Below the pieces are notes generated by a model that saw only the letters and a list, made by a program, of their open reading frames with translations, made no database searches and was not told where the DNA came from. DNA of 64,000 bases, from IMG/VR virus record IMGVR_UViG_3300011008_000016, positions 96,001 through 160,000 of that record; one strand, written 5' to 3'. Made by a program: the position numbers and the translations under genes. Source of the DNA: a virus (Duplodnaviria; Caudoviricetes). Positions within the stretch are counted from its first letter, which is position 1. Every line of letters begins with the position of its first letter. Positions 1 through 64,000 of the stretch are shown piece by piece.

Positions 1-679
1 CTAAAAATCCACATATTACGCATTGAATTGGCTCATTAGATTTATACGTTGTAGATACAGTGATATCGAAATAATCACCAATGAATAAATCCTCAAATGT
101 ACCATCTGATATCATTTGACAAATTTGATTAATCGTATAAACATTCGTCAAGTCTTTTCCGCGATATATTGAATTATGTGCCCCCGCATTATTTGCAACT
201 GTAAACAGCGTTGCAGGGATATTATTCAGTTTATTTTCAGCAGTTGTAAGTCTTGTTCCATGATTTGTAATATTCCCTTCTGCTGTACTCATGCGCGTTG
301 TTAGATTTGAGATAGACGTTCCTTGTGAACTATTAATACTTTCAGTAGAACTCATCCTCGTTTTTAAATCTGAGACATCCGATTGTAACGTTGCTATATC
401 TTCAGAAGTATCTGGAACATCTAAATTTGCAACGGTAGTCTCCAAAGTTGTAAGGCGAGTCTTAACATTTTCATTATCCGCTTTAAAAGACTCAAATGAA
501 GTCAGTATATTATCGGGTACAAACTCTTCTAAGAATTCTGCTTCTGTTCCAGTGTATCCATTTCTCTTAGCAACTTCATACGAAGATTCCCCTTTATCAC
601 CACTAATCGCAGCGATTCCTTCGTATTTCCCAGTATCGGGATTCACTACTTTAAGCGTTTCTTTTCGAATAGCTAACAT
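1..679 (-). CDS. Tail-fibre/receptor-binding protein, paralog of 1316-2526 (runs off window edge)
   Basis: Manual translation from ATG at 679 (SD AAAGGAG): MLAIRKETLKVVNPDTGKYEGIAAISGDKGESSYEVAKRNGYTGTEAEFLEEFVP...NNAGAHNSIYRGKDL...DGTFEDLFIGDYF, colinear with the 2526 ORF. Missing from the ORF track because there is no stop in the window. Confidence 0.85.
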   Translation of the reverse strand, partial: MLAIRKETLKVVNPDTGKYEGIAAISGDKGESSYEVAKRNGYTGTEAEFLEEFVPDNILTSFESFKADNENVKTRLTTLETTVANLDVPDTSEDIATLQSDVSDLKTRMSSTESINSSQGTSISNLTTRMSTAEGNITNHGTRLTTAENKLNNIPATLFTVANNAGAHNSIYRGKDLTNVYTINQICQMISDGTFEDLFIGDYFDITVSTTYKSNEPIQCVICGFL

Positions 680-710
680 AGTTAATCTCCTTTCTTAAAT
701 TAACAAATAA

Positions 711-747
711 GAGAGTAACCGAGTATTTTTGTTACTCGGTTACTCTC
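711..747 (-). terminator. Inverted-repeat hairpin upstream of fibre paralog
   Basis: GAGAGTAACCGAGTA-loop-TACTCGGTTACTCTC; related hairpin at about 2556-2592. Confidence 0.6.
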
Positions 748-860
748 AAATTGCCTTATTTTATTCCGGTAAACCCCAATTTATACTCCTTAATTTTCAC
801 TAAAAAGTTTATTGAAATCTACCTTAAAAAGAAAGGAAACTACACTTTATTCGGGTAGAA

Positions 861-1097
861 TTAAGCTTCCGCTTCTGCCGCATCCAAAGCTTTAAGCTGG
901 TCCTGAAGTTCGTTAATCTCATCCCGAATTGCCTGCCGCTGTTCCATAATTGCGTTCAGATCATAAGGCATCGGTTTTCCCATTCTTTCATATTCAAGAC
1001 ACTTCGTTACTGCCCAATCACCAACACGGGAAGCAGTAGAGCCAAGGTCCACCGTCAAATCAACAATTCTCTGATTGATCCTCTGACGTTCATCCAT
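861..1097 (-). CDS. Small coiled-coil phage protein downstream of fibre gene (possible fibre chaperone)
   Basis: ORF track 861..1112; start moved to ATG 1097 after SD GGAGG; GDWAVTKCLEY...PYDL...RQAIRDEINELQ. Confidence 0.7.
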   Translation of the reverse strand: MDERQRINQRIVDLTVDLGSTASRVGDWAVTKCLEYERMGKPMPYDLNAIMEQRQAIRDEINELQDQLKALDAAEAEA

Positions 1098-1240
1098 TTT
1101 TATTACCTCCATTAGATTTCGATTATAAATTCGACGGCGGGCTATTAACCATAGCCCGCCGTGGTTTCACAGATTATTCTTGATAACCTAATTTGCTTGG
1201 TTCATTGTTTCAATAACTCTTAATTTGTTGCTCGCAGAAT

Positions 1241-1309
1241 CGTTCACTCGCCCCACACGGGGGCGAGATTGAACGATACGGTCCCTTGTCCCTACGGGAC
1301 TGCGGGACC
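1241..1309 (-). promoter_or_regulatory. Two GC-rich hairpins immediately 3' of the DGR variable region (retrohoming cis elements)
   Basis: On the - strand: GGTCCC..GTCCC-GTA-GGGAC..GGGACC (1309-1280) and CGTTCA..CTCGCCCC-CGTGT-GGGGCGAG-TGAACG (1275-1241), starting 6 nt after the TGA at 1316. Confidence 0.7.
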
Positions 1310-1315
1310 TAGCGA

Positions 1316-1426
1316 TCAACCGATTAAGAAATACGGGCGCACACCGTACGAGTTGGACGCGTGGCTGTAACCGGAATGGCCATGGTAGTTGCAAACCGCA
1401 AAGGTCGTCGAGTGCGCAACGGCTCC
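1316..1426 (-). repeat. DGR variable region (VR) candidate
   Basis: Frame 1426->1316 reads GAVAHSTTFAVCNYHGHSGYSHASNSYGVRPYFLIG*, a C-type-lectin-type C-terminus. Putative variable codons are all NNY. The segment is GC-richer than the rest of the gene. Confidence 0.75.
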
Positions 1427-2526
1427 AGATGAGCAATCTTAGCCGCCGGATTCAGACGGAACAGGTTGAACTGGGTGTTATTTGCTCCGATATCATAGAA
1501 CGAAGAACTCATAACGGTAGAACCATACAAATTCACTTCACTCATCAGACGAAGCTGTAAGCTAACCCATTCCCATCCACTCGCCGCTCCAGTTAAGCCA
1601 GCACCTGCCATAGAAGCACTGTTATTAGAAGCGTTCGAAATTAAACTCTTGTAAGAGAGCAGGTGACTACTTCCAATTACATTAGCAATCGCAGTTGCAT
1701 ATGCAGGAAGCGTTGTAGAATGCATGACTGTTGACTTATATCCACCGGTCACCACATCCGAAGTATTCATCTGAGCGGTTGTCTTGAAGCAGTCCGCAGG
1801 AACAATCGTTGCATGGTGCTTGGTCAACTCCGTATCACCGTTCCCAAGGAAGGTATCAAAGTCAGCCAATACGCACTTAACAACCTCACTACCTCCAATA
1901 GAGGAGTTAATCGTTATTGTGAAAAAGTCACCGATGAATAAATCATCGAAGCTCCCGTCGGCAATCTTAGCACAAATCTGGTCAACCGTATAGATATTGG
2001 CCAGATCCTTTCCTCTAAAGATAGAGTTATGTGCACCGGCATTGCTCTCCACAGACATTCCACCAGTCTGTCCAGATAAACCAGAGATGTTACTCTCAGC
2101 CGTAGTCATCCTTGACTGTAAGCTACTGATATCAGACGTATGGGTGCCAATAGTGGTACCCTGTGTAGAAACGGTACCCTGCAATGTAGAAACATTTCCC
2201 TGAACGGTGGACATGTTGCTCTTTAACGTAGATACGTCGGAGGTCAGAGAAGATACATCCGGAATATCCAGATTGTTTACCGTAGTCTCCAACGTACTAA
2301 CACGCGTTTTCGTGTTTTCAACATCAGCCTTAAACTCCTCAAAGGACAGTACCACATTCTCAGGTACGAATTCCTCTAAGAATTCAGCCTCTGTTCCAGT
2401 AAACCCAAGCCTCTGGGCGATTTCGTAGGAAGATTCTCCTCTGTCCCCAGTGATAGCAGCGATACCTTCGTATTTGCCACTATCGGGATTTACCACTTTA
2501 AGTGTTTCCTTACGAATAGGTAACAT
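1316..2526 (-). pseudogene. Tail fibre/receptor-binding DGR target gene, frameshifted at about 1426
   Basis: Heptad stalk followed by a CLec-type domain (DLFIGD...GGY..S.M...L.SE...YG). The track ORF ends out of frame; the natural GVRPYFLIG* end lies in another frame and the W-x-W-L motif expected before it is missing. Confidence 0.7.
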
Positions 2527-2664
2527 AATTAATCTCCTTTCGATAAATTATTGATGAAGGCAACCGAGCAAAGATATTACCCGGTTACCCTCATTTTTGA
2601 AACTATAAAAGTTTCCATTTTTGGTGTCCAAGTAACCTTTACGACTTACGTGGTTAAGAACCCT

Positions 2665-4050
2665 TTAAAAATCGTCGTCAACGTCACCGTCACCATCAAC
2701 TGTAGGAACAGAAGAAGGTGTGATAGTTTCTGACTCAGACGAATTTGTCAATGCTTCCAGCTTTGCATCTATATAATCCGTCAGACCGAAGTCTGTCTTG
2801 TAGATGACCACTGGTGTCTTCGCCAAGAAGTAGTACTTCGAGTACGTATAGATTTCTTCATTGTCCTCGATATCTTCCCAATAAATGGTAATCTTGTACT
2901 TCTCCTCGTCCTTAGGGATAAAAACAAACGGCTCCCTATAGACATCCTGCTTCTTGTATGTATCATCAACTGCGTTGAAGACACTAAACTTGATAGCAAT
3001 TCCTTCCGGAATGTAGATGAGCCGCTTCCTATTCTCGATGAATTCATCCGTACAAATTGCATTCCGCCTCTCAGTCCTGTTCCCAATACCATTAATGTAT
3101 CCACTCATGATAAATGGGATTTCAGTTAATTCATTCCCAGAAAGGCTGATTGCATACGGATTTGGTGTAGACCACAGCTTTAAGTCATTGGTCTTGATGA
3201 AGTCCTTAACATTCTCAATCGTAAGATGGTTAATGTCCGTAATGGCAATACGATATTTCTTTGTCGTATCAACACTGGCGATACCATCCGAATTAAGAAT
3301 ATGGGTTGCCGAACTGAAAGTATCATCAGCGTTATACGCCAAGATACCAATTGTCCTAAGACTGGAGCACGAATATTCCACCATATCATCCAAAGTGATA
3401 TAACCCTTTGAACGAACCATGTGGTTATGTGCATTAATCTCAAGACCATTGTAAACGTCAAGTCCGCCGTACTCCCACTCGCATTCTGCAAGGATATCCC
3501 TCAGATATCCGTTCTTGAAAGCGCTGCTATCGGTGAAGGAAACCATACCATTATTGGCATTCCGCATCTCCCTCTGGATTTTCTGGCTACTCCAAGTATC
3601 CTCGTTGCTTACTTCCAAATCTTTGATTTCAGGAATATATACCATTTCATCCCGTTCAGAAGTATCGATCCAAGCCTTTGCAAATGTAGGTGGCTCATTG
3701 TCGCCGACATAGATGTCCCTGTACTTTTTGATTTGTTCACGGACAGCTTCGCCAGCGCTTGAATAGGTCGTTGTACCATCTATTCCAATACGGATATCAG
3801 CAAGTTCTGCATCACCTGTCGTTGACCCGTCAGTTAAGGATACGATCTGGCTAATCCGGTTACGCTCAACCGCTAAATCAGAATTTACCTGATCAATAAG
3901 CGAAGCTAACGTTCCAGATATTGCTTTATTCTTTTCGGTTGCATCTAATGCGTAGAAACCGACTTTATCGATGTTGGAATCATTACGAATCCGATTACCG
4001 AGACGAATCTGTTCCGTAAGACGGTCCATTAATAGATCGTGTAATCGCAT
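2665..4050 (-). CDS. Putative tail/fibre structural protein
   Basis: N-terminal [15 protein letters not shown]...AGEAVREQI segment typical of phage tail proteins; late-type promoter at 4080-4091. Confidence 0.6.
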
Positions 4051-4079
4051 ACCTACTTATCTCCTTTCTAAAGTATTTT

Positions 4080-4091
4080 TATAGGTTTGTT
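4080..4091 (-). promoter_or_regulatory. Late-type promoter AACA-N6-TA
   Basis: AACA AACCTA TA upstream of 4050. Confidence 0.55.
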
Positions 4092-4101
4092 AAAGATAAA
4101 A

Positions 4102-4146
4102 AGCCAGTACGACGCAAACCGTACCTCTGATAAAGTCGTACTGGCT
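4102..4146 (-). terminator. Intrinsic terminator after endolysin
   Basis: AGCCAGTACGAC / GTCGTACTGGCT arms with a U-tract on the - strand. Confidence 0.65.
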
Positions 4147-4188
4147 CTTGTCTTTATTGATTTGTTTCGTCTTACACTTTCATATCCA

Positions 4189-4998
4189 TCAAATCATTTT
4201 AGAAAGCGTAGCAGGTCCAACAATACCATCTGCTTTCAGACCATTCTTCTCCTGATAAGCAATGACTGCACTTCTGGTTCCTGCTCCAAAGAGTCCATCT
4301 TCCGGAACACCAACCTTCATCTGTACGAATCGTACTGTTTCTCCCTTAGAGCCAACTACGTAACGACCTGATACCTTATTGAAGGTAGCATTCAGAGAAA
4401 TCTTGTTCATGACAGCTTTGGTCTTCGGACCAAACTTACCATCTTCAACAAGAGAACCTAACTTATCAGCATTAATCGCCTTCTGGAATAACAGACAAGA
4501 GTTGGAAGCAATCGCCGCACAACTTGTCTTGAATCCAGTATCAATCTGAGCAGAACCATCTGCTGCTGTAAGGAACAGAGCCTGTTCTTTTGCACGCCTT
4601 GTCACCAGACCTGCAAGTGTATTTCCTCCAGCCTTGCAGTATTTCGGAATAGAAGCTGCAATCTGGTCAAGAGTCCTATTTGCACAAAGAGTCTTCAGAT
4701 TTCCCTGACCGCAATTAAATGCAAAAGATACCAATGCATCAAACTGATTCTGATTCAGAGAATCCGTTACCGGAACATAGACTCTGTTATTTACATAACC
4801 TTCAAATTTCTGAAGGTCTTGCTTAAGTAGATTTTCTGCCTGTGCCTGAGTAATTGTCATACCAGCCTTAACATCAGCACCTGTATGACCATAACCAATC
4901 GTGAGCACACCCGCAGAGCATTTGTAAGTTGTCAAACGGCATCCTTCACATGACATGATAAGGTTGACACCGTTCTGACTTGTTTTACGATTTGCCAT
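4189..4998 (-). CDS. Endolysin: GH24 lysozyme with C-terminal peptidoglycan-binding domains
   Basis: EGCRLTTYKCSAGVLTIGYGHT, NQNQFDALVSFAFNCG, LAGLVTRRAKE; C-terminal DG.FG..T and DGIVGPAT repeats. Confidence 0.92.
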   Translation of the reverse strand: MANRKTSQNGVNLIMSCEGCRLTTYKCSAGVLTIGYGHTGADVKAGMTITQAQAENLLKQDLQKFEGYVNNRVYVPVTDSLNQNQFDALVSFAFNCGQGNLKTLCANRTLDQIAASIPKYCKAGGNTLAGLVTRRAKEQALFLTAADGSAQIDTGFKTSCAAIASNSCLLFQKAINADKLGSLVEDGKFGPKTKAVMNKISLNATFNKVSGRYVVGSKGETVRFVQMKVGVPEDGLFGAGTRSAVIAYQEKNGLKADGIVGPATLSKMI

Positions 4999-5024
4999 TT
5001 CTATTACCTCCTTATATTATTTAG

Positions 5025-5498
5025 TTATGAACCTGATTCCTCTTCTGCCGTAGGATTCAATACCTTACCCTGTTCTGTAAGCAACTTCGTGATGTCGTTA
5101 ATACGATCAATCAAGATGTCAACTGTATTTTCCAGAGCTGTAATCCTATCCAGAGCCAAGAATGAAGTCCATGAACCAACTGTAGTTGTTCCGTTATCGA
5201 CAACAACGATGGAGTGCCATTCCGATGATAATCCGGAACTATTAACGCCCTTAATAACAATAAGAGCGTTTGAAGCAGAGTAGATTATAACTTGCTTTAC
5301 GCCCCAAGCCAAATCCGTTGGAGCATTTGTTGTTGATGAACTTACTAACTGCGGACGATTTACAGAACTCAACGGGTTCGATAAATCAATCCCCTTTGCA
5401 TCAGATGCTACACCATTCGATGAAGCTGCCTGTATGGTTTGGGCATTAAGTCTGTCGTCTTCCTTAATGCCATCCTTGGTAAGTATAGCCCTTCCCAT
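5025..5498 (-). CDS. Hypothetical virion/fibre-associated protein
   Basis: 157 aa ORF with SD; C-terminal coiled coil resembling that of 6688-7143 (IDR.N). Confidence 0.6.
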   Translation of the reverse strand: MGRAILTKDGIKEDDRLNAQTIQAASSNGVASDAKGIDLSNPLSSVNRPQLVSSSTTNAPTDLAWGVKQVIIYSASNALIVIKGVNSSGLSSEWHSIVVVDNGTTTVGSWTSFLALDRITALENTVDILIDRINDITKLLTEQGKVLNPTAEEESGS

Positions 5499-5601
5499 AA
5501 AGATTTTTCTCCTTTCCTTTATATTTACTTAAATGAGAAGAGGAAGTCTTTTTCAAACTCCCTCTTCCATTTAGTTTTTAACCTGAAAGCGTTTATTCCT
5601 C

Positions 5602-6669
5602 TTAAATGCAGAAAGTGGGAAGGAGCCGATACTCACTGGTAGAATCTCCACTGTTGATGTCTCCGTCTGCCTCAATAAATGCATACTGAGTTCCATTTGC
5701 TTTCGCAGGAGAACGGGTCCAATGGTTGTCGTAACCAGTGACCATATCGCTCTGTTTCTTCTTACGGTTGACAGGATTCTTGTAGTACTCGTACTGATCA
5801 CCTTCGTTGACTACACCGACTGTTACGTCGTTACCCACGTATTCAGATTCAGACAGGAAGAATACCTTATCCGAAACAACAAGCAAATCACTGGACTTAT
5901 TACCAGCACTACAGGTCTTATCAACAGCCTTAATCAGAGCCTGAAGCTGAGGATTCAAAGCATCGAAGAATCCATTATTGCACCAAGCCCTACGTTTACA
6001 ATCTCTCCAGCCGCCAACATTTGTAATACGCGTATGCATAACACCAGCACTACCAATACCATTGGACAACTGAATAGTAACAGCAGCCTTTCCACCGCCA
6101 GTGAGATAATCATGATTGAATCCGATAATGGTTGCCATCTGAGTCATCGCAGCATGGGACTCTAGAACGCCATTAACAGCCTCGATTGTATTATACGTAA
6201 TCGGTCTCTGATCGCCAACATTCCAGAACTCGGCAAGGTCAATAATTCCAGCATAATGACGCTTCAGCATAATACCGATTTCTTCCAGAGTAGCCTCCGC
6301 AAACGGTACAATACCGGTCAGGCTTCCATCTGCCTTCACATCCACATAGATTTTATTTGCAATCGGGTCAAAGGTTGTTTCAACCTGCTCCAGAAGAACT
6401 CCGTCTGCCGAATATCCGTATACAGTATACGTATTATTTCCATTATCAACAAGAACTTCACGAGCCCCATCTGTGTAATCCACAGAGATTTGGTTGGTCC
6501 CAACATTCCATGTCGCCCTCTTATCATCATACCGACCCATAAGCTTACTGTTCAGGAGAGCGGTCAGATAAGAAGGAGCGAAATTCTTGAGACTTCTGTC
6601 ATAAAGGTCAATAGCAATATCAGGGATGTCGCCATGTAACGGCTCATCCAAATACATTGTAACTGCCAT
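5602..6669 (-). CDS. DUF6273-like C-type-lectin-fold protein (possible receptor-binding protein)
   Basis: IIGFNHD, NVGGWRDCKRRAWCN, DKVFFLSESE, HWTRSP...LLPTFCI* motifs. Confidence 0.7.
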   Translation of the reverse strand: MAVTMYLDEPLHGDIPDIAIDLYDRSLKNFAPSYLTALLNSKLMGRYDDKRATWNVGTNQISVDYTDGAREVLVDNGNNTYTVYGYSADGVLLEQVETTFDPIANKIYVDVKADGSLTGIVPFAEATLEEIGIMLKRHYAGIIDLAEFWNVGDQRPITYNTIEAVNGVLESHAAMTQMATIIGFNHDYLTGGGKAAVTIQLSNGIGSAGVMHTRITNVGGWRDCKRRAWCNNGFFDALNPQLQALIKAVDKTCSAGNKSSDLLVVSDKVFFLSESEYVGNDVTVGVVNEGDQYEYYKNPVNRKKKQSDMVTGYDNHWTRSPAKANGTQYAFIEADGDINSGDSTSEYRLLPTFCI

Positions 6670-6687
6670 GTCATTTCTCTCCTTTCG

Positions 6688-7143
6688 TTATGATTTTGCA
6701 TTCAAAACTTCCGTGACACGATTTAGAGCATCGCTCAATTCATTAACACGGTCGATAATTGTATTTATGGTTTTTGTAATTCCAGCATAATCTAATTCTG
6801 CTGAAATGTTGTAAAGTTTCGAGCCTTGTGACTCATTTGTACCATACCCAAGTGCCTGAAGATCTTTTGCATCTTTATCGATGATAACCCATGCCACAGC
6901 GGGGTCATTTTTGTCATCATCTGGCAATGAGCAGTATGTGCTCCAAACACAAGCGTGTAGCTTAATACCATCGCCGTTAATACCACCGATATCGGTAGCT
7001 TTGGCATCGGTCAGTATCCAGACAACGTAAGGATTATGTCTATCGGCATATGATAACTTTCTATAATCGGCGACAGTAATTTTCTTGTGGCGTATACCAC
7101 TACCACCACCACCACCGTTCAAATATGCAAGTCCCATATCCAA
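6688..7143 (-). CDS. Hypothetical structural protein (Gly-rich N-terminus, two short repeats)
   Basis: GGGGGSG, repeated Y..L...D..NP.V.W; late-type promoter at 7194-7205. Confidence 0.65.
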   Translation of the reverse strand: MDMGLAYLNGGGGGSGIRHKKITVADYRKLSYADRHNPYVVWILTDAKATDIGGINGDGIKLHACVWSTYCSLPDDDKNDPAVAWVIIDKDAKDLQALGYGTNESQGSKLYNISAELDYAGITKTINTIIDRVNELSDALNRVTEVLNAKS

Positions 7144-7193
7144 CGGTCTCCTTTCTTAAAATTTTTGGTTTTAATTCGTAGATGCACTGAATT

Positions 7194-7205
7194 TATATTT
7201 ATGTT
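7194..7205 (-). promoter_or_regulatory. Late-type promoter AACA-N6-TA
   Basis: AACA TAAATA TA. Confidence 0.55.
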
Positions 7206-7266
7206 CCAGACCCTCAATGCTATTGCCTTTGTAGACATACAAAAAAGAAAACATATACAAAAAAAC

Positions 7267-7298
7267 AAGACAGTGGGAACCGAAGTTCCCACTGTCTT
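7267..7298 (-). terminator. Intrinsic terminator
   Basis: AAGACAGTGGGAAC-CGAA-GTTCCCACTGTCTT with a U-tract on the - strand. Confidence 0.8.
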
Positions 7299-7303
7299 TC
7301 CCA

Positions 7304-8533
7304 TTATTCATCCTCTGTAAGATTTGCATATTCTGCCGATATAAGAACGTACTCGAATAGGAATACTGCAACCATACTGAATTTGTCAATTAATGGATTG
7401 ATGGCTGGTACAAGTGATTGTATTTTTTTGACAATCGCACCACCCTCAAACATGTCAACATGCATTCCAATAAGTTCAAAATCGTGTATAAGTTTATGGA
7501 GTTTCGGCATATCTGTATCACCAACTATAAAGTTTTCTGAATCTGCAAATCCCTGCATCACATGATGAACCAAATTCTCACGAATAGATTCAATAAATGG
7601 ATATATTTCCATGTATCGAGTAATCAACTTATATGCAGCTTCTTCTCCATATGTCACATACGGTAGATAATTATACACGACATTTGAAAATTGAGATGTA
7701 TAAAGTTCATTCATGAATTTATTATCATGGAATTCATATTCCTTCTCAAACTTGAGCGTTGGCAACATAATATATCGCCCATTAGTCATAGCGTCTAAAT
7801 CTTGATATTCTTTAATATCATCAACTAAATATTCACTGTAGCCGTTATGCCAGAATTGTGTCCATGAAATTCCGGAGTAGATAATCTTCTTGAAATAAGT
7901 ATCTATAACGGTAATTTCACATCCTCGGGCAGAAGTAAATAATCTATGGAGAGTTGTCCACATTTCATCGAAATCAAGATGCTTGCTGATAAACGTTTCA
8001 GCTATATGCTTTTCGAAATCTTTATTCCCAGCAGACATAAAGGAGTAATAGGTTTCTGCATCATCCCGTGTTTTGTAAATCCCAAGGACATTGTCAATTT
8101 CAAATGAACCTGGCTCAGAATCATAAACCATATAAGCTTTGATGAATCTATTCCTGATAGGAATCTTTCTTATTCCAGAACCTTGACACTTCTTACAAGA
8201 CGAAATGCCGTCAGCATCTACAACAACTCCAGAACCTTCACAATCTGGACAAACTTCATGTTCAAAATTCATATTATAAATCTCGAATGCTTTTCCATCA
8301 TATATTTTTGAAAATCGAGAATTCATTTCCTTGATAACTTCGTCAGGGTAAGTTTCATGATCCCCTTTTGTATTCATTGTAACTGCATAGAATATTCGAT
8401 CCTTTAAATCTTCTCGGCTCGTAATATCATAGTTACACGTAGGTGGTTCCAGTCTACATCCCCGAGAATGTTTACATATCTCACACATTGGATAGTTACT
8501 ATCTATCCTTGCTTTCATTTTAGTTCGTTTCAT
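7304..8533 (-). CDS. Hypothetical protein with DnaJ-type zinc-finger motifs
   Basis: CPDCEGSG...CKKCQGSG (CxxCxGxG twice) plus an N-terminal Cys cluster; start set to the ATG after SD AAAGGAG. Confidence 0.7.
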   Translation of the reverse strand: MKRTKMKARIDSNYPMCEICKHSRGCRLEPPTCNYDITSREDLKDRIFYAVTMNTKGDHETYPDEVIKEMNSRFSKIYDGKAFEIYNMNFEHEVCPDCEGSGVVVDADGISSCKKCQGSGIRKIPIRNRFIKAYMVYDSEPGSFEIDNVLGIYKTRDDAETYYSFMSAGNKDFEKHIAETFISKHLDFDEMWTTLHRLFTSARGCEITVIDTYFKKIIYSGISWTQFWHNGYSEYLVDDIKEYQDLDAMTNGRYIMLPTLKFEKEYEFHDNKFMNELYTSQFSNVVYNYLPYVTYGEEAAYKLITRYMEIYPFIESIRENLVHHVMQGFADSENFIVGDTDMPKLHKLIHDFELIGMHVDMFEGGAIVKKIQSLVPAINPLIDKFSMVAVFLFEYVLISAEYANLTEDE

Positions 8534-8577
8534 TAATTGAGCTCCTTTCACTTAATTTTATCTTCCAAATAAATTAA

Positions 8578-8611
8578 TTAGTAGGAGCGACATTCATATC
8601 ACTCCTACTAA
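8578..8611 (-). terminator. Terminator closing the SLOG-PARG-MazG operon
   Basis: TTAGTAGGAG / CTCCTACTAA arms. Confidence 0.65.
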
Positions 8612-8621
8612 CGAACTTGTA

Positions 8622-9122
8622 CTACTCCTCGATGATTTCATCTACCGCTTTTGAAACGTCGTACTTTTCCGTATAAATACATTTCTCGTTTTTGAATATA
8701 TCTTCTAATGATAGGACTCTTCCGTCTTTACCATGGATTTCATTTAAGACTTTTTCAGTCACAATCTTATTCAACCTATTCTGCTTGACATAACAAGCCG
8801 CTTGGAAATCTCGGTAACTTATATTGAAAATAACTTTCATCATATCAATACATACTTGAACATCTGCCATTTCTTCTAACAGATTAATGGAGTCACCTTG
8901 ACCTCGGAGAATTTTTGTAAGTGATTTAATTAATTCACTACATTCTTCGATACAGATATGGATATCATTCTCTCCATTGGGCATTTCGGGCATATCTTCT
9001 GGTTTTGCAAGCATCATATGCAATTTATACGTATCCTCAAGTCCTTTTTTCTTAAAAGGTTTCACATACGTCTGAGAAGTAAGCACTTGTTTCAGTTCTT
9101 TGATGAAAGTTTCTCTGTCCAT
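8622..9122 (-). CDS. MazG-like nucleotide pyrophosphohydrolase
   Basis: CIEECSELIKSLTK...LLEEMADVQV pattern; ATG at 9122 overlaps the upstream stop (TAATG), SD GGAGG. Confidence 0.8.
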   Translation of the reverse strand: MDRETFIKELKQVLTSQTYVKPFKKKGLEDTYKLHMMLAKPEDMPEMPNGENDIHICIEECSELIKSLTKILRGQGDSINLLEEMADVQVCIDMMKVIFNISYRDFQAACYVKQNRLNKIVTEKVLNEIHGKDGRVLSLEDIFKNEKCIYTEKYDVSKAVDEIIEE

Positions 9123-10006
9123 TAGTAATCCTCCAGTACTTTTACCCCATACTTCTTTCCAACTTCGCAAAATGCTTTGTAATTGTTATCGTTGTTGTAG
9201 AATGTCCTTGGGATTGCAAAGAATACCTTACGAAATCTATAGGCAAACTTAAACCGACTATCGGTCAAAGTTAGACTATGGAAAAATGAATCGGCTACAT
9301 CCATCGGATCATTTTTAAACACTCCGCAACCAAATGCTCCGAGAATCAAATCCCAGAAATCATAGAGAGATGCTACATTTAATAATGCGACAATTCGCCA
9401 TACCAGCTCGTCAATGTATAGTTCATCACATGAATCGTGACCATTACGTATATAAGCCCCAAGATTTGGAGCAGCCATCGTAATAACTCCAGCCTTTGTA
9501 GTGTCATCGACTTTGTTCTCATCAAGGGTTCTATCTATAAATGTTATCTTGGTAGATATAATGGCATCCGAGCCGTATAAACCATGACTTAACATATTCT
9601 TATGAGGGATATAGAATTCGTCTTTCATAGTATTTAATGAATATATCAGTGTACTATGATGACAAAGAGCCTCTTCTTGGGCAGATGAACCACTATAAAA
9701 CATTCCGCCCGGATGTTTATATGATGCAAAATTCAAAACCCCGACGGGAACATCTTCCGGTTCATTTTTCTTATGTTTAAATAAACAGGACACCGTATCC
9801 GTTGGAACAATATAAATTTCCGCAGGTTTCGCAAAAGTAGTATAAGAATCATCGTCTGGTACTTTTAAAGTTATATTTTCTGAAACGTAGTAAGTATGGT
9901 CTATAGATTCTTTAATTTCGTCAACATAATTGTCCGTGAGATGATTTATCCATTGTTGGGCAAGTACTTGACGATCGTTTTTTGTAAAGCGTGACAAATT
10001 AATCAT
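9122..10006 (-). CDS. TIGR02452/DUF2263 bacterial-type poly(ADP-ribose) glycohydrolase (macrodomain)
   Basis: LNFASYKHPGG...AQEEALC and LILGAFGCGVFKNDP signatures. Confidence 0.88.
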   Translation of the reverse strand: MINLSRFTKNDRQVLAQQWINHLTDNYVDEIKESIDHTYYVSENITLKVPDDDSYTTFAKPAEIYIVPTDTVSCLFKHKKNEPEDVPVGVLNFASYKHPGGMFYSGSSAQEEALCHHSTLIYSLNTMKDEFYIPHKNMLSHGLYGSDAIISTKITFIDRTLDENKVDDTTKAGVITMAAPNLGAYIRNGHDSCDELYIDELVWRIVALLNVASLYDFWDLILGAFGCGVFKNDPMDVADSFFHSLTLTDSRFKFAYRFRKVFFAIPRTFYNNDNNYKAFCEVGKKYGVKVLEDY

Positions 10007-10514
10007 ATATAATTTCTCCCTTTGAATTGATAATGTTCATTACGGGTTTCTTTTTAAAATCGGCATAGGATATACAGTGAAATGTTCCACCCTTCTTCTC
10101 ACCATTCCATACAGCAATAACTTCATCAGAATGATTTACCATATACCGATTACGTTCTTCTAAACATCCTGGAACGTAATCAGAATCGGTTACATAAACT
10201 ACTTCATCTGCCCGTTCCAAAATATTATTGAACCTCCAGATGTCTTCATCGTCGAACCAAGGTTCTGTCAAATTATGACAAGGAACTGCACAATGAAGTT
10301 GTATTTTGTATCCTTTCTTATCCCGTAAGTCTAATACGGCTAATGCAAATACGGTGTCAACTCCGAGAGCCATACCCGTGATAGCCGTTGTACATTCTTT
10401 TTCAACCAGTATTCGTTGAAATACGTCATGTAATTCTACCCACCTGGGATTTCCAAGGTCATAACCATATAGTTTCTTTGGTCTATGACCAGTAACACAA
10501 ATGGTCTTTGCCAT
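9999..10514 (-). CDS. YspA-like SLOG-family protein
   Basis: ICVTGHRP, GMALGVD, RNRYMVNHSDEVIAVWNG, GGT motifs. Confidence 0.88.
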   Translation of the reverse strand: MAKTICVTGHRPKKLYGYDLGNPRWVELHDVFQRILVEKECTTAITGMALGVDTVFALAVLDLRDKKGYKIQLHCAVPCHNLTEPWFDDEDIWRFNNILERADEVVYVTDSDYVPGCLEERNRYMVNHSDEVIAVWNGEKKGGTFHCISYADFKKKPVMNIINSKGEIIYD

Positions 10515-10551
10515 TAATTTTTCCTCCCGTTCTATTTATTTGATAAGAGAA

Positions 10552-10559
10552 TAATATAG
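10552..10559 (-). promoter_or_regulatory. Early-type promoter motif CTATATTA
   Basis: Recurs upstream of about 10 - strand genes; resembles the phiKZ/AR9 early TATATTA element. Confidence 0.6.
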
Positions 10560-10562
10560 TTT

Positions 10563-11126
10563 TCAGAATGCATATAACGAAATAAATACATCTAATGGAT
10601 GTTTATTTTTACGGAAATTCATAGCTACCATAAAAGCGTATGAATCTCCTTTCTTTTCAAATAAGCATACCTTCTCCATCTCTTTCTCACTCCATTCATT
10701 ATAGAATTCAGGAGTTATCTTTAATCCATACTCTGCATAAACGTCATCGGATTGTATCTGAAATTCCTCAGTATCTACATCTAATAGAAAAGCTCGTCTT
10801 TTTCGTACAGCATTCGTACTCTCTGATAAATAAGATGGAAAATAATCTTTAATAGTAGTGGTTTTATTCCAATGAGCAAAAAATACAGCAGCCAATTTTC
10901 CAGTATCTATAGAATATACAGGTACGAGACCAAATAGCCCCTGATTGTATTCTTTTGATACATCATTTTCGTACAGTATTACATGGTCTTGCGGACCATA
11001 CAAAAATTTATCACCAAATGTAAATAAATTTTCAGTTGGTGATTTTTCTTTTATATCGTTAATTGTCTCATATATCATTACGTCAATACGGTATCTTATC
11101 GGTCCCGTTCTGGGCCATCTATCCAT
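10563..11126 (-). CDS. Hypothetical protein
   Basis: 187 aa ORF, SD AAGGAGG, GACA-N6-TA at 11153-11164. Confidence 0.7.
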   Translation of the reverse strand: MDRWPRTGPIRYRIDVMIYETINDIKEKSPTENLFTFGDKFLYGPQDHVILYENDVSKEYNQGLFGLVPVYSIDTGKLAAVFFAHWNKTTTIKDYFPSYLSESTNAVRKRRAFLLDVDTEEFQIQSDDVYAEYGLKITPEFYNEWSEKEMEKVCLFEKKGDSYAFMVAMNFRKNKHPLDVFISLYAF

Positions 11127-11248
11127 GTTATTATCCTCCTTAGGTATAAATTTATTAGTCTGTCAAAATAAGTACAAAAAATAAAAGTAAGGTATCCCAG
11201 TCATTTTCTGGGATACCTTTTCATCATTCGTATAAAAAGTCTGTCGAG

Positions 11249-11572
11249 TCAATTTTGAGCACAGTGTTTGGCAATGTAATTGAAACTGGCATCAGAGCAC
11301 GATGTCATCATTGTCGCATTGTCAGTTTGGTAGAATATATGAAATTCACCATTTCTCAGATTTACAAATACGAGATTGTCACCTCTTCCAACGTAGGTTG
11401 AAACTGGGTTAGGATAAGATTCATTCATTGCCTGTTCCATAGCATGATAAATACCATCAGCTAAGCAAGAAGACCTATTTGCTATCTCTTTAATGATAGA
11501 ACCCATAGTGTTTTCATCTACGTGCTCGGTAACTTCAGCGTATAAGTGTTTTTCGATAGATGGTTCATTCAT
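11249..11572 (-). CDS. Hypothetical protein
   Basis: 107 aa ORF, SD GGGAGG, terminator downstream. Confidence 0.7.
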   Translation of the reverse strand: MNEPSIEKHLYAEVTEHVDENTMGSIIKEIANRSSCLADGIYHAMEQAMNESYPNPVSTYVGRGDNLVFVNLRNGEFHIFYQTDNATMMTSCSDASFNYIAKHCAQN

Positions 11573-11638
11573 CGTATCACACCTCCCTTTCTACCTTAAC
11601 TTTAGATAGATAAAGATAATCTAAAGTCTTGATAAATT

Positions 11639-13699
11639 TTAATACTTCAAATTCAACTTAACTTTATCATATGTGCGGTTAAGTTGATTTCGAATCCTCA
11701 TAAGCTCGTATTTCTTCTGCTTATTGTCATCACCTCTGCTGTCTTCAATTTTCTCGTTGACGATCTGGATTTCATCCTCTAATTCTTTAAGGATTTTTTG
11801 TCTTTCATTTGTGTCCAGATATTTATCGGTAGCAATATAAGCAATGAACGCAATTCCTGCAAGAATTGCAGCAGGAGTAAATACTGTTCCAACAGCGGAC
11901 ATAGCACCTAACCCAATACCACGTTTAATCCAACGCAGAATCTTAGGATAAGCCCATCCGCCTTTCAATATAATGTTCCTACGTTCATTAGCATCTGCTT
12001 GTTTGACTTTTTCAATCTGTTGATTGAAAAACTTTTCCATAGGATCAACGGTTCTTTTGACTGCCTGTCCTACTCCTTCCGTTTTATCCTTTGTAGCAGA
12101 CTTAGCGAATGCCTGATTCGCTTTACTTTCAGCCCGACGAGCCATTTTACCAGTTTTAGAACCACCGGATTCAGACTTTTTGTTGTTGTTCAGATGCTCA
12201 ACTGTTTTATATCCTGCGTATGCACCAACTGCGGTTGCTACCGCATTTATTGCAGGGTTTTCCAATACTGGATCACTGATATCTGTTTCCATAATGAGTA
12301 CAGAACCATCATCGGATTCCTCTACATAATAGTTTTCATTTATAATAGAAGAAACTCTTGCAAATTGAAGCATTGCTTCATTAATTTCTTCATCAGAATC
12401 TGCATCCCAAATATCAGAAAGAACCGTACCAACCCTTCTCGATGCTACAGGGAATGGTGTTAATTCTCCTATTCCTCTTTGGTTTGGACAAAATCCAGTT
12501 TCAGCAGTTGAGGGTGCACATACGGCTGGACCACCAGCGGTTGCCTCTTCTTTCACCTCTTCATAAGCGGAATCCATCACTTCTGCAAATAATTGGTCTA
12601 AATGTTGAAGATTTTCAAGCATCTCCTGGTTGTCTCCACATCTTTTTTGAACAAATTCAAGAACGGCTCCAGTAGTTGCAAGTAAAGGAACATCTTTAAA
12701 GCTTTCATGTGTAAATTCGTATTTCGCTGTATTCTTATAGCAGTTCAAGAACTGTAGCACGGATGTCTTGTCGCAAGTATCTGTTACAATACAAATGACT
12801 CCATGTAACAATCCGTCTCCAGATAACATATCCTGACCGACAATGTTTTCAAACGTTGCAAATAAATCAAGTCCATTATCTTCTGAACTAACAACAGATT
12901 CCATTGTAGGAATTCCTGTAGAAGATTGGTATGTATAATCGGATGGTGCAAGTTCGCCAATCCAAGCAAGCTTTGCCTCCATCGCCATATAGTTTGTTTT
13001 ACCATCTTCTACGTTGCCCAACCTGTTGTTGACTGACTCTAATATAGAGCAGTATGCTTTCAGTTCAGGATTGATATCTGACTGATGTTCCAAGACACCC
13101 TGATTTGCAAGACCAATAAAATCATTCATAGATTCAGAAACTGGAACCATCTTAGCTAGTTTATGAATATCATGAACTCCTTTTCTGGCACAAATCTCAT
13201 TGGTTATTCTATCATACGCTTTTGCCTTTTCAGTTGCGTTGCTTCCATATAAACGATAACCTATACGATCATATTGATTTTGTAATGCGGTTTTTAATAT
13301 TTCGGCAGGCATGACTGTAACAGCATATAGAATTACAGCAATGATTAACGTAAACGTTGTCGTAAGAGTAACTCCTCCCACAATTAACAATCCATCAATT
13401 GTGAGTAAAACTTCGGTAATGTCCTTTCCTCCTTCAGCTAAGAAGTTTAAGACAGCATCACCAAACTTTCTGATGTATTCGTCTCCACTTTCAGCAAAGA
13501 TGGTGGCTTCTCTTTCTATCTCAGCTTTAGGTTTAACGTATTGGCTTCCATCTCCTTTGGATTCCAATATTGACAAAAAGTCTTTATTTTCCAAAAGAAT
13601 GGGAAGCATTTGATGTCTATAGGTGCTTTCCAGAGTTCTGTACTCTTCCATAGTACAGTCTGAAAAACGTATTTTACGTTCTAAATTTGATATAGACAT
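11639..13699 (-). CDS. Putative internal head/virion protein with hydrophobic hairpins
   Basis: Many x-(L/M)-E motifs (ILES, AMEA, TMES, IMET, VLEN) like phiKZ-type prohead-protease sites; two hydrophobic segments; late promoter at 13741-13752; start moved to the ATG after AAGGAGG. Confidence 0.65.
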   Translation of the reverse strand: MSISNLERKIRFSDCTMEEYRTLESTYRHQMLPILLENKDFLSILESKGDGSQYVKPKAEIEREATIFAESGDEYIRKFGDAVLNFLAEGGKDITEVLLTIDGLLIVGGVTLTTTFTLIIAVILYAVTVMPAEILKTALQNQYDRIGYRLYGSNATEKAKAYDRITNEICARKGVHDIHKLAKMVPVSESMNDFIGLANQGVLEHQSDINPELKAYCSILESVNNRLGNVEDGKTNYMAMEAKLAWIGELAPSDYTYQSSTGIPTMESVVSSEDNGLDLFATFENIVGQDMLSGDGLLHGVICIVTDTCDKTSVLQFLNCYKNTAKYEFTHESFKDVPLLATTGAVLEFVQKRCGDNQEMLENLQHLDQLFAEVMDSAYEEVKEEATAGGPAVCAPSTAETGFCPNQRGIGELTPFPVASRRVGTVLSDIWDADSDEEINEAMLQFARVSSIINENYYVEESDDGSVLIMETDISDPVLENPAINAVATAVGAYAGYKTVEHLNNNKKSESGGSKTGKMARRAESKANQAFAKSATKDKTEGVGQAVKRTVDPMEKFFNQQIEKVKQADANERRNIILKGGWAYPKILRWIKRGIGLGAMSAVGTVFTPAAILAGIAFIAYIATDKYLDTNERQKILKELEDEIQIVNEKIEDSRGDDNKQKKYELMRIRNQLNRTYDKVKLNLKY

Positions 13700-13740
13700 T
13701 TCTATTATCCTCCTTCTTAAAATATTCAATCTCAATAGAT

Positions 13741-13824
13741 TAGATATTTGTTCCCTATACCACTATTTATCGCTCTTATATAATCCACCACGGTCTATAA
13801 ATACTTTTTACAAACATCAATATA
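13741..13824. promoter_or_regulatory. Divergent pair of late-type promoters
   Basis: AACA AATATC TA on - (13752-13741) and AACA TCAATA TA on + (13813-13824). Confidence 0.55.
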
Positions 13825-13895
13825 ATTGCAGAATGTGCATCGAAATCAGTTACATGACCTTTTGTAAAATATCTTAGGAAAGGAGGTACTCTTGG

Positions 13896-14429
13896 ATGGC
13901 ATATTCAGAGGAGAAAGATCTAATTCAGAATATGAAAGATCTTGAAGGTCGTATCAACTCTGCTATGAATGAGGTTGACAGTATACGACCGGATATCGAA
14001 ATGATACGATCCATCAAATCTGATCTCGAAAGCCTTTCTGATGCAACAATTGCTGTTGTTAATCAGTATGAGACTACCTTGAGAGATAAAGATGAAGAGT
14101 ATGCTGATTTACTCATCAGATGTAAATCACAATTCAGACAAGTAACAGATGATGTTGAATCCCTTGTCAGTTTGGAAGTGAATTTCACCGACATTAAAGA
14201 TAAGATATTACTGTGCCTTGAGCTCAGTGAGCATATATCGAATTTAGTTAAGGGTCCATTTGTATTAATGAAACCCAATAACTACATTCAGGTAGATGAT
14301 AGGATTCCATATAAACACTATTTAAAGGTTATCGATGCAATTGACATCGATGGCTCTGGAGGTGGGGTTCCTGCCTCTGGTCGTTACATTGTTAGTCCAA
14401 CTCTTGGAATCAGCTATGATGCCAAGTAG
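13896..14429 (+). CDS. Coiled-coil hypothetical virion protein
   Basis: SD AAGGAGG; heptad pattern; first gene of the + strand operon. Confidence 0.7.
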   Translation: MAYSEEKDLIQNMKDLEGRINSAMNEVDSIRPDIEMIRSIKSDLESLSDATIAVVNQYETTLRDKDEEYADLLIRCKSQFRQVTDDVESLVSLEVNFTDIKDKILLCLELSEHISNLVKGPFVLMKPNNYIQVDDRIPYKHYLKVIDAIDIDGSGGGVPASGRYIVSPTLGISYDAK

Positions 14430-14476
14430 TTTGTACTATAAATAAACTAAATTCTTTTTAAGGAAGGAGAACTACT

Positions 14477-15646
14477 ATGAGTGATCTTAATCAGGTAAGG
14501 ATTCAGGTCCTTGACGCAGAAACAGGTACAGTCATCGATAACGTTGATGTGAAGACATCTGACGGTGCTGTCTATCTTCCTGACGGAAGTACCCTTCGTA
14601 GCTGGATTGCCCAGAATGAAGAGGCGTTTTCCGAGTTTCAGCAGAAGGTAACTGCGCACCTTGCAAAGCAGCACGTTGATCCGGCTAAGGTCGATTCCCT
14701 GTTCACGGGTCTGGCTTATAACGGAAATACGGGCGTATTTACAATTACTAAGCACAACGGCGAAACCGAGGAGATTGACACCCTTCTGGAGAAGGTGACG
14801 GTCAACTTTACTCTGGTTGATGGAACCTATGATGCTGTTTCCAATCCGACTGGTGATCCGAGTGCTCAGGACTACTTCGAGGAGAGTGCTGGCTCTTACG
14901 TGGCAACCGAGGATACCGAGGTTCAGGCTGGTAAGACCTACTATGTTGACAATACTGCTCGCGAGTATCTTGCTCTGACGGCTCAGGATGGCACGGTTCA
15001 GAAGCTGGATGTCACGAAGCTGGTTGATGTCTACAAGGGCAGCAATGCAAACGGCATTACCGTTGCGGTTGCGGCTGACAAGACTATCTCTGCTTCTATC
15101 AATGACGATTCTATCAGCTATACGAAGCTTGATGCTGAACTGAAGGCTAAGGTTGATGCTGAGTACAGCCTGCCTGCGGCTACTACGAGTGAGCTTGGTG
15201 GCGTTATCGTTGGTAACGGTCTGGCTGTTGCGAACGATGGAACTATCTCTGCAAACAACATTACTTACGGCGGAAATGCGGTTTCTATGGCTCTGTCTGA
15301 GACTGAGAATACGGTTGTTACTTCTGTTTCCGGTCCTGCTGATGCTGTTGTTACCACGACTGTTGACACGGCGGTTGCTCCTCTGGTTGTTTCCGCTACG
15401 TTCAGCGGAGCTCAGTCTGCGAATGCTTCTGCTACCTATCAGTGGTATAAGAAGACCATCGGCACTGATGTTGCGTTCAGCGCTATTTCTGGTGCTACTG
15501 GTGCAACTCTGGCTGCGGCTAACATCGACGTTACTACCGAGGGAAGCACGATTTACTACTGCGTAGTTGGTGCTACCGGCACTGATGTCGTTGCTGATCC
15601 TGTAACTTCTAAGAGGGTTACGGTTGTTGTAAACGCAGCGGCTTAA
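14477..15646 (+). CDS. Head fibre/decoration protein with C-terminal Ig-like domain
   Basis: LPAATTSELGGVIVG fibre repeat; TYQWYK...ISGATGATL...YYCVV Ig-like pattern; strongly biased codons. Confidence 0.75.
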   Translation: MSDLNQVRIQVLDAETGTVIDNVDVKTSDGAVYLPDGSTLRSWIAQNEEAFSEFQQKVTAHLAKQHVDPAKVDSLFTGLAYNGNTGVFTITKHNGETEEIDTLLEKVTVNFTLVDGTYDAVSNPTGDPSAQDYFEESAGSYVATEDTEVQAGKTYYVDNTAREYLALTAQDGTVQKLDVTKLVDVYKGSNANGITVAVAADKTISASINDDSISYTKLDAELKAKVDAEYSLPAATTSELGGVIVGNGLAVANDGTISANNITYGGNAVSMALSETENTVVTSVSGPADAVVTTTVDTAVAPLVVSATFSGAQSANASATYQWYKKTIGTDVAFSAISGATGATLAAANIDVTTEGSTIYYCVVGATGTDVVADPVTSKRVTVVVNAAA

Positions 15647-15750
15647 AGCTTAATGCTTTAATAACATACGACGAAACTGGTATGGGAGGTCGCAATTTTA
15701 TTGTGATCTCCCATACTTTCAATCAAAAATAAGCAAAAGGAGGCGGTATT

Positions 15751-16191
15751 ATGCCTAATTTATACAAAGTGCAGCACGAAGATTCTGCGGGCAATATAAT
15801 CCTTTATGCCTCTTCAGCGGAAATTACTGCGTTTGATTCATCAAAATGCACTAATTTGGATGCTAATAACTCGCAGGATGCTATCGTTGCTATAAATCAA
15901 AAGGCTGAGGGTAAGGCCAAGATGCTGACCTTCACTACAATCATTCGTGCCTCAGCCTTTGAAGGTGTTACTGCACCTTATACACAAAGTATCGATGTTA
16001 CCGGGATTCTTGCTACAGATACACCTGATGTTGGTGTTAGACTATCGTCTGATATCACAGAGGCATTGGCTCAGCAGGAATCATTCGGTAGCGTGACTAA
16101 GATAGAAACCGGTAACGGTAAAATTACCGTATACTGTTACGAAGATAAACCCAAAGTGGATATTCCTGTACAAATGAGAGTATTCCGTTGA
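15751..16191 (+). CDS. Putative fibre-associated structural protein
   Basis: APYTQSIDVTGILATDTP motif common in phage fibre C-termini. Confidence 0.65.
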   Translation: MPNLYKVQHEDSAGNIILYASSAEITAFDSSKCTNLDANNSQDAIVAINQKAEGKAKMLTFTTIIRASAFEGVTAPYTQSIDVTGILATDTPDVGVRLSSDITEALAQQESFGSVTKIETGNGKITVYCYEDKPKVDIPVQMRVFR

Positions 16192-16224
16192 GGGTTGTGT
16201 GACACATTGACTGGGAAAACATTG

Positions 16225-16269
16225 AAAGAACCATAAGGTGGATTTTTATATCCACCTTATGGTTCTTTT
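16225..16269. terminator. Bidirectional terminator between convergent genes
   Basis: AAAGAACCATAAGGTGGAT / ATCCACCTTATGGTTCTTT arms. Confidence 0.8.
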
Positions 16270-16353
16270 CTGAATGAAAATAAATAAGAGTCGGATACCT
16301 TCGCATCCAACTCTTATAACTTTCGTTGTATTTTGTAGTAGCCTGTATGTAGA

Positions 16354-16929
16354 TTACTTCAGCCAAGTAAAGGCATAGCCGCACAGTACTTCCTGCTTGC
16401 TGCTGAGGAGATCGGTGATAGAGAACTTTCCAGTCATATCATTTGCGATAACCAAACCGACCTTAACGGACGGCTCCTTAACAACCGGTGTAACCTTTGC
16501 CGCAAAGATGTAATCAGTACCCTTTGTAACCTGCGTTCCGAGCAGAGCAACAGGCTCGACATTAGCACCAACAAAGCCTTCCTTAGCAGTTTCGAATGCA
16601 GCCTTCACATCTTCCGGAATGTCTGTCGTTGTATTAATGGCAACGCCGCCAAGCTCTCCGCCGCCCAACACAACACGCTCGATGTTCACCAATGTGCAAT
16701 CCATACCCTTTTCATTGAAGATAATAACGACCACGTTCTTCGTGTCTTTACCGGTCGTGATAAGCTGCTCCGCCAGCACCGCATGATTCGTTCCGTTTAC
16801 CACCTGCGAACCCAGATACAGAATAGGAGTATACTCCGCCCCAATGAGCGTGTCAGCCAACTTCCCGACAGCCGTCGCAACCTTCTCTGGCATATTCTTT
16901 GAAATCTTGATGTCCCAACTTCCTAACAT
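16354..16929 (-). CDS. Tandem two-domain cystatin-like protein
   Basis: GSW...LGSQVVNGTNH and GGV...LGTQVTKGTDY repeats (QxVxG-like); start at the ATG after AAGGAGG; promoter at 16981-16992. Confidence 0.6.
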   Translation of the reverse strand: MLGSWDIKISKNMPEKVATAVGKLADTLIGAEYTPILYLGSQVVNGTNHAVLAEQLITTGKDTKNVVVIIFNEKGMDCTLVNIERVVLGGGELGGVAINTTTDIPEDVKAAFETAKEGFVGANVEPVALLGTQVTKGTDYIFAAKVTPVVKEPSVKVGLVIANDMTGKFSITDLLSSKQEVLCGYAFTWLK

Positions 16930-16977
16930 AATTTTTATCCTCCTTTTGGATTTCATTTATTCAAGGGAACTATTTCC

Positions 16978-16995
16978 CTCTAAAAATATGTTATG
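16978..16995 (-). promoter_or_regulatory. Late-type promoter, 18 bp identical to 61183-61200
   Basis: CATAACATATTTTTAGAG contains AACA TATTTT TA. Confidence 0.65.
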
Positions 16996-17080
16996 CCTGA
17001 TTCAAAATCTAAATTTATACAAAAAATAAATCAGAAATCGGGATTGGACATTTTTCACATCCAATCCCGACACATATATA

Positions 17081-17536
17081 TTATTTGTATTCCTTATATT
17101 CAATGGAACCTTCCACCTCGGTAGCTTTGCCGTTCGTCAATGTGTGGTAAACCAGATTCCCATCCAATCGAATTGAAGTATCACCTATCGTAATAATAAG
17201 TTCGTTTTCCTTTACCTTATCCATAGAAACACTTGCAATTACCTTGTGTTCATGACTAACGATCTTATCTTTCTCTCCTTTTGGATAGTTGATGTGTTGA
17301 CCACAGTTGTGACAGTAGAACGGTTTCTTCTCGAAGTGATGTCCACATCTCGGACAAGCATATCCTTCGTAAGATTTTGGAACAATTGCTTTGATAGTAA
17401 TCTGCCGTTCGATTGCGGATTTAGCGACCTCCAATGATTCTCTTTCTTTGACAGACCCCTTAGCAGTTCCAGATTTGAGTTTGTTTAACCTTGTACGTAC
17501 AAACTCCAGCGCGTTTTCATAAATCTTCTGTTTCAT
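17081..17536 (-). CDS. Zinc-ribbon protein
   Basis: CPRCG...YCHNCGQ. Confidence 0.75.
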   Translation of the reverse strand: MKQKIYENALEFVRTRLNKLKSGTAKGSVKERESLEVAKSAIERQITIKAIVPKSYEGYACPRCGHHFEKKPFYCHNCGQHINYPKGEKDKIVSHEHKVIASVSMDKVKENELIITIGDTSIRLDGNLVYHTLTNGKATEVEGSIEYKEYK

Positions 17537-17567
17537 AACGACATAAATTCCTCCTTTCGTGTCGCCT

Positions 17568-20288
17568 CTATTCCCTTATAAGTTTGTAGTCCTCTGGAGT
17601 AAAGTTTTGACTCGGGACATGAACGATGAACTTATTTTCGGACGCAGAGATGACACTATCAGTGGTTTGTAGAACATTCACATTGTACATATCAAACATA
17701 GAGTTATGGGAAATTAAGAATATCTGAGTTGCATTGATAGTCTTCATATACCTCTCTATGATATCAATATACTTAGAACGTCCATATTTATCTAATGCCG
17801 TATCCATTTCATCCAGAAGCATAATGTTATAAACTTTTGACACCAATCGAATAAGGACTAATGAAAAAGCTAATGACAGCATTGCTCGTTCACCATCCGA
17901 AGCTTCTGATATATCTCCGATAATAACTCCATTTTTCTTATATGGAATGGTGAACTCTTTATCGTCAATAATAAGTTTGTCTGGGTCTTTAATCAGAGTA
18001 ATACTCGGATAAGCAACATGCATTAATTCATTAATAGAATCGATCATCTGATTTCGAATGACATCATCTATAAATTCTACAGGAATTCCTTTTGATGGTG
18101 ATACCGCATCACGAATCATCATTGCTTCTGCATATTTATCGGTCAGAAGTTTCTTCTCTTTCTCAAGAGAATCAATTGCATCAAGAGTATTTCTTAATCG
18201 ATTTAGTTCCCTATTATTGTTATCCAACTGAAGTCGGATTGAAGAAGCTTCTGATTGTATTTTGTTAAGCTGTAAGGATAGGGAATCAAAATTCTTTTTA
18301 CACTCTTCCATTGAGTTAAGTTGCTTCTGAACTTCTTGAATTTCTTTCCTACAACCTTCTAATTCTTTTGCTAACTCAATTTCAGAAGCTAAATCTTTTG
18401 AAGATTGATTAAAGCTCTCCAATTCAGATTTATTGAATTCCAAATCCTTTTGATGATGAACAATAACTTCATCGGTTTCTTTAATTGCTTGAATAGTCCT
18501 CTCTAAATCCACTTTCATAGAATCATATAGAGAGATAGTTGTTTCAAGACCGGCTAATTGATCTTTAGTTGTTTTTTGTAAAGTGAGTAATTGTACTTTA
18601 CGAACTGCTTGTTCCAAATAGGATATCATGGATGACATTAATTCTGTATTGTAAATCTGTCTATCCATTTTCAAATATTCCAACACGAATGTTTCTGGAT
18701 CAAAAATATCCTTCGGAACAAGTTTAAAGTATTCATCGTGTTTATGAAGATATTTATAGAGTTTTTCTAATGAATAATAGATTACTCTATTATCTTCTGC
18801 AACTGCAAGTTTGTCTCGTTCCACATTGAATATCTTATCAGCCTTCTTCTTATCTGCGGACATGATTTCTACACTATTCTTATAGAACTTATAATAAGGA
18901 CACATGTCATACGTAGTACAAACATACGGGTCCTTTGAAGAAATCTTTGGAATCTTAATAGAACCAGAAATTCGGTTGGTTGCCTCCATTGTTTCAATTT
19001 TTTCCAATATAGCTTGATAAGCAACATCTAATTCAATTCCAAAATGTTTATTCTGTAAGAACTTCTTCAGGATTCCCTCAATAAGACTTTGGTCTCGTAC
19101 CTCAGTAATTAAATCGGTACATAGACCTCTAAGTTCATCCAAATAAATACTTGCAGTAACAAGGTTTTCTTTCTTTTTAGTGTAATCAACCCCATCTTCT
19201 ACGTCAATGTCAGACAGTCCGACCAATTCAGCTTCAATACTGGCAAGCAATTTCTCAAGTTCTATTTTGTTTGTACTATTCTCCATTCTATGAATGGAGT
19301 CTTCCAAACTATTCTTTGAACTGAGTTTAACTTCTTTGAAATCCAGTTCTGATTTAATCGTAGACTCTAATGAATCTATCCTTAGTTGAGTAGAAATAAT
19401 GTTCTTTGTAATATCATTTTGTTCGTTTTCCAATACGGCAACGTCTTGTGAGGTTTTTCTCTTTGCTTTCAGTTTTTCTACTTGAGTGAGTAATTCTGTT
19501 ATTTTACCTTCGCATAATTCATATTGTTCATAAGCCTCCTTGTTAATATCCAAATTGGCTTTTACGGAACCTTCATTTCGTAAAACATTAGCTAAATTAT
19601 CATCTAACTCAGCAATAATATGCTCAATCTGATGAATTTGATTTACAATATCATTTTTGTCATAGGAACCGTATCTATCTAACTTATCTACAACATTCGT
19701 TAAGACAGATTTTAAATCCCTAACAACTACCGTTGCATTCTTGTAATAGGTCATATAAATATTGAGTTCAGAGAATATCTTTACAGCAAGTTTCTTTCGT
19801 TCACCCGATGTATATTCCACCATACTTTTGACACTATTACCGAGAGCCAATAATGTAAGGAATGATTCATCAATGTAGAAATATTGCTGAACCAATTCCT
19901 TAAATGTCGTTACTAATCCGCTTGGATTCAGTTCTTCCCCATTTACAGAGAAAAAGCTTTTTGTTTGTATAGAATCATCCTGTTTCCGTTGGTATATATG
20001 CATACATTTAATGATAAGATCATCCATTCTATACCGGATAATCTTTCGACCATCTCGTTTTGCAATGATTAAATCTCCATTCGCTGATTCATCGCCAGTT
20101 GCTGAATTGAATGCAAATGGATGAATACACTTCAATATGGATGACTTCCCGGAGCCACTATCTCCTACAAGTAAATAGGTTTGATGTGGCATCTCGGAAA
20201 AATCCAAATAAAGTTTATCAATATGCATCCCAGTATGAATCTTAGCGAAATTTTCAAGATATAAATCTAAAACTTCAAATTCTTGCAT
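17568..20288 (-). CDS. sbcC: SbcC/Rad50-like SMC ATPase
   Basis: Walker A GDSGSGKS, long coiled coil, central C..YDMCPY hook-like site, ASDGE signature, LLDEMD Walker B, ISH. Confidence 0.92.
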   Translation of the reverse strand: MQEFEVLDLYLENFAKIHTGMHIDKLYLDFSEMPHQTYLLVGDSGSGKSSILKCIHPFAFNSATGDESANGDLIIAKRDGRKIIRYRMDDLIIKCMHIYQRKQDDSIQTKSFFSVNGEELNPSGLVTTFKELVQQYFYIDESFLTLLALGNSVKSMVEYTSGERKKLAVKIFSELNIYMTYYKNATVVVRDLKSVLTNVVDKLDRYGSYDKNDIVNQIHQIEHIIAELDDNLANVLRNEGSVKANLDINKEAYEQYELCEGKITELLTQVEKLKAKRKTSQDVAVLENEQNDITKNIISTQLRIDSLESTIKSELDFKEVKLSSKNSLEDSIHRMENSTNKIELEKLLASIEAELVGLSDIDVEDGVDYTKKKENLVTASIYLDELRGLCTDLITEVRDQSLIEGILKKFLQNKHFGIELDVAYQAILEKIETMEATNRISGSIKIPKISSKDPYVCTTYDMCPYYKFYKNSVEIMSADKKKADKIFNVERDKLAVAEDNRVIYYSLEKLYKYLHKHDEYFKLVPKDIFDPETFVLEYLKMDRQIYNTELMSSMISYLEQAVRKVQLLTLQKTTKDQLAGLETTISLYDSMKVDLERTIQAIKETDEVIVHHQKDLEFNKSELESFNQSSKDLASEIELAKELEGCRKEIQEVQKQLNSMEECKKNFDSLSLQLNKIQSEASSIRLQLDNNNRELNRLRNTLDAIDSLEKEKKLLTDKYAEAMMIRDAVSPSKGIPVEFIDDVIRNQMIDSINELMHVAYPSITLIKDPDKLIIDDKEFTIPYKKNGVIIGDISEASDGERAMLSLAFSLVLIRLVSKVYNIMLLDEMDTALDKYGRSKYIDIIERYMKTINATQIFLISHNSMFDMYNVNVLQTTDSVISASENKFIVHVPSQNFTPEDYKLIRE

Positions 20289-20289
20289 G

Positions 20290-20568
20290 TTATAAATCCT
20301 CTCTAACTGGTATCATTTGATAATTTTTAAACTTCTCTTTGCGACGATAATATGGGTTTGTGATGATGTCTTTTAATTCGCCAGAGACATAATCAAATAC
20401 CCATTCGTTTTTCGTCATTTGTCCATAGACACCTGAGTTTGTTCCATTCCATCGGTTAAGATGTACCGAGAGAAATTTTTCTCCAGTCTCGATACATTCA
20501 AACGCTGATAGTTCATATTGAATGTGAAATTTCTTTAGAAATTCTACAAAGTCCTTTAAACAATCCAC
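20290..20568 (-). CDS. Hypothetical protein
   Basis: 92 aa ORF, GTG start, SD GGAGG. Confidence 0.6.
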   Translation of the reverse strand: MDCLKDFVEFLKKFHIQYELSAFECIETGEKFLSVHLNRWNGTNSGVYGQMTKNEWVFDYVSGELKDIITNPYYRRKEKFKNYQMIPVREDL

Positions 20569-20583
20569 CTTGTATCATACCTC

Positions 20584-20772
20584 CTAGTATATAATATCGT
20601 TAATACCGAGTTTTTCGGTTAGTTCAAATAAAGTATTTGATACAGACAAATCTTCAGCAAAGGTATTAGTTCTAATTCCTTCAGCCATTTCGTCTGCCAT
20701 TTTAAATATAGTCTTCAGAAGATTAAGTTCTGCTTCAGTAAACTCATCTTCTGTAAATGGTTTTCTATTCAT
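20584..20772 (-). CDS. Hypothetical protein
   Basis: ATG after AAAGGGAG. Confidence 0.6.
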   Translation of the reverse strand: MNRKPFTEDEFTEAELNLLKTIFKMADEMAEGIRTNTFAEDLSVSNTLFELTEKLGINDIIY

Positions 20773-20853
20773 AATCGTCTCCCTTTCCAAATATAAAAAA
20801 GTAAGGTGACAAAGAATGTCACCTTACTTCTAAGTTTGTCTCTTCACAAGATG

Positions 20854-21456
20854 TCACTGTACATGAACCGATACTTTCGTTGGGTTTTTAGCATCCGATG
20901 TATCTTTTGCTCCATAGTGGTAGTTTACATCATCCGAAAACATTTGAGATTTTGCACTATACTGCCGCCGATTCATTCCAAGGACAAAATTTCTAACCTG
21001 TTCAATGTTATCCGCAAAAACTCGCATTACTGTTAAAGCATCTTTTACATTTCGTCTTTTACTGAGTAAATCCCTTTGCATATCGAACAACTCAACTTTT
21101 TGTTCTGTTGTGAACTGTTGTCCTGATAAGCTTGGAGTCATTCTGTGAGAAATGTCCGATAGTTGATCTTCTAACTCTCGAAATTGAGCATTTGTCTCTG
21201 CAATCTTTTCATTCATAATAAGACAAATTGTGTCCAGAAACGAAATGCTAAAGTCAAGCTTATAGTCCGCAAAACTTGCAATGCCATCTAACGAGGTTGT
21301 ATCGAAATATTTATCCAAAATCTTTTGTAATGCGGTCACTTCTGTATCAGTTGCGTTTAATCCAAATAACGAATGACCTTCTGCATATTCTCTACCATCT
21401 ACGAGACTTACATGATACCCGAAATCCTTATCGGATTTGAATACTGTCTCATTCAC
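20854..21456 (-). CDS. Coiled-coil hypothetical protein
   Basis: 200 aa ORF, SD AAAGGAGG. Confidence 0.7.
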   Translation of the reverse strand: MNETVFKSDKDFGYHVSLVDGREYAEGHSLFGLNATDTEVTALQKILDKYFDTTSLDGIASFADYKLDFSISFLDTICLIMNEKIAETNAQFRELEDQLSDISHRMTPSLSGQQFTTEQKVELFDMQRDLLSKRRNVKDALTVMRVFADNIEQVRNFVLGMNRRQYSAKSQMFSDDVNYHYGAKDTSDAKNPTKVSVHVQ

Positions 21457-21468
21457 TTTATTCCTCCT

Positions 21469-22491
21469 TTAATCCAACGTTCTATCGTTGGTTGTCATAT
21501 TAAGTCCAGTCATCTTATACCAAACCCCGTCTTCCCGACTGATAACTTTAAATGTATATTCCAAATCGATGATCTCACACCAATTAATGAAATACGGTAA
21601 CGTCATCTTCTGTTTACTTTTCAATGCTGATTTCATGTTGTTAATAAGATGCTGGGTTGGACTTTTCTTTCGATAATCCTTTAAGTCGATAAGCTTCTGC
21701 CAAAGTGCTAACTTTATACCACGTTTTAACGGGTCTTCGCCTTTCACACAAGGTACTGTAAAACACTCCTTTGTCTCATCCGGTATATCTTCCCAAGGAT
21801 ACTCTTCTTTGTTATTAAGAACAATAACACTTCCCATAGGATTTGGTACATCAACATCAATATTGTCGATTGTAATTTCCCAATCCAAATCGAAACTATT
21901 ACACCATGATAAGAATTTTAGGATTGACATATTCTTCGTTGCACCATTTAATGCACTTTTAATATTGTCAAGCCCATGCTTCTTATCGAATGAACCTCGA
22001 TACTCATTAAGTACTGGCTTCATATGACGAAGCATAAGTTTAATGATTCTCTCCAAAGGATCGTCTGTTGGTTCTAAGTCCGGCATATAGATTTCTCCGA
22101 TTGGAGTTATCTTAATATTACCTGACCGAATGATGTTGTTATTCTTCTTATAGTTTTCGGCATATAACATTGCCATTTCTTCAAATGTTTTACTGTCGTT
22201 TATTCTCTCTTCATATTCTTCTCTCGACAATATAAACTTCTTATGATACTGGTCTGCAATGTCTTCTGTATGTGGTTCTACCATATATTTATCACCTATC
22301 TGTACGATAAAACCAGGCTTGACATCACTAAGAGAACCATGTGGTATCACACGATAAATTGCATCCCCGATTAGATAAACGTGCTTATCATCTAATCGGA
22401 ATGGTCTTACTGTTGATTCATCAAGTTCCACCACGGGAAGCACTGAGTCTTCCCATGGATCACAGAAAATAGGGTCTTTCGTAAGTAACAT
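21469..22491 (-). CDS. Protein with two tandem HTH-like repeats
   Basis: DPLERIIKL...NIKSALN...KFLSWC..FDLDW and DPLKRGIKL...NMKSALK...YFINWC..IDLEY. Confidence 0.65.
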   Translation of the reverse strand: MLLTKDPIFCDPWEDSVLPVVELDESTVRPFRLDDKHVYLIGDAIYRVIPHGSLSDVKPGFIVQIGDKYMVEPHTEDIADQYHKKFILSREEYEERINDSKTFEEMAMLYAENYKKNNNIIRSGNIKITPIGEIYMPDLEPTDDPLERIIKLMLRHMKPVLNEYRGSFDKKHGLDNIKSALNGATKNMSILKFLSWCNSFDLDWEITIDNIDVDVPNPMGSVIVLNNKEEYPWEDIPDETKECFTVPCVKGEDPLKRGIKLALWQKLIDLKDYRKKSPTQHLINNMKSALKSKQKMTLPYFINWCEIIDLEYTFKVISREDGVWYKMTGLNMTTNDRTLD

Positions 22492-22823
22492 TACTTATCA
22501 CCTTCCTGTTTAAGTGCCTTTTTATCATTAGGCATATCCCTTTGTTTCTTAATCGCCTCTTCTAATTTCTTCGGGTCATTGAATACTTCTGCAATCTTGA
22601 GCAGATTCTCATACGTATTTACCATTGTATTCATATGGTTGATGATTAATGGATTCTTTTCAACTTCTGGTAAATTATGATACTCTGCCCAGACCGCTGT
22701 TAAAGCTGCCATTTCTTTGTTGATGAGTCCTACATAATCCTTCACCATATCCCCAGATATAGGAGGGATAGCCATTGTTTCTTTGAAAAGCTCTTCTAAA
22801 TCTTTCTCTTTGTTGTATTCCAT
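22491..22823 (-). CDS. Hypothetical protein
   Basis: 110 aa ORF with SD, coupled to the next gene. Confidence 0.65.
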   Translation of the reverse strand: MEYNKEKDLEELFKETMAIPPISGDMVKDYVGLINKEMAALTAVWAEYHNLPEVEKNPLIINHMNTMVNTYENLLKIAEVFNDPKKLEEAIKKQRDMPNDKKALKQEGDK

Positions 22824-22854
22824 TGTATTTATACCTCCCGTTTTTTATTGTAAT

Positions 22855-23097
22855 TTACGTTTGATTGCTGGCTATAAACGTAGCCAACAATGTAAGCTGA
22901 TATTCATATAACTTGAAATTAGATTTTGCAAGCATAATTTTAAGTAACTGCTTAATTGCATCAATATTGTTACTGTCTGCATCTTGAACCATCTTTTGAA
23001 ATTCTTCAGGTGTGGGTTTTGGGACTTCATTAAAGTTCACCATAGGTAGTGTAGTCATTCGTATTTTACCTGTCACTCCTTTCTTATAAGTCATCAA
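22855..23097 (-). CDS. Hypothetical protein
   Basis: Short ORF in operon; start uncertain. Confidence 0.5.
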   Translation of the reverse strand: MMTYKKGVTGKIRMTTLPMVNFNEVPKPTPEEFQKMVQDADSNNIDAIKQLLKIMLAKSNFKLYEYQLTLLATFIASNQT

Positions 23098-23824
23098 GTG
23101 TTTCTGGTTTCTTTTGTTCTGGTGGCGGAGTCTTTACAAATTCTTTTTCCAATGCATTTCCAAAGAGACTCCTACCTTGACCATACTTATTCTTTGTTTC
23201 TGGTGGTTTTTGTTTCTCTATTTCATTTAATGTAGTTTCCACCGACATTTTCTTCATTCCAATATAACACTGTAATACCGATAATCCTAATTGATAAACG
23301 TCAATATGTTCAAATAAATCCATCATACCTTCAAATTCATCAATAGATAAATCTGCTTGGTTCTCTTCTCGATTGATAGTGACATTTACCCCTGGGTATG
23401 AAACGTTGTGTCTGTCTGTTGTAATTGTTGGGATGAACCTTAATAGTTGACCCATTCCAAGAGGAATTACAACCGCATCCCGGTCATCTGTTACTATTTC
23501 TGAGATTTTCCCTTGGGCATCATATCGGTATAAATCATCTCTTTGAAAGTTTCGATAGAATTTACGAAACCCTAATCGAAGTTGATAAATATTCTTCTGA
23601 GTAATAATAACCTGATGATGTTTATCCCAAGGGGTATCTTTTGGTGTATAACGTATCACTACATGTGAATGAGGGTTAATTTTATAGAAATCCCCCCGTT
23701 CATTTGAATACTTACTAAACGCATAGTTGCCATTATTGTCAACTACCGTTACCGTAAGTAATACTGATAACAATGGGTCCCTGTATGGGATGGGACCATA
23801 TAGTTGACTGCTAATGGTCTGCAC
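23084..23824 (-). CDS. Hypothetical protein
   Basis: 246 aa ORF, GTG start with SD. Confidence 0.7.
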   Translation of the reverse strand: MQTISSQLYGPIPYRDPLLSVLLTVTVVDNNGNYAFSKYSNERGDFYKINPHSHVVIRYTPKDTPWDKHHQVIITQKNIYQLRLGFRKFYRNFQRDDLYRYDAQGKISEIVTDDRDAVVIPLGMGQLLRFIPTITTDRHNVSYPGVNVTINREENQADLSIDEFEGMMDLFEHIDVYQLGLSVLQCYIGMKKMSVETTLNEIEKQKPPETKNKYGQGRSLFGNALEKEFVKTPPPEQKKPETLDDL

Positions 23825-23842
23825 AGCTCTATCCTTTCTAAA

Positions 23843-24121
23843 TCACGATTCCCCTTTACCATAGAGCTCTATTAACTCTTCTGGTATATCGACTTCTTTC
23901 AGCATATCCAGTAACTGAATGTTTTCTTCAGGACTTATAGTATCGGTTATCAGATTGAGATTCTCTTCTGAAAATAATGAATCAACCGGAATCTTGATAG
24001 TTTCTCCCGTCTGAAGCTTCATCACAAACAAATGTCTATTATCATCCTTTGTAAATGTAAAGGATGAAGGATTCTTCCCTTTTGTTGCTTTGAGTACATT
24101 TTCTAAACCATTAAAAATCAT
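23843..24121 (-). CDS. Hypothetical protein
   Basis: 92 aa ORF, SD AAAGGAG. Confidence 0.65.
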   Translation of the reverse strand: MIFNGLENVLKATKGKNPSSFTFTKDDNRHLFVMKLQTGETIKIPVDSLFSEENLNLITDTISPEENIQLLDMLKEVDIPEELIELYGKGES

Positions 24122-24146
24122 TATAGTTCTCCTTTCTTAAATTTAT

Positions 24147-24458
24147 CTAAGCCATTGATGTTGTTTCCTCTTGTTTCTCCATTTCTGTATAAATATCCAC
24201 CAACCTTTCAGGATGTTCTGCATTATATCGCATGATTTCATCTAACATAACCTGGAGGTCATGTGGTAATGGTTGATATTCAGTTTCATCAAAGTTGTCC
24301 ATTAGATTAGATAATGAGATTTCAGCGGTTGAGTTGTCTATAAATGTTATGAGAACATATCGACCATCCTCTTTATCCAAAATATTAAGCTTATTAATGA
24401 TACGGTCGGTCGGTGATATATCTATGCCACAGATGTTTATGCTGCTCACCCCTTTCAT
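24147..24458 (-). CDS. Hypothetical protein (start uncertain, possibly ATA at 24440)
   Basis: Track ORF start overlaps the RNAP gene and its terminator; SD AAAGGGGTG lies 6 nt before the in-frame ATA. Confidence 0.55.
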   Translation of the reverse strand: MKGVSSINICGIDISPTDRIINKLNILDKEDGRYVLITFIDNSTAEISLSNLMDNFDETEYQPLPHDLQVMLDEIMRYNAEHPERLVDIYTEMEKQEETTSMA

Positions 24459-24519
24459 TAAAATAATCCCAAGCCAAATTATTTCTTGGCTTGGGATATA
24501 TATCTCTTTAATATTGTAT

Positions 24520-26169
24520 TCAATCCGCCTCTTCTTTATTAAGAGGTTTGATTGATATATTGTCAATGAATTCCAATGCGTTGTTAAACTTAACTGGATC
24601 AATGGTAATTGCATCATCGTTTTGGTCTGCTGTGATAACTCCAAGAGTTACCATCAGATTGAAGAATGCATCTTCTGGTTCTGGCGGTGCGCCCTTAAAG
24701 AATAATCCGTCCGTTTCACAAAGCGGATTAATATAATTCGTAATACCAGGATCAGATGCGCTACAAGTATCCAGTCCCAAAATACCAATATGACTTGGAT
24801 GTAATGCTCTCTGCCGTGCTGCAATATTCCTTGAATTCTTATTCCCCAGAGAGTTTGGTCCTTTCATTGTGACCTTAAACTTCTGGAAGAAATTCATGTC
24901 GTTGACAAGGTCATCATACTTCATAAGACCAGATGTATGAATCTTAGAAATGACCTCATTTCCTTTGAAACTAAAGAAGTTCCGATATTTTGTAATCAGA
25001 GCTTCCTTTGTAATCACCGTCGTATTGACAAACTTCTTGATATGCTCAGAAATAATCAGATTCACAGAAAATCCGATATATTGATTGCACCGAAGCCTTT
25101 TATAGAGGATATCCAGATTATCTTTAGCCCTTAATGTATCATAATTCTGACATATCCAACGGATAATGTTATAAATCGTATCCTTGTTATGTGTAGTTGT
25201 TCGCAATGTTTCCCGTGATGATTTATCCTGCATCCTTGCAAACAACGTCTGATATCTTCTGCCTAGTTCATAATGGGCTTCTTTCTTTGCCGTTTTCTTT
25301 GTCGCACCAATCCGAGTAATCCAAGAGTCTTTATCCTCTAATTCCTCATACATTGTTCTTGGGAGGATTATCTCTGCAATCGTCCCAACAATGTTTCGGA
25401 CATACTCAGATGCAAAGAATGCATTCTTGTCAATCTCAATCAGAATACTTTTATTCGCCTCGATATAAATCGCATCTGGACGTTTTCCAAATTCATCCAA
25501 ATCTTTTACCGAGATGATCGAAATGAACTGACCGACATTGAAATATTCAATTGTATCTCGAACACCCATCTTTGCAAAATAATACAGAAAGATATTTACA
25601 AATTCGTCCATCATATATGCATGAAATGCATGGACGTTGTGATACTCACTGTCAATTGTTCGAATTTCAATCGGGACTTTCTTGACCCTTATTGGCATAA
25701 GAGATTTCATAACCAAGTTACTACTTGTAACATAAGTTGATGTCTCTGTCAACTGATATTGGGGTGTATAACTAACACCTTTCAACAATAATTTTCCATG
25801 TTCATCTGGAATTGGAATCAATTCCTTAACTGTAAAGTCCAACTCTACTGGACTACCTTCGAATTCATCACTGACATGGAATTTCATGATTAATTCCCCA
25901 ACCCGACTCTGTTCAACATGAACAAACTTTTGTTTCTTGTCTGCTTGTTTCTTTGAACGAGTCCGTTCATAGGAACTCATCTCCATCTTATCCACATCAA
26001 TGATGAACTTACTCCCGACAAAGGAGATTGTATCAAGTACATCGTGAATACATGAAAAACAATCGACGACATAATCTTCGATTGGTTTCTCAAACTCACG
26101 ATTCATAAGTCTCTGATTAATCCGACTTTCGTCTGGATTTTTATAGTGCTCATAAATCCTATGAATCAT
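24520..26169 (-). CDS. Non-virion multisubunit RNA polymerase beta subunit, N-terminal part
   Basis: LLLKGVSYTPQYQL and RQRALHPSHIGILGLDTCSASDPG (beta H.S.YGR...T..G equivalent). Confidence 0.85.
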   Translation of the reverse strand: MIHRIYEHYKNPDESRINQRLMNREFEKPIEDYVVDCFSCIHDVLDTISFVGSKFIIDVDKMEMSSYERTRSKKQADKKQKFVHVEQSRVGELIMKFHVSDEFEGSPVELDFTVKELIPIPDEHGKLLLKGVSYTPQYQLTETSTYVTSSNLVMKSLMPIRVKKVPIEIRTIDSEYHNVHAFHAYMMDEFVNIFLYYFAKMGVRDTIEYFNVGQFISIISVKDLDEFGKRPDAIYIEANKSILIEIDKNAFFASEYVRNIVGTIAEIILPRTMYEELEDKDSWITRIGATKKTAKKEAHYELGRRYQTLFARMQDKSSRETLRTTTHNKDTIYNIIRWICQNYDTLRAKDNLDILYKRLRCNQYIGFSVNLIISEHIKKFVNTTVITKEALITKYRNFFSFKGNEVISKIHTSGLMKYDDLVNDMNFFQKFKVTMKGPNSLGNKNSRNIAARQRALHPSHIGILGLDTCSASDPGITNYINPLCETDGLFFKGAPPEPEDAFFNLMVTLGVITADQNDDAITIDPVKFNNALEFIDNISIKPLNKEEAD

Positions 26170-26208
26170 GATTACTTACTCCCTTCGTTATTTATAGTTA
26201 CATAATAT

Positions 26209-26736
26209 CTATTTGTTATTTGTATCCGGAATTTCGGTCATAATAACATGATGAGTTGTTGTTTCACTCTCAGCATTATCATCAACCGGATTATGCGTAT
26301 TGACTATTGTGAATTTATGCCCATTGAGATTAACGATATCTCCTGTTTCAAGACCAATCTTGTTTACCCAGTCCTCAGATTCCTTTACGATATCCTTTAT
26401 ATCATTCCAAGAAAATTCTTTTCTCTCTCGTCCGTGTACTTCTTCAAATGTATGGGTTGGCTCATTGTATTCATCAACATTCTTGATTTCATCTTTACTA
26501 AAAGCCCAAGTGATTCCATAATCCTTATAATAATACATGTTACAATCAGGACCCGGAAAACCCCATACGTAAACAAGTCCTATGCTTGACATCCGTAAAG
26601 AATTGTCCCTTATGAAAATGATTTCATCCCGCTTTTTATCGCCATTAACATTGATGAATGGATGCCCATGCATATAGCCGTAGATTCCATTTACATCATC
26701 AGATAGGAATTTTTCTCTAATTTCATCTGTTGTCAT
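26209..26736 (-). CDS. Hypothetical protein
   Basis: 175 aa ORF with DYGITWAFSKDE motif. Confidence 0.7.
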   Translation of the reverse strand: MTTDEIREKFLSDDVNGIYGYMHGHPFINVNGDKKRDEIIFIRDNSLRMSSIGLVYVWGFPGPDCNMYYYKDYGITWAFSKDEIKNVDEYNEPTHTFEEVHGRERKEFSWNDIKDIVKESEDWVNKIGLETGDIVNLNGHKFTIVNTHNPVDDNAESETTTHHVIMTEIPDTNNK

Positions 26737-26921
26737 TAGACATCCTCCTCTGTTTTTTGTGAATCAACGTAAATATCAATTACGCAATATTTTGGAAACC
26801 CAACAATTTTACCTCGAATCATGTTTGATTCGGGTTTACTGTTTTCATCTGGGACAAATTCATATTTCATATCAATTGATTTGTCGCTGTATCGTTCACA
26901 CAAATTATGAATTAACGACAT
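26736..26921 (-). CDS. Small hypothetical protein
   Basis: 61 aa, TAATG coupling at both ends. Confidence 0.5.
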   Translation of the reverse strand: MSLIHNLCERYSDKSIDMKYEFVPDENSKPESNMIRGKIVGFPKYCVIDIYVDSQKTEEDV

Positions 26922-27040
26922 TATATAATCATATTGATTTTGACCTTCCGCTTCCTGTGCATCACATTATGAACATATGAAGCAAATGTCTGTTCTCTCA
27001 TATAATCATCCGTATAGATTGATGGTAACATTAAACTCAT
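26921..27040 (-). CDS. Small hypothetical protein (39 aa, below track cutoff)
   Basis: MSLMLPSIYTDDYMREQTFASYVHNVMHRKRKVKINMII*, SD GGAG, stop overlaps the next ATG. Confidence 0.5.
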   Translation of the reverse strand: MSLMLPSIYTDDYMREQTFASYVHNVMHRKRKVKINMII

Positions 27041-27124
27041 AACTATTCTCCGTTTTAATCTAAAAAAGATACCGGGAACAAAATTCCCAGTATCTTTTTC
27101 TTTTGAAGTGAATCGGTTTTGCGT

Positions 27125-27394
27125 TTAGCTAACTGTAACTACAGAATAACTCTGCTTATGACAGTCCTGAATCTCCTTGATGATATTCATCGGTACTTCG
27201 CTTGTTCCGTTATCATCAACAAAACGAAGGCATGAACCATCCTGGCTCGTTCCTGTGCAACGAACTTCCTTGAAGACTGCCCCTGATGCTGTTACTACAT
27301 TTATAATGCCATCATTTTCAATGACATATTTGGTCTTGTCTTGACCGTCTTTTACAACGACGGTCGCACCGACACCACGTCGTACACTATTCAT
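27125..27394 (-). CDS. Small beta-rich hypothetical protein
   Basis: 89 aa, SD AAGGAGG. Confidence 0.65.
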   Translation of the reverse strand: MNSVRRGVGATVVVKDGQDKTKYVIENDGIINVVTASGAVFKEVRCTGTSQDGSCLRFVDDNGTSEVPMNIIKEIQDCHKQSYSVVTVS

Positions 27395-27431
27395 TTGAAT
27401 AACCTCCTTAGTTTTTATTGAGGTGTTCTTC

Positions 27432-28220
27432 TTACATCTTCTCTGTCAAATCGTCACCCTTTGCATTATCCTTCTTGAAAATCTGATTCGGGGTGATATA
27501 CAACGTATAATCAACCGGGTCTCCTTCTTCGATTCCACCTTCCTTACTGATGCCAACCTTCAGCAAGTCGGCAAAGTTGATTTCAACGCCGATTTCTCCA
27601 TCATCCTTATGCTTAATGAGCCACTCCTTTGTCTGTCTAAAGAAGTGAACCACAACAAGCGGTAACAAGAACCACTGATCCGGAGTTGTTAAAATACCAT
27701 AATTCGACAACTCCTTCCAAGCCTCCATCGAAATGTCCTTAATGGTTTCCCTTTCTTCAAAGAACTGAATCGGGAGAGCCGGGCACTTTTCTTCTTCCAA
27801 AATATTCGCTATATCAAGCGGAACTTCATCCTGATAAGGCAAGGATGCATTCTCATACTTGAATTCGCTCCTGCAATGAATAACTGGAGTCAAATTCCCG
27901 AATTTGTCTGCATCAGAAGTTGCTGTATACTGAACTCCCAGCTCCATCAAATCACCGATAACAACAGAGGATTCGCCATCTTTCATTGCATCTGATTTGC
28001 TAATTTTACTGAATGATGCATGAACGAATTCGATAACCATCCTCGGGATTGCTTCCCAAAGCTTTACTTTCTTCAACTCACTGAAGTTGTCATTGAGATA
28101 GTTCTGAGTTGCCTGTGCAATCTCACGAATCTCCGCACGATTGTCGGAGATATCAAGAAGGGGATACTTACGTTCCTTCTCGATATGCTGCTGCTTGATT
28201 TTTTCTTCTAACGAAGTCAT
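27432..28220 (-). CDS. Protein with two internal repeats, possibly HU/IHF-like DNA-binding
   Basis: Helix-helix-beta repeat (IP.MV..F...VVIGDLMELG / LP.VV..F...INFADLLKVG); early promoter at 28283-28290. Confidence 0.55.
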   Translation of the reverse strand: MTSLEEKIKQQHIEKERKYPLLDISDNRAEIREIAQATQNYLNDNFSELKKVKLWEAIPRMVIEFVHASFSKISKSDAMKDGESSVVIGDLMELGVQYTATSDADKFGNLTPVIHCRSEFKYENASLPYQDEVPLDIANILEEEKCPALPIQFFEERETIKDISMEAWKELSNYGILTTPDQWFLLPLVVVHFFRQTKEWLIKHKDDGEIGVEINFADLLKVGISKEGGIEEGDPVDYTLYITPNQIFKKDNAKGDDLTEKM

Positions 28221-28323
28221 TACTCTTGTCCTCCTTTTATTAACTGAATGTATTGTTCTAACTTCTTTCGAAGCTATAACCTTAATATAGTAATTATCGA
28301 ATTGTTAAATTCTTAATAACTTT

Positions 28324-29202
28324 TTAGACTCCTTCCATATAGGCAGTCGTCATAATTAAGAATCTAACTTCCGTTGATTGTGAAGTATCCAGTAAAGTCA
28401 AATTATCCATGTCTGGTACTGCTACACCATTTGTAGAATACATATTTCGTACAAATGATGTCATTTTGTCATCTGGTTTTTGTTGATGAAAGTTCACATA
28501 TCCTCGAACGATATATCTTTTAAATGGTTCCATATCTTCTGGTTGATTTACTAAAGTAGCAAATAATTGTAAACTTTGATTAAAGAATAAGGACATTGTT
28601 AATATATCCGTTTTATGACAAAACGTTATACCGAATGCCCGAACGAGATTATACGGACTTTTATAATCCAACATAAATAAAGTAAACCAAGATAACCGAT
28701 ATGTGATTTCATATAAATTAGAAATAGCACATAAGTCGTATGGTGATATGTGAAGAACTGGAATAGCATATCGACGATCGACCGTAGACCAACCAGACGT
28801 AATTAAATCCCTGGTATCTTGTGTCCTATCGTATAAATCTTCTGCTGTTCCCTGTTCTACTACATTGAGATGGAACTGGAAATTGATATCATAAAGTGGA
28901 CCACCAATTACCAGGTTTTCTGATTCTGGAGCTGGTCGTTCACCAATAAATGCAATGTTTACAATAGGGACATGAATACTATAATACTTATCCGTTGTAT
29001 CATCCCACATGAGCATTATAATACCTTCTGTCCCGACACATATTATATGGAATAAATCTGCGAATGTTTTTATATCAAACTCCGCAGCATCATTCCAGTT
29101 TGCTTTCAATACACCATAACACTGTGCAATTAAACCAGATAATGGAGTTTTTATGACTTCTTGGGAGAGCTTATATAATCTCTCTTTATCTTTGTCCTCC
29201 AT
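28324..29202 (-). CDS. Hypothetical protein
   Basis: 292 aa ORF downstream of ligase. Confidence 0.7.
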   Translation of the reverse strand: MEDKDKERLYKLSQEVIKTPLSGLIAQCYGVLKANWNDAAEFDIKTFADLFHIICVGTEGIIMLMWDDTTDKYYSIHVPIVNIAFIGERPAPESENLVIGGPLYDINFQFHLNVVEQGTAEDLYDRTQDTRDLITSGWSTVDRRYAIPVLHISPYDLCAISNLYEITYRLSWFTLFMLDYKSPYNLVRAFGITFCHKTDILTMSLFFNQSLQLFATLVNQPEDMEPFKRYIVRGYVNFHQQKPDDKMTSFVRNMYSTNGVAVPDMDNLTLLDTSQSTEVRFLIMTTAYMEGV

Positions 29203-31471
29203 ATCCCCATTTCTCCTTTGCTTCTGATAATTTTAACATTGGAGTTCCCCATTTCTCTGCTTTTACCATTTTTCCAGATGGTTTTTCCATTGGTTCATCC
29301 GGAATAATCAACCATATAGTATCCTTATTGAATGAATCTCTGACTTCTATATTTTTCTCCTTGAGAAAATCCTCAAACTCCGTTGTATCGTGTGTTGAAG
29401 TAAAACATACAGACCCATCATATTTCCTCTTTTCCTCATATGGAAATATCTCCACTTGATCACAAATATCCTCAATGAGTTCCATTTTATGTTCAATTCC
29501 TTCGATAATCACTTGAGAGTTCTTTGGACCAATACCAGAAATCTTACACATCGGTACAATCAATTCTTCCAGATTACCCAAATTGCCAATTATATTTACA
29601 TTTCGGCAAACCTTTTCCATTGTCTTTAATCCGATTCCGGGAATTCCAATTGCTCCAAGTAATTGATGTGGGTACAAATATCTTGCATCCGAGATACCCA
29701 TAATGATATTTTCTACAGATACATTACCAAGTTTTGGTAATGCACACATTTCATCTTTGTGAAGATAGAGTCTATACAAATCCCCGATAGAATTCAATAG
29801 ACCTTCCTCAACTAACATCGTTATTGTCTCGATTCCAAGACCACCTTTAATGTCCAGTTTTCTTATATAATTCATGATATGTCCAACTAATTTTGCAGGA
29901 CAATCTGAGTTTGGACAAACCTCATCTTTGATTTCTGCACCGCATATCGGGCAATATTCTGGAAATTTAATCAATTCTCCACCAGATTCTTTACAATCCT
30001 TTGGCTTGAAAATTGACGGGATAATGTCATATCTGATGAGAACTTCATCACCTTTATGAAGCTTGAGCCTTTCCAGTTTTGCCTGATTAGAAACAGTCAC
30101 ATTTGAGATTGTATTTCCATTTATAACAATCGGTTTCAATCTTGCAACGGGAGTTAATCTTCCTGCAATTGGACCAACTTGGAAATCGACATCTTCAACG
30201 ATAGTTTTCTTTTCACCAGCCGGAAACTTAAAGGCCACTTGGAACATATTCTTATCATTCTTTCGTCCAAGTAGGTCAATAATATCACCATCCAAGAACG
30301 TAATGACAATTCCATCATATGGTGTGTTATCCGCTTCTGCAATCCCTTTCACACGTTCCATTTCGCCAGATATTACATCAATTGCACTTTCTATATTCGT
30401 TAAATCTATATATACTGGTATAGATTCTGTAAACATATATTGATACCGATCGTTAATCTTACCAATATAATACCATTCACAGCATCTATTTTTAGAATCA
30501 TAAGACATTGGCTTATTTGATGCAATTTGGAAATGTTGCATAAGCAAGTATTGATTCAATCCTTCATCAGTTCCCGAATCATTCTCAGATACATTTGATG
30601 CAGACTGATTGCATATAGACGTAACAGCAGAACGTCTATTACATTTATCTGTCTTCATGGTCTTCTTATATGCTTCAAATTGATTCGTTGGCATATAAGT
30701 TTCAACCTTAACCCCATATTCTGTATTAGGTGGATAACTTATAGTATCTAAGAAAGGTAAAGCCATATCCAACTTTAACCAGCCAAAATCTACTTGTTTA
30801 TTCCTGTCCGGATAGAACTTACAAAATAATGGGGTTATATCTTCTCCAAGATTATTGGTTACATTCCCTCTGGTTAAAATATGTTCAACGGTATTATTTT
30901 TACATTCTATGATATGCGATACACCATCATATTTCAAATCTACCAGAATGGGAATACTTTTTACATCTACTTTGGTTCTATCAAGACCTGCCGCTTTTAT
31001 TTGACGCAGCACATTGTTAAGATACCATTCCAACGATTTTCTTGAATCCTTTGGTGGTACTTCATCATTCCAGAAGAAATGAACTTTTGCTAATGACCCC
31101 CTAAGCTCTGGAAACTTATGAGGTCGTTCCCCAATACCAACGACATTTGATGTAGGGGAACCTATTAATTGTACACCCTCTAAATCAGCATATTTTTCTA
31201 CGAGCATATCATACATTGTATCGGTAATTAATGCTGGTATCTCCATCTCATTCTCAACATAAGAACAGATTTCAATAAACCAGTTTAAACATTCTGAATA
31301 TAAGATTCCTTGTTTATTTGCTGGTAATATATCTTCCTGTAGTAAATACTCACCGAGTTCCTCTGCATCATTTCTGAAACGGTATATCAAGTCTTCAGTA
31401 ACATCGGACATTCGTTCAGTAATACATCGATGAATAGTTGCCACAGATTCAATCATTTTTTCTATAACCAT
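29186..31471 (-). CDS. ligA: NAD-dependent DNA ligase
   Basis: KYDG, TRGN, DGIV, AFKF, GRLTP, CPICG..CPNSDCPA zinc finger, HhH, C-terminal BRCT. Confidence 0.95.
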   Translation of the reverse strand: MVIEKMIESVATIHRCITERMSDVTEDLIYRFRNDAEELGEYLLQEDILPANKQGILYSECLNWFIEICSYVENEMEIPALITDTMYDMLVEKYADLEGVQLIGSPTSNVVGIGERPHKFPELRGSLAKVHFFWNDEVPPKDSRKSLEWYLNNVLRQIKAAGLDRTKVDVKSIPILVDLKYDGVSHIIECKNNTVEHILTRGNVTNNLGEDITPLFCKFYPDRNKQVDFGWLKLDMALPFLDTISYPPNTEYGVKVETYMPTNQFEAYKKTMKTDKCNRRSAVTSICNQSASNVSENDSGTDEGLNQYLLMQHFQIASNKPMSYDSKNRCCEWYYIGKINDRYQYMFTESIPVYIDLTNIESAIDVISGEMERVKGIAEADNTPYDGIVITFLDGDIIDLLGRKNDKNMFQVAFKFPAGEKKTIVEDVDFQVGPIAGRLTPVARLKPIVINGNTISNVTVSNQAKLERLKLHKGDEVLIRYDIIPSIFKPKDCKESGGELIKFPEYCPICGAEIKDEVCPNSDCPAKLVGHIMNYIRKLDIKGGLGIETITMLVEEGLLNSIGDLYRLYLHKDEMCALPKLGNVSVENIIMGISDARYLYPHQLLGAIGIPGIGLKTMEKVCRNVNIIGNLGNLEELIVPMCKISGIGPKNSQVIIEGIEHKMELIEDICDQVEIFPYEEKRKYDGSVCFTSTHDTTEFEDFLKEKNIEVRDSFNKDTIWLIIPDEPMEKPSGKMVKAEKWGTPMLKLSEAKEKWGYGGQR

Positions 31472-31580
31472 GATAACACATACCTCCTTAGTTTATTGTC
31501 TAAAGCTTAATATATATCTAAAAAATATCTATACGAATACAAAAAAGAATAGGGTTACATCTTGTAACCCTATTCCGTTA

Positions 31581-32969
31581 TTAAGCCGGTCGTTCGATTA
31601 TGCTACGTTCCTTAATCTTTTGCTTCATGATGTTGATACCGTCGTTAAAGATACTCTCAGAACGCATTTTTCTTCCAGCATTGACTAAAGCCTTCCCAAG
31701 CCCTGCATATGAACTGGTTCCAGACGTTTCTGACATCGTAGCGTTCACTCTCTGCCGAATTTCCGGCAATTCATTGATGCTTCCGATAAGAATCTTTTCC
31801 ATTGCAGCTTCCGCCTGCTTATTATCACCGTTGCTATCAATCATACTAACAAGTAACCTGAAGTACCGGATAATATCCTCATTCTTTCCAGTTCTTGGTG
31901 CAATCATCATATAAATCGTACTACCCATGATTGCATAGTTGAGTGCTGCATCGTCTCTGTTCTCATCAATCATATCTTCAGTCATACCACTTTCCACAAG
32001 TTTCGATGAGCAGAAGTCGATAAGCTTGTTCAGATACTTCGGACGATTTCCCTGCGGAAATAATCCGTCAATCACATCGCTATGAAACTTTGCATCCGAA
32101 TTCATGAATATCGGGGTACTGCAAAGGAACTGCTCGTACACAGCATCCATCATGTTGTCTGTGAAGAATGGCTTCAATATGGAGCCGTAATTATTGATGA
32201 CTTCTGAAGTGGGATTGTCTCCCATCTCAACAAGAAGCTTCTTCACGTTCTTAATGAATTCGCTCTTCTTATTATCGTCATTCTTGCCACCATCAACAGA
32301 TTCCGTATTGTCTTTCTTACCGGTCTTCTGAGTCTCCGGCGGAATTGTTGTGTGATGAGCAGATACATCAGGTTCAATTGTTTCTACGACAACCGGATTT
32401 CCCTGTTCATCTGTAGCCTGTGATTCCTTGGCATCTTTTGCCCTAAGAACCAACTCCCGGATAACAGCGACAAGAATCGTGTTGCTCATGGCGTATCCTA
32501 ATTCCTTTGAGGATGCGTCGATTCCTGCGTTCACGAAGGACTTCTCCAACTGTTTATACTCAGTAGTAGCAGACAATTTCTGGATATCCGACAAGAATGA
32601 TTCATGTAGATCGTCATTGTTATCAAGATGCTCGTTCACAATGTCAAAGAACATCTCCAATCTTGTCGAAACCTTGAGTGGATTGCCGCTTGCTATTAAC
32701 TCCTCGTTCTTCTTCGTATATCCCTCAACAGACGGAACAACGACATCGCAGAGCTTCCCTATGGTCATCTGGTCAAGCATCACTTTACCAAGCTTTTCGA
32801 TACCATCACTAATGACGGTGGATGCCTGACCGGAAGTTCCAACTCGATTGTTGATAAAACCAACCGAGTTCTTGACCATCGCACTCGTTCCGAAATGCTT
32901 CCAGAAGAAATCTGCCGTGTGATTTACTGCGTTAATAGCGTTCTTTACATCAATGATATTCTTGCTCAT
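31581..32969 (-). CDS. Hypothetical early protein
   Basis: 462 aa, SD AAGGAGG, early motif at 33058-33065. Confidence 0.75.
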   Translation of the reverse strand: MSKNIIDVKNAINAVNHTADFFWKHFGTSAMVKNSVGFINNRVGTSGQASTVISDGIEKLGKVMLDQMTIGKLCDVVVPSVEGYTKKNEELIASGNPLKVSTRLEMFFDIVNEHLDNNDDLHESFLSDIQKLSATTEYKQLEKSFVNAGIDASSKELGYAMSNTILVAVIRELVLRAKDAKESQATDEQGNPVVVETIEPDVSAHHTTIPPETQKTGKKDNTESVDGGKNDDNKKSEFIKNVKKLLVEMGDNPTSEVINNYGSILKPFFTDNMMDAVYEQFLCSTPIFMNSDAKFHSDVIDGLFPQGNRPKYLNKLIDFCSSKLVESGMTEDMIDENRDDAALNYAIMGSTIYMMIAPRTGKNEDIIRYFRLLVSMIDSNGDNKQAEAAMEKILIGSINELPEIRQRVNATMSETSGTSSYAGLGKALVNAGRKMRSESIFNDGINIMKQKIKERSIIERPA

Positions 32970-33121
32970 TTCTCTACCTCCTTATTGTGAGAGAATGTGT
33001 TTTATTATACCGTGTGGAGCATAGTCTTTTTGCATCCATCGGTTGTATCTATAGTCTTAATATAGTAATAATTTTGATTCTAAGTGGTTAGGAATTTGAT
33101 TATTCCTAACCACTCTACTGA

Positions 33122-35398
33122 TTAACCAGCCATGTAAAGCTCAATCTGACTCTTTAATTCATCTGCTACCTCTTCTACAAGGTCATCAAAGCTCGTCATA
33201 TTTCCAATGTAAATTTCTCCAGATTCCAACAGGTCTAATCTTGTTCTTGCTAAATCCATAGCAATAATCTTCCGCATATTCTCCGTTGTCTCCAGATACT
33301 TCTTTCCATTGTAGATATGCGTCTTTATACCCGGTTCATCGCTAAGGTCAAGAATGTCATATTCATTTGCCAATTCATATCCCATCTGTAGTAAATGAAC
33401 CTCAAGCATTTCAACGTTCTTATTTGTCATAAGACCCGTTACCGGTAAATCATAGACTCCTTCATAATTATCCTGAAGAGCACTTCCCAGAGCCATTCTT
33501 GCAATTGGTGAATTCCTCTGGAATAAGAATTCTTTCACGATATACTCAGGATTCATAAACATCAGATTGTTCTCAGTCTCCTGACGACCAAATCGGACTG
33601 GCGTGTTCGAATGACGAATAATAAATTTCTTTGCATCATCCGACTTATCTGGCAATCCATAGTTATTGATTGGACCGGTGCTACGTACAGACAAACCTTT
33701 CTTTGCAGATTGCTTCATCTTCATAACGTGCATATATCCAACATATTCTGGCTTAATTTGTTTTACCCATCTCTGAGTATCTTTCTGCCAGAAATAAATG
33801 TCATACGGTTTCAGATAATCGAATGTATCATATACTTCGTTTACACAATCCCACATAAGTTTCTTATGCCAGAACGATTCAATGTGGACGTATATACCGT
33901 AATCCTCGACATACTTAAAGTATTCCAGTTTCTCCTTCTCTGTATGACAAGTCTCGATATAGTCTTGATAAACCTTATTCTTCTGGTCTTCATTATAGAT
34001 GCCAAGAAACGTGAAGAAATCCTTTTCCTTCTCTTTGGAAGTCTTCATTGATTTCATATGGTCTCTAATCTGTCGAGCCTGAGCAGTTATTGTCTGTTCA
34101 TACAACTGGAAGATATTCAATCGACCAGGAACGCCTAAAGAGTCAAAGATGACATCTGCAACTTCTCCATTTCCAAAGTGAGGCATTTCTTTTCTTGGAC
34201 GTATCTGGGAGATAACCCCTTTATTCCCATATCGTCCAACCAATTTCTGTCCTTTCGATAATCCAACTTTCCGTTTAACAAGGAAATAGATAACGATATT
34301 AGAGAACGCCGAATTATTATCGTCTTTAATCTTATAACCGGTTGCTTCACTCTTATCAAGTAATTCCTTAGACCGTTTGTTCCAATCTTTGATAGCATTG
34401 GATACATTATATCCGGCATCAATCAACTCCTGCGTTGCGTCTCGAACTCTCTGATGGAAATCAATATCCATATCAATATACCGAAGAATCTGAGAGTTAT
34501 ACTTTGTCTCAACAAGCTCTTCCCTCGGCTTATTACAGAAGATATCAATATCCACGATGGTACCGGTATTATAAAAGTTCAAATCTGATTGCATCGTCTT
34601 CTTCATATTCGATGCTTTCATATCGAACAGTACCTGAGAAGTATTGAGCATTTTCCAGATACAGAGTTTATTATTCTTAATAGCTTCTCCTATATCTGGG
34701 AAACACTTATAATGCTCATCATCGCCATAAGCGTTTCCAAGGAAGTTATTTTCGTTAATTGTAACTTTAACCAGCTCTACCTCTGTACTCACAAAGGATT
34801 TTGCAAACGTATCCGATACAACAATTGCATCTTCAATCGTGTACATATCCAACCGATATACAAAGTTGACATTCTGTCCAAACCCATAATTGTCAAACTT
34901 ATCATATGAAGTTGGTCTGGTTAAAGTAGTTCCTTTCTTAATATGATCTCCTTCTTTGAGTTCATCTAATACATGATGGTCATACTGGAAACCATATTTC
35001 TCAGGAAGATTCTGTACGTCTTGCTTATAGATAAGATCATATTCATTTCGGTCTCTATTATAGAATATGATAACCGAGGGTTGTGTTTTGCTTGGAATAT
35101 CCAAGTCCCTGAATTTTGGAATAACTCGCCAAACATCCAGATCAGACTTCGCTGTAATGTTATAGGTCGAACGATGACCAAACATATTCTCAGAGTTTGT
35201 AAAGACATACGGAAATTCAGTATGTTCTACTACAACTCTTTGCAACTGATGATTCACATCCATAATGGTACGGGAAGAATCCATGTACGCTGGATATGTT
35301 AAAGAAGATATTCCAAGAATGGAATTATCTCCTTCCAATTGTCTCTGTTTCTCTTCCAGTTGAGGCATGAGAACAGATTTACTTGGATTTAATGCCAT
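33122..35398 (-). CDS. Non-virion multisubunit RNA polymerase beta subunit, C-terminal part
   Basis: EDAIVVS, GQKLVGRYGNKGVIS, DVIFDSLGVPGRLNIFQLYE, VRSTGP, PVRFGRQE. Confidence 0.93.
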   Translation of the reverse strand: MALNPSKSVLMPQLEEKQRQLEGDNSILGISSLTYPAYMDSSRTIMDVNHQLQRVVVEHTEFPYVFTNSENMFGHRSTYNITAKSDLDVWRVIPKFRDLDIPSKTQPSVIIFYNRDRNEYDLIYKQDVQNLPEKYGFQYDHHVLDELKEGDHIKKGTTLTRPTSYDKFDNYGFGQNVNFVYRLDMYTIEDAIVVSDTFAKSFVSTEVELVKVTINENNFLGNAYGDDEHYKCFPDIGEAIKNNKLCIWKMLNTSQVLFDMKASNMKKTMQSDLNFYNTGTIVDIDIFCNKPREELVETKYNSQILRYIDMDIDFHQRVRDATQELIDAGYNVSNAIKDWNKRSKELLDKSEATGYKIKDDNNSAFSNIVIYFLVKRKVGLSKGQKLVGRYGNKGVISQIRPRKEMPHFGNGEVADVIFDSLGVPGRLNIFQLYEQTITAQARQIRDHMKSMKTSKEKEKDFFTFLGIYNEDQKNKVYQDYIETCHTEKEKLEYFKYVEDYGIYVHIESFWHKKLMWDCVNEVYDTFDYLKPYDIYFWQKDTQRWVKQIKPEYVGYMHVMKMKQSAKKGLSVRSTGPINNYGLPDKSDDAKKFIIRHSNTPVRFGRQETENNLMFMNPEYIVKEFLFQRNSPIARMALGSALQDNYEGVYDLPVTGLMTNKNVEMLEVHLLQMGYELANEYDILDLSDEPGIKTHIYNGKKYLETTENMRKIIAMDLARTRLDLLESGEIYIGNMTSFDDLVEEVADELKSQIELYMAG

Positions 35399-35418
35399 AA
35401 TTGCAGTCCATCCTTTCC

Positions 35419-36003
35419 TTATTGTATTTTTTCTACACTAATCTTGAATTGTTTATGGTGATAGCCGTAAACAAAAACTCCACAATGATCACAACCAACG
35501 ATATCTCGAATCACGCATTGTTTGCATAGTTCAGCATAACTCTTATCAGGAATTTCTATTCCACTACCATCAGTTGTTTTAAATTCCTCTACCTCCGTTT
35601 CTTTAATATCGTTTTTATCAGTTTCTTCTGATTCTTTCTGACGTTCCTTCTCAAGTTTGTATTCTTCACTGATTGATAACGTTCCTTGGGAAACTCCAGA
35701 TTTAGATGGTTTTCCTAACTTCAATGACGGGACTGTAACAAGTTGATTGTCCCTTAACTTTTCCGGAACTGGCATCTCAACTATGTCGTGAGGTTTGGAC
35801 TCTTCAAGAGATTTTTGAAGTGCCCATGTCTCATCGATATTTTTTGGTTCTGGTTCTTTTTTATTGTTAAGTGCATCTAATACCCTTCTGGTATTATCAC
35901 CTGATACATAACTATTTTTATTCCGTTCATCAAATTCCTTAAAATCTTCAATAGTCGTATTCTTTAGTTCCTTTCGACTATCAGAAGATATTAGTCCATT
36001 CAT
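35419..36003 (-). CDS. Hypothetical protein, disordered with C-terminal Cys cluster
   Basis: CKQC...CDHC; early motif at 36026-36033. Confidence 0.65.
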   Translation of the reverse strand: MNGLISSDSRKELKNTTIEDFKEFDERNKNSYVSGDNTRRVLDALNNKKEPEPKNIDETWALQKSLEESKPHDIVEMPVPEKLRDNQLVTVPSLKLGKPSKSGVSQGTLSISEEYKLEKERQKESEETDKNDIKETEVEEFKTTDGSGIEIPDKSYAELCKQCVIRDIVGCDHCGVFVYGYHHKQFKISVEKIQ

Positions 36004-36035
36004 AACATCACCTCCTTAGGAACTATAATATAGTC

Positions 36036-36620
36036 CTAAAAGCTTTTCTTGCCAATTAATCGTCCAAGATATTGTCTAAGAGAAGCTTCAGCCATATCAA
36101 GATTTACATCCATATCTTGAATGATCTCCTGATAATCTTCGTTCTGTTTCTTTAATGATTTAACAATAGAAGAATACTGTTCAATAAGACGTTGATTTTC
36201 TTCTATAAGGTTTTGATATGTATCTCTTTGCTCTCGAATCTTCTCGGTAACATCTGCCACATTCTTTTTCTCAGTATCAATTTTCTCTATCATTCGTCCA
36301 ATGTATTCTTTATTAAATTCTGCACCCAATCCGAGATCGATAGAATACAAAGTGATTACATTTTGTCTTACTGCATCTGCGATAATCACCCAAGTATCTT
36401 TAAGAAATACCTGAACATTCCCTTTTCCTCTATCGTCAATTTGTTTTCCTTCATAAATCATAGTCCCGTATCGTATCATTAAATTGATATCCGATACGAT
36501 ACGGGATTCATTATTGACGATGAATTGCGTGATATCTGCTATGTTATCTTTATCCCGCAGACGTTCAGCATATCTCTCTTTGGCATGTTGGGAAATCTTA
36601 TATGTGTTTTTATCGTCCAC
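36036..36620 (-). CDS. Hypothetical protein (HAxERxxER N-terminus plus coiled coil)
   Basis: ISQHAKERYAER; GTG start with SD. Confidence 0.7.
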   Translation of the reverse strand: MDDKNTYKISQHAKERYAERLRDKDNIADITQFIVNNESRIVSDINLMIRYGTMIYEGKQIDDRGKGNVQVFLKDTWVIIADAVRQNVITLYSIDLGLGAEFNKEYIGRMIEKIDTEKKNVADVTEKIREQRDTYQNLIEENQRLIEQYSSIVKSLKKQNEDYQEIIQDMDVNLDMAEASLRQYLGRLIGKKSF

Positions 36621-36646
36621 TATTGGACCTCCCTTCTCCCATGAGA

Positions 36647-37888
36647 TTAAAGTAAATCACGCATCATTTGTTTGATATCCATCTTCCTTTTTGCACTACG
36701 AATCAGATTGGAATCATCTGATGTATCAATAACCGGAATAAGTGAACGAAGTGGGTCTTTACAAGCCCTAAGAAGAGCTGATACAACTTCTGGCTTATCC
36801 CGAAGTTCGTTCATCATAATTCTTGTATCAAACTTTACATCAGGAGCAATCTCAAAGTGAGAACCCGGATTCCTACCAAGAATCAATCCCTTCTCCTTCG
36901 CAAAGTGCATCAATGTAATAATCTGGTCGAACCCAGATTCCTGTACGAACTCCATGGTTGCTTTCATGCCACCAATAGAAGTACGAGATTTCAGTATATA
37001 AGCATCTGTAAGCACACCATTCCATCCATTTACTTCCTCAGAAGAAATATCATCTTTTGAAGTATGAGGAAGCCAACCAATGATAGATGATGTAAGAAGC
37101 CTTGTCTTGTTACCACCAGACATCCGTTTTCCATTCAACATGAATGTCATTTGTTTCGGCTTTGAGAAACCTCCCGGTGCTGGCATATCATCATCCAGAT
37201 GAATGATGACGATTACGTTAATATTGTACTTATACATTGGCTCTAATGCATTTCTAAAGAAATTACCATTATAGATAGCATTACGACCACCTGCTGTCAA
37301 ACCATTGATTGTATCGATTGCTTCATTCTTCGATACGAACTTCATAATAGAGTCAATAATCATAACTGTTGGTACGTAGTATTTATACTCGTTGCCCCAA
37401 ATGTCTCTCTGTCCTGTACTATAGACATATTTATTCGGCTCGGCTGCCTTCTTTTCACCAAGTTTGATGATTTCACTAAGTACATTTTCCCATGTACAGT
37501 TATCTCGTTCAATTGAATAAGAATCTTCAATCTGCTGATTTGACCAACCCGTCAACGCCTGGACACGGTCATATGTTGCGCTTTTCTCACCATCTCGATG
37601 AATAACCGAGGATAATTCTCCAAACGGTTCTACTATGTTAGCTGCCGCTTGAATTGCCGCAGACGTCTTACCAGATGAGGTAGGACCTGTAAAAATCGTA
37701 AATGAACCTGCTGGGATTCCTTTGTGGACTTCTTCTACAATACTCCCATCAGGTAATTTTCTGATATAGATTGCACCGAGTAATTCATCCAATATAGGAA
37801 ACCCCAGTGGATAAGATACCGATACAACATTGCTTGCGAATAAGCCATCTTTTTTATTTTCTTCTCTTATCTCAGAAAGAAAGCTCAT
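36647..37888 (-). CDS. recA: RecA/UvsX-like recombinase
   Basis: GFPILDELLG, GIPAGS, GPTSSGKTS, MIIDSI, SGG. Confidence 0.88.
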   Translation of the reverse strand: MSFLSEIREENKKDGLFASNVVSVSYPLGFPILDELLGAIYIRKLPDGSIVEEVHKGIPAGSFTIFTGPTSSGKTSAAIQAAANIVEPFGELSSVIHRDGEKSATYDRVQALTGWSNQQIEDSYSIERDNCTWENVLSEIIKLGEKKAAEPNKYVYSTGQRDIWGNEYKYYVPTVMIIDSIMKFVSKNEAIDTINGLTAGGRNAIYNGNFFRNALEPMYKYNINVIVIIHLDDDMPAPGGFSKPKQMTFMLNGKRMSGGNKTRLLTSSIIGWLPHTSKDDISSEEVNGWNGVLTDAYILKSRTSIGGMKATMEFVQESGFDQIITLMHFAKEKGLILGRNPGSHFEIAPDVKFDTRIMMNELRDKPEVVSALLRACKDPLRSLIPVIDTSDDSNLIRSAKRKMDIKQMMRDLL

Positions 37889-38060
37889 TACAACTTACCT
37901 CCTTTTCGTTTTATAGTCTATATAATTGTATCTATAATTGTTATTAGTCAGAATTTCTATTATATAGAAAAAATAAAAAGGATAGAGAAGAGTGGTAACG
38001 TCTTACCACTCTTCCCATCTAACTGTGAAGGAACAAATGAAATAATGATATTAAGCTAAA

Positions 38061-38966
38061 TTATCGGTTACCATTTCTGCGATAGTTCTTACCACCACCA
38101 GCACCGTTAAACTTCTGCGGGAAATTTACGCTGGGATTACCCTGTCGCTTATTCTTCCCATTACCATGTTGCTGCCTGTCATTCTGTCGGTTATTGTTTC
38201 CACCGTTCTTCTTTCCATTGAACGGTTTTTCCTGCGAACGATTCCGCTGCTCATTTTTCTGCGACTGAATCTTTTCGGATTCTGCCAAGTATTCTTTTGC
38301 CTCATTGATATCAACATCAACAACGCAGTTCTTGACAATCTTGTTATCTGTACGAGAAGATAACTGAATTGCACCAATTTCCGCATCGCCCTGTGTTACA
38401 TACATATATACAGGGAACTTTAGGTTTGACCAGATAGGCCATTTCACCATAGCAAAGATAATCTGATATTCTCCTGCCGTCGCAATGAATGGACGTGTAG
38501 CGAGATTTCGGTTATCAACCACCAGTCTCGTATCATCTGCCTTATCAACAATAATAAGCACCATATCCCGAGGGAATCGCTTTTTATTGTCTGATGTATC
38601 TTCAGGGGCTTCTTCAACCTTGATGGGGATGATTTCGTCTCCCCCACCCTGCATCAGAGCCACTTTAGTATCTTTCACATAAACTGCCACTTCCGTGGTC
38701 GTCCCATCGTCATCCAGAATGTTTGCCGAAACCACTGTGTCCGTCTTCTTCAACGAGTCGGTCAGTTTTCCAATACGTTCGATAGACCGCCTGATACTCG
38801 TCGAAAGAAGGGGAAGATTTGACTTAACGATATCAACCGGAATCGAAGGTGTTTCTGAATCGCTCGGAAGCCAAAACGAGATTTTCGTCTCGTCCCCGTT
38901 CCTTTCTGTCTGAATCTCAATCTTGTTAGTCTTTCTGTCCTTTGTGAAGTTCTTAATAAAGATCAT
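38061..38966 (-). CDS. Hypothetical protein with N/G/R/Q-rich disordered C-terminal tail
   Basis: ...KKNGGNNNRQNDRQQHGNGKNKRQGNP...GGGKNYRRNGNR. Confidence 0.75.
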   Translation of the reverse strand: MIFIKNFTKDRKTNKIEIQTERNGDETKISFWLPSDSETPSIPVDIVKSNLPLLSTSIRRSIERIGKLTDSLKKTDTVVSANILDDDGTTTEVAVYVKDTKVALMQGGGDEIIPIKVEEAPEDTSDNKKRFPRDMVLIIVDKADDTRLVVDNRNLATRPFIATAGEYQIIFAMVKWPIWSNLKFPVYMYVTQGDAEIGAIQLSSRTDNKIVKNCVVDVDINEAKEYLAESEKIQSQKNEQRNRSQEKPFNGKKNGGNNNRQNDRQQHGNGKNKRQGNPSVNFPQKFNGAGGGKNYRRNGNR

Positions 38967-39102
38967 TTGTAATCTCCCTTCTTGTAACTGTAATATGTTC
39001 TATTCGCGTTAATTCGTGAATTAATTTCCTGTTATATCCCATATAAAAATAAATATGGGGATAGCCGAAACCATCCCCATATATCTGGGCACATAGAAAT
39101 CA

Positions 39103-40275
39103 TTACGCCAGATGAGACATAATCTCCCTGTCATCCATGGCAACCAGAAGACCCTTACGAACATTCTCGAATTTAGACGCATCTTCTGCGTTGAAGATTG
39201 TCGGTTCTCCATCATGTTCTTTCTTCCAGTTTCCGACAAACTTGAAGACATACGCAATCTTATCAATATCCTGCGTATCCAGCTTAGAGTAGAGCATCTT
39301 AACAAAATCCTGATAAACCCTCTTTAGAACTTCACCGTCTAAATCCTTTTCCTCTTTCGGATGGGATACCAGATACTTCCCGATAACCTTCACGCCGGTA
39401 TTATTCTTACCGAAGAACTCATCATACAACATGCCCTGAACTTCCCAGTTCAAGACATCCATATTATCTTCAGCATGAACCAGCATCTTATCGAGGAACC
39501 TCGGATAAAACGCATCGATGTTCGCTGCATTCCATTCGCTACCAACCATCGGGATTGCGATCGCCAAGTCCAATACAAGGTCACGAGTTACCCCTGTCTT
39601 GGAGCTAATATCTGTAATTTCGGCGTTCCACATCCTCGGAAGAATCTCAGTCGCATACAGCCTTACGACATCCCCATGCATCCGGTTATAATTCGTTTCG
39701 AGAGCCGTTGACAGTAAGAATCCAATGGAACGCCAAATCTTTCCATACGTTCCTTCATCATCCACCCAGAAGTTTCCTTCCAAAACCTTCTTCAACGTCT
39801 TAGAGAAATAAGACGTTGTTGAAAGCTTTACAAGCTTATTTGCCGCATCATTGAACTGCGGCGAATTTTTCTGGCTATAATAAGCCCGGATATGCCGAAC
39901 AGCATCAGGGAACCGATCAATCATGATGTCCTGAAGGGCCCTGAAGTTATCCGTATTGTCACTAAACTCATCAACGAAATCAAAGATAGCCTTTGCCCGA
40001 GGGTCATTCTTGACTTCCTTCTGGGGCTGCGGATTCCTGTCGATACCATCATCGTTTTCCATCTCAGCACGCATCTCATCGGTCAGATATGAACTTCCGA
40101 TATAGTTATATGCTGAGGTGCTATAATTCCTCTGCTGATTGTCATTCTTGTTGCTCCAACGATTCTGACTCCCGTCGTTATCGTTTCGGTTATTATTCCT
40201 ACGCTCACGACGGTTTCCACCGTTGTTGTTTACCCGTTCTCCTGCGAGAACTACTTTACCATCCAATAAACTCAT
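39103..40275 (-). CDS. Hypothetical helical protein with N/R-rich disordered N-terminal tail
   Basis: NNNGGNRRERRNNNRNDND...; early motif at 40362-40369. Confidence 0.75.
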   Translation of the reverse strand: MSLLDGKVVLAGERVNNNGGNRRERRNNNRNDNDGSQNRWSNKNDNQQRNYSTSAYNYIGSSYLTDEMRAEMENDDGIDRNPQPQKEVKNDPRAKAIFDFVDEFSDNTDNFRALQDIMIDRFPDAVRHIRAYYSQKNSPQFNDAANKLVKLSTTSYFSKTLKKVLEGNFWVDDEGTYGKIWRSIGFLLSTALETNYNRMHGDVVRLYATEILPRMWNAEITDISSKTGVTRDLVLDLAIAIPMVGSEWNAANIDAFYPRFLDKMLVHAEDNMDVLNWEVQGMLYDEFFGKNNTGVKVIGKYLVSHPKEEKDLDGEVLKRVYQDFVKMLYSKLDTQDIDKIAYVFKFVGNWKKEHDGEPTIFNAEDASKFENVRKGLLVAMDDREIMSHLA

Positions 40276-40387
40276 CTTGTACCTCCTAACTGTAAGATAA
40301 CATTGTGTGATTTATAAGTAAGACAAGGTGACATGAAAATCACCTTGTCTTCTTACCATTGTAATATATTCTTCAACCCAGGGTTAC

Positions 40388-41671
40388 TTATACAGATGCA
40401 GCACCCTTCTTTTCCATGAACTTCTTCAAAAGCTCCTCTTTCGTAGAACCACCATTGTCGGAAGCCTTTACCAGACTGGACTCATCCGCAAATGACTGTT
40501 TCGCCTTAACATCACGAAGCCTGGATGCGGTATCCAATTTACTCAGCTTTGACTTTGCCGCTTTCCGACCAAGAATCGCCTCTTCCATTTTCTGGCTCTG
40601 TGCAATGATTCTATCAATAACCATTGCGGGTTCAGTTAATCCAGAAAGAATCAATGCAACGATTCCGTTATCATCATCGGAAGGGTTCGACATATCTTTG
40701 ATATGAGAACCAAAGATTTCCTGAACGTCACTCTTTACGTTAATCTTAACATCATTGAACTCATCGCCGAGACTGTACATCAATGCAGAGGCTGTAATCT
40801 CTTTATCAGAAACCAGTTCCGCGTGACCAGAGTTCTCGTCGATGTCTTCTTTCACGGTCTTGATGAGAGAGTTATCAATGATATCCGCAATCTCCAAGTC
40901 TTCCATAGTGTGAACGAAAATCCTGCCGGGTACAGACAGCACGGTCAACATATCCCGCTGGTCCATTCCGCCGGTTCTGGTAGGATAGATGAAATCACCC
41001 TGAATCGCCCTGAGGTCTTCGACAAATGCCTGATTAATCATAGCGGCTGCACGGTTCGGAGTAACCTTTCCTGAAGGAGTCGTTTTTCCAACATAACGAT
41101 TATTATCATAAATCATATATGTCGGATTCAACTCACCAATTTCCTTGAGCCATGCTTTTGTCCCTTCAAACGCTGCCGCGCCCTCATCGTTGAACGGAAG
41201 TACTCCTGCAACGATAGTAACCTTGCTGGGATACATTGTCTGAAGCAATTCAAGCAGTTCCGTAGAAGATCCAGAGCCATAACCACCACCGGTGGATGTT
41301 GTAAGAACAATCACATCGTTACCCTCGATGATGTTCTGGAAATTCTTGTTCAGGGTGAGTCCAGTGTTACTAAGGAAGAATTCCTTTGCCTTAGCCCTGT
41401 CCTTACCTGTACCCTTTCCGTCACCAACTGGGAATTTCACAACCTTCGGGCACGTAATCTGATCCAGATCCCTCTGGCTACCATTGATTGCAATCGCATC
41501 AATTCCCAATGCCTCAGCCGCAGCAGAAGCCATCATACATCCACAGTTGCCGGTACCAATGACGGCAATCGAAAGAAGTTTCTCCTCATCTGCAATCGTA
41601 GGAATCGCTGTAGAAACGCCGTCCACAGATTCCTCATCACCTGTTGTAATGTTCGTTGTTACTTCACTCAT
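40388..41671 (-). CDS. Tubulin/FtsZ-family GTPase (PhuZ/TubZ-like)
   Basis: IGTGNCG (T1), GKGTGKDR (T3), GGGYGSG (T4), DNN (T6), MDQRD (T7). Confidence 0.9.
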   Translation of the reverse strand: MSEVTTNITTGDEESVDGVSTAIPTIADEEKLLSIAVIGTGNCGCMMASAAAEALGIDAIAINGSQRDLDQITCPKVVKFPVGDGKGTGKDRAKAKEFFLSNTGLTLNKNFQNIIEGNDVIVLTTSTGGGYGSGSSTELLELLQTMYPSKVTIVAGVLPFNDEGAAAFEGTKAWLKEIGELNPTYMIYDNNRYVGKTTPSGKVTPNRAAAMINQAFVEDLRAIQGDFIYPTRTGGMDQRDMLTVLSVPGRIFVHTMEDLEIADIIDNSLIKTVKEDIDENSGHAELVSDKEITASALMYSLGDEFNDVKINVKSDVQEIFGSHIKDMSNPSDDDNGIVALILSGLTEPAMVIDRIIAQSQKMEEAILGRKAAKSKLSKLDTASRLRDVKAKQSFADESSLVKASDNGGSTKEELLKKFMEKKGAASV

Positions 41672-41678
41672 GTTCTTT

Positions 41679-41985
41679 ACCTCCTTTTGGTAATCTGTTG
41701 TATGTTTTTCTGACAGTATTGTCAGAAATACTCATAACTGGATTTGCACCAGTTCACATAAGTGTTTACCTTATTGTGAATAATCTACCACTATTATGAG
41801 TTAATACCGTATATTCTACAAACAGAATTGCTGGGAGCATAGAAATCACTCCCAGCAAGCCATTTGTTATACGGGTAATGAAGCCCGTGTATGATGACCC
41901 AACTGTAGCCCGTATATTTATAATAAACATACATACAGAAAGGAGTTTCACACAATGTTTGTCATCACGGTTTCTTCATCAAGAG
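41679..41985. ncRNA. Multibranched structured element in the tubulin leader
   Basis: At least 5 local hairpins enclosed by long-range pairing of 41681-41706 with 41925-41945, which includes the tubulin SD. Confidence 0.5.
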
Positions 41986-41987
41986 AA

Positions 41988-41995
41988 TAATATAG
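41988..41995 (-). promoter_or_regulatory. Early-type promoter CTATATTA for tubulin
   Basis: Motif lies just after terminator 42009-42047. Confidence 0.6.
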
Positions 41996-42066
41996 TAACA
42001 AAAAAGATTATGAGAGTGGGGACATCCGTGTCTCACACCACTCTCAATGTTATGGACAAGGTAGGA

Positions 42067-42252
42067 TTACTCTTCTGAACGATCATACCCTACCATTGTC
42101 GGCCCCTGGTTTGCTTCCGGGATAGATTCAATACCGGCAACTTCCATCGTTGCAGCCAGTCCCGGGAGAACTCCGCTGTTTGCCAGATTCTGCAACACTT
42201 CCTGATTCTTGTTATTATTTCCGTACTGATTGATACTTAACGTGGCACTCAT
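42067..42252 (-). CDS. Small hypothetical protein
   Basis: 61 aa, SD AAGGAGG. Confidence 0.6.
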   Translation of the reverse strand: MSATLSINQYGNNNKNQEVLQNLANSGVLPGLAATMEVAGIESIPEANQGPTMVGYDRSEE

Positions 42253-42267
42253 TTCATACTACCTCCT

Positions 42268-42846
42268 TTAATTTTCAGATTTATCTGACTGTTCATCTTC
42301 TGACATTTTCTTATTAAACTCATCAATCAGAAGTTTACTCGCTTCTTTCATAAGTTCGCTTGCTTCTGTTGAACTTGACATAGCAAACGGAATTTCTCCA
42401 GCCTTTGGACCACGAGGAATAACAACTGCCCCATCCTGCTTTGACTGAACATTCTTTTCTTTATTCATAATCTGAAGTTTTGCCGTTTTATCATATATAA
42501 TGAAACCGTCTATTTTCACCTGGCTGATACCCTGTATCATAGATACGGCAATATTATCAATAACCCCCATATAATTTGAAGCTAATTTCACCAAACTAAT
42601 CAGACGAATGGTTCCAACATAATCCCCGTTAAAGCTTTTAGATATCTTTGTAATCTTACCAATGGTATTTTCCATAGTAGCTACAAATGGAACTCCCGGT
42701 CTGTGTAGATACTGATATACGACGGGAATATCAACTTTGTCGTGTTTTATAGCTTCATTTAAAGCTCGTACAATATGGGGATTCATATGTTTTATCTGAG
42801 TGGCTGTTCGAATTATCACAGGTGCATCTGCTGTCTTCTTTTTCAT
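42268..42846 (-). CDS. Hypothetical protein
   Basis: 192 aa, coupled to the RNAP subunit gene. Confidence 0.7.
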   Translation of the reverse strand: MKKKTADAPVIIRTATQIKHMNPHIVRALNEAIKHDKVDIPVVYQYLHRPGVPFVATMENTIGKITKISKSFNGDYVGTIRLISLVKLASNYMGVIDNIAVSMIQGISQVKIDGFIIYDKTAKLQIMNKEKNVQSKQDGAVVIPRGPKAGEIPFAMSSSTEASELMKEASKLLIDEFNKKMSEDEQSDKSEN

Positions 42847-43595
42847 CGATTCCCTTTACCTCCTTTTTTAATTGTTGATATGAGAAGATTGCTTGGTGTA
42901 ATTAAGTCTGTACTTAATCCGGCTGTCATATAATATGTATCAACTGTCTCCAAAGCTAAACGGTCTTCAATACCAGCCTGTTCTTCTATATCTTCTAATG
43001 AGCAGGACCCCGTTTTTGCAATTTGAGCATATGCATAATTCTTTCTTTGTAACCCATCTGCACGGAATCCATTAATTTCTCTAAGAATATTATCTGCACC
43101 AATAACCTTCAATGCGATATTCTCTTGATCAGATGAACGTCCATTCTTATCATGTCCAACGACCTGACCAGTTGTCGCTGATCGTTCATCAATATGGGTT
43201 GATGTACTATTTTTCTTGGAATTCGTCTGCTCCATACGCTTCTCAATATGATAACCCGTGATACATTTTTCCTTAGTGACCATAGGCTCTTCTTGAGACA
43301 TCGTAACATGAGGCAGAATCACATATTCTTCCAGAGGAATTTGAAGTACATCAGCCGCAGCTTCGATTTGTTCGATTGTAACCTCTCTCTCGAACTCCTT
43401 GATTTCTAACGTAAAGTTAATATTATTGTCATCAAACATACATTTCATGAAGTTTGAAAATTTTGTATCAGACATAGAACCGAACATCTTGCGATACCTA
43501 TTGGAATTTGTTTTGGAAGGGTCCATTTTATCCATCACAGCATATACAAGATTCTCTGCTTGTTTCCGGTTCTTTATGTTAATCTTATATTGCAT
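42843..43595 (-). CDS. Virion-type RNA polymerase beta subunit, C-terminal fragment
   Basis: ITGYHIEKRMEQ...ERSATTGQVVGHDKNGRSSDQE parallels the beta C-terminal G..Y..KL.H...R......QP......GQR.GEME region; second, distinct betaC in this window. Confidence 0.75.
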   Translation of the reverse strand: MQYKINIKNRKQAENLVYAVMDKMDPSKTNSNRYRKMFGSMSDTKFSNFMKCMFDDNNINFTLEIKEFEREVTIEQIEAAADVLQIPLEEYVILPHVTMSQEEPMVTKEKCITGYHIEKRMEQTNSKKNSTSTHIDERSATTGQVVGHDKNGRSSDQENIALKVIGADNILREINGFRADGLQRKNYAYAQIAKTGSCSLEDIEEQAGIEDRLALETVDTYYMTAGLSTDLITPSNLLISTIKKGGKGNR

Positions 43596-43632
43596 AAGCT
43601 ATCTCTCCTTTCACCAAGGGTTGGTATTTTCA

Positions 43633-43908
43633 TTATACCCTTGTGCCTTGGTGATAAAATAGATAGCATCTCTCGATTTCTTTTTTATCCTTTGCACCGA
43701 TAGTAAAGTTCTTCGATACCATCATCCCATGTTTATCTTCCATAACAGTAACTAAACCTGTTCTGTCATCAATATCTTCATAATCAATTTCTACGGTATC
43801 ATTATTTCTATAATACCAATCAACCATATCACAAAAAATAATGCTTCGACTCAAATCAAGTCGAAGCGGGGCAACTTTTCTGGTTGCCCCAACTTCAACT
43901 CCTGTCAT
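43633..43908 (-). CDS. Hypothetical protein
   Basis: 91 aa ORF. Confidence 0.6.
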   Translation of the reverse strand: MTGVEVGATRKVAPLRLDLSRSIIFCDMVDWYYRNNDTVEIDYEDIDDRTGLVTVMEDKHGMMVSKNFTIGAKDKKEIERCYLFYHQGTRV

Positions 43909-43926
43909 AACATCTTACCCCCGCAC

Positions 43927-44352
43927 TTACTTAACGTAATACTCAAAAAGCATAGAAAGATTTGGTTCCATGATAGAAGTCTTGTTTGTCTCACTCTCAT
44001 TCAGAACCAAAACATTGTACGGACTTCTCTTCATTAAAGCCCCGTCAATAATGACACCCCACTTCAATTTCCCAGCATAGTTCTTGAGCTGATTTATCAC
44101 CTTATTATCCAAATCCTTTAAATCCGATTTGAATATAAAGAATGATCTCATCTTCCACTGGAAATGAATATCTGCTGGGGTATCGCACTTGAGTTGTTCC
44201 TTTGCAAACCGAGTCATGTGCTTGACCAATTTCTCATGGTCTCCCTCCGTAGTGTCAGAAAACCCGATAATAAGACCTAACTTATCGCTCGTAACGACAA
44301 GTCCTGTCTGATTTGCAGCAGTTTTCTTATGTCTTTCGATTGTCAGTTCCAT
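43927..44352 (-). CDS. Hypothetical early protein
   Basis: 141 aa, early motif at 44391-44398. Confidence 0.7.
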   Translation of the reverse strand: MELTIERHKKTAANQTGLVVTSDKLGLIIGFSDTTEGDHEKLVKHMTRFAKEQLKCDTPADIHFQWKMRSFFIFKSDLKDLDNKVINQLKNYAGKLKWGVIIDGALMKRSPYNVLVLNESETNKTSIMEPNLSMLFEYYVK

Positions 44353-44468
44353 TGCAAAAGTCTCCTTTCTCTGTATAGTATGTACAGAAATAATATAGGT
44401 TTAAATTAAACCTTAAAAACATAAATCGACATAGATGATATAAAACCACCTATGTCGATAGTGTTCCA

Positions 44469-45812
44469 TTAAGCCAGTTTCTCTATTGTAAAAATAAAGA
44501 ACACAAAGATTGCCTTTCGGTAGTTTCCTAACGATCCGACTGTACTGACTTTCTTCCTCAAATCTAAATCCACTACCCACTTGTCAAGAAGTTTCTTTAT
44601 CTCGATAATGTTCTTATTATTTGTATTTGACTGCCGATACAACTTAATGCAGTAAACATAGAATTTATCTGTGGAAACTGTTTTCACCGAAGCATCAGGG
44701 TCTGGATTATCGGTTAAGTATAAAGACAATAGCCTTTCTACCATCTGTTTAATTTCTTCCCTGTTATCTTCTGATATTAGTGTTAATACCGCTGTTTGTA
44801 ATGTATTTGTCGAAACATCACTATTTCTTGCAGCAATTTCCATTAGTCGTCTGTCAGGACCGTTTACTACAAGGTTTGTCAATACCTTATTTGTAATTCT
44901 GTCGATTGCAAAGCTATCATTATCCGCCTCATAATAATGCTCATCAGAATAATCATCTCTTTCAGATTGAAGATAATTATCATTCTTGATGTTCTCCTCA
45001 AACTCATTACGAAGCTTTTTCATAAAACTATTGATACGAGAAGTTGCATCATTAATAAACTTCAATATATCAACATCAGATCCTTTTGCAATCCTTGTTT
45101 TATGCGTATTATAACAAGTTTGCATAATATCCATAATAGCTGCAAGAATTGTACCGGATTTCTTGAGCTTAAATCTTTGAGACAGATTCGCTACAGTATA
45201 TGCCATAACAGATTCGTTTGGTGGATACTTATAGTATTTACCAAACATGAACTGATAAATGTTTGTTACCATATAAAGAAGACCGTTATTTAAGCCTTCA
45301 TCATTCTTTATTTTTGCAAAATATCGAATTGATAAAACAATAGCTATATTGTATGGCGTATTAAAGTTTGACCAACTCGATGCCGTAATTGAGCCATCCC
45401 TATTTGTTTTCCACCCAGGATTGTTTCCCTCTATACTTGATAATGTATCTCTAATCAATGGCTCCGTTAGACCAACACATTGAACAAAATTTGTCACATC
45501 TGTTTGTGCTCGAACAGGTTTTGTAGACGGACCAATTGTAGAATAACTTGCTATGTTCTTTGCCATATATTGGTCTATGATATCCTTATATGTCTTTAGA
45601 TTTCCTTTATCTGATAAAGCTTTTTCTACTAAAGGATACAACTTTGTCCTAAGAACGGCAGAATCTCCTTTAATAGTAGCTTCCATTACATCTTCTAATG
45701 TTTCTACATTTATATCTGATGTCTCTACTAATGTATTCATTTGCTCACAAATAGTAGATATTGGTGACGATTTATAATCGTTAAGTATACTTTCAAGAGT
45801 TATCTCATCCAT
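44469..45812 (-). CDS. Putative virion (head) protein with processed N-terminus
   Basis: N-terminal TLES, ICEQ, LVET, VMEA motifs; CACA-N6-TA at 45836-45847; start at the ATG after AAGGAGG. Confidence 0.65.
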   Translation of the reverse strand: MDEITLESILNDYKSSPISTICEQMNTLVETSDINVETLEDVMEATIKGDSAVLRTKLYPLVEKALSDKGNLKTYKDIIDQYMAKNIASYSTIGPSTKPVRAQTDVTNFVQCVGLTEPLIRDTLSSIEGNNPGWKTNRDGSITASSWSNFNTPYNIAIVLSIRYFAKIKNDEGLNNGLLYMVTNIYQFMFGKYYKYPPNESVMAYTVANLSQRFKLKKSGTILAAIMDIMQTCYNTHKTRIAKGSDVDILKFINDATSRINSFMKKLRNEFEENIKNDNYLQSERDDYSDEHYYEADNDSFAIDRITNKVLTNLVVNGPDRRLMEIAARNSDVSTNTLQTAVLTLISEDNREEIKQMVERLLSLYLTDNPDPDASVKTVSTDKFYVYCIKLYRQSNTNNKNIIEIKKLLDKWVVDLDLRKKVSTVGSLGNYRKAIFVFFIFTIEKLA

Positions 45813-45977
45813 TTGTTTTACCTCCTTTCCTTGATTATAGCCTTGTGCAAACAAGAGACGGAAGGTACCAAAAATATGGAACCTTCCTTAATTACACCCT
45901 AAAAAGACTAACTAACAAAATTTCAATAATCATACGTCATCATCAACGATTGGCTTATCATTATTGAAGTTCTCCAA

Positions 45978-46217
45978 TTAATCTCTATTTCCTAAATCAT
46001 TATCTATGACGACTTTAATGCCGTCAGGATACAATTTCTGAATGTCATTCGCTAAGATGTTTGAATGCTTTGTGAGCAATTTTGCCCAACTACCATAAGC
46101 CTGATTTACCACGGAGGCACGTAGATGTGCCTCCGACCTCTTCCCTCGCGCATTGTTGATTCTAATCTGTTGTTCAACATTGCGACGTGTTGAATCTTTC
46201 ATTTTATCATTTACCAT
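45978..46217 (-). CDS. Hypothetical protein
   Basis: 79 aa ORF after gyrA. Confidence 0.5.
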   Translation of the reverse strand: MVNDKMKDSTRRNVEQQIRINNARGKRSEAHLRASVVNQAYGSWAKLLTKHSNILANDIQKLYPDGIKVVIDNDLGNRD

Positions 46218-48666
46218 CCTTCACGCGAATTCTAATGATAGAATCACCACGTCGGACTGGTGCAACTTTAGCACATTTAGCATGTCTTGAAAGCACCTTA
46301 ATACTTGACACTTCCACATCCGTCTTATCACCAGACTGCATTTGGAAAGTCAATGTAGATTGGTAAAGTTTATCTGTCATAGGAATGACTTTGAAAACTT
46401 CATCGCCATCATTTAAACGAGTCAGTTCTAACATAGCTTGCCGTTTCTTAGTTGCATTGAATGCAGAATCGAGTTCTACAATCTTTGCAAATCCCTTCTT
46501 CGTAATAATACATACTTCATGTATACCACGATTCACACAAGCGTTCTGAACCTCATCTCCGTCCGCAAGTGCCATTACACGCTGTCCTTTGGTGTTTCTA
46601 CCTGTGGATGGAGTCATTGATAATCTTAAAATGATACCGAATCCGGCTTTTGTATAGATAAGCCGTTCGTTATCACTGTCACTAAGAACTCCCATAAAGC
46701 AAACTTCATCCCCCTCATTTAAGGAGATTGCTCCGATACGAGTACGTGTTATCACGAAATCAGATAACGGAGTTGCTTTGATTAGTCCTCTCTTAGTAAA
46801 GCAATAAAGCCGATATTTTTGCGGATTATCTTTGATACTCTGAATTGAAGTTTTAATCGCTGTAATCGCTGTACCGGTCATACCTAAAAGTTCCTGTAAT
46901 TCCATTCCCTTAGCCGATGGATCAGATGCAGGGATTTTATCAATTGGTACATAACACCACTCTCCGAGGTTACTCCCAATATGAATATAATCTACCGAAG
47001 TAATGTCATGGAAATAAGCAATTACGTCATCATCAGGTTCTAAGAATCCGATACCAACTCCATTCGGAGGAAGACGTTTAATATACTTCTTTGTAACAGC
47101 TACCCGATAGTGGAATACAGGAGTCTCTGTATCTTCCGGTTTAATAATGCGACAGCATCTCGGTTTTCCGAATAATTTCTTGCCTTCTTCCAATTCATCC
47201 CAGATTACTTTCTTAATCCGTTTCGTGGATGAAAGGATATTTTCCTTTTCCTTAATACGATCATCGATTTCCGCATAGGCTTTCTGATATTCAGCAATAC
47301 TGCCTTTCTTCTGAGATTTCATTCTCATATTTGCGATGAGGTTTGCCTGATAGGATGAAAATCCAAACTTAGATGTAAGATTATCAATGATTTCGTCATC
47401 CGTTTCAGATGTCTTAATCACGTTGAAGACTTCATCGATTAACTCTTGGTTACCCAGTCTAACCAAAGCTTCTAACCGATGCTTCTCTTCTCTGATTTTC
47501 AGTAACTCTTTTGCGATTGTCCGGTGTTTGATATCCACCCGCCAATCGATCCAGGTTATTATAGCATCTTTCAGTGGTACTGCTCCACTGTCGGACATCA
47601 TCCGAGTACGGTCTGCATAATTCAATAATATCTGAGCATATGATTTTAACCCGATATTTTTATCGTTATACAACTGATCAATAACATACGTTGGATCGAC
47701 TCCTTTCTTTAGGAGAATCCAAAATTCTGTTGTTTCCAGATTACTCTTATCGGATATGTCCTTGATTCCCAGTGGATTGGTCTTTTCACGCGCTCCTATA
47801 GCACGGATAATCCCATCCATAGTAGTTTTCTCCGGGAACCCATTACATAAAATGTAATTGCCTTCTTGATGATAGACTAATTTCGCTCTTATTCGTACTG
47901 TACCGGAACCAGTCGCACATACATCTCGTATAATTCCATCATCAATAATGTCATAACCCCTTGGACTATCTGGAAACAGATAAACATTCTCCATGTCCGG
48001 ATTTTCCAAAAGTGCCTGAGTAAGTTCAAACGCTTCAATCAAGTTAAACGGAACTTTGACAAACGCATTTCCCCAAGCAATTCCCGTTGTAGGATTCAAT
48101 AAGAAGTTTGGATACCTTGCCGGTAATACAACCGGTTCCACATCACTTCTCAAGTAGTTTTGAGTCATATCAATGACCGATGCATCGAATTCCTCAAAGA
48201 AACATTTCCAAGCATATTGACTTAACCTTGCATCCAGATAACGAGGAGCGGCTGCATCATCGCCTGCAACAGAACCTTCATTTCCATCCATATCTATATA
48301 GAGTGCGGTGTTCTCCCAAGTCTTTGTTACGTTCTCAAAAGCCGTAGCAATACTCTGGTCACCGTGAGGGTGATATTTGGTCGTTGCCGGTAAAAATTCC
48401 AAAGCCTTCTGATACCTTTTATCCGGGTACAATTTCTTATCATGATACATAAACCAAAGAGTACGACGGACTACGTTAATAAGTCCATCATATATCGTTG
48501 GTAACCCTCTCGCTACGGAGACATTTGCTCCATAGCGAGTAATACGTTCAATCGTGTATTCACCAGCATCAATGTCCTCGATGTTCTGGTCATACATCTC
48601 TTGAGTTTCAACAACTTTAGCGGTATTCTTCTTTTTAGAAGATTTCTTTTTGACTGCCAAAGTCAA
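46207..48666 (-). CDS. gyrA: Type IIA topoisomerase subunit A (GyrA/ParC-like)
   Basis: RGLPTIYDGL, YHPHGD, AAPRY (catalytic Tyr), PVVLPARYPN, beta-pinwheel repeats; no canonical GyrA box. Confidence 0.9.
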   Translation of the reverse strand: MTLAVKKKSSKKKNTAKVVETQEMYDQNIEDIDAGEYTIERITRYGANVSVARGLPTIYDGLINVVRRTLWFMYHDKKLYPDKRYQKALEFLPATTKYHPHGDQSIATAFENVTKTWENTALYIDMDGNEGSVAGDDAAAPRYLDARLSQYAWKCFFEEFDASVIDMTQNYLRSDVEPVVLPARYPNFLLNPTTGIAWGNAFVKVPFNLIEAFELTQALLENPDMENVYLFPDSPRGYDIIDDGIIRDVCATGSGTVRIRAKLVYHQEGNYILCNGFPEKTTMDGIIRAIGAREKTNPLGIKDISDKSNLETTEFWILLKKGVDPTYVIDQLYNDKNIGLKSYAQILLNYADRTRMMSDSGAVPLKDAIITWIDWRVDIKHRTIAKELLKIREEKHRLEALVRLGNQELIDEVFNVIKTSETDDEIIDNLTSKFGFSSYQANLIANMRMKSQKKGSIAEYQKAYAEIDDRIKEKENILSSTKRIKKVIWDELEEGKKLFGKPRCCRIIKPEDTETPVFHYRVAVTKKYIKRLPPNGVGIGFLEPDDDVIAYFHDITSVDYIHIGSNLGEWCYVPIDKIPASDPSAKGMELQELLGMTGTAITAIKTSIQSIKDNPQKYRLYCFTKRGLIKATPLSDFVITRTRIGAISLNEGDEVCFMGVLSDSDNERLIYTKAGFGIILRLSMTPSTGRNTKGQRVMALADGDEVQNACVNRGIHEVCIITKKGFAKIVELDSAFNATKKRQAMLELTRLNDGDEVFKVIPMTDKLYQSTLTFQMQSGDKTDVEVSSIKVLSRHAKCAKVAPVRRGDSIIRIRVKDGK

Positions 48667-49001
48667 TCACCTCCTCGCATATTATTCTGTAGTATTACCA
48701 TCAGAGCAATCAAATCATCATCTGTATAACTACCCACTGAATAATCAACTGAATAATCATCAGAATCTTCGTCTTCAAAACTTAATGATATCGTCTTCGA
48801 GTGAACCGTTTCTTCATCATTACGTTCATTGACTATAAATATTCCAATCATATATACTACTGTAATAAAGGCTGTTACAATTACTTTCAAAGCAACATAT
48901 GATGTTGGAATCACAACCTGTGTTATAATAAAACTTATTATAAAAGCTACAGTGATGATTACCGTCAATGTAATTTTATGAATACGTTTCCTCATAGGCA
49001 T
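48663..49001 (-). CDS. Small two-TM membrane protein between gyrB and gyrA
   Basis: Basic N-terminus, two hydrophobic helices, acidic tail; ATG at 49001 after AGAGGG. Confidence 0.65.
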   Translation of the reverse strand: MPMRKRIHKITLTVIITVAFIISFIITQVVIPTSYVALKVIVTAFITVVYMIGIFIVNERNDEETVHSKTISLSFEDEDSDDYSVDYSVGSYTDDDLIALMVILQNNMRGGD

Positions 49002-49011
49002 TATCCCTCTT

Positions 49012-51531
49012 TTAGTTATCAATGTCATCCAGTGTAAAGTTGGCAGTTTGAACCATCTGTTTCCTGATTTTGGTCTCTTTCTTATTCTTTACGAAGAGAT
49101 TATTGAGTGTATTAGTAAACCGCTCTACATCTGCAACAGTATATCTTGCCAACCTACGGTAGTTTGGATTCATAGCAAACTTCCACATTTCATACTTGGA
49201 CATTTCGCCCCATCCTTTATACCGCCCTACGATATATGGAGAATATTTCTGACAAGTTTCCATAATCTGTCCGATAGTCATCCTATCAACATGACTAAAC
49301 TCTGAATTTTCTCCACGTCTATCATAGAATTCAAACTGGTATATACCATCGTTTGATTTATTGATAACTTCTCGTAAGAAGTTAATTGTTTCCATCATAG
49401 ATTTACTAAGGGATACTGATACAAAATCTCCTCTAAAGCAACCATAGATCATACCATCATTGAAATTCAACTCATGGTCTAACTCTTTAATATGTTTCTC
49501 AAAGTTAGGTGTAGCTGCAATGAACTCAAGGATTTCTTTCGGAACCGTCTCAAAGTTAGATACGGAATCCAATACTTCATAATACCGACGATTTGCCAAC
49601 AGAAAGCGCTTCATATTATCATTGGATATAAAATCGTCTCCTTCACTGAATTTAATCCTTGAGTATTTCACACAGTTATTTTCAAACCTATCATAGAGTT
49701 CTGCTTTTGACCAAAGATAATTCTTTTCATCAATGTCAGTTTTACTCATCTTATTTGCAGCCGCTTGAGACTCTGCTACCTTATAAAGAGGAGTGATAAC
49801 CCTGTAACAATGACCGTGTAAAATCAAATCAGAGGCTGCCCCATAAATTGACGACAATGTCAACCCTGACATATGGTCACCATCAACATCGGCATCAAAA
49901 CCAAATATAATCTTATCGTATATAAGATTTTCCTCATTGAAGTGACCGCCATAACCACAACCAAGTACATTATCCAGCAAAATAGCATATACGTTAGTTG
50001 GCTTTAATGTCCTTGATTTACTGACAGCGAATTCATGCCAAAAGTTATCGGGTTTACCTGTAAAATTAAGAATCCCTTGATAATCTGGATTGAATCTTGC
50101 CTTACGAGCTTGACCTCCAGCAGAATCCCCTTCTACCAAGTAAAGTTCCAATTTAACCTTCAGGTTTTCTTTTGGAGTGCCAATCAAGTTCGCTGCAACA
50201 TAATTCCCGATGAGTTTTGAATCCATTAATGACGGAAGAGAAGTCTTTACTTTCTTCCTCTTATTTGCTGCGTCAGTTCGTATCCTTGCATTTAACTTAA
50301 TGAACTCAATGATTTTCGTTAAGTTTTTCTTTCCGTCGGGAGTTTCAAAGTATGCACTAATGGACTCCGTATACATTTTCTTGAGTGGCTCAGTAAACTT
50401 TCTATTACCAAGTTTATGCTTGGTCTGAGACTCAAACCCTGTACTCATCGTTGTATTGAAATTGATAACTGCCGCCAATCCCATCAAAGCATCAGAAGCT
50501 TCCAATTTCAAATTGTCATTCTTCCTTTGAGAATCTTCTGCGGCACTTAGTAAATACGTTGATAAAGCAGTCTTTAATGCGTTGACATGAGTACCGCCAT
50601 CAATTTGCTCAATCATATTGGTAAATCCATATACGGCTGAGTCAGTAATCTTTGGTGAATAATTAAACGCGAATTCGACGGATAATTCTCTATCCATCTC
50701 AATTAAGTCAATAGTTACAGTTCCATCTTCCTGCTCTGTCTTAACAGGAATATTGGTTTCCTTTAGTTCCATCCGATTACTTAAAACAATAGGTTTCCTC
50801 ATAAGGTATCCAATATCATTTCCAATAATCTCCGGTATAAATCCACCGACGTTTCCTTCCTTATTCTGGTATACCTTATTTAAGATTTCTTTCCCATCCG
50901 AATCCGTTGCCTTTAATGTAATCTTGATGGTCGGTTCTAATGTAAATACAGTTCTTCGAAGCCATTCTGCAAATGTGTCAAGGGGCACATAAGCATCTTC
51001 CCCTAAGAAAGCAGTAGAAGGCTTAAAACCAACACGAAGTCCGTGTATACTTGGGTCCGCTGTTCCCATTCTATCTTCAACTTTTCTACCATTCTCAAAC
51101 CGTAGAAAACGTGATTGTCCTTCTCTTGTAGAGGTAATCTCAAACCTCTCTGATAATGCGTTAGTTGCTGTAAGACCAACGCCGTATTCACCACCAGATG
51201 CTCCACCTGAAGCTCTGTCCATTTTTGTACCAGACTGTAATACGGTACATGCATTTTCCAATTCATTGAACGGAATACCACGACCAGTATCCGTAAAGTA
51301 AGTCATACCCGTTTCGCCATCTGAGAATATCATCATATTCCCATCGGATAAGGTACGTTCATTCCGATGTTCGTCTACCATATTATTAACCATCTCATGT
51401 GCCAACTGTTCTGAACCCGCTGGTCCACGAAATGAAATGTAGAGGGTAGGCGATTTCTGAAGTTTATCGATGTCATTTTTCAACGTTGTGAATTCATCAT
51501 CCACAATCATTGACTTCTTTTTAGTCGCCAA
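49012..51531 (-). CDS. gyrB: Type IIA topoisomerase subunit B (GyrB/ParE-like)
   Basis: EMVNNMVDE, DTGRGIP, GVG..ATNALS, GGTH, VEGDSAGG, DADVDG, RYKGWGEM. Confidence 0.93.
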   Translation of the reverse strand: MATKKKSMIVDDEFTTLKNDIDKLQKSPTLYISFRGPAGSEQLAHEMVNNMVDEHRNERTLSDGNMMIFSDGETGMTYFTDTGRGIPFNELENACTVLQSGTKMDRASGGASGGEYGVGLTATNALSERFEITSTREGQSRFLRFENGRKVEDRMGTADPSIHGLRVGFKPSTAFLGEDAYVPLDTFAEWLRRTVFTLEPTIKITLKATDSDGKEILNKVYQNKEGNVGGFIPEIIGNDIGYLMRKPIVLSNRMELKETNIPVKTEQEDGTVTIDLIEMDRELSVEFAFNYSPKITDSAVYGFTNMIEQIDGGTHVNALKTALSTYLLSAAEDSQRKNDNLKLEASDALMGLAAVINFNTTMSTGFESQTKHKLGNRKFTEPLKKMYTESISAYFETPDGKKNLTKIIEFIKLNARIRTDAANKRKKVKTSLPSLMDSKLIGNYVAANLIGTPKENLKVKLELYLVEGDSAGGQARKARFNPDYQGILNFTGKPDNFWHEFAVSKSRTLKPTNVYAILLDNVLGCGYGGHFNEENLIYDKIIFGFDADVDGDHMSGLTLSSIYGAASDLILHGHCYRVITPLYKVAESQAAANKMSKTDIDEKNYLWSKAELYDRFENNCVKYSRIKFSEGDDFISNDNMKRFLLANRRYYEVLDSVSNFETVPKEILEFIAATPNFEKHIKELDHELNFNDGMIYGCFRGDFVSVSLSKSMMETINFLREVINKSNDGIYQFEFYDRRGENSEFSHVDRMTIGQIMETCQKYSPYIVGRYKGWGEMSKYEMWKFAMNPNYRRLARYTVADVERFTNTLNNLFVKNKKETKIRKQMVQTANFTLDDIDN

Positions 51532-51665
51532 TTTATTTACCTCCTTATAGTGATTGGTTAATTATTTTAGATAAAAAATAAAAACCATAAAGTATGGATG
51601 GCGGTCGTAAAACCGCCACCCAACTTTATGTTTGAATCTTTCACCCGGGTCGAAGATTCATCTAA

Positions 51666-52178
51666 TCAATAACTCTTGTTACCCATCATGGATGAATCCA
51701 GACCGATGTGACCTTTACTCCGGCCTTTCTTTCCGCCGTTGTTCTTGTTTCCACCTGCAAGCTTATCCACCATATTGTTATAATAATCGGACACCGTAGA
51801 CAGCTCCCCAATCGCATTGAAAGCACTCTCGATATTTGCCTTGTCCTCATCGGTGAGACTCGCCAGCATCTTAATCTGATGCAACATTGAATTGAACATG
51901 TAGATGCCAGAGTTCAGCTCTTCCGGCTGGAACGATTCCGACTCGAAGATTGCCCCGCATCTGGTGCAGTATGCCGTAGACTCAGAGTATTTATCCTTAT
52001 TCTGGATGAAGCCGTTAAAAGAGTGAATATTAATCACTTTGCCACGACCATTCCCCGGCTTATGATCGCATTTGCGGATAAACCTCTCCCTCGTCTGCAT
52101 TGCCTGATTCTGGAGATTCCGGTACTCCTGTTCAAAGTTCTGGTCATCATTGTGGTTGTTTCTTGTCATTTGAGACAT
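51666..52178 (-). CDS. Hypothetical Zn-binding early protein with G/N/K-rich tail
   Basis: CDH...CTRC; early motif at 52356-52363; SD AAAGGAGG. Confidence 0.75.
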   Translation of the reverse strand: MSQMTRNNHNDDQNFEQEYRNLQNQAMQTRERFIRKCDHKPGNGRGKVINIHSFNGFIQNKDKYSESTAYCTRCGAIFESESFQPEELNSGIYMFNSMLHQIKMLASLTDEDKANIESAFNAIGELSTVSDYYNNMVDKLAGGNKNNGGKKGRSKGHIGLDSSMMGNKSY

Positions 52179-52213
52179 AAACTTGTACCTCCTTTAAAAA
52201 GATTTCGATAAGT

Positions 52214-52241
52214 GTTTAGTTGTTTCCGGAAACAACTAAAC
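52214..52241. repeat. Perfect 28-bp palindrome in a structured leader
   Basis: GTTTAGTTGTTTCC-GGAAACAACTAAAC. Confidence 0.85.
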
Positions 52242-52400
52242 CAGATTAAATAAGTATGGCATCAAACTTATCAATCTGATTTACTTCTCTGTATATCAAA
52301 TATTGTAAATCTATAAGTTTCAACGCTTCTACTTATCCTCTCCAGTTCAACCGTTTAATATAGCTTTAAAATGACTATTAATTATTTTGGTTCCCTGGAT

Positions 52401-52706
52401 TTACATCATATCACGAATCGAGTGTGCATCAGCATCACTAACATCACCCATAACAACAGACTGAAGATGGTCTAATGGATGATAGTTACATACTTCGATA
52501 TCGTAATCAAATGTTTTCCTGCTACGGAATTTTACTTTTTCTTTATAGCAATAGACAGGACCCATTTTTACAAAATCAGATTCTTTACAAGGTTCTTTTA
52601 ATGCAGGATCGTTTACCCAAAGTTGTGCATTATCAAATACCAACAGGGCGATATTATCCCAACCACCACCATCGTTTACAATGGCTTTTAAGGTATCAAA
52701 ATCCAT
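52401..52706 (-). CDS. Hypothetical protein
   Basis: ATG after AGGAGG. Confidence 0.65.
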   Translation of the reverse strand: MDFDTLKAIVNDGGGWDNIALLVFDNAQLWVNDPALKEPCKESDFVKMGPVYCYKEKVKFRSRKTFDYDIEVCNYHPLDHLQSVVMGDVSDADAHSIRDMM

Positions 52707-52716
52707 AGTTATCCTC

Positions 52717-53679
52717 CTATTCTCCAAGTATAGTTAATAAATAACTATACAGTTTATTTCCATCATCCCCAACGATGTTTTTGAGCATATGATAGTTATT
52801 TACATAGGTTGTCTGTAATACAGAAAGTATATTGTAGACAAGATATGAAAATACTTCCAAAGCTAAAGTCATTGGAGCATTGTACAGAGTGACATACATC
52901 TGGACAAACGTATTTACGTTCATCTGTCCAATACGTCCCTGTACCTGAGGAATTGTTACAAGCTTAGATAAGAACTTCCCAATATCTGCAAAGTCCTCTA
53001 CTTCAAACTGATCGTTTACAACCCGAATTGAACTGATATCCGGATTCTTGAGTTCATACAGACAGAAGTTTTCCACCGTAGCTATATCTGGATTATATCC
53101 CAATACGGTATTGATAAAGTACCGTGAAACCATAAACGATACCTGATTATAAACTGACTGATCCAGCTTAATGGTATATTTCCGGTTAATGCACTCCGTA
53201 ACTGCATGAGTATAAATCTTAGTCGCAGGACGAATGATGGATGGAGATGTAAGCTTCGGATTATGAGCTATATCTAATTCCATCATACGAATTGCAAAAT
53301 AACAACTTTCCAAAGAAACTTTCAACTTCCTTGGGTCTACAGAATATTCTTCTTCCCCTGGAACGCACTCACAGTGATTCAGAAATACAATTCCAGTCTG
53401 CGCATGATTTGCGGTCTTTAAAACAATGAATGGTAAATAAAGGGGTACCTTTACCTTTTCACAGTACACCATTACCATTCGTCCATCTGCCAACGCAGCT
53501 ATCATCTGATTAAAGATGAGACTCTTTACTCGATTCTGAAGAATTTTCAAGGATGTATTTAATTTGTCTGGGGTAACCTGTACTCCAGTTTTCATTATTT
53601 CTGCAATACGTTCAGTGATACTATTGTTACTATTCATCAAATTCCACTGATAAGAATTTGACAGATTTGCATAAGCCAT
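52717..53679 (-). CDS. Putative virion structural protein
   Basis: 320 aa, CACA-N6-TA at 53709-53720. Confidence 0.6.
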   Translation of the reverse strand: MAYANLSNSYQWNLMNSNNSITERIAEIMKTGVQVTPDKLNTSLKILQNRVKSLIFNQMIAALADGRMVMVYCEKVKVPLYLPFIVLKTANHAQTGIVFLNHCECVPGEEEYSVDPRKLKVSLESCYFAIRMMELDIAHNPKLTSPSIIRPATKIYTHAVTECINRKYTIKLDQSVYNQVSFMVSRYFINTVLGYNPDIATVENFCLYELKNPDISSIRVVNDQFEVEDFADIGKFLSKLVTIPQVQGRIGQMNVNTFVQMYVTLYNAPMTLALEVFSYLVYNILSVLQTTYVNNYHMLKNIVGDDGNKLYSYLLTILGE

Positions 53680-53795
53680 AATAGTAATCCTCCTTCCTTG
53701 TGATAATTTATATTCTTGTGATTAGGCTACTTTATTACAAAAAAGAATGGGGTGGAGTACGAAACTCCACCCTATCATTCCCATATGTGACAAAC

Positions 53796-54209
53796 TCAGC
53801 CGACATCTTCTCCTTCAGCCTCAGCCATTGTATAATGATGATCAACAAGACCGTTCAGAGCATCAACAACTTCATCTGTGGAGATATTTGATTCGTTCAT
53901 TACATTAAGCAGAATATCGGAAACTTTTGCACCCTTACTGAAAGAATTATTCTTCCAATATCCATACAGAGTAACCAGAATCGTTGCCCCTGAAGAGATA
54001 AGATAAATTACAGAAGGGGATATTTCCGGTAATGAGTAAGAGCCAAAGGTCACGGCAATCTGATTTAACCAAACAATACCCAATGCAATCAGACGTGCAA
54101 TCGCTCCAATCTGAACCTTACCTTCCTTCGCATCAGAAGATGCTGCTTCGATCATGCCTTTGAGTTCGGAAGCTGTACTAACAACCTCACTTATTTTGTC
54201 ACTTCTCAT
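53796..54209 (-). CDS. SPP1-family holin
   Basis: IARLIALGIVWLNQ...YWKNNSFSKGA; CACA-N6-TA at 54237-54248. Confidence 0.85.
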   Translation of the reverse strand: MRSDKISEVVSTASELKGMIEAASSDAKEGKVQIGAIARLIALGIVWLNQIAVTFGSYSLPEISPSVIYLISSGATILVTLYGYWKNNSFSKGAKVSDILLNVMNESNISTDEVVDALNGLVDHHYTMAEAEGEDVG

Positions 54210-54280
54210 AGTAGCAATCCTCCTTTCACTATGATTTATTTTTATGTGGAATTCGGATTGAAACCGTTTATGAAAGATTA

Positions 54281-54988
54281 TTATCCCTTTGGGATAATGT
54301 CGAATACCTCATAGACTTTATACTTATCGTCCCTAACCACTAACCGGTCATCATCTATTATATAGATATCATCCCCGTATAGTATAGTAGATTTTAACAT
54401 AGTTCCAATATGGAAAACAATGGAAATCCCATCTTTGATATTGTTTGTAGGTACCAATTTAGCCCCACTATACTGACCAGCTATATCATATGTTTTCCCT
54501 GATGGGGTCTCGATATAAATATCATCCTTGTTATTAGTGTTCCATGCTCGTATAGCGTGAATATCAGGATTATAGTGAGTATTAAAGAATTCAGAAATTG
54601 TATTTCCACAGAGTCCCTCACTTTGTCTACCAAATGCCAATTGAAGTATAACATTCTTTTTGGTTGGTCGTCGTTCTGTGACATTGACTTTCTCGAATCT
54701 CCATTTCTGAGTGACATCTGGATATTTATCGTGATCAACTTCGCTTAGAAACATATCATAAGGTCTCGCATATACCGTTTTTTCGGTTGCTGTAACTGAT
54801 TCATATATGATAAGAGATGATTTATCTTCTGAATGAAGTGCAGTTCCCAAAATGCGATAAATATTTCCCTTAAAATGCCGGACGTAATCCCCCTCATTTA
54901 AATCCCTATCTGGATTTCCATTTTCATCATAAACTGTATTAACTTCTATGTCATCTTTACTATAAGATTTACATTCTCCAATAATCAT
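54281..54988 (-). CDS. DUF1653-domain protein
   Basis: YVRHFKGNIY...ALHSE...YARPYDMFLSEVDHDKYP..QKWRFE. Confidence 0.85.
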   Translation of the reverse strand: MIIGECKSYSKDDIEVNTVYDENGNPDRDLNEGDYVRHFKGNIYRILGTALHSEDKSSLIIYESVTATEKTVYARPYDMFLSEVDHDKYPDVTQKWRFEKVNVTERRPTKKNVILQLAFGRQSEGLCGNTISEFFNTHYNPDIHAIRAWNTNNKDDIYIETPSGKTYDIAGQYSGAKLVPTNNIKDGISIVFHIGTMLKSTILYGDDIYIIDDDRLVVRDDKYKVYEVFDIIPKG

Positions 54989-55075
54989 TGCTTTTCCTCA
55001 CTTTCGACAAAGTAAGTTATGGGTCAGAGAAAAATCCCCAACCCATAACTTCTATATAGTTTGAGTCTACACCCG

Positions 55076-55873
55076 TTACCGTTCAATGATGATATGTTCG
55101 GTAACCTCCTGTGCATAGTCATTGATATCCTTTACAGATGGACTGTGCAAAACTCCGTCCTTCCAATACGTGATTCCAGAAAGAATCTTTGCAGCCTTTT
55201 CAATGTTGTCATCCCGATAAATCTTATTATACCGGTCCTGCCCTGCCTGCACAATTACCATCAAGAATGTTTTGATGAAACTATGCGTAATGAGCTGCGA
55301 CCTGAACTCACTACTAACCAGCATATTCTGGTAAGATGTTACTGCTGCCTGATGATCATTGTCGAGCATAGCATCAACGATTTCGCGGTCAAACTTATTG
55401 ACAAAGAAGATAGCCGGTTCGCCAGTATCCAAATCCGTATAATCAACAACTTCCAACTGACGCTGTTTTGCTGTCATTCCAAGATAACGCCGCATAGTTT
55501 CTGCATCCTCATCCGGAAGCCCAAATGCTCTCGTGATATCCTTTGTGTTTAATACGATAGAGCAATTCCCCGGAGTACCATCTTCATTTTGCGGTTCCCT
55601 GATAAACAAAACATAGTTCGTTGCCCCAGAGATGTCATCAAAGTTCAGCTTCATAAGATCAGCAGGAGATGTCACACCGCCTTCTTCTCCCTGAGCAGGT
55701 TGTGCCATTTCATATCCGACAACCATACCTTCCTTAGCAAAATCCTCTAAGGTCTTGCCTTCCTCAAATGTAGCACTGGTAATGTACGCTGTGCCGATTG
55801 TTTTGTCTCCGATTCGAATTCCTTCTCCAACCTGAGAATTCAAAATCTGAATTCCGTTTACAGTAAATTTCAT
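55076..55873 (-). CDS. Hypothetical protein
   Basis: 265 aa, SD AAGGAGG. Confidence 0.75.
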   Translation of the reverse strand: MKFTVNGIQILNSQVGEGIRIGDKTIGTAYITSATFEEGKTLEDFAKEGMVVGYEMAQPAQGEEGGVTSPADLMKLNFDDISGATNYVLFIREPQNEDGTPGNCSIVLNTKDITRAFGLPDEDAETMRRYLGMTAKQRQLEVVDYTDLDTGEPAIFFVNKFDREIVDAMLDNDHQAAVTSYQNMLVSSEFRSQLITHSFIKTFLMVIVQAGQDRYNKIYRDDNIEKAAKILSGITYWKDGVLHSPSVKDINDYAQEVTEHIIIER

Positions 55874-55939
55874 ATTAGTTATCCTCCTTAAAAAAGATTT
55901 TTCGTTGCTTTATTACATGGTTACTAAACCAATAATTAT

Positions 55940-56857
55940 TTACACAATCTGGAATGTTCCATATCCATGGAAAGCTTGTTTAAATAACTTATTCATTGGA
56001 AGCTTTTGCTCTTCTTGAATTTGGATAAACTGCTTAGCATTACAGATTCCAAATAACTCTTGGTTACTTACATTTAATATATAAATATTTGAGCTTACAG
56101 ATTTAAACTTTTCAAAAGCCCGAACAAATGCAAGTATTTTAACCAAGTTGGGTACATCTTCGCTTTTCTGTAAGAAATCCTTGATATAAACACCAGTTTC
56201 GTTCATTTCAATAATGAACTCTGATTCTGGACCATATCTGCAAGATATTGAATTCTTAGCACGAGGTTCAATAATAATCTGTCTAAACTCATTCTTCATT
56301 TCCTGTTGAATAATCTTACCAAGTCTCGTAAGAGGTGGCTCTATTCCTATTGGAGTATCATTTACCGTTTTTGGTTCAGATGTAACCTTATTTCTGGTAC
56401 CGACATACTCTTCAGCATTGTCATCATCACTCACAGATAGTATATAAAACCCATACTTTGAGATATCATCATTATAAAATGCTTTAAGCTTGTTATAGTA
56501 CCCTAAAGGTATAGTGATATATCGCTCATCTTCTTTAACTGGGGCATTACAAGAGACACAAGCTTGCTGAATAGCAATAGTGTTACCAGTTAAAGAGATA
56601 AGGACAGTTACTTTATCCTGAGACATAATATGTCTAACAACCTTTTCATATATAGGTCTAATATACGTCTCTGTAATTGGGATGACATCATCTATCACAA
56701 ATACATTGTTAATGTCTTTTACTTTGAGTTTAATGACATCGTCCAATACTAAGTAATAGAATTCGTCTCCTTCATTCATCGTTGGTTTATAGAATAACGT
56801 AATCTTAAACCCAGATTTGAAAAGGTCAAATAACTTATTTTTCTTTGACCTTGACAT
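55940..56857 (-). CDS. Hypothetical protein
   Basis: Start moved to MSRSKK after GGAG. Confidence 0.7.
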   Translation of the reverse strand: MSRSKKNKLFDLFKSGFKITLFYKPTMNEGDEFYYLVLDDVIKLKVKDINNVFVIDDVIPITETYIRPIYEKVVRHIMSQDKVTVLISLTGNTIAIQQACVSCNAPVKEDERYITIPLGYYNKLKAFYNDDISKYGFYILSVSDDDNAEEYVGTRNKVTSEPKTVNDTPIGIEPPLTRLGKIIQQEMKNEFRQIIIEPRAKNSISCRYGPESEFIIEMNETGVYIKDFLQKSEDVPNLVKILAFVRAFEKFKSVSSNIYILNVSNQELFGICNAKQFIQIQEEQKLPMNKLFKQAFHGYGTFQIV

Positions 56858-57407
56858 ACTCTTGTAACTCCATTTCTTTCTTTTGCAGAATTCCTTTAAT
56901 GTACTTATTGTTATCAATAATACATTCGATGGTATTCATAATAACATCATGAAATGTATCAGATAACTCAACTCCAAAGTCTCCTTTCATAAAGTTGTAA
57001 TAATCTTCAGTGGAAAGTTTCTTTGGAAGTCCATCATCCGTAACGGACTCTTCTTCACAACGAGCCATTCTATCAGAAATGAATTCGATCAATTGAATCA
57101 AAGTCATTCCTTTTAAGCCGTTTTTATAATAAGCCGGACAATAGTCATTCATAGCATCATGAACGCCTTTTAAAAGTTGCTTATTTTTATTTCGTATAGA
57201 TGGAATGGGACTATTAGCTTTAACAGCTATTACCATTTCCGTTTCTTCTGAGTAACTGTTATCATGTCTCCTACTTCGAGCCATTAAATCTTGAGCAATA
57301 ATGCTCATTTTCATGGCAACTCGACTTCTGTGAGCAAGTAGCTGTTTAAGAACAACATTCTTGTCCTCTCTACTAATCTGCTCTGTTTTCGTTGTATCAC
57401 TTGCCAT
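56835..57407 (-). CDS. Divergent HD-like (DUF5662-type) protein
   Basis: LAHRSRV...RSRRHDNS...GMTLIQLIEFISD. Confidence 0.55.
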   Translation of the reverse strand: MASDTTKTEQISREDKNVVLKQLLAHRSRVAMKMSIIAQDLMARSRRHDNSYSEETEMVIAVKANSPIPSIRNKNKQLLKGVHDAMNDYCPAYYKNGLKGMTLIQLIEFISDRMARCEEESVTDDGLPKKLSTEDYYNFMKGDFGVELSDTFHDVIMNTIECIIDNNKYIKGILQKKEMELQEYVKVKEK

Positions 57408-57430
57408 TTTTCATTACCTCCATTCATATT

Positions 57431-57889
57431 TTATAGATTCGTGGGATACGCCTTATTTCTATTATCGACCAAATCATCATGATATACTGTAAGTATTTCA
57501 TTAATAGCGGTGTCGATATCTTGTGTGAATATCTTTACACTTTTTGATGGTGTAAAGTTGGCAATGGATTTGCAGTTATTGATATACATAATCCACGACC
57601 ATAATTCCGGAGTACCATATTCATCCATGGATAGAAGTTTTGGTTTCTGATAATATCGAAGTTCTTCTTCATCATCCAATGGTCTGGTTGTAATATAATC
57701 TGTAAGGACATGATAAAACTTACAGATAAGAGATTGATGCGGAACGACAATATGCCTTACAGCATCCATATCTGAGAACCTTGTTTTAAACTGCATATTC
57801 CCATGAGAATCGTCAATATCAATACCTTTACGAACCTCGTCAGGGATAGTATATGCTTCATTTGGTTCGTATGTACCTACAAAAGCCAT
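57431..57889 (-). CDS. Putative baseplate wedge protein (LysM/T4 gp53-like)
   Basis: KPKLLSMDEYGTPELWSWIMYIN. Confidence 0.7.
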   Translation of the reverse strand: MAFVGTYEPNEAYTIPDEVRKGIDIDDSHGNMQFKTRFSDMDAVRHIVVPHQSLICKFYHVLTDYITTRPLDDEEELRYYQKPKLLSMDEYGTPELWSWIMYINNCKSIANFTPSKSVKIFTQDIDTAINEILTVYHDDLVDNRNKAYPTNL

Positions 57890-57893
57890 AATA

Positions 57894-58304
57894 TCACACC
57901 TTTCCGATAAACTTTATTTCAGACGCATCACTATAGAGTATTTCTGCAATAAACTGATTACCTTTTTCAATTTGAAACACACCTTCAATCATCTCTGCCT
58001 TTTCTGTGAAATCTGGATGCTCATTAGGGTAATGCCCTATGGTTATATAACCCTGAGTCATAACTTGTTTCGGCATAGATACCCTACAGTCTGATGCATT
58101 CGCCTCCATAGATTCCACGGTAATTGGTATTTTTTCTTGCCATAAGCCACCGTTTATTTGAGGCATATACTTTGGAATATATGCTTTAATCTCTTCAGGA
58201 ACCGGTTTTATTCGTTCAACATTCTTGAAGTATTCAAAGTTATCGTTATTATAATCGGTAACATTAGTTGTATTGGCATTCTCTGCTATATAAGCCATAC
58301 TCAT
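57894..58304 (-). CDS. Putative virion/baseplate protein
   Basis: IKAYIPKYMP; CACA-N6-TA at 58327-58338. Confidence 0.55.
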   Translation of the reverse strand: MSMAYIAENANTTNVTDYNNDNFEYFKNVERIKPVPEEIKAYIPKYMPQINGGLWQEKIPITVESMEANASDCRVSMPKQVMTQGYITIGHYPNEHPDFTEKAEMIEGVFQIEKGNQFIAEILYSDASEIKFIGKV

Positions 58305-58453
58305 CTACCACCTTTCTTCATAGTATTAATTCGGTGTGACTTACTTGATTAAATAGTAGAATCGTGCGAGCATATGTACATTTATTTAATACTTACTATG
58401 GGAACAGGTACATTACCCGTTTCCATATTATTTGGCTCAAAGGAGATTTTGTT

Positions 58454-59668
58454 ATGGCACAGTTCTCATTAAATAAGATGCAGGGTGTGGCATCAGATGA
58501 GTTTCGTTACTGGTACAAACATCCTGAATCAAGAAAACGACCATGGTTTGAAATCTCCGGACCAGCAGGTTCAGGTAAAACCACTGTCGTAAAACATATA
58601 ATTCGTGAATTAGGACTCAAAGATTCAAATGTTGTATTTATGGCGTTTGTTGGAAAAGCCGCATTAGCATTAAGATTATCTGGAGTTAATGGTAGGACAA
58701 TTCATAGTGTCATTTACCGTATCATTCGACATTATAAACGAGATAAAGATGATAATGTAGTTTACTACAAAGGACAACCTATCATAGAGACTTCATTTGA
58801 AAAAGTAGAAGCTTTACCAAAAGATATTGAACTATTAGTTGTCGATGAGGGTGGTATGGTTGATTCCAATATAGGAGCAGACATATTGTCATTCGGCATA
58901 CCAACGTTGGTATTGGGTGATTTGCATCAATTACCACCTGTATTTGGTACAAGTCTATTCTTACATCAACCAGATGTAATACTAAATGAGATTATGAGAC
59001 AGCACAAAGATAGTGCAATCATATATCTCTCTCAACTTGCAATGCATGGTATTCCTATACCGTATGGTTCTTATAACCATGGAGAATGCAGGGTAATCCG
59101 AAAAGAAGCATTAACAGATGATGATTTAAAGGCATTTGACCTTATCATTTGTAGTACGAATCGAACCAGAGATACAATCAATTGGTATATGAGAAAAAAT
59201 ATCTATGGAATAGATTCAAACTCTATTTCCATTGGAGACAAACTTATTTGTCGTCAGAATTGTTGGGATACTTTATTAAATGACCCAAAGATTGATGTAG
59301 ATATAGCTCTTGTTAATGGTATGATAGGAACAGTTACAAGCGTTGATAGAAATAAAAAAGGAAGTGGTGGTGGACATTTATCCATTGGATTCAAACCAGA
59401 ATTTTCTGATGTTAGTTTTACGGATATACCTATTAATCCAACATACGTGCTCAGTGAATATGACTATCGGAAAACAATAAATCCAAGGTTTTCCCCGGAT
59501 GTTACGTTTGAACTTGGTTATTGTTCAACCTGTCATTTAGCACAAGGTTCTCAATATCCGAATATTCTTATCTATATAGATTCCTCTATGACAGATTCTG
59601 ACTATTCAAGAAAATGGCTATATACAGCGATTACAAGAGCACAAAAAAATCTAACTATAGCAGTTTAA
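58454..59668 (+). CDS. SF1B Dda/RecD-like DNA helicase
   Basis: GPAGSGKTT, TIHS, VVDEGGM, GDLHQLPPV, MRQ, GYCSTCHLAQGSQY, LYTAITRA; start at the ATG after AAAGGAG. Confidence 0.92.
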   Translation: MAQFSLNKMQGVASDEFRYWYKHPESRKRPWFEISGPAGSGKTTVVKHIIRELGLKDSNVVFMAFVGKAALALRLSGVNGRTIHSVIYRIIRHYKRDKDDNVVYYKGQPIIETSFEKVEALPKDIELLVVDEGGMVDSNIGADILSFGIPTLVLGDLHQLPPVFGTSLFLHQPDVILNEIMRQHKDSAIIYLSQLAMHGIPIPYGSYNHGECRVIRKEALTDDDLKAFDLIICSTNRTRDTINWYMRKNIYGIDSNSISIGDKLICRQNCWDTLLNDPKIDVDIALVNGMIGTVTSVDRNKKGSGGGHLSIGFKPEFSDVSFTDIPINPTYVLSEYDYRKTINPRFSPDVTFELGYCSTCHLAQGSQYPNILIYIDSSMTDSDYSRKWLYTAITRAQKNLTIAV

Positions 59669-59688
59669 ATTTGCAGTAACATAAAGAT

Positions 59689-59868
59689 AATTAGTAGGTT
59701 AATGGTAACTTACTGATTCCTTACCCGAGGTAACGGGGACTCTTACTCTTGAGCATGTCCTGTCTGGTTGAATCAGGACATCTTCCTTTTAAAAGATTTC
59801 ATCGATAAAATGACTCAGTTGCACGGATAGAAAGGTGGTTACCGACAGCCACCTTTCTCATTCCGTTT
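59689..59868 (+). ncRNA. Candidate structured small RNA
   Basis: AACA TAAAGA TA at 59678-59689; four hairpins with G-U pairs favouring the + strand; terminator-like 3' stem; no ORF. Confidence 0.5.
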
Positions 59869-59957
59869 ACATACAAAAAATAAATTCTGGGGTAGTGAAC
59901 CATTTATTAGGTTCACTACCCCTTTTGTTTTGTATTAGAAAAACTGCACAACCCCGC

Positions 59958-60290
59958 TTATTTATAAACAATCTCGCTTCTGCCGAACGATATTAGTTGC
60001 TTTACAGTGACATATACATGTCCAGTTGTCTTTGTTAAATCGAAATCACCCTCAAGTCGAAGAGCAATATTCTGATGGCGACCACGAATCTTAGCCTTCA
60101 AATCAAACTTACGAAAAGCTGTGATATTCGTTGTAAAAGCTACATTGTCAGAATCCACATCGGATAAACGGAACTTCATAGAAACAAGATTCCCATATTC
60201 ATATACAGGAATAAATTCCATTTTCATATCGTCCACGATTGCCAGATTGTACTGTAACTCATTAACAGTAAGCATAGTTGTTGTCTTCAT
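59958..60290 (-). CDS. Hypothetical protein
   Basis: 110 aa, SD AAAGGAGG. Confidence 0.7.
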   Translation of the reverse strand: MKTTTMLTVNELQYNLAIVDDMKMEFIPVYEYGNLVSMKFRLSDVDSDNVAFTTNITAFRKFDLKAKIRGRHQNIALRLEGDFDLTKTTGHVYVTVKQLISFGRSEIVYK

Positions 60291-60314
60291 AGTGTAAATC
60301 CTCCTTTGTGATTA

Positions 60315-60500
60315 TTAGAAAATTTCCATTGATTGGTTTTTACGACCAAAAATGTTACCTTTAGTTACCATTCCATCTTCTGGATTCTGAATACCAATAT
60401 TACGACAAACTTTAAGAAGTCCTTCACAATTATTTTCAGGTTTCTCTGAAGAGTTAAGAAAGTTGCTAATTTCATTAATCATCTCAGTTCTCTGTAACAT
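60315..60500 (-). CDS. Small hypothetical protein
   Basis: ATG at 60500 after GGAGG. Confidence 0.6.
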   Translation of the reverse strand: MLQRTEMINEISNFLNSSEKPENNCEGLLKVCRNIGIQNPEDGMVTKGNIFGRKNQSMEIF

Positions 60501-60514
60501 TATAATACCTCCAT

Positions 60515-60853
60515 TTATGAAAGTGATATTGCAATCTGGCATAATGTCTGATAAACGTCCCAGTGTGCATCATACCAAAGCTCACTTAAAGTTTTAACCT
60601 CAAACTCATTTGCAATTCTTCCAGCTATTTGATTAGCTTTGGCGGAAAAATTCTTCAACATATCCAATTGATATTCTGACATGTTCCATATTAATGCATT
60701 TATTGCATTCACATCTTTGGAGGCAATTATTTCAGAATTCTTCTGGAGATATTCTTCAGCCTCTTTCTTTCCCATTTCAGCAGCCTCATCTTTCATAGTG
60801 TTAAAACTTTTCCCATTGCTAACATTGATTCCCATTTCATTAATTCTTAACAT
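60515..60853 (-). CDS. Hypothetical early protein
   Basis: 112 aa, early motif at 60935-60942. Confidence 0.7.
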   Translation of the reverse strand: MLRINEMGINVSNGKSFNTMKDEAAEMGKKEAEEYLQKNSEIIASKDVNAINALIWNMSEYQLDMLKNFSAKANQIAGRIANEFEVKTLSELWYDAHWDVYQTLCQIAISLS

Positions 60854-60974
60854 AACTTTTATCCCCTTTCGTGTATAAACTGGAGCATAGTAAATTTGTT
60901 ATAGTAGCTCCATTAGTTTCCTTATATACAGAATTAATATAGTACTAAAAAGCTTGCGAAACGGATTTTTCACA

Positions 60975-61186
60975 AAACAGAGATAGGTGTACAGAATCTA
61001 TTAATTCCATACACCTATCTCATTTTCCATCCGCCGCTTTCATAGCGGCAATCCCGACCCAGCCGCGACACATATCGCATCGGCATATTCCATATTTTCC
61101 AAGGGGCATTTACACCCATCCATTTTCACCGAAGCCCGCCGCTGGATATACACCGGGTATACATATGAGCAGATATCTTCCGCTCT
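60975..61186 (-). ncRNA. Candidate GC-rich structured small RNA
   Basis: Late promoter at 61186-61197; at least 5 hairpins with G-U pairs on the - strand; terminator 60980-61021; no SD-led ORF. Confidence 0.55.
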
Positions 61187-61270
61187 AAAAATATGTTATG
61201 TAAAATTTATTTATTTATTAATAAAAAAGAATTCAGTAGAGGATATCTTGTATTCCCTACTGAATTCTTT

Positions 61271-62896
61271 CTAATGCACTGGTTCCAAATCAAATATATC
61301 ATCAGTAACCATATCTTTGTCCATTAAAGGATTTTTATGAGTCGACCGACCTCTACTTCCACCAAATAACATATTCGCATCAGCACCTTCCATATTAGTA
61401 TCAAGACTAATGATTCCTTGAGGCTTTGATAATAGAATATCATCTACCAAAGAGAACTCATTATCTCTATGGAAAGGTTGGTTGAAATATGTCAACTTCG
61501 TAGATGGTCTATAGCGTTCCTTTAACCGAGTGAATGTTAGATAAAGCAATTGATTGTCTCGTTTTCTTTCCAAGTTCAGTCCAATTGTCATATCAGGATT
61601 TTCCATAACTTCATATGCAGAACCAACATTTTCACCACCGACAAATTTAGCTAAATCTGCTTTACCTTCTCTGGCAGCGGCATTAATTGTTGCGAGTGCA
61701 CTTCTGTTATACTGATGAGCTGATACGACTGGTATCTGATAATCAATTGCTACTTGTCGTAATTCATTTGTAACATTCTTGAGCATCTCTTTCTCGTCTC
61801 GGGCTTTTTGGTGTGGAAGAATACGCTTTATGTAGTCGAAGCTAACCATGATAATTTCTTTACCTGTCATTTCAACTTCGTCAATGATATCTCTGAGGTC
61901 ATCTGTGGTGATACTCATATTCGCTCTATATACAAACAGAATACCAATATCATCATTTGCAATAACCTTCTTATCCTTGAGTTTGTCGACAATGTCACTC
62001 GGTTTACTCTTCTCTACATCCGTATCTTCTACTGCCATATTCCAAGTACGAGCAAAAGACTCATCGATGGTATTTTCCATCGTAATATATAATACATATG
62101 GTTTCGCACCCTCGTGTTTCGGTTTGAATGTCTTTGCATTGTATTTCGCACAGTCGATTACAATCTTTAGTAGCATTGCAGATTTGAAACCGCCTGTAAC
62201 TCCAAGAAAGACATACAATTTACCGGGACGAAATCCAGGTGATAACATTTCGTTTAACATTTGAATACCAGTTATGATGATAGATGATGCATCTCCTAAT
62301 CTATCTACAATTTCAGAGACACGCTCAACAATATTTGGGTCATTAAAATCCAGCATCCCAGTATTCCAAACTGTTGAAATTTCTCGTTTCGCTGTCATAT
62401 AACAACGAATCCAATTTAGTACCTTAGCATTGACTTCTGCGAATGTAATAAAATTTCCCTCTTCTACTTCTTCAATGATCTCTTTCATATCAGGGATTGT
62501 ATTAATCAATGTTCCGTGTGTTAATCTATCTTCTATAAAGTTCGTTATGAAATCAATCTCCTTATAATTAAGAGACTTATAACGATCCAGATTTTTCAAT
62601 ATTTCTTCGACAACCGGATTTTCTCCATCTGGTGTACAATAACTGAGAATGATACCTTCATCTTCGTACTTTTGGTCAAGCTTTGCATCTAAAGCTTTTA
62701 ATATGAAATTAACCCGTTCCATAACTACTGGACGAGTTTCATAATTTTTATAATCGCATGTTTTCAGTAGCTTTTGGATATTCCTCAAGTTCAAATTGTT
62801 AATACTCTTTGTTTTCTTGAAGATATATCCAATGATTTTGTTTAACATTGAAACATCCCATCGGATGTTCAATGGTTCATGATTCATAACATCCAT
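61271..62896 (-). CDS. dnaB: DnaB-like replicative helicase
   Basis: TGIQMLNEML..GF, GVTGGFKS, YITMEN, FDYI, PVVSAHQYNR. Confidence 0.9.
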   Translation of the reverse strand: MDVMNHEPLNIRWDVSMLNKIIGYIFKKTKSINNLNLRNIQKLLKTCDYKNYETRPVVMERVNFILKALDAKLDQKYEDEGIILSYCTPDGENPVVEEILKNLDRYKSLNYKEIDFITNFIEDRLTHGTLINTIPDMKEIIEEVEEGNFITFAEVNAKVLNWIRCYMTAKREISTVWNTGMLDFNDPNIVERVSEIVDRLGDASSIIITGIQMLNEMLSPGFRPGKLYVFLGVTGGFKSAMLLKIVIDCAKYNAKTFKPKHEGAKPYVLYITMENTIDESFARTWNMAVEDTDVEKSKPSDIVDKLKDKKVIANDDIGILFVYRANMSITTDDLRDIIDEVEMTGKEIIMVSFDYIKRILPHQKARDEKEMLKNVTNELRQVAIDYQIPVVSAHQYNRSALATINAAAREGKADLAKFVGGENVGSAYEVMENPDMTIGLNLERKRDNQLLYLTFTRLKERYRPSTKLTYFNQPFHRDNEFSLVDDILLSKPQGIISLDTNMEGADANMLFGGSRGRSTHKNPLMDKDMVTDDIFDLEPVH

Positions 62897-62902
62897 GGGT
62901 AG

Positions 62903-64000
62903 TTATTCCTCCCTACTCTTTATTCTATTATCTTTTGGATTTATTACCTCCAGAATGTTTTCTAAAGGAATGTTAGCTCCGTTTTTTCTTTTGATATAAG
63001 ACGCTATACGAGCTTCATTCCTCATAGTTTTGTCATACAAGTAGGGACGTTCTTCTATTTTCTTTTCTGTAACTTCTTCTAAATTGATATCTTCTTCATT
63101 TTCTGTATCCTCTTTATTTACAATGTCCATCATTAAGTGTACTTTCGGAGTATTACCAAATGACGACATAATGAAATCCTTTATTGTAATGAAGTTGGGC
63201 AAAGATGAATCAATGACAACCAATAGCCGAAGTTTATCTGCACCATCAATCTTCTTATTTATTCTTTGACGAATTCGATTATTTAATTCATCCAGTTCCA
63301 CTTCTTTCTTTATAGAAATAGCAACTGTTGGAAGTATTGGTGCATATTCATTCTCTAAATATTCTTCAAATGCCAATTTCGTACTGGTGTCATACCATGT
63401 GAAATACATTCCACAAGGACCATCTTTATCAAATTCCCATCTGCTAACGGGACCAATTGATTTGAATCTTCCATCTGGACCAGCAGCTTTATTGTAATGC
63501 CAGTGTCCGAAATAACAATAATTCCCAATCTCACATAACTGGTCGACGTCGAATACAGTAGCCGAAGAATGTTCTACTGTATTCTTTCCTTTCATATACC
63601 ACATAAGGCTTGTAGGACCATGACCAAATATAAAGTCATAATGACGTGAGAAGTATTCTTTATAATAGATATTGCTATCAACAACGTATTCTTCTGGAAG
63701 ATATAAGATATCCATACCTTTAAATGATTCTGTATCAACGGTATGAATAAAGCGAATACGGTCTTTATCTAAGATTTGATCGCATATGACCTCTAAGGTT
63801 TCTAATTGCTTTGCGTCATGACCACTGGTGCCTTCTATAAATCGAAACTGGGTATCATATTCTCTGGTCATGTCGAAAAGTTCTTTCATTATATTAAAAT
63901 ACAACTTGACCGTATCTGACGATAGATACTCTTTCATATCAAAAGTATCTCCTGCAACAACGAAAAGGTCAAGTTGTTTTGTTTTATCAAGTTTATGCTT
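62903..64000 (-). CDS. sbcD: SbcD/Mre11-like metallophosphoesterase nuclease (5' end outside window)
   Basis: Frame stays open to 64000: VVAGDTFD, GTSGHD, FGHG, FGHWH. Confidence 0.85.
   Translation of the reverse strand, partial: KHKLDKTKQLDLFVVAGDTFDMKEYLSSDTVKLYFNIMKELFDMTREYDTQFRFIEGTSGHDAKQLETLEVICDQILDKDRIRFIHTVDTESFKGMDILYLPEEYVVDSNIYYKEYFSRHYDFIFGHGPTSLMWYMKGKNTVEHSSATVFDVDQLCEIGNYCYFGHWHYNKAAGPDGRFKSIGPVSRWEFDKDGPCGMYFTWYDTSTKLAFEEYLENEYAPILPTVAISIKKEVELDELNNRIRQRINKKIDGADKLRLLVVIDSSLPNFITIKDFIMSSFGNTPKVHLMMDIVNKEDTENEEDINLEEVTEKKIEERPYLYDKTMRNEARIASYIKRKNGANIPLENILEVINPKDNRIKSREE

Follow-up and report, generated by a model that had tools for sequence, protein, structure and literature searches.

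Positions 1334–1424 (minus strand) of the window, the 64,000-nt stretch of DNA analysed here (G000:C1:96001-160000 of a single 244,309-bp contig), are very probably the variable repeat (VR) of a complete, cis-encoded DGR in a 244-kb, RNA-polymerase-encoding, metagenome-assembled jumbo phage. The DGR is ordinary in kind; its target hairpin is a variant, and its setting has been little described.

The variable repeat, its template and the cassette

Minus-strand translation of window positions 1316–1426 gives the peptide ...SSGAVAHSTTFAVCNYHGHSGYSHASNSYGVRPYFLIG*, which ends in GVRPYFLIG and is closed by a TGA at 1316–1318; an earlier reading of the sequence alone had quoted this peptide, and our translation reproduced it exactly. 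The frame is offset by 2 from that of the 400-aa fibre ORF that crosses the same bases, and it is missing from the ORF track because it is open for only ~40 codons. The G+C content of this region is 56–60%, against 37% for the genome.

We searched the whole genome with window positions 1200–1520 using a sensitive blastn search, and recovered one other copy of the VR, at 94,260–94,358. This sole match lies off the window, in line with the sequence-only reading, which had found neither a template repeat (TR) nor a reverse transcriptase (RT) within the 64 kb. The 90-nt TR predicted from the VR is present letter for letter at genome positions 94,268–94,357, ~1.65 kb left of the window. It is positioned between an Avd-like gene and a 449-aa RT ORF, which follows the TR directly and supplies the RT that had been expected elsewhere.

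In the ungapped alignment, VR and TR differ at 13/91 positions, and all 13 mismatches fall on TR adenines (28 A per 91 nt; P ~2e-8 for 13 random mismatches all landing on these adenines), with no difference at any of the 63 non-A positions of the TR. Within VR-frame codons only positions 1 and 2 are affected, as the proposed derivation by adenine-only mutation had it. Read in this frame, the TR has 13 AAY codons, 11 of which are altered in the VR; the codons listed beforehand as putative variable sites (CAC ACC GTT AAC TAC CAT CAT GGT TAC AGC CAC AAC TAC) are the VR codons opposite these 13. A possible extension of the VR, to 1428, faces a run of five TR adenines.

Divergence between the two repeats begins directly after CCCG, where the VR has one extra base and a different tail: after the shared GGTGTGCGCCCG, the VR continues TATTTCTTAATCGG and the TR continues ATTTCTTAGACC, a pattern of the IMH versus IMH* type. 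Target and RT searches yielded relatives of this locus from IMG/VR (L002–L011) and from metagenomes (L013–L020, several of them titled human gut), and the same offset between VR and TR ends is seen in L004, L005 and L006.

Table 1. Coordinates of the VR, its target and the associated cassette; L001 coordinates equal the window coordinate + 12,000.
Feature	Window	L001	Strand	Remarks
Variable repeat (VR)	1334–1424		minus	91-nt ungapped block homologous to the TR
IMH-like 3' end	1316–1345		minus	GC-rich GGTGTGCGCCCG (1334–1345, common to the TR), then VR-specific tail TATTTCTTAATCGGT, TGA
Hairpin 1	1280–1309		minus	Additional two-tier GC hairpin, past the stop codon and before hairpin 2
Hairpin 2	1239–1277		minus	Outer 8-bp stem, 2-nt bulge, inner 8-bp GC stem CTCGCCCC/GGGGCGAG
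Break point	1424–1431		minus	CATCTGG|AGCC joins the fibre ORF and the VR in different frames
DGR target gene	1324–2526	13324–14526	minus	400-aa ORF: fibre-like N-terminus, coiled coil, predicted C-type-lectin-like head
83-aa ORF	861–1112	12861–13112	minus	phrog_17180, E 1.9e-12; travels with the cassette
Fibre paralogue	2–679 (N-terminal part)	11318–12679	minus	453 aa in full, running past the window's left edge; non-diversified; between the small ORF and Avd
Avd-like protein		10417–11259	minus	280 aa
TR		10268–10358	minus
RT		8906–10255	minus	449 aa
Amidase endolysin		7966–8793	minus

On the minus strand, the target fibre gene with its VR is followed by the small ORF, a fibre paralogue, the likely Avd gene, the TR, a structured spacer and the RT, with the TR, spacer and RT lying 1.6–3.1 kb left of the window (Table 1). 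Two alternatives for the module had been offered at the outset, and the second is correct: it sits just left of the window (genome 92.9–95.3 kb), and the VR is not a remote or trans target. Nor is the VR an orphan, as it had been labelled, because TR, likely Avd and RT are encoded in cis, on the VR's own contig and strand and 3.07 kb downstream of it, and the layout is likewise linked in L004 and L006; a VR with no cassette of its own, dependent on a DGR at another site in the phage or host, is a reading that the window invites by lacking both TR and RT but that we consider highly improbable. The gene order is target, Avd, TR, RT and small ORF in L004, and target, small ORF, Avd, TR and RT in L006, indicating that an extra fibre paralogue was inserted in the window's genome. 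Homologues of the 83-aa ORF adjoin the cassette in both relatives (L004, 5351–5638; L006, 4370–4600). We rejected the fibre paralogue beside Avd as a second VR: its 3' end is AT-rich, its best local TR match extends over 14 nt, and it has neither a GC-rich end nor a hairpin. A megablast search with the cassette against GenBank phages gave no match.

The RT matched RVT_1 (3.7e-18) and phrog_1423 (6e-66), and contains YMDD and IGSQISQ. The latter has the form I-G-x-x-x-S-Q, a motif that marks DGR RTs. The true start of the RT is probably a Met ~45 codons into the listed ORF. The 280-aa protein is likely to be Avd: it has a weak match to phrog_3206, 'Avd protein of DGR' (2e-4), its structural model is a helical bundle (mean pLDDT 67) that matched the S23-family four-helix bundle 2rld_B with a probability of 0.99 (TM 0.79, E 0.8), and a homologue lies upstream of the TR in the four relatives with ORFs listed, L004, L006 and L008 among them. 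Sequence searches of Pfam, NCBIfam and the PDB found no match for it. The Avd-like protein varies in length, from 280 aa here through 268 aa (L006) and 242 aa (L008) to 182 aa (L004); its additional C-terminal part is rich in Lys and Glu and modelled with low confidence.

Between the TR and the likely start of the RT lie ~140 nt (L001:10100-10275; genome 94,100–94,275, minus strand) that are strongly conserved in six relatives; their folded helices are conserved too and show compensatory changes. In this spacer, TAAGAAAGG is paired with the TR end GATTTCTTA, a pairing that explains the one-base difference between the TR end and the VR end. The segment is probably the DGR spacer RNA.

Duplication extends to the gene upstream of the target. 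This 461-aa gene (window 2665–4050, minus strand) has an N-terminally shorter, 395-aa paralogue (L001:5925-7112, minus strand) that adjoins a tyrosine recombinase (L001:4686-5693), just past the RT and endolysin. Taken together with the fibre paralogue, this pair indicates that both fibre-module genes have been duplicated around the DGR.

Target head and downstream hairpins

The 400-aa ORF crosses the VR in the wrong frame and ends 8 nt before the stop of the VR frame. We describe the target head from P0121, a 415-aa protein from another metagenome assembly (a 52,682-bp ENA contig) that falls in the 90% cluster of the 400-aa ORF and represents an intact allele. Homologues of the target number >1400. 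The P0121 model, for which 45 homologues were used, has a mean pLDDT of 86. Foldseek on the whole fibre model returned weak rows only; the structural match was obtained with the full VIA scan, in which residues 178–415 matched 9qa6_A (Z 14.1, 178 residues, 2.9 A) and 8q4e_A (Z 7.3, 122/131 residues). The head, which carries the VR on its C-terminal strands, is predicted from these superpositions to adopt a C-type-lectin-like fold. The two structures are the N-terminal domain of Thomasclavelia ramosa IgAse (9qa6) and the C-terminal domain of Legionella Lcl (8q4e), which superpose on the predicted target head at 14–15% identity; neither IgAse nor Lcl is a known DGR target. The T. ramosa domain has been described as a C-type-lectin-like core resembling 8q4e (PMC12237041). 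Mtd and TvpA were absent among the matches listed for the P0121 model, residues 348–414 had a marginal match to Pfam DUF6273 (5e-4, below the cut-off), and a PDB sequence search with target and Avd profiles returned nothing useful. A search of 185,579 prokaryote genomes recovered no relative of the target and so gives no hint of the host.

A third lectin-like paralogue is encoded on the plus strand at genome positions 79,200–79,980, ~16 kb left of the window, and ends ..EWYWMQNR..FAICYHDG..GVRPFFQI. We rejected it as a target of the TR, since only 26/47 non-A positions match. It is trailed by a hairpin with the outer stem of hairpin 2, ATCGTTCA..TGAACGAT; these are the genome's only two such hairpins.

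Two GC-rich hairpins had been noted behind the VR stop codon, and we recovered both (Table 1). The DNA fold of the post-stop region has a free energy of −33.9 kcal/mol, versus −14.4 ± 2.4 for shuffles (z = −8.1), with 0/200 shuffles as stable, and the RNA fold agrees with it. The inner part of hairpin 2 (1247–1267) has the 5-nt loop CGTGT, and AATCT precedes the hairpin. A GC-rich hairpin of this type, with a 5-nt loop and usually after AATCT, stands behind each VR at nine loci; across their alignment 94% of cells are paired, 4/8 pairs show compensatory changes, the covariation score was reached by 0/500 shuffles, and no slid register came near it. Hairpin 2 is the predicted target hairpin, conserved throughout the family, with a counterpart in all nine relatives. 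At the position of hairpin 1, a hairpin of different sequence is found only in the closest relative, L005, and is absent from the other relatives. Hairpin 2 starts 66 nt past the GC-rich end, compared with 28–39 nt in relatives without hairpin 1. We rejected plain intrinsic terminators as an account of the hairpins, which were not called by the terminator scan and have no T run after them.

The proposed architecture of a DGR target is borne out, with the VR at the C-terminus of a predicted C-type-lectin-like tail-fibre protein, an IMH-like end and a hairpin in cis. By analogy with Bordetella phage BPP-1, we infer how the DGR acts on this VR. RNA spanning the TR and spacer would be reverse-transcribed by an RT–Avd complex, with misincorporation opposite adenines, and the mutagenised cDNA would replace the VR, to which it would be directed by the GC-rich IMH-like end together with the conserved GC hairpin downstream. 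Thirteen AAY codons would be rewritten in this way, in what would be the ligand-binding face of the C-type-lectin-like fibre head.

Variation among relatives and a frame break at the VR edge

Eight relatives have both repeats (L004–L011), and at each of these loci VR and TR mismatch at 9–20 adenines and at 0–1 other positions. Three of the eight are on contigs of 229, 220 and 239 kb; the family also occurs on smaller human-gut phage contigs. For the L004-type relative, intact TR copies are identical in 5/5 contigs (L004, L014–L017). Its VR was recovered from 11 contigs, once in each and in some cases truncated at a contig end; apart from indels and one shared T/C difference, these VR copies vary among themselves and against the TR at TR-A positions only. 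Comparison of P0121 with the window protein gave a similar picture: 1 of the first 367 residues differs, as do 5/35 VR residues, all at AAY codons. VR copies thus appear, from these comparisons of assembled copies, to have been diversified in nature while the TR stays invariant. P0121 and the window VR share non-TR residues at seven positions, which is unlike the outcome of independent full-length homing; selection, a mixed-population consensus or partial replacement must be invoked. The TR copy of L020 is itself altered at adenine positions. Faulty VR assemblies were seen in L013, L014, L015, L018 and L020 and at the contig ends of G001 (L021, L005), a 229-kb contig with both its start and its end within the VR.

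In P0121 and in the relatives the VR is in frame with the target, and the split target of G001 likewise uses one frame throughout; in the window assembly the VR is out of frame. At the point where the intact allele has ..KIAHLGNGSTTRQWYWLSAVAN.., the window continues as ..KIAHL before shifting frame. By back-reading codons from the P0121 protein, we placed the loss of 37 nt of the intact allele between window positions 1425 and 1424, directly before the first TR-homologous base; L004, L006 and L008 each have 34 nt more than the window in the interval from NPAA.IA to the first VR codons. The missing bases include a conserved Trp motif, WYWLS, that is absent from the window in all three frames. 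Hence, the loss of 37 nt at the 5' edge of the VR both puts the VR out of frame and removes the WYWLS motif, and the target of the window assembly cannot be translated as a VR-bearing protein. An exact search for the 29-mer from just upstream of the break found no copy in viral contigs.

We lean towards the view that the window's target copy is a real defective variant. The missing 37 nt belong to the non-variable part just upstream of the VR, and no long flanking repeat is present for a k-mer assembler to collapse, which favours a real deletion in at least some molecules. These two features argue against an assembly artefact, in which the population carries an intact target and reads were mis-joined at the hypervariable edge; we nonetheless regard such an artefact as a serious contender, if short of probable. 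The genome was assembled from a metagenome and its ends overlap, and the same phage has an intact allele (P0121). Faulty VR assemblies are frequent in relatives, with indels (+2, +11, +1) in 3/~8 VRs assembled at both ends, and among related contigs one has a VR fused to the TR 3' flank, one a mutated 'TR', and one, of 229 kb, is broken inside the VR. We therefore caution that metagenome VRs of this DGR family are often frameshifted or chimeric, and that a broken DGR target in a MAG is not to be taken as biology before a read check.

If the deletion is real, it could have been made by the DGR itself, although we think this unlikely. The adenine-rich 5' end of the TR, AAAAAGCC, read as CTGGAGCC in the VR, would have been mutagenised to CTGGA and would pair with a 4-nt match, CTGG (..CAT CTG GGN..), 37 nt upstream, and off-register cDNA would integrate at this CTGG, removing the intervening target sequence. 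The junction CATCTGG|AGCC fits such an event; at His-Leu-Gly the intact allele must have CTGG; the break abuts the first TR-homologous base; and in BPP-1 the upstream cDNA junction is homology-dependent, with cryptic sites usable (PMC3240598). CTGG is also a possible mutagenised copy of the TR A run. However, a 4-nt match is weak evidence, the break points were derived from a protein, and integration would normally be expected to anchor on the A-poor GCCGTTGCG, which lies just inside the VR. It is accordingly a doubtful proposition that off-register retrohoming left the 37-nt deletion as a natural scar, the element having thereby disabled its own target with the non-diversified paralogue fibre remaining as a backup. 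Were it true, the scar would illustrate in the field what DGR mutagenesis can cost, as well as the homology rule that applies to the upstream cDNA junction. A programmed ribosomal frameshift linking the fibre ORF to the VR frame is barely credible: both frames are open across the overlap, but this short overlap has no slippery heptamer, every relative and the intact allele use one frame with 34–37 more bases including the Trp motif, and the absence of that motif here in all frames excludes such a link.

Comparison with known systems and phage setting

The element resembles the DGR of Bordetella phage BPP-1 (mtd VR, avd, TR, brt) in the order of its likely avd, TR and RT; in a VR at the 3' end of a tail-fibre gene with a head of the C-type-lectin type, as predicted here; in adenine-only VR/TR differences at AAY codons; in a GC-rich end common to VR and TR that is followed by VR-specific sequence; and in a GC-rich hairpin behind the VR whose stem varies by compensatory changes. 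The target rules described for the BPP-1 type are a 7–10 bp GC stem and a 4-nt GRNA loop, 4–34 bp from the VR (Guo et al. 2011, PMC3240598). By contrast, the hairpin loop here is of 5 nt (YNYRY), and the hairpin lies 66 nt from the GC-rich end, beyond the published range, with a second hairpin between. The element also differs from that of BPP-1 in the fibre paralogue and small ORF between target and avd, in a likely Avd of 280 aa with a long C-terminal extension, and in a target allele that is broken in the window assembly. BPP-1 is a temperate, 42-kb phage, whereas the phage studied here is of 244 kb and encodes an RNA polymerase subunit. The nine-locus family, with its 5-nt-loop hairpin, AATCT box and conserved spacer RNA, is suited to testing target-site rules unlike those of BPP-1.

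With DGRs of human-gut phages (MGV, PMC8241571; Hankyphage; IMG/VR survey, PMC8144416), the element shares the human-gut habitat of its relatives, the kind of target (a weak DUF6273 match), and a TR that is invariant while the VR is variable across samples. It differs from them in being conserved in a clade of 220–245 kb genomes. In MGV, gut-phage DGRs number in the tens of thousands and are commonest in lysogenic Myoviridae-annotated viruses, and jumbo phages are not singled out (PMC8241571). No DGR-type lectin domain turned up in a survey of 224 jumbo phages (PMC7824862), and DGRs and reverse transcriptases go unmentioned in a jumbo-phage review from 2026 (PMC13282480). The sequence-only reading, noting that DGRs are mostly described in temperate phages, had called one in a phage with, on its account, two RNA polymerases notable. 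That notability is genuine, though only moderate. The finding is of value in showing that a clade of 220–245 kb, RNA-polymerase-encoding gut phages has conserved a canonical DGR within its host-recognition apparatus.

The window itself encodes a phage-type RNA polymerase beta subunit, topoisomerase II, NAD ligase, SbcC and DnaB. The two ends of the genome (1–80 and 244,230–244,309) share ~70 nt, and a run of 16 N is present at 209,141–209,156; the shared ends suggest that the contig is a circular or terminally redundant metagenome assembly.

Follow-up and report, generated by a model that had tools for sequence, protein, structure and literature searches.

A TubZ-type tubulin and its downstream p390 family: a candidate two-gene module in uncultivated AR9-like jumbo phages without chimallin

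Gene order and genome features

The 64-kb window (the whole stretch of DNA that was analysed) comes from a complete, uncultivated 244-kb AR9-like jumbo phage related to Bacillus phage AR9, which encodes both a virion and a non-virion RNA polymerase of the split multisubunit type. Within a gyrase / UvsX / RNA-polymerase block, we found on the minus strand a tubulin gene (40388-41671), directly followed by the gene of a 390-aa protein (p390, 39103-40275), then by that of a 301-aa protein (p301, 38061-38966) and then by a recombinase gene. The recA gene that the original prediction placed after the two neighbours was present and was specifically UvsX-like (phrog_97, E 4.6e-28), and all other features it had listed were found in the sequence at their predicted positions. 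No tRNA genes were found in the 64-kb window.

The original prediction had also seen no chimallin, and a genome-wide search had been set beforehand as a possible refutation. The profiles PF25677 and phrog_4795 gave no match at E<=10 in the complete 244-kb genome, and none was found in seven relatives, of which two are close to this phage and five have the tubulin-p390 pair as well. As positive control, both profiles recovered phiKZ gp54, with 1121 bits (PF25677) and 769 bits (phrog_4795).

The tubulin gene

The tubulin gene encodes a TubZ-like GTPase of the tubulin/FtsZ family with 427 aa, as identified by PF00091, motifs and the family profile. The PF00091 score was 51.9 bits (E 1.5e-13), above the gathering cut-off of 33. 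The T1 loop reads G39-x-G41-N-x-G44, and the T4 loop reads S126-T-G-G-G-Y-G-S-G134 (41270-41290, minus strand), its fourth position being Y or F in close relatives and the canonical T in the most distant members. The T7 residues D237 and D240 (40952-40963, minus strand) are invariant among 29 aligned family members, and so are the G-box residues. Going by the c-st sequence as printed, D240 appears to sit where c-st TubZ has E200, a residue that was mutated in PMC5322520. With T1, T4 and T7 intact, the tubulin/FtsZ gene with the variant loop GGGYGSG was confirmed as first described, and, as read from its sequence, it is catalytically intact.

An acidic N-terminal tail had been pointed out as well. 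It is present in this protein, with a net charge of -8 over the first 30 residues; however, relatives differ in the length of this extension and many lack it altogether, so that it does not characterise the tubulin family. At the other end, the C-terminal 70 or so residues are predicted to form a flexible tail, with the tip KEELLKKFMEKKG... encoded at about 40391-40441 (minus strand). The tips within the family (VDLKDIFDKFMI, IDLDDVFNLYVKK, KEELLKKFMEKKG) are hydrophobic and match the c-st TubZ tip IDINDFFSKYM.

Homologs of the tubulin formed 91 clusters, all metagenomic, and contigs of 220-245 kb carried many of these. No match to tubulin, p390 or p301 was found in GenBank phages by megablast and tblastn.

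Upstream of the tubulin gene, the motif CTATATTAT (41987-41995, minus strand) matches the core of annotated AR9 early promoters (ATATATTAT). Eight copies occur in the window against 2.9 expected, six of the eight being on the gene strand. If this putative promoter is used, the tubulin mRNA would carry a long 5' leader (41672-41986, minus strand) of about 315 nt from motif to start codon, and the original prediction of an early tubulin gene is plausible. The spacer between tubulin and p390 (40276-40387, minus strand) contains a hairpin without a T-run. Through the terminator scan, we found no terminator-like site in this spacer, unlike after p390 (39053-39082, minus strand, a 13-pair stem followed by TTATTTTTAT) and after p301 (37985-38016, minus strand, a 14-pair stem followed by TATCCTTTTT), which suggests that tubulin and p390 are co-transcribed.

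Comparison with PhuZ, CetZ and FtsZ

The role of phage tubulins is understood in two settings, namely the centring and rotation of the chimallin nucleus by PhuZ, and the segregation of plasmid prophages by TubZ, which acts together with TubR and tubC. The tubulin-family profile scored 145 bits against phage G gp138, 82-85 against c-st TubZ and 81 against CetZ, with lower scores for FtsZ (65 or less), RepX (51) and phiKZ PhuZ (35). Judged by these scores, PhuZ is more distant from the tubulin than TubZ and CetZ are, and the tubulin is not PhuZ-like; the PhuZ frame of the original prediction is therefore misleading.

PhuZ (phiKZ gp39, 201phi2-1 gp59) is also a jumbo-phage tubulin from genomes with split multisubunit RNA polymerases, but it has no p390-like neighbour and was not among the PDB matches of the single-sequence tubulin search; the phage under study has an early-promoter-like motif upstream of its tubulin. 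A PhuZ-like spindle might still place a compartment whose shell is non-chimallin or too diverged, with p390 as the linker between shell and filament. Such a spindle would agree with the RNA polymerases common to this phage and the nucleus-forming phages, with the correlation of tubulin and multisubunit RNA polymerase across jumbo phages (PMC7824862), and with the fact that the chimallin absence is based on profile searches only. We consider it quite improbable, given that two positively controlled profiles found nothing in eight genomes (this phage and the seven relatives), that AR9-like phages are reported without chimallin (PMC10299810; PMC13282480), and that PhuZ scored so low by the family profile.

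In the single-sequence search, the top PDB match was a CetZ. The CetZ proteins are archaeal tubulin-family proteins of cell shape. The match (3ZID, E 9e-10; other CetZ structures are 4B45 and 4B46) was limited to the GTPase domain, and CetZ is unlike the phage protein in being archaeal and chromosomal, with no common gene context.

The FtsZ equivalog model TIGR00065 gave 41.7 bits, far below its cut-off of 295.2. This weak overall similarity, and a superficially FtsZ-like build, in which a linker joins the core to a short terminal peptide, are what speak for the earlier idea of a division inhibitor, by which the tubulin would co-polymerise with host FtsZ or compete for FtsZ partners. Apart from the low score, the terminal peptide matches that of c-st TubZ and presumably lacks the proline found at the C-terminus of FtsZ. 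Moreover, with its T7 loop intact, the protein would be expected to assemble into a dynamic polymer of its own, and a dedicated partner encoded by the phage is conserved. Nothing else pointed to interference with host FtsZ, which we regard as highly improbable.

Comparison with the TubZRC system

Among characterised proteins, c-st TubZ (CST189; PDB 3V3T, 4XCQ) scored highest by the family profile; its system also comprises TubR (CST190) and TubY (CST188). The two phage-encoded tubulins agree in their build, in which the GTPase core is followed by a flexible tail of 50-70 residues with a hydrophobic tip (IDINDFFSKYM in c-st, VDLKDIFDKFMI or KEELLKKFMEKKG in this family), and each gene has a partner gene directly downstream. 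However, the gene downstream here encodes an unrelated all-alpha protein, the sequence match is confined to the N-terminal domain, and c-st is a plasmid prophage whereas the present genome is that of an AR9-like jumbo phage, which encodes RNA polymerases itself. For c-st TubZ, contacts of the tip with the following subunit, with the TubR-tubC complex and with TubY are described in PMC5322520.

The only cultured-phage homolog that we found is phage G gp138, an uncharacterised "FtsZ-like" protein, which matched a relative's tubulin by tblastn (27% identity, E 2e-14) and ends in a comparable tail tip (LSDRLTRFTK). Unlike the present phage, phage G has no p390-like gene; a PPDK-like gene lies downstream of gp138, and the gene directly upstream encodes 98 aa and is weakly wHTH-like.

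The original prediction had seen neither TubR nor an iteron array, and our searches detected neither. By phmmer, c-st TubR, TubY and phage G gp137 had no match among the ORFs of the genome, a search that is weak for a protein as small and divergent as TubR. The two genes upstream of tubulin, p61 and p192, had no Pfam match. In 36000-46500 we found no tubC-like iteron array, just scattered two- and three-copy matches. TubY is a MerR-type HTH plus coiled-coil protein encoded downstream of tubZ; when CST188 was compared with the p390 and p301 families, the hhalign probability was 0.4% or less.

These results bear on the possibility of a genuine type III (TubZRC-like) partition system, which would keep the genome in dividing or sporulating hosts in a carrier or pseudolysogenic state, with a centromere and a binding protein that exist but have escaped recognition; the binder might be p390 or p301. 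It is a rather unlikely reading in our estimate. c-st TubZ is the nearest characterised protein and has its tail tip in common with this family, the gene upstream in phage G gives a TubR-like layout, and phage tubulins were linked to pseudolysogeny by Iyer et al. (PMC7824862). Against these points are the lack of an iteron array within 10 kb and of a TubR or TubY match, the possession of virion and non-virion RNA polymerases, and the early, lytic-type promoter motif at the tubulin gene.

The p390 family

p390 has a disordered N/R-rich N-terminus (residues 1-63, 40087-40275, minus strand) and an all-alpha domain (residues 88-390 of the same minus-strand gene), the latter predicted by an AlphaFold model with 17 helices and a pLDDT of 79. 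The folded domain is acidic (net -9), and the N-terminal 87 residues are about neutral overall. The family comprises 459 clusters among 1.84 billion representatives. We found no family for it in Pfam, PHROGs, NCBIfam or PDB, including a search of its profile against PDB sequences, and p390 is without a recognisable DNA-binding fold.

Structural comparison revealed three uncharacterised "Myoviridae sp." proteins in BFVD as fold matches. Foldseek against PDB returned just weak ARM/HEAT-like rows. A resemblance to Rrp1/Nop52 (VIA-wide top Z of 8.9) was set aside as under the meaningful level for helical repeats, and so was Annexin in the ESM Atlas (0.84, under the 0.9 level).

Two neighbours with low-complexity ends had been described after the tubulin gene, and both were recovered, the end being N-terminal in p390 and C-terminal in p301. 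Ranked by the richest 40-aa window of N/G/R/Q/K among the 259 non-overlapping ORFs of the 244-kb genome, p390 was 3rd and p301 was 2nd, so the adjacency of the two is unlikely to be chance.

Pairing of tubulin and p390

With an iterated p390 profile, p390 was found directly downstream of tubulin in 54 of 65 tubulin loci, as exactly one ORF each and with a gap of -3 to 334 bp. It stays there in loci where gyrB/gyrA flank the pair instead of UvsX and RNA polymerase, and the p390 proteins of the two layouts align with each other (hhalign 95.3%, E 2.2e-8, 262 columns). The co-conservation of both neighbours with tubulin that the original prediction called for was thus found for p390, which persists through rearrangements, and not for p301, which is restricted to its own clade (8 of 65 loci).

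Through whole-genome searches, p390 was found once, beside tubulin, in two further complete genomes, and neither tubulin nor p390 was found in AR9, phiR1-37, LPJP1, S6 and JD-Fnp1. The joint absence in these five AR9-like phages fits the earlier idea of an adaptor. In seven loci with more divergent tubulins, as in phage G, other genes lie downstream. The larger ones in the outlier loci encode an AAA ATPase, an SNF2 helicase, a serine recombinase and CapR-domain proteins, and no p390-like domain, as in a possible fusion, was found in them.

The neighbours might have nothing to do with tubulin: p390 and p301 would then be replication or recombination accessories of the block, and the tubulin would act alone. 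Both genes lie between tubulin and UvsX in a collinear core, p301 is clade-specific, and the folds of the two proteins have no known match. Since the module lies within a conserved core block, part of the synteny is plain collinearity. We nevertheless think it improbable that the neighbours are unrelated to tubulin, because p390 follows tubulin even where gyrase replaces UvsX and RNA polymerase, and because relatives with UvsX but without tubulin lack p390.

The charges of the two proteins also vary together. Over 50 distinct pairs, the net charge of the last 70 tubulin residues was anticorrelated with that of the partner (Spearman -0.72, uncorrected for phylogeny); this overall value is dominated by one clade-level switch, and inside the other clades it was -0.38 (p 0.03). 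Tail charge and partner charge thus appear to have flipped together, which may represent an adaptor switch by the tubulin tail. The C-terminal tip was also considered as a marker of p390 presence and was rejected; it occurs in tubulins without a p390 neighbour, and so may serve filament assembly alone.

Proposed role of the module

Considering that a phage without chimallin keeps an intact TubZ-type tubulin together with a p390 companion, the pair is probably a new machine that organises phage DNA. We tentatively propose, as a serious possibility, that tubulin and p390 form a two-gene module in uncultivated chimallin-less AR9-like phages, in which a TubZ-type filament works with a dedicated partner replacing TubR.

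In the proposed module, the tubulin would be a TubZ-type cytomotive GTPase that polymerises head to tail, with D237 and D240 of the T7 loop serving in GTP hydrolysis. Its flexible tail would end in a hydrophobic tip like that of c-st TubZ. By analogy with TubZRC, p390 with its all-alpha domain and N/R-rich disordered arm would stand in place of TubR, and perhaps of TubY. p390 probably binds the tubulin tail electrostatically, and may then either link the filament to a cargo or tune filament dynamics. Given the position of the module in the gyrase / UvsX / RNA-polymerase block, the most likely cargo would be phage DNA undergoing replication, or else the machinery that replicates it. Transcription of the pair probably takes place early, from a promoter of the virion RNA polymerase.

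Outside both understood settings, a TubZ-type tubulin is thus retained by a large clade of jumbo phages that are abundant and uncultivated, encode their own RNA polymerases and have no detectable nuclear shell, and the tubulin-p390 pair offers a concrete two-protein system for a cytoskeletal role in a phage without nucleus. The new element is the partner family, which has no relative in Pfam, PHROGs or PDB.

p301 and the 170-aa protein

The predicted model of p301 (pLDDT 79) has a beta-rich domain at residues 1-217 and a long helix at residues 220-246, followed by a polycationic disordered tail at residues 252-301 (38064-38213; all on the minus strand), with a net charge of +11 and a pI of 12. 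The composition of the tail and its terminal KNYRRNGxR motif are conserved among the homologs, which were found only in the phage's own clade. Nothing was found for p301 in Pfam, PHROGs, NCBIfam, the ESM Atlas, or PDB sequences by profile. Foldseek against PDB gave weak immunoglobulin-fold (Fab) rows at most, which were rejected, and the top VIA Z was 5.2.

Compared with the second gene downstream of tubulin in other layouts, p301 gave hhalign probabilities of 0.2-0.3% for family alignments and 1.7% or less for single proteins. A common N-terminal strand motif, M-[ILV]-x-[IV]-[YK]-N, was observed in p301 and these second downstream genes.

p301 may be a lineage-specific addition, whose polycationic tail might supply nucleic-acid binding in its clade. 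We might further speculate that a TubZ-type filament, a p390 adaptor and p301 together gather or position replicating phage DNA without TubR, a sequence-specific centromere or a protein shell, although this extended scheme seems unlikely to us. If true, it would describe a shell-less "replication factory" made of a cytoskeleton and multivalent disordered basic arms, and a second use of tubulin by jumbo phages apart from the chimallin nucleus.

A 170-aa protein (51666-52178) had been described as having a similar tail. It has just a short G/N/K-rich end, rank 10 by the same N/G/R/Q/K window, and it travels with gyrB rather than with tubulin: its relatives lie directly upstream of gyrB in both layouts and not beside the tubulin gene.

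Gene order and transcription signals

The best-supported reading of this region is a two-gene module, consisting of a tubulin that forms a TubZ-type cytomotive filament and the 390-aa protein p390, a dedicated partner that represents a new family; its carriers are chimallin-less AR9-like jumbo phages. The full IMG/VR record holding the window (bases 96001-160000) is 244,309 bp long, with a CheckV completeness of 100%. Almost all window genes are on the minus strand. In the direction of transcription, the region begins with p170 (51666-52178, minus strand), GyrB (49012-51531), a 121-aa ORF, GyrA (46207-48666), p461, small ORFs, p250 (a virion-RNA-polymerase beta fragment like AR9 gp077, phrog_3233), p192 and p61. 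These are followed by the tubulin (40388-41671), p390 (39103-40275) and the 301-aa p301 (38061-38966), all on the minus strand, then a recombinase (36647-37888), two 194-aa ORFs and finally the C-terminal half of an RNA polymerase beta subunit (33122-35398). The original prediction placed recA after the two tubulin neighbours; a recombinase is indeed located there, and its identity is UvsX-like (phrog_97).

The closest cultured phages by the RNA polymerase beta subunit were PBS1/AR9 (34% identity), phiR1-37, Listeria phage LPJP1 and Staphylococcus phages S6/PALS_2. Jumbo phages of this group encode multisubunit RNA polymerases and lack chimallin (PMC10299810; PMC13282480). The beta gene, undivided in the window, is found in one relative (L006:15080-18675) as two ORFs around an HNH/NUMOD4 endonuclease gene, an arrangement suggestive of an intron or of gene splitting.

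Upstream of the tubulin, an AR9-type early-promoter core (CTATATTAT) was found at 41987-41995, with a leader of about 315 nt between this core and the gene; this motif is more frequent than expected across the window (8 matches vs 2.9). Because the scan found no terminator-like site between tubulin and p390, and strong terminator-like hairpin-plus-T-runs follow p390 (39053-39082) and p301 (37985-38016), we infer that tubulin and p390 may share one transcript and that p301 may form a unit of its own.

The tubulin

The gene had been predicted as tubulin/FtsZ, which was borne out by its PF00091 score of 51.9 bits (cut-off 33) and by intact T1 (GTGNCG), T4 and T7 motifs; T7 residues D237 and D240 are invariant among 29 family members. 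The variant T4 loop GGGYGSG was also correctly described; Y (or F) is characteristic of the close clade, and the canonical T occurs in those members that are most distant. The window protein does have the acidic N-terminal tail (net -8 over 30 residues), but its length varies and many relatives have no such extension.

A PDB search with the single sequence returned CetZ first (3ZID, E 9e-10), followed by FtsZ and the TubZ of Clostridium botulinum phage c-st, and PhuZ, the tubulin of phiKZ-like phages, was missing from the match list. The profile of the 29 members scored 145 bits with phage G gp138, 82-85 bits with c-st TubZ, 81 bits with CetZ, 65 bits or less with FtsZ, 51 bits with pXO1 RepX and 35 bits with phiKZ PhuZ. 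Interference with host division is the least likely explanation, and a highly improbable one, since the tubulin reached only 41.7 bits with the FtsZ equivalog TIGR00065, under the cut-off of 295.

Beyond the core, family members carry a 50-70-residue tail that closes with a conserved tip (for example VDLKDIFDKFMI and IDLDDVFNLYVKK; KEELLKKFMEKKG in the window tubulin), which resembles the c-st TubZ tip IDINDFFSKYM. The c-st tip touches the next filament subunit and is also the site bound by the TubR-tubC complex and TubY (PMC5322520). Because its tip matches one with these contacts, we consider by analogy that the window tubulin works like TubZ.

Search for partition components and chimallin

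c-st TubR, c-st TubY and phage G gp137 had zero matches in the window phage genome, and no repeat array was found near the tubulin gene, in agreement with the lack of TubR and iterons noted before. Since tubC and TubY were not found on testing and TubR was undetected, the tubulin belongs to no complete TubZRC system. A true partition role during a carrier state is considered unlikely.

The absence of chimallin noted before, the nuclear shell protein of phiKZ-like phages, now extends to the whole genome, where PF25677, phrog_4795 and phiKZ gp54 itself were all negative at E 10; as positive control, the two profiles recovered phiKZ gp54 at 1121 and 769 bits. Nor did the profiles match in AR9, two near relatives or five further complete genomes with window-type tubulin. 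That an unrecognised shell protein is present seems quite improbable.

In phage G (L086:5692-7119; NC_023719 78389-79816), gp137 is located upstream of tubulin gp138 with start and stop abutting, an arrangement that resembles the TubR-tubZ layout. gp137 is 98 aa long and has weak winged-helix matches to TrmB, DUF3116 and DUF4364 (E 0.01-0.02). In the literature searched, the phage G tubulin gene is described only as an uncharacterised FtsZ/CetZ-like GTPase (bioRxiv 10.1101/2024.12.16.628780), and no description of this layout was found.

Pairing of tubulin and p390

Tubulin homologs formed 91 clusters, metagenomic without exception, many from 220-245 kb contigs. Close relatives share the order tubulin-p390-p301-UvsX, as do distant ones (38-43% tubulin identity), a pattern that by itself could be plain collinearity. 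In some distant relatives a further gene of 386-392 aa separates the p390 and p301 homologs (L007:12658-13836, L009:12574-13734); it has neither a counterpart in the window genome nor a Pfam match.

The pairing was examined in 62 IMG/VR loci retrieved with the tubulin alignment plus three distant loci. After four iterations the p390 profile matched 54 loci, with exactly one ORF in each, invariably the gene immediately downstream of tubulin. Many of the 54 differ in layout (tubulin, p390-like of ~330 aa, a ~320-aa gene, a ~165-aa Zn-ribbon gene, gyrB, gyrA), and the p390 sets of both layouts aligned profile to profile at 95.3% probability (E 2.2e-8, 262 columns). Among unmatched loci, four end without DNA downstream of tubulin, and seven hold the most divergent tubulins, followed by unrelated genes. 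Whole-genome search revealed a single p390 gene adjoining tubulin in two more complete genomes, neither gene in AR9, phiR1-37, LPJP1, S6 and JD-Fnp1, and tubulin with no p390 found in phage G and phiKZ. Co-conservation of the neighbours thus holds for p390 but not for p301, whose homologs are confined to the window's own clade. That the neighbours are unconnected with tubulin is very doubtful, because p390 stays directly downstream though the rest of the layout differs, and is absent in tubulin-less phages.

The p390 superfamily contains 459 clusters at 50% identity among 1.84 billion representatives, with no relative in Pfam, PHROG or PDB, and is not described in the literature searched. Residues 1-63 are N/R-rich and disordered, and residues 88-390 form 17 helices in the predicted structure (pLDDT 79). 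Helical-repeat proteins (Rrp1, MA3, MIF4G) were rejected as the fold, their Z of 8.9 or less being meaningless for helical repeats.

In the window clade a basic tubulin tail (+6 to +8) is paired with an acidic p390 (-6 to -21); in other clades tail charge ranges between acidic and roughly neutral (-13 to +2), and the partner is basic (+1 to +23). Tail and partner charge are anticorrelated over 50 distinct pairs (Spearman -0.72) and inside the other clades alone (Spearman -0.38, p 0.03), both uncorrected for shared ancestry. The opposite charges hint at direct contact between tail and p390, a suggestion at most, because ancestry is uncorrected and the signal comes mostly from one between-clade switch.

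On the best-supported reading, p390 occupies the place of TubR or TubY in known systems, and would act as a candidate adaptor or regulator of the filament. Nucleic acid is the putative cargo, as suggested by the location of the module in the replication block and by the basic arms that p390 and p301 carry.

Other low-complexity proteins

The low-complexity ends described originally are prominent genome-wide for p301 and p390, which rank 2nd and 3rd among 259 ORFs; p170 ranks 10th. The p301 model starts with a beta-rich domain (1-217), continues with a long helix (220-246) and ends in a disordered tail of net +11; it has no PDB match. Within the clade, the tail keeps its composition and the terminal KNYRRNGxR motif. 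For p301 (38061-38966, minus strand) the public gene call is P0135, which gives 224 aa from an internal start. The 301-aa reading is better, because the alignment with homologs of 296-313 aa begins at residue 1 and covers a conserved MIFIKN start. Genes after p390-like in other layouts (L019:10166-11074, L069:10593-11471, L024:10229-11068, L059:10550-11545) open with the p301-type strand motif M-[ILV]-x-[IV]-[YK]-N-x-[ST], have no detectable similarity to p301 beyond it, and could be a fast-evolving third component. Short similar DNA stretches (e.g. 19 nt at 89%), both encoding (K/N)(K/N)NGGN, occur in the p301 tail (38170-38214) and the p390 N-terminal arm (40133-40231), and may reflect composition or a small duplication.

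p170, noted earlier for a similar tail, is Zn-ribbon-like (CxH...CxxC) with a short G/N/K-rich end. Its relatives are weak (phmmer E 7e-5; DUF2321 is also touched by both, at E 0.028) and are the immediate upstream neighbours of gyrB in both layouts; in the other layout they follow the tubulin cluster. p170 therefore goes with gyrase instead of tubulin, and may be a gyrase-associated factor. The genome's most extreme N/Q/K/G-rich stretch is found beyond the window, in a 210-aa protein (genome 23569-24201, minus strand) composed of a small N-terminal domain, a Q/N/K-rich middle and an acidic tail.

Follow-up and report, generated by a model that had tools for sequence, protein, structure and literature searches.

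Phage tubulins (PhuZ-like) place the replicating genome, and the dynamics of their filaments depend on concentration. The locus considered here raises the question of whether a phage also controls how much tubulin it makes, and by which means. In the window, a 64,000-nt stretch of the 244-kb genome of a gut jumbo phage that encodes split RNA polymerase beta pieces, the tubulin gene is preceded by a gap of 395 nt. The original prediction placed an undescribed riboregulator in this gap, either a cis switch or an antisense RNA, that doses tubulin. No account of dosage control of phage tubulins was found among the papers listed by a literature search that combined tRNA-like RNAs with jumbo phages and RNase P. 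A blastn search of phage GenBank with this DNA gave no match, and a search of sequencing runs returned no RNA run containing the phage and one gut DNA run with 23% of the words.

Homologues of the tubulin are numerous (82 at E <= 1e-40), and part of them provided the comparison set of 13 homologous leaders, i.e., that of the window and those of 12 distinct relatives whose tubulins are 54-73% identical; at least 12 relatives thus carry the leader. The order and the spacing of the modules are common to all 13. The shared architecture consists of an AR9-type promoter, a pseudoknotted 5' domain, a variable hairpin, a tRNA-like cloverleaf, a further hairpin, and a long-range helix involving the Shine-Dalgarno sequence (SD). 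The coordinates are collected in Table 1. The distribution is nevertheless patchy: in L147, a close relative with a 76% identical tubulin, the entire leader is absent, so it must be dispensable. Among divergent leaders, pairing of an anti-SD segment is significant in L156 (z -3.3) and not significant in L008, L157, and L147. IMG/VR was also scanned with the DNA patterns CTGTATG-N40-70-ACCCGTA and GGCGACA-N18-48-CACCCRTACA; the latter is too unspecific, as the neighbouring motifs were found in 0/118 of the matches listed.

Table 1. Features of the tubulin locus, with positions in the window.
Feature	Position	Strand	Remarks
Tubulin/FtsZ-family (PhuZ-like) gene, 427 aa	40388..41671	-	Pfam PF00091, E 1.5e-13
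3' arm: AAACAUACAACAG (box c'), spacer, Shine-Dalgarno AAAGGAGG	41680..41707	-	Pairs with anti-SD arm
Hairpin P6, 9-bp stem	41707..41728	-	Directly after discriminator base; counterpart in all leaders
Non-decoding tRNA-like cloverleaf, 73 nt	41729..41801	-	Stems, T-loop, and discriminator kept in family
Discriminator A	41729	-	A in 12/13 leaders
tRNA-like acceptor	41801-41795 with 41736-41730	-	7 pairs
T-arm	41753-41737	-	5 bp, 7-nt loop
Anticodon-like arm	41781-41754	-	Long arm, after D-region containing GG
Box d'' AAUAUACGG, second copy of box d	41807..41815	-	Direct repeat; alternative d' partner
Hairpin P4, 10-bp GC-rich stem	41828..41858	-	Perfect inverted repeat
S2 3' strand, box d' CCCGUAUA	41868..41875	-	Three possible partners in window
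Local hairpin	41868..41892	-	Present in window
S1 3' strand (b', a')	41876..41898	-	Inside S2 loop; pairs with 41961-41981
S2 5' strand, box d UAUACGGG	41909..41916	-	Pairs with 41875-41868
Anti-SD arm: CUCCUUU + CUGUAUGUAUGUUU (box c), read 41945-41925	41925..41945	-	Pairs with 41707-41680
S1 5' strand: boxes a (UGAUGAAG) and b (CCGUGAUGAC)	41961..41981	-	Pairs with 41898-41876, -23.7 kcal/mol
Predicted transcription start G, first base of GAUGA box	41980	-	AR9 rule; 6 nt past motif
AR9/phiKZ-type early (virion RNA polymerase) promoter motif CTATATTAT	41987..41995	-	Fits AR9 early consensus; invariant in 13/13 leaders
Intrinsic terminator of upstream 61-aa gene (hairpin 42046-42011, then U-run)	41999..42046	-	9-bp perfect inverted repeat, then UCUUUUUUG

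The data support the view that the strand of the tubulin mRNA encodes a structured leader RNA that is conserved, has not been described before, and has no Rfam family. Nothing in the window reached an Rfam gathering score, and hits on the leader region were at chance level (E 2-8; e.g., MicC with 19 bits against a cut-off of 90). The minus strand of the region folds to -103.5 kcal/mol as compared with -72.1 +/- 4.0 for shuffled sequences (z -7.9, 0/100), and the plus strand to -88.7 kcal/mol (z -5.4), so that an excess of structure over shuffled controls is present on both. It had been argued that several G-U pairs favour the plus strand; this did not hold, since in the window the better fold is that of the minus strand, and the acceptor and T stems of the tRNA-like module comprise, across the family, 150 Watson-Crick, 5 G-U, 0 A-C, and 1 other among 156 cells. 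Sense and antisense energies do not tell the strands apart, whether for whole leaders, S1 arms, or SD-helix arms; the assignment to the minus strand is based on the tRNA-like module together with the promoter motifs and the logic of the SD pairing. Stems kept by compensatory changes indicate an RNA and not a protein-binding DNA.

Transcription of this RNA would begin at an early promoter. The early consensus of AR9 has been defined experimentally as AAATATATATTAT-N6-G(+1) (PMC5312081), and a G stands at the AR9 spacing from the promoter motif in all 13 leaders. This rule puts the predicted start of the tubulin transcript at G41980, which gives a leader of about 309 nt up to the AUG at 41671. 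The motif thus places the start upstream of the anti-SD arm and not downstream of it, as a riboregulator in cis demands. With the early promoters of AR9 and phiKZ (PMC5312081), which have an extended AT-rich TATAT(A)TTAT, the locus shares an AT-rich TATATATTAT-like motif, the 6-nt distance, the purine start, and the position 5' of early-type genes; it differs in that the motif of the window is shorter (CTATATTA) and the start is a prediction. In the window, CTATATTA occurs nine times, always on the minus strand and mostly shortly 5' of genes, versus 3.95 copies expected (0/100 shuffles); the other copies have an A at the predicted +1 and, in one case, a T. A hairpin with a U-run equivalent to the terminator of the upstream gene is found at the corresponding place in the relatives.

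That the CUCCUUU arm pairs with the SD region was a direct reading of the sequence: its partners are AAACAUACAACAG (41707-41695) and AAAGGAG (41687-41681), which form 13 bp with one bulged A and, beyond a 7-nt internal loop, another 7 bp. The two arms of the window give an RNAduplex energy of -21.9 kcal/mol versus -12.2 +/- 3.0 when the 5' arm is replaced by its dinucleotide shuffles (1/300 as good). The same duplex is predicted in every one of the 13 leaders, at -15.6 to -22.6 kcal/mol, with z values against shuffles of -3.1 to -6.8 in 12 of them and L154 as an outlier (z -1.9, 14/300 as good). Cognate arms reach a mean of -19.5 kcal/mol, permuted partners -15.7 (0/20,000). Moreover, the longer pre-SD spacer of L006, L153, and L155 is matched by additional sequence in the 5' arm, and the helix of L006 shows the exchange CUGUAUGAU/AUCAUACAG. 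In fixed columns, 80.7% of the cells are paired as compared with 37-60% for slid partners. Covariation, which had been named as a check, was found in the pseudoknot and in the tRNA-like stems but is weak in the fixed columns of the SD helix (0.147 vs 0.116; 14/500 shuffles reach 0.147) because both arms are largely invariant; given this near-invariance, a different reason for the conservation of box c, box c', and the SD is conceivable. The long-range helix is absent from the plain RNAfold structure of the window owing to the pseudoknot conflict with S1. When the S1 strands are masked, the minimum-energy fold recovers c:c' in 12/13 leaders, at least one SD base paired to the anti-SD in 11/13, and at least three of the five GGAGG bases so paired in 10/13.

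The helix bridges about 230 nt, with four folded modules inside it. At its 5' side, the interrupted helix S1 is present in all 13 leaders, with a wholly different sequence in L006 and L154; its a:a' pairs covary, and cognate pairings exceed non-cognate ones (p = 1.5e-4). Since the 3' strand of S1 lies inside the loop of S2, the two helices make a pseudoknot. This domain was overlooked in the original prediction. S2 (d:d') is paired in 98.9% of the cells of the family, with C-G to U-A exchanges in four sequences. Each of the hairpins that had been listed within the helix is real (41707-41728, 41736-41754, 41753-41780, 41828-41858, and 41868-41892). At the position of P4, a hairpin of 10-16 bp is found in 13/13 leaders with unrelated sequences.

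Another module is a cloverleaf of tRNA shape. Two of the listed hairpins, 41736-41754 and 41753-41780, are its T-arm and anticodon-like arm, a relation that had been missed. The acceptor has 7/7 pairs in all leaders, with 9 different stem sequences. Likewise, the T-arm (5 bp with a 7-nt loop of consensus UUCRANY) is present in 13/13, is 98.5% paired, and contains three covarying pairs, and the GG of the D-region is found throughout. The length is 68-73 nt, except for 60 nt in L006. In acceptor, T-stem, T-loop, and length, the module therefore agrees with a tRNA, while the anticodon arm of a tRNA (5 bp, 7-nt loop, U33, anticodon) is seen in none of the 13: the anticodon-like arm has 5-9 bp and loops of 9-16 nt, in which only a UAA triplet is conserved. 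ARAGORN predicted no tRNA in the window, in the genome, or in any of the relatives' loci, and no genuine tRNA occupies the corresponding position in the relatives. A CCA-adding enzyme (PF01743) was not found in the phage genome. The Rfam tRNA model (RF00005) did not match the window up to E 10 and attained its cut-off only on the copy of L153 (29.2 bits vs 29). RNAalifold on plain MAFFT alignments recovered the T-arm only, and the CM-realigned alignment A7 had register errors (acceptor 77%, anticodon-like arm 50% paired), for which reason the acceptor and anticodon-like stems were scored by parsing anchored on the T-loop. With the covariance model R1, a single match was obtained in the 244-kb genome, and the element was found only upstream of tubulin. 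A hairpin starts 0-2 nt past the discriminator in all 13 leaders, again with differing sequences.

Taken as a cis-acting tubulin leader that masks the ribosome site, with a tRNA-like module that directs cleavage, the element has, in our estimate, an even chance of having been read correctly. The virion RNA polymerase would transcribe the early tubulin mRNA from the AR9-type promoter, and the first leader bases would pair into S1. S1 and S2 would then form the pseudoknot, followed by P4, the cloverleaf, and P6. The anti-SD arm, located in the S1 loop, would pair across the interval with the ACAUACA box and the SD, so the ribosome-binding site would be double-stranded by default and translation of tubulin would stay low or late. 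The module keeps a 12-bp acceptor/T minihelix, the D-loop/T-loop elbow, and the discriminator A without an encoded CCA; these are exactly the features read by tRNA-end-processing enzymes, and the module is probably a cleavage signal for RNase P and RNase Z, judging from the sequence. Cleavage of the leader by the host enzymes would cut the coding part off from the anti-SD domain and leave a tubulin mRNA that begins with P6 as a 5' stabiliser. The sequence, its conservation, the covariation of S1, S2, and the tRNA-like stems, and the potential of the SD to pair in all homologues are shown; repression, each cleavage step, the direction of the effect, and the start itself are inferred, and the most likely role of the leader is to limit or time tubulin synthesis. 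Several points speak against the scheme. The hairpin that follows the discriminator at once might be an obstacle to RNase Z instead of a result of the cut; arm and SD could remain paired in trans after cleavage; the arm is not specific for the tubulin site; and the leader is missing in the close relative L147.

The closest known counterparts of the module are the t-elements in leaders and trailers of plant-mitochondrial mRNAs, at which RNase Z and RNase P cleave (Forner et al. 2007, PMC1920247); that these cuts form mature mRNA 5' ends has been proposed, and shown for cox1 (PMC1920247). In both cases, a non-canonical, non-decoding cloverleaf with compensatory changes and a well-kept GGTTCRANYCC T-arm lies in an mRNA leader. 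Unlike the t-elements, the tubulin element belongs to a bacteriophage, forms part of a larger leader with a pseudoknot, and is coupled to an SD-masking helix; its cleavage is a proposal.

SD-sequestering leaders as such are familiar from riboswitch platforms, RNA thermometers, and the lambda N-leader stem cut by RNase III. As in these, a pyrimidine-rich segment complementary to the SD is kept (in 13/13 leaders), and initiation would need the helix opened or cut. The tubulin pairing differs in its span, in the enclosed modules, and in having no Rfam family. An SD-masking helix is also a classic expression platform, which counts for a possible, if doubtful, alternative: a riboswitch-like or protein-responsive sensor whose pseudoknotted 5' domain has a small molecule or a protein as its ligand. 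The binding event would toggle d' between d (S2) and d'' (the P4 extension) and thereby set the access of the anti-SD to the SD, the tRNA-like module being structural or secondary. Near-invariant unpaired bases at the S1/S2 junction (GGCGACA and CACCC) fit such a site, as do the partners of box d'. The original prediction called the partners of 41872-41875 switch-like; the alternatives it named are real, and a third has been added, so that d' may pair with 41909-41916 (supported by the family), with 41884-41887 in the local hairpin, or with 41807-41815. The first and the last are mutually exclusive, and both recur in relatives with matching substitutions; d':d'', which is chosen in the minimum-energy fold of the window, is seen in 9/13 leaders (in L154, UAUGG matches CCAUA). 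Against a sensor, box d'' is absent in L153 and L155, no Rfam riboswitch class matched the leader up to E 10, the gene context points to no ligand, and, unlike in known translational riboswitches, the anti-SD arm precedes most of the putative sensor.

An independent structured RNA that rides on the early tubulin transcript is quite unlikely. The long-range helix would then be a processing stem, e.g., for RNase III, and release an RNA of about 230 nt, whose tRNA-like domain would act elsewhere, e.g., as a sponge that titrates tRNA-binding factors or host defences directed at tRNAs, or as a decoy for them; occlusion of the SD would be a side effect. Processing stems of rRNA and phage RNase III substrates enclose RNAs in the same manner as this helix, which with its 15-27 pairs closes the entire multi-domain RNA. 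In addition, a tRNA-shaped RNA is under selection in a genome that has no tRNA gene (ARAGORN), and L008 has a possible tRNA-like fold and hairpin without the 5' domain, undetected by model R1. A processing stem, however, would not need to reach the SD, which this one does in 13/13 leaders despite varied spacers. Furthermore, the element occurs once per genome and only 5' of tubulin, and the anticodon-like loop is not kept in the form of a nuclease target.

It is very unlikely that the leader is mainly a trans-acting small RNA, either stopping at P4 (about 150 nt) or as a processed 5' fragment, that silences CAGAAAGGAG ribosome sites, the tubulin site being one of them. In the window, P4 is scored as an intrinsic terminator, but the U-tract after it is absent in L003, L149, L150, and L151. 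Several further start regions do pair with the arm, at -20 to -27.5 kcal/mol, and so does the leader of gene 43927-44352. The complementarity to 44362-44383 that had been noticed there is real; it is also unspecific, since among 375 ribosome-site-like starts in the genome four others pair with the arm as well as or better than the tubulin site, which ranks 5th. Pyrimidine-rich arms suit any strong SD, and the arms co-vary with their own partner in cis, which argues against action in trans. A precedent for an antisense RNA encoded in a leader is the C4 RNA of P1 and P7, which, like mRNAs, is a substrate of RNase P (PMC11143913). The tubulin locus resembles it in that an antisense segment downstream of the predicted start (41980) is complementary to a ribosome-binding site farther along the same transcript, in the early or immunity-type phage control, and in the tRNA-processing enzyme, shown for C4 and proposed here. 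There is no similarity in sequence or model (the Rfam C4 model gave no match at gathering score or up to E 10), the C4 antisense loops lie inside the small tRNA-like RNA while the tubulin arm belongs to a pseudoknotted domain of its own, about 120 nt 5' of the tRNA-like module, and the C4 target is an antirepressor operon instead of tubulin.

Finally, it is highly improbable that the locus gives a plus-strand product, whether an antisense RNA or the peptide of the 11-codon micro-ORF 41955-41990, or serves as a DNA site (a tubulin centromere or replication origin): the plus strand does fold beyond shuffles, AAAGGAG precedes a plus-strand ATG in the window, and TubZ-type systems have their centromeres upstream, but promoter motifs lie on the minus strand only, the T-loop consensus and the G-U pairs suit that strand only, no iterated direct repeats like the TubR-bound arrays of TubZRC-type tubC are found 5' of tubulin (no repeat family exceeds two short copies), and the micro-ORF, which exists in the window as first described, has no ATG-started equivalent in any relative, being absent in 8/12 and represented by TTG starts with unrelated peptides in L003, L148, and L149 and a truncated TTG frame in L150. 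Of the originally proposed riboregulator, the conserved cis leader on the tubulin strand thus stands, while the antisense or plus-strand version and a dedicated trans link to 43927-44352 are dropped.

A bolder form of the cis-acting reading, in which the leader is a processing-coupled riboregulator of a new class or its pseudoknot a new ligand-sensing aptamer, is unlikely. The tRNA mimic would recruit the host tRNA-maturation enzymes to an early jumbo-phage transcript and give three pieces, i.e., a stabilised tubulin mRNA, a free tRNA-shaped RNA, and a pseudoknotted anti-SD RNA that would act in trans on several phage ribosome-binding sites. If this were true, the tRNA-processing capacity of the host would time the synthesis of tubulin and perhaps of other early genes. 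In any case, a clade of gut jumbo phages spends about 310 nt of conserved, covarying RNA on the tubulin gene alone. If the masking and cleavage reading is right, this leader would represent a new, well-defined RNA family in which a tRNA mimic is combined with a pseudoknot and a long-range helix that masks the SD. It would also be the counterpart, in a bacterial virus, of the organellar t-elements and a directly testable form of translation control on transcripts of the virion RNA polymerase.

The source virus, whose record (244,309 bp, 37% G+C) originates from gut metagenomes and was judged complete, is a jumbo phage that encodes multisubunit RNA polymerases of its own. Genes surrounding the tubulin leader lie on the minus strand, and a 395-nt gap without a credible ORF separates the tubulin start from the preceding 61-codon gene. 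This small gene, which adjoins the leader upstream, encodes 61 aa with an N/Q-rich N-terminus and a conserved ATMEVAG-ESIP core; it matches nothing in Pfam or PHROG and is retained at 50–63 aa in 10 relatives with called genes listed.

Features of the tubulin leader and its surroundings (window coordinates)
Feature	Position	Strand	Remarks
Tubulin/FtsZ-family protein	40388–41671	minus	Pfam PF00091, E 1.5e-13
Partner of anti-SD arm	41707–41681		AAAGGAG included
tRNA-like cloverleaf	41801–41729
AACACUUAUGUG	41766–41755	minus	within anticodon-like arm
Downstream copy of box d	41815–41807		possible partner of d′, extending hairpin P4
Helix S2	41916–41909 with 41875–41868		GUAYGG/CCRUAC, boxes d and d′
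Local partner of d′	41884
Helix S1	41981–41961 with 41898–41876		5′ strand: boxes a and b
Anti-SD arm	41945–41925
Early-promoter motif CTATATTAT	41995–41987	minus	3′ of upstream gene's terminator
Terminator of upstream gene	42046–42011	minus	hairpin and U-run
Small upstream gene	42067–42252	minus
Split RNA polymerase beta piece	42843–43595	minus	phrog_3233
Topoisomerase II	46207–48666	minus
AR9-type early-promoter-like motifs (C/A)TATATTA(W)	60942, 52363, 44398, 36033, 33065, 28290, 10559	minus	in intergenic gaps ahead of minus-strand genes
Further motifs of this type	40369, 31515		in intergenic gaps ahead of minus-strand genes

Relatives' loci were gathered by a back-translated tubulin search, a protein search, and look-up of the encoding contigs. 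This gave 12 further distinct loci (L001–L003, L006, L148–L155; tubulin identity 54–73%); L027 is a duplicate of L149, and the comparisons rest on 13 leaders only. In all 12 relatives the gene order is constant and the spacer before tubulin measures 360–410 nt, and the spacers align block-wise to a single common architecture.

There are nine copies of the motif CTATATTA in the window, on the minus strand only and mostly just ahead of genes (expected count ~4; 0/100 shuffles). The motif fits the early-promoter consensus AAATATATATTAT-N6-G(+1) mapped in Bacillus phage AR9, which is read by the virion RNA polymerase (PMC5312081). Because of this match, and because a G stands at AR9 spacing in all 13 leaders, where it opens a conserved GAUGA box, transcription is predicted to start at G41980, which would place the anti-SD arm inside a 309-nt leader. 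Several of the early-promoter-like motifs precede long hairpin leaders, for example, the ~90-nt leader at 33065 and, at 40369, that of the gene after tubulin.

The original prediction described a ~300-nt structured leader whose outer stem hides the tubulin Shine–Dalgarno (SD) sequence, and all the pairings it named are found in the sequence. Both strands of the region are more structured than dinucleotide shuffles, the minus strand at −103.5 kcal/mol versus −72.1 ± 4.0 (z −7.9) and the plus strand more weakly at −88.7 kcal/mol (z −5.4). The anti-SD arm and its partner form a duplex of −21.9 kcal/mol, as good as which was only 1/300 shuffled arms. In 13/13 leaders, a segment consisting of CUGUAUG and its 5′ flank forms base pairs with both the ACAUACA box and the SD's GGAG (−15.6 to −22.6 kcal/mol; z −3.1 to −6.8 against shuffled arms in 12 leaders, with L154 an outlier at z −1.9). 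The spacer from ACAUACA to the SD differs in length among the leaders (~5–22 nt), with corresponding changes in the 5′ arm: L153, L155, and L006 carry matching extra segments in arm and spacer, the helix of L151 and L152 is nearly continuous (19 pairs), and L006 has CUGUAUGAU/AUCAUACAG in place of the others' GUU/AAC. When the strands of helix S1 are masked, the helix between the arm's box c and ACAUACA appears in the minimum-energy fold of 12/13 leaders, with at least one SD base on the anti-SD in 11 and at least three of the five GGAGG bases in 10.

Covariation of this helix is borne out in part. Cognate arms pair better than permuted ones (mean −19.5 versus −15.7 kcal/mol; 0/20,000 permutations) and fixed columns are paired in 80.7% of cells versus 37–60% with slid partners, but the fixed-column covariation score is weak (0.147 versus 0.116, reached by 14/500 shuffles), half of the pairs being invariant. 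The long-range helix is thus conserved, agrees with the folding energies, and co-varies where its sequence is variable, but classical covariation does not yet prove it. The ACAUACA box also stands just ahead of the SD at other gene starts (genome 8239(+), 78030(+), 85310(+), and 57830(−); window 44383–44362(−)) and may be a general leader element, not a tubulin-specific one.

The first ~20 nt of the leader form helix S1 in 13/13 leaders, including L006 and L154, whose quite different sequences give uninterrupted helices of ~18 bp; cognate strands pair better than non-cognate ones (p = 1.5e-4). The 3′ strands of S1 lie inside the loop of helix S2, and this predicted 5′ domain is a pseudoknot. 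In the leader alignment (A4), the a:a′ and d:d′ pairs are 92.3% paired versus 20–48% with slid partners, five pairs show changes in both partners, and none of 500 shuffles reaches the covariation score. The anti-SD arm is located in the large loop that S1 closes. Alternative partners had been called switch-like: the local partner of d′ exists and a further copy of d was found. Since d′ has several possible partners, the downstream one recurring in 9/13 relatives, a switch is possible but unproven. Rivals to the cis-acting reading include a pseudoknot-based sensor of a ligand or protein and an independent RNA excised via the closing stem.

Two hairpins of the original prediction are the T-arm and anticodon-like arm of a cloverleaf, parsed in the 13 leaders by anchoring on the T-loop. 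The 7-bp acceptor stem has nine different sequences and at least two pair types at each position, the 5-bp T-stem carries a 7-nt loop fitting UUCRANY, and the D-region GG is present in 13/13 and the discriminator A in 12/13 leaders; CCA is not encoded. Over the 13 leaders, the acceptor and T stems comprise 150 Watson–Crick, 5 G-U, 0 A-C, and 1 other cell. For the T-arm on its own, pairing reaches 98.5%, and three of its pairs covary. Hairpin P6, which varies in sequence, begins 0–2 nt past the discriminator in 13/13 leaders. A covariance model of the module (R1) has a single match in the genome, the tubulin leader copy, and the Rfam tRNA model scores the L153 copy at 29.2 bits (cut-off 29). 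A true tRNA was rejected, given an anticodon-like arm of 5–9 bp, loops of 9–16 nt, and negative ARAGORN results for every copy. The module retains just the features that RNases P and Z as well as the CCA-adding enzyme read. ARAGORN detected no tRNA gene in the whole 244-kb genome, nor was a CCA-adding enzyme (PF01743) found in it, an unusual situation in a jumbo phage keeping a tRNA-shaped RNA. AACACUUAUGUG fits the AR9 late-promoter consensus AACA-N6-T-A/G and, if used, would give a late transcript from within the module, without the anti-SD arm; as it is not conserved in relatives, the match is probably chance (~8% expected in the stretch).

We infer every function assigned to the leader from sequence. 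Acting in cis, it would hold the tubulin ribosome site paired; a cut at the tRNA-like module would free the anti-SD domain from the mRNA, which would then start with P6 as its 5′ stabiliser, a typical role of 5′-terminal hairpins. Non-decoding tRNA-like "t-elements" in plant mitochondrial mRNA leaders direct RNase P/RNase Z-type cuts (PMC1920247); the likeness is the non-decoding module in an mRNA leader, whereas cutting of the tubulin leader is only proposed. In phages P1 and P7, a leader-encoded C4 antisense RNA is matured by RNase P, which also cuts some mRNAs (PMC11143913). Here the likeness is the leader-encoded antisense, with a role of RNase P at the tubulin leader again only proposed.

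A small RNA acting mainly in trans is a further rival. The predicted complementarity of the arm to the leader of gene 43927–44352 is real but not specific, because the tubulin site itself comes just fifth when the genome's 375 ribosome-site-like starts are ranked; the likeness reflects a common CAGAAAGGAG context. Plus-strand or DNA-level readings are contradicted: G-U pairs had been said to favour the plus strand, yet the G-U/A-C asymmetry, T-loop consensus, promoter orientation, and SD logic all point to an RNA on the minus strand, and the plus-strand micro-ORF, ATG-started in the window, has an ATG start in no relative and is absent in most.

L147, the most similar tubulin found (76% identical), has a spacer of just 141 nt and no structured leader; at L147:1059–1201 the promoter motif and entire leader are missing and AUACAAGAAUACAAGAAGGAGG is retained before the start, which looks like a deletion of the leader element. 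L008 (44% identical) has a reduced form: at L008:1251–1500 a possible tRNA-like fold (acceptor GUAGAAC/GUUCUAC; no R1 match at E ≤ 1) begins 1 nt past the predicted transcription start, followed by a GC hairpin and the SD, with no pseudoknot domain. L156 and L157 have long leaders of other kinds. In the more distant L156 (L156:729–1200; 48% identical), the same promoter type precedes a different leader of ~330 nt, in which an CUUCCUUU segment ~270 nt upstream pairs with the SD region (z −3.3, 0/300 shuffles). The masking of an SD might therefore predate the leader RNA family seen here.

The leader RNA appears undescribed: no Rfam family matches it, and among the papers listed in a limited literature search (tRNA-like RNAs, jumbo phages, RNase P) there was no leader of such kind. 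Hiding an SD and marking a processing site by a tRNA-like fold are both established principles. New are the RNA family, the combination of SD masking with a tRNA-like module, and the biological target, tubulin.

Follow-up and report, generated by a model that had tools for sequence, protein, structure and literature searches.

A candidate late-promoter small RNA with a predicted anti-ribosome-binding-site seed in an uncultivated AR9-like jumbo bacteriophage

The 64,000-nt stretch of DNA analysed here (hereafter, the window) corresponds to bases 96001-160000 of a 244,309-bp IMG/VR virus record, the whole of which is referred to as G000. Proteins encoded in the window include a split RNA-polymerase beta-like protein, gyrase subunits, a divergent DnaB and a Dda/RecD-like helicase. 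The latter shares 36% amino acid sequence identity with the Dda-like helicase of AR9, and AR9 and PBS1 are its closest cultured relatives; hence, the source of the record is an uncultivated AR9-like jumbo phage. No similarity to cultured phages was found at the DNA level, the helicase protein alone giving matches, of up to 36% identity (AR9, PBS1). The hosts of AR9-like jumbo phages of this kind are uncultivated, probably gut Firmicutes.

Nearly all genes are carried by the minus strand. The RNA locus occupies a 289-bp gap between the + strand helicase gene (58454-59668) and a convergent minus-strand ORF (59958-60290). The following features were delineated:

58454..59668, + strand: Dda/RecD-like helicase gene (Pfam AAA_30 and UvrD_C_2)
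59678..59689, + strand: late (nvRNAP-type) promoter motif AACA-N6-TA, sequence AACATAAAGATA (AACA-TAAAGA-TA)
59689..59718, + strand: 5′-terminal hairpin of 13 bp with two G-U pairs, from the predicted +1 (folds)
59724..59781, + strand: variable middle hairpins, at 59724-59737 and ~59755-59781 (MFE and centroid folds)
59776..59804, + strand: C/U-rich anti-RBS box, the predicted seed, with core 59782-59800 = CUUCCUUUUAAAAGAUUUC (conservation, accessibility and complementarity)
59823..59866, + strand: long GA/CU hairpin with inner stem 59829-59858, followed by an imperfect U-tract (folds)
59889..59934, both strands: bidirectional intrinsic terminator, stem 59889-59922, + strand U-tract 59923-59934 and an A-tract before the stem (sequence)

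The late promoters of AR9 conform to the consensus AACA-N6-TA/G, the last base of which (A/G) is the transcription start (PMC5312081). The motif at 59678-59689 fits this consensus, and, since the last A/G marks the start according to the AR9 rule, a transcript from this promoter is predicted to begin at A 59689. The related pattern [AC]ACA-N6-TAAT occurs in 33 copies genome-wide, of which 26 are intergenic in a genome with ~10% of intergenic DNA, and ~20 of the 33 are situated 14-90 nt upstream of a Shine-Dalgarno (SD) sequence and ATG in the correct orientation. Judging by this distribution, motifs of the AACA-N6-TA type make up a genuine class of promoters in this phage. The copy at 59678 belongs to the few “orphans” with no gene downstream, several of which have a hairpin directly 3′. 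It lies just behind the helicase gene, the stop codon of which is found 9 nt upstream of the candidate promoter, so that the RNA region would double as the 3′ UTR of the helicase mRNA.

A preliminary description of this DNA had pointed to an AACA-N6-TA motif followed by an ORF-less structured RNA, with a 13-bp 5′ hairpin containing two G-U pairs on the + strand, further stems, a terminator-like 3′ stem and a CCUUUU motif in a predicted loop. All of these elements were recovered in the present analysis. The + strand fold has a z-score of −3.6 relative to dinucleotide shuffles, the terminator-like stem is the hairpin at 59823-59866, and CCUUUU is located in the loop of a weak 5-bp stem, the mean unpaired probability of the box being 0.62. 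The strand comparison by the count of G-U pairs in MFE folds (34 vs 40) was not discriminating; when energies were summed over 10 RNAs, the + strand was modestly more stable (−478 vs −450 kcal/mol).

The hairpin at 59823-59866 is probably the first + strand terminator, with a U-tract that is poor in several homologues, e.g., that of lineage L006. The bidirectional terminator at 59889-59934, which also serves the convergent minus-strand gene 59958-60290, is possibly where the RNA really ends. UUUUUGUAU, the motif in its tail, is found preferentially in intergenic DNA, and this arrangement is also present in L002, L006, L009 and L012. Depending on whether transcription ends at the first hairpin or at the bidirectional terminator, the predicted RNA would be ~180 nt or ~245 nt long. 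A search of Rfam 15, phage C4 and Firmicutes sRNA families included, yielded no meaningful match for the whole window at the gathering threshold, nor for the local sequence at the E-value threshold or for the L001 and L002 loci, local scans producing chance-level matches only (E ~1); the RNA is outside any curated family. ARAGORN detected no tRNA or tmRNA in the window or in the genome.

Homologous loci were gathered from IMG/VR, ENA and Logan assemblies with the helicase as an anchor. The RNA unit was found past the helicase stop in at least 11 related lineages, with helicase identities of 63-83%, and L016 harbours a displaced copy of it. The layout of the unit consists of the exact late-promoter motif, the 5′ hairpin, zero to three variable hairpins, the C/U box and the long hairpin, the latter followed in many units by a second, bidirectional terminator. 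The late-promoter motif is positioned 4-20 nt past the helicase stop in 10 homologues and in L056. In every homologue the 5′ hairpin starts between +1 and +4 and has a different sequence, and the middle hairpins vary among the homologues both in number and in sequence. Meanwhile the long hairpin, with its loop GGAAAnCGGnnUCC, is homologous across the family. The fold of the L056 RNA has a z-score of −6.1.

Covariation in relatives had been suggested as a check on the RNA, and compensatory changes were indeed detected: double changes affect 7 of the 10 pairs of the terminator hairpin in a hairpin-only alignment and 5 of the 7 pairs of the 5′ hairpin in the rough alignment A6. Pair counts were taken from hairpin-only alignments, the covariance model of alignment A4, which is misaligned, containing no consensus pairs.

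On the + strand, the interval 59669-59834 contains no ORF that reaches 25 aa, the sole short frame (~17 aa) being unconserved. Since the + strand frames across the box differ between homologues, and the minus-strand ORFs at the box are either unrelated (2-47 aa; Met-Ser-stop in the window) or absent (L006, L009 and L018), the RNA unit is, on the evidence of its reading frames, non-coding. Two relatives, L014 and L015, lack the RNA element and have a bare terminator of 57-62 nt in its place. In L013 the promoter slot precedes a tRNA-like RNA and tRNA-Lys(UUU), which indicates that the slot is used for RNA genes. A metagenome scan with the helicase alignment found no relative, the scan with the alignment of gene B (see below) returned one 1.9-kb contig only, and an exact-pattern IMG/VR scan for the L010/L011 box gave no match. 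One distant helicase homologue carries the label of a Lachnospiraceae MAG. Taken as a whole, these features make it very probable that the element is a genuine RNA gene, conserved among these phages and equipped with a late promoter.

Among 11 homologues the C/U-rich box is the most conserved internal segment, the surrounding sequence being divergent, and its conservation is also seen in alignment A4. In 8 of 10 RNAs the box has a mean unpaired probability of 0.62-0.94, with lower values in L010 (0.30) and L001 (0.43). The variants of the box are given below, with the helicase identity of each lineage in parentheses:

Window: CUUCCUUUUAAAAGAU
L009 (83%): CCUUCCUUUUGAUAAAAGAU
L001 (81%): CCCCUUUUGAAAGAU
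L002 (72%): UCCUCCUGAAAAGAU
L006 (63%): UCCUCCUUAAAAAGAU
L012 (71%): UCCUCCGUUUUGAAAGAU
L010 (75%, as L011): UUCCUCCGUUCUUUCUA; the box of the L010/L011 lineage is also given as UUCCUCCGUUCUUUCUAUAUAC
L017 (73%) and L018 (65%): CUUCUCCUUAAAU
L019 (65%): CUUCUCCAAAAC
L056 (63%): GUCUCCUCAAAUUUU

The feature common to all variants is an anti-SD run, and in distant homologues the conserved core is approximately the anti-SD alone (CUUCUCCUU, UCCUCCU, GUCUCCUC).

To search for partners of the box in G000, ~250 genes were called, their start codons were refined by SD, and 254 start regions were scored. Whole-sRNA duplexes with opening energies were long, loop-filled and artefactual, and seed-restricted scoring was adopted. 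The box proved to be antisense to AAUCUUU-n-AAGGAGG at the start regions of three genes, designated A, B and C:

52179..52215, - strand: start region of gene A, CGAAAUCUUUUUAAAGGAGG (gene 51666-52178, 170 aa)
55874..55905, - strand: start region of gene B, AAAAAUCUUUUUUAAGGAGGAU (gene 55076-55873, 265 aa)
Genome positions 198009-198752, outside the window: gene C (a third and better match to the box, 14/14)

Complementarity of the segment 59782-59800 to the SD region of the gene starting at 52178 (gene A), a match to the leader of the gene starting at 55873 (gene B) and a looser one to the 14477 leader had all been proposed earlier. The first of these is borne out, the segment being the reverse complement of the gene A leader with one mismatch and one G-U pair, and so is the second; the 14477 leader ranks 56/254 and is not a convincing target. 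The ranks of the three genes among the 254 start regions are as follows:

RNAduplex energy: A 1, C 2, B 3
Ungapped pairing: C 1, A 2, B 4
Seed-restricted, with opening energies: A 1, C 2, B 5

Among the start regions, ATCTTT immediately 5′ of AGGAG is confined to three, those of A, B and C; the heptamer ATCTTTT precedes the SD without a gap in 3 of ~250 start regions and is further represented in the box. Similarity among the box and the A, B and C leaders is limited to 14-25 nt around the SD. Pairing of the helicase 3′ UTR with the start region of the helicase itself was also considered as a candidate and rejected (ranks 219/254, 157/218, 72/207 and 12/38).

The genome-wide ranking by duplex energy places the predicted targets at the top three of 254, but the within-genome shuffle controls are weak. 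Mononucleotide shuffles of the box match the observed best energy in 6% of trials. When the C/U core is kept fixed, the best score is matched in 38% (energy) or 8% (ungapped) of trials and the third-best score in 6.5-11%, the p values of the single-genome controls being ~0.07-0.4. The A/U-rich flanks of the box pair easily with A/U-rich leaders. Because core-fixed shuffles often match the observed scores, low complexity, of which the preliminary description had warned, is a real concern for single-genome target statistics.

The cognate box of each relative was then scored against the start regions of its own genome, orthology being assigned by blastp. Four genomes besides G000 were used: G001 (the L001 phage, 229 kb), G002 (the L002 phage, 220 kb), G003 (a 32-kb fragment of the L006 phage) and G004 (the L056 phage, 235 kb, complete with terminal repeats). 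The orthologous genes, together with a fourth gene, D, ranked as follows:

G001 (218 start regions): ungapped, D 1, A 2, B 3, C 4; duplex energy, D 1, A 3, C 10, B 15
G002 (207 start regions): duplex energy, C 1, A 22, B 28; accessibility-corrected, A 5
G003 (38 start regions): duplex energy, B 1, A 4
G004 (226 start regions): duplex energy, D 1, A 6, B 27, C 131

Fisher combination of the duplex ranks of gene A in these four non-discovery genomes gives p ~0.002, with ranks that are not fully independent, since the RNA and the start regions are both inherited. Gene D, which ranks first in two genomes (G001 and G004), encodes a 721-aa protein, and its G000 orthologue starts at genome position 206887. 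Genes B and C are not targets in every genome, as is seen from their low ranks in G004. In swap tests the cognate RNA was the best partner in ~6-7 of 11 comparisons vs ~3 expected, which corresponds to a modest specificity.

The sequences at the pairing sites differ between genomes. The start regions of A, B and C carry AUCUUUC opposite a G of the RNA in G001 and AUCUUUU opposite an A in G000. Because its box differs, G004 is the most informative genome: here the box is divergent and the complementarity is found downstream of the SD, at GAGGAGACUUAUC. Of the 226 start regions of G004, only those of A and D contain the 11-mer GAGGAGACTTA, to which a segment of the RNA is complementary. In this one lineage, as far as the sequences suggest, the pairing site may have moved from upstream to downstream of the SD with the targets unchanged.

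With orthologous targets again among the best in four genomes, the earlier suggestion of a trans-acting anti-RBS sRNA gains support from the comparative data. Repression of a small phage regulon by a trans-acting anti-RBS RNA is the best supported of the mechanisms considered, with about even odds of being correct. Several other readings of the same locus have to be weighed. The RNA might be generic or host-directed, its anti-SD stretch pairing with many SDs of the host or phage, or mimicking the 3′ end of 16S rRNA to titrate a factor, in which case A-D would be just the best matches. The distant homologues, whose conserved core is essentially the anti-SD alone, speak for such a generic RNA, as do the matches in G002 and G003, which consist mostly of the common 10-11-nt SD, and the similar energies often yielded by core-fixed shuffles. 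However, changes in the flanks of the box are paralleled by changes in those of the same orthologous starts, both between G000 and G001 and in G004, where the flank match is GACUUAUC and the 11-mer is confined to A and D. A generic SD binder would not need this co-variation, which counts against the generic reading and leaves it unlikely.

Alternatively, the minus-strand sense of the box may be the functional one, with AAUCUUUnAAGGAGG, common to the starts of A, B and C, serving as an operator copy bound by a phage protein (e.g., a translational repressor), and the box itself being a decoy, or the remnant or start of a mini-gene. On the minus strand, where the majority of the genes are found, the box has the sequence of a complete SD, and an ATG is found 0-9 nt past the SD-like complement in 7 of 10 homologues, which is unexpected for a pure + strand element. 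Moreover, the concerted change of the motif at four G001 sites would also be expected for a shared protein-binding site. Against this, no minus-strand ORF is conserved among the homologues, the upstream minus-strand sequence contains neither an early nor a late promoter motif, the box is preceded by a minus-strand terminator, and the promoter, 5′ hairpin and terminator are all + oriented in every homologue. A function of the minus strand is therefore rather improbable. The same evidence bears on the caveat, raised in the preliminary description, that the segment could be a decayed minus-strand gene start: given that no minus-strand ORF or promoter is conserved, the caveat is weakened, yet some likelihood is left to it.

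The region may also lack any function in trans and serve the helicase mRNA alone, as a structured 3′ UTR with a tandem terminator, the promoter-like motif being idle or giving rise to an unstable by-product. No terminator separates the helicase stop from the beginning of the unit 4-20 nt further on, and the helicase mRNA must therefore run through it, while L014 and L015 manage with the bare terminator. This explanation is nevertheless quite improbable: the exact late promoter is kept within a 30-nt window in 10/10 homologues and in L056, with ~3% expected by chance, the seed is conserved amid divergent sequence, the slot and promoter of L013 drive tRNA-Lys, and the start region of the helicase is a poor partner of the box (rank 219/254). 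A type I toxin-antitoxin-like module, in which the + strand RNA would act as an overlapping antisense regulator of a small minus-strand peptide, is suggested by short minus-strand ORFs with an SD in several homologues, that of L019 being hydrophobic, but is very improbable indeed, as the peptides are unrelated, the ORF in the window has 2 codons, three homologues have no ORF and no minus-strand promoter was found.

If the RNA is instead the anti-RBS repressor proposed above, the non-virion (late) RNA polymerase would start the transcript at 59689 from the AACA-N6-TA promoter, and the transcript would end at one of the two intrinsic terminators, its base-paired 5′ end probably shielding it from 5′-dependent decay. 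The unpaired C/U box would then pair with the SD and 8-12 flanking nt of a few phage mRNAs, namely that of A in every genome tested, that of D in some and those of B and C in the closest relatives. Such pairing would occlude the ribosome-binding site and lower translation after late transcription begins. The promoter class, architecture, non-coding nature, conservation and accessibility of the seed and the recurrent complementarity are established at the sequence level; that the RNA is transcribed, that it pairs with these mRNAs in the cell and that the outcome is repression and no other effect is what we infer.

The upstream regions of the predicted targets bear on the timing of their expression. 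The early promoters of AR9 have the consensus AAATATATATTAT-(6N)-G (PMC5312081). In G000 the motif TATATTAA is enriched in intergenic DNA (33/50 copies), and TTTA-TATATTAA-N6-G, which fits the AR9 early consensus, is conserved in front of A in all four genomes examined for that gene and in front of C in all three examined. Gene B has an internal copy of the early motif ~200 nt upstream in two genomes; in the vicinity of gene D no promoter was found. A scheme in which a late RNA targets early mRNAs would therefore suit A and C. No match was found for genes A, B and C in Pfam, PHROGs, tblastn searches on phages or the ESM Atlas, and gene D matches only PHROG 18873, a family of unknown function.

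Temporal control in jumbo phages of the AR9 and phiKZ types is explained by two phage RNA polymerases and their promoters. We know of no mechanism for the shut-off of early proteins in such phages once the mRNAs have been made, nor, to our knowledge, has any of the small RNAs seen in jumbo-phage transcriptomes a target or function. Given that at least A and C would have promoters of the early type, the RNA would complement the programme of the two polymerases with a switch from early to late expression at the post-transcriptional level. More broadly, and more tentatively than the repressor role in this phage, AR9-like jumbo phages might employ a dedicated sRNA, transcribed by the late polymerase, to shut off the translation of a small conserved regulon, of which early-polymerase mRNAs (A everywhere, plus D, B and C) would form part, the seed and its targets co-evolving. 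Should this be true, a phage sRNA regulon in a lytic jumbo phage would for the first time be definable by comparative genomics, and the RNA would represent a case of RNA-based early-to-late switching in a lytic giant phage and a template for the discovery of phage sRNA regulons from metagenomes alone. The test case is compact, comprising a ~180-nt RNA, a defined seed and two to four target start regions, and the natural variants of seed and target in at least five genomes are ready-made compensatory mutants. Even if the RNA were not expressed, the locus would still provide an example of a conserved unit of promoter and terminator, at a site where one relative has a tRNA gene.

The proposed mechanism is, by analogy, that of RBS-occluding base-pairing sRNAs. 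The closest phage precedent appears to be the c4 antisense RNA of the immunity region of phages P1 and P7 (reviewed in PMC12197685). It likewise is a phage small RNA in which short exposed sequences pair with an RBS region rather than with a direct cis-antisense partner, and in the case of c4 the pairing blocks translation of the target. However, c4 is processed from the leader of the operon that it controls and serves lysogenic immunity in temperate enterobacterial phages, whereas the RNA described here has, as predicted from sequence, its own late-polymerase promoter and terminator in a jumbo phage of virulent type, its predicted targets are scattered up to ~50 kb away, and its apparent purpose would be temporal control.

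In architecture the closest counterparts seem to be the C/U-seed sRNAs of Firmicutes, such as RNAIII and RsaE of S. aureus and RoxS of B. subtilis. These are RNAs of 100-250 nt with a 5′ hairpin, unpaired C/U motifs and an intrinsic terminator, and they occlude the RBS. They differ in being chromosomal and transcribed by the host polymerase, with UCCC-type motifs that are often present in several copies, whereas the RNA in question is phage-encoded, has an AR9-type late promoter and would have one extended seed that tracks the SD flanks; Rfam gave no sequence or structure homology to the Firmicutes sRNA families. The enterobacterial 3′-UTR sRNAs of the MicL/DapZ type have their own promoter at the end of the upstream gene and share its terminator. 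They are Hfq-dependent and made by the host polymerase, unlike the present unit, the promoter of which lies just past the stop codon and is of a phage polymerase type.

The sRNAs of the jumbo phages 201phi2-1 and phiKZ have been mapped by ONT-cappable-seq (PMC11512511). These too are short promoter-to-terminator units, some of them intergenic and with a position conserved among relatives. Yet both phages are Pseudomonas chimalliviruses with the late promoter TATG, the sRNAs are mostly products of premature termination in 5′ UTRs, and no targets or functions have been proposed for them, whereas the predicted target set of the RNA described here recurs across genomes. In AR9 itself, seven late promoters drive antisense transcription (PMC5312081), and these belong to the same promoter class, AACA-N6-TA/G. 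The AR9 transcripts, however, are cis-antisense over genes, while the present unit overlaps none and would act in trans via a seed of 14-20 nt.

Besides the promoter that precedes the small RNA 3' of the Dda/RecD-like helicase gene, the genome carries further late promoters of the AR9 type (AACA-N6-TA) that have no gene downstream; a 5' hairpin and then a terminator come after each of them:

genome 85234, minus strand, orphan late promoter, outside the window
genome 175330, plus strand, orphan late promoter, outside the window
genome 73071, minus strand, orphan late promoter, outside the window
window 61197, minus strand, orphan late promoter

The unit at genome 85234 also contains a C/U box (CUUUCCCCUUUCGUUUC), which appears to be unpaired. 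These units suggest that the phage produces several late small RNAs, all built to the same plan.

On the minus strand of the anti-RBS box of the small RNA (window 59773-59800 and its homologues), an ATG lies 0-9 nt after the SD-like complement of the box in seven of the ten homologues, which is more often than expected. The ORFs opened by these codons are unrelated to one another and span 2-47 codons, that of the window itself reading Met-Ser-stop.

A second candidate pairing site of the small RNA is the segment CUCUUGAGCAUGUCCUG (window 59746-59762, plus strand), whose partner, with one bulge, is the start codon together with the first codons AUGUCUCAA (Met-Ser-Gln) common to the predicted targets, genes A and C. 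This complementarity was seen only in the genome of the window, and it may be due to chance. Gene A itself has a leader of ∼190 nt (window 52207-52400, minus strand), which lies downstream of a conserved promoter of the early type, TTTA-TATATTAA-N6-G, and a hairpin located just upstream of its start region has a loop, UUCCGGAA, that is kept in four phages.

The extended SD sequence GGAGGAGAC occurs in 13 of the 226 start regions of a related phage genome, G004 (L058-L069), and is absent from both G000, the genome of the window, and the related G001. In parallel with this extended SD, the small-RNA box of G004 is changed to GUCUCCUC.

In the related locus L013 (helicase identity 70%), the post-helicase slot (L013:2730-2960) harbours a late promoter, AACATTAAATTAAT, at the same position as the small-RNA promoter, and this promoter drives a tRNA-like RNA of ∼105 nt with a T-arm and an acceptor-like stem, next to which lies a tRNA gene:

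L013:2870-2947, tRNA-Lys(UUU), 3' of the tRNA-like RNA and followed by a terminator

No tRNA was found in the window's own genome. In two close relatives, long and relatively GC-rich stretches devoid of ORFs separate the small-RNA unit from the DnaB-like gene, at the helicase loci L001 (4340-4970, ∼630 nt) and L009 (2860-3180, ∼320 nt); neither has an Rfam match or a counterpart in the window.

Across the genome, convergent genes are as a rule separated by a bidirectional terminator, and the motif UUUUUGUAU (ATACAAAAA on the opposite strand), which is enriched in intergenic regions, forms the tail of terminator hairpins, as at window 59870-59888.
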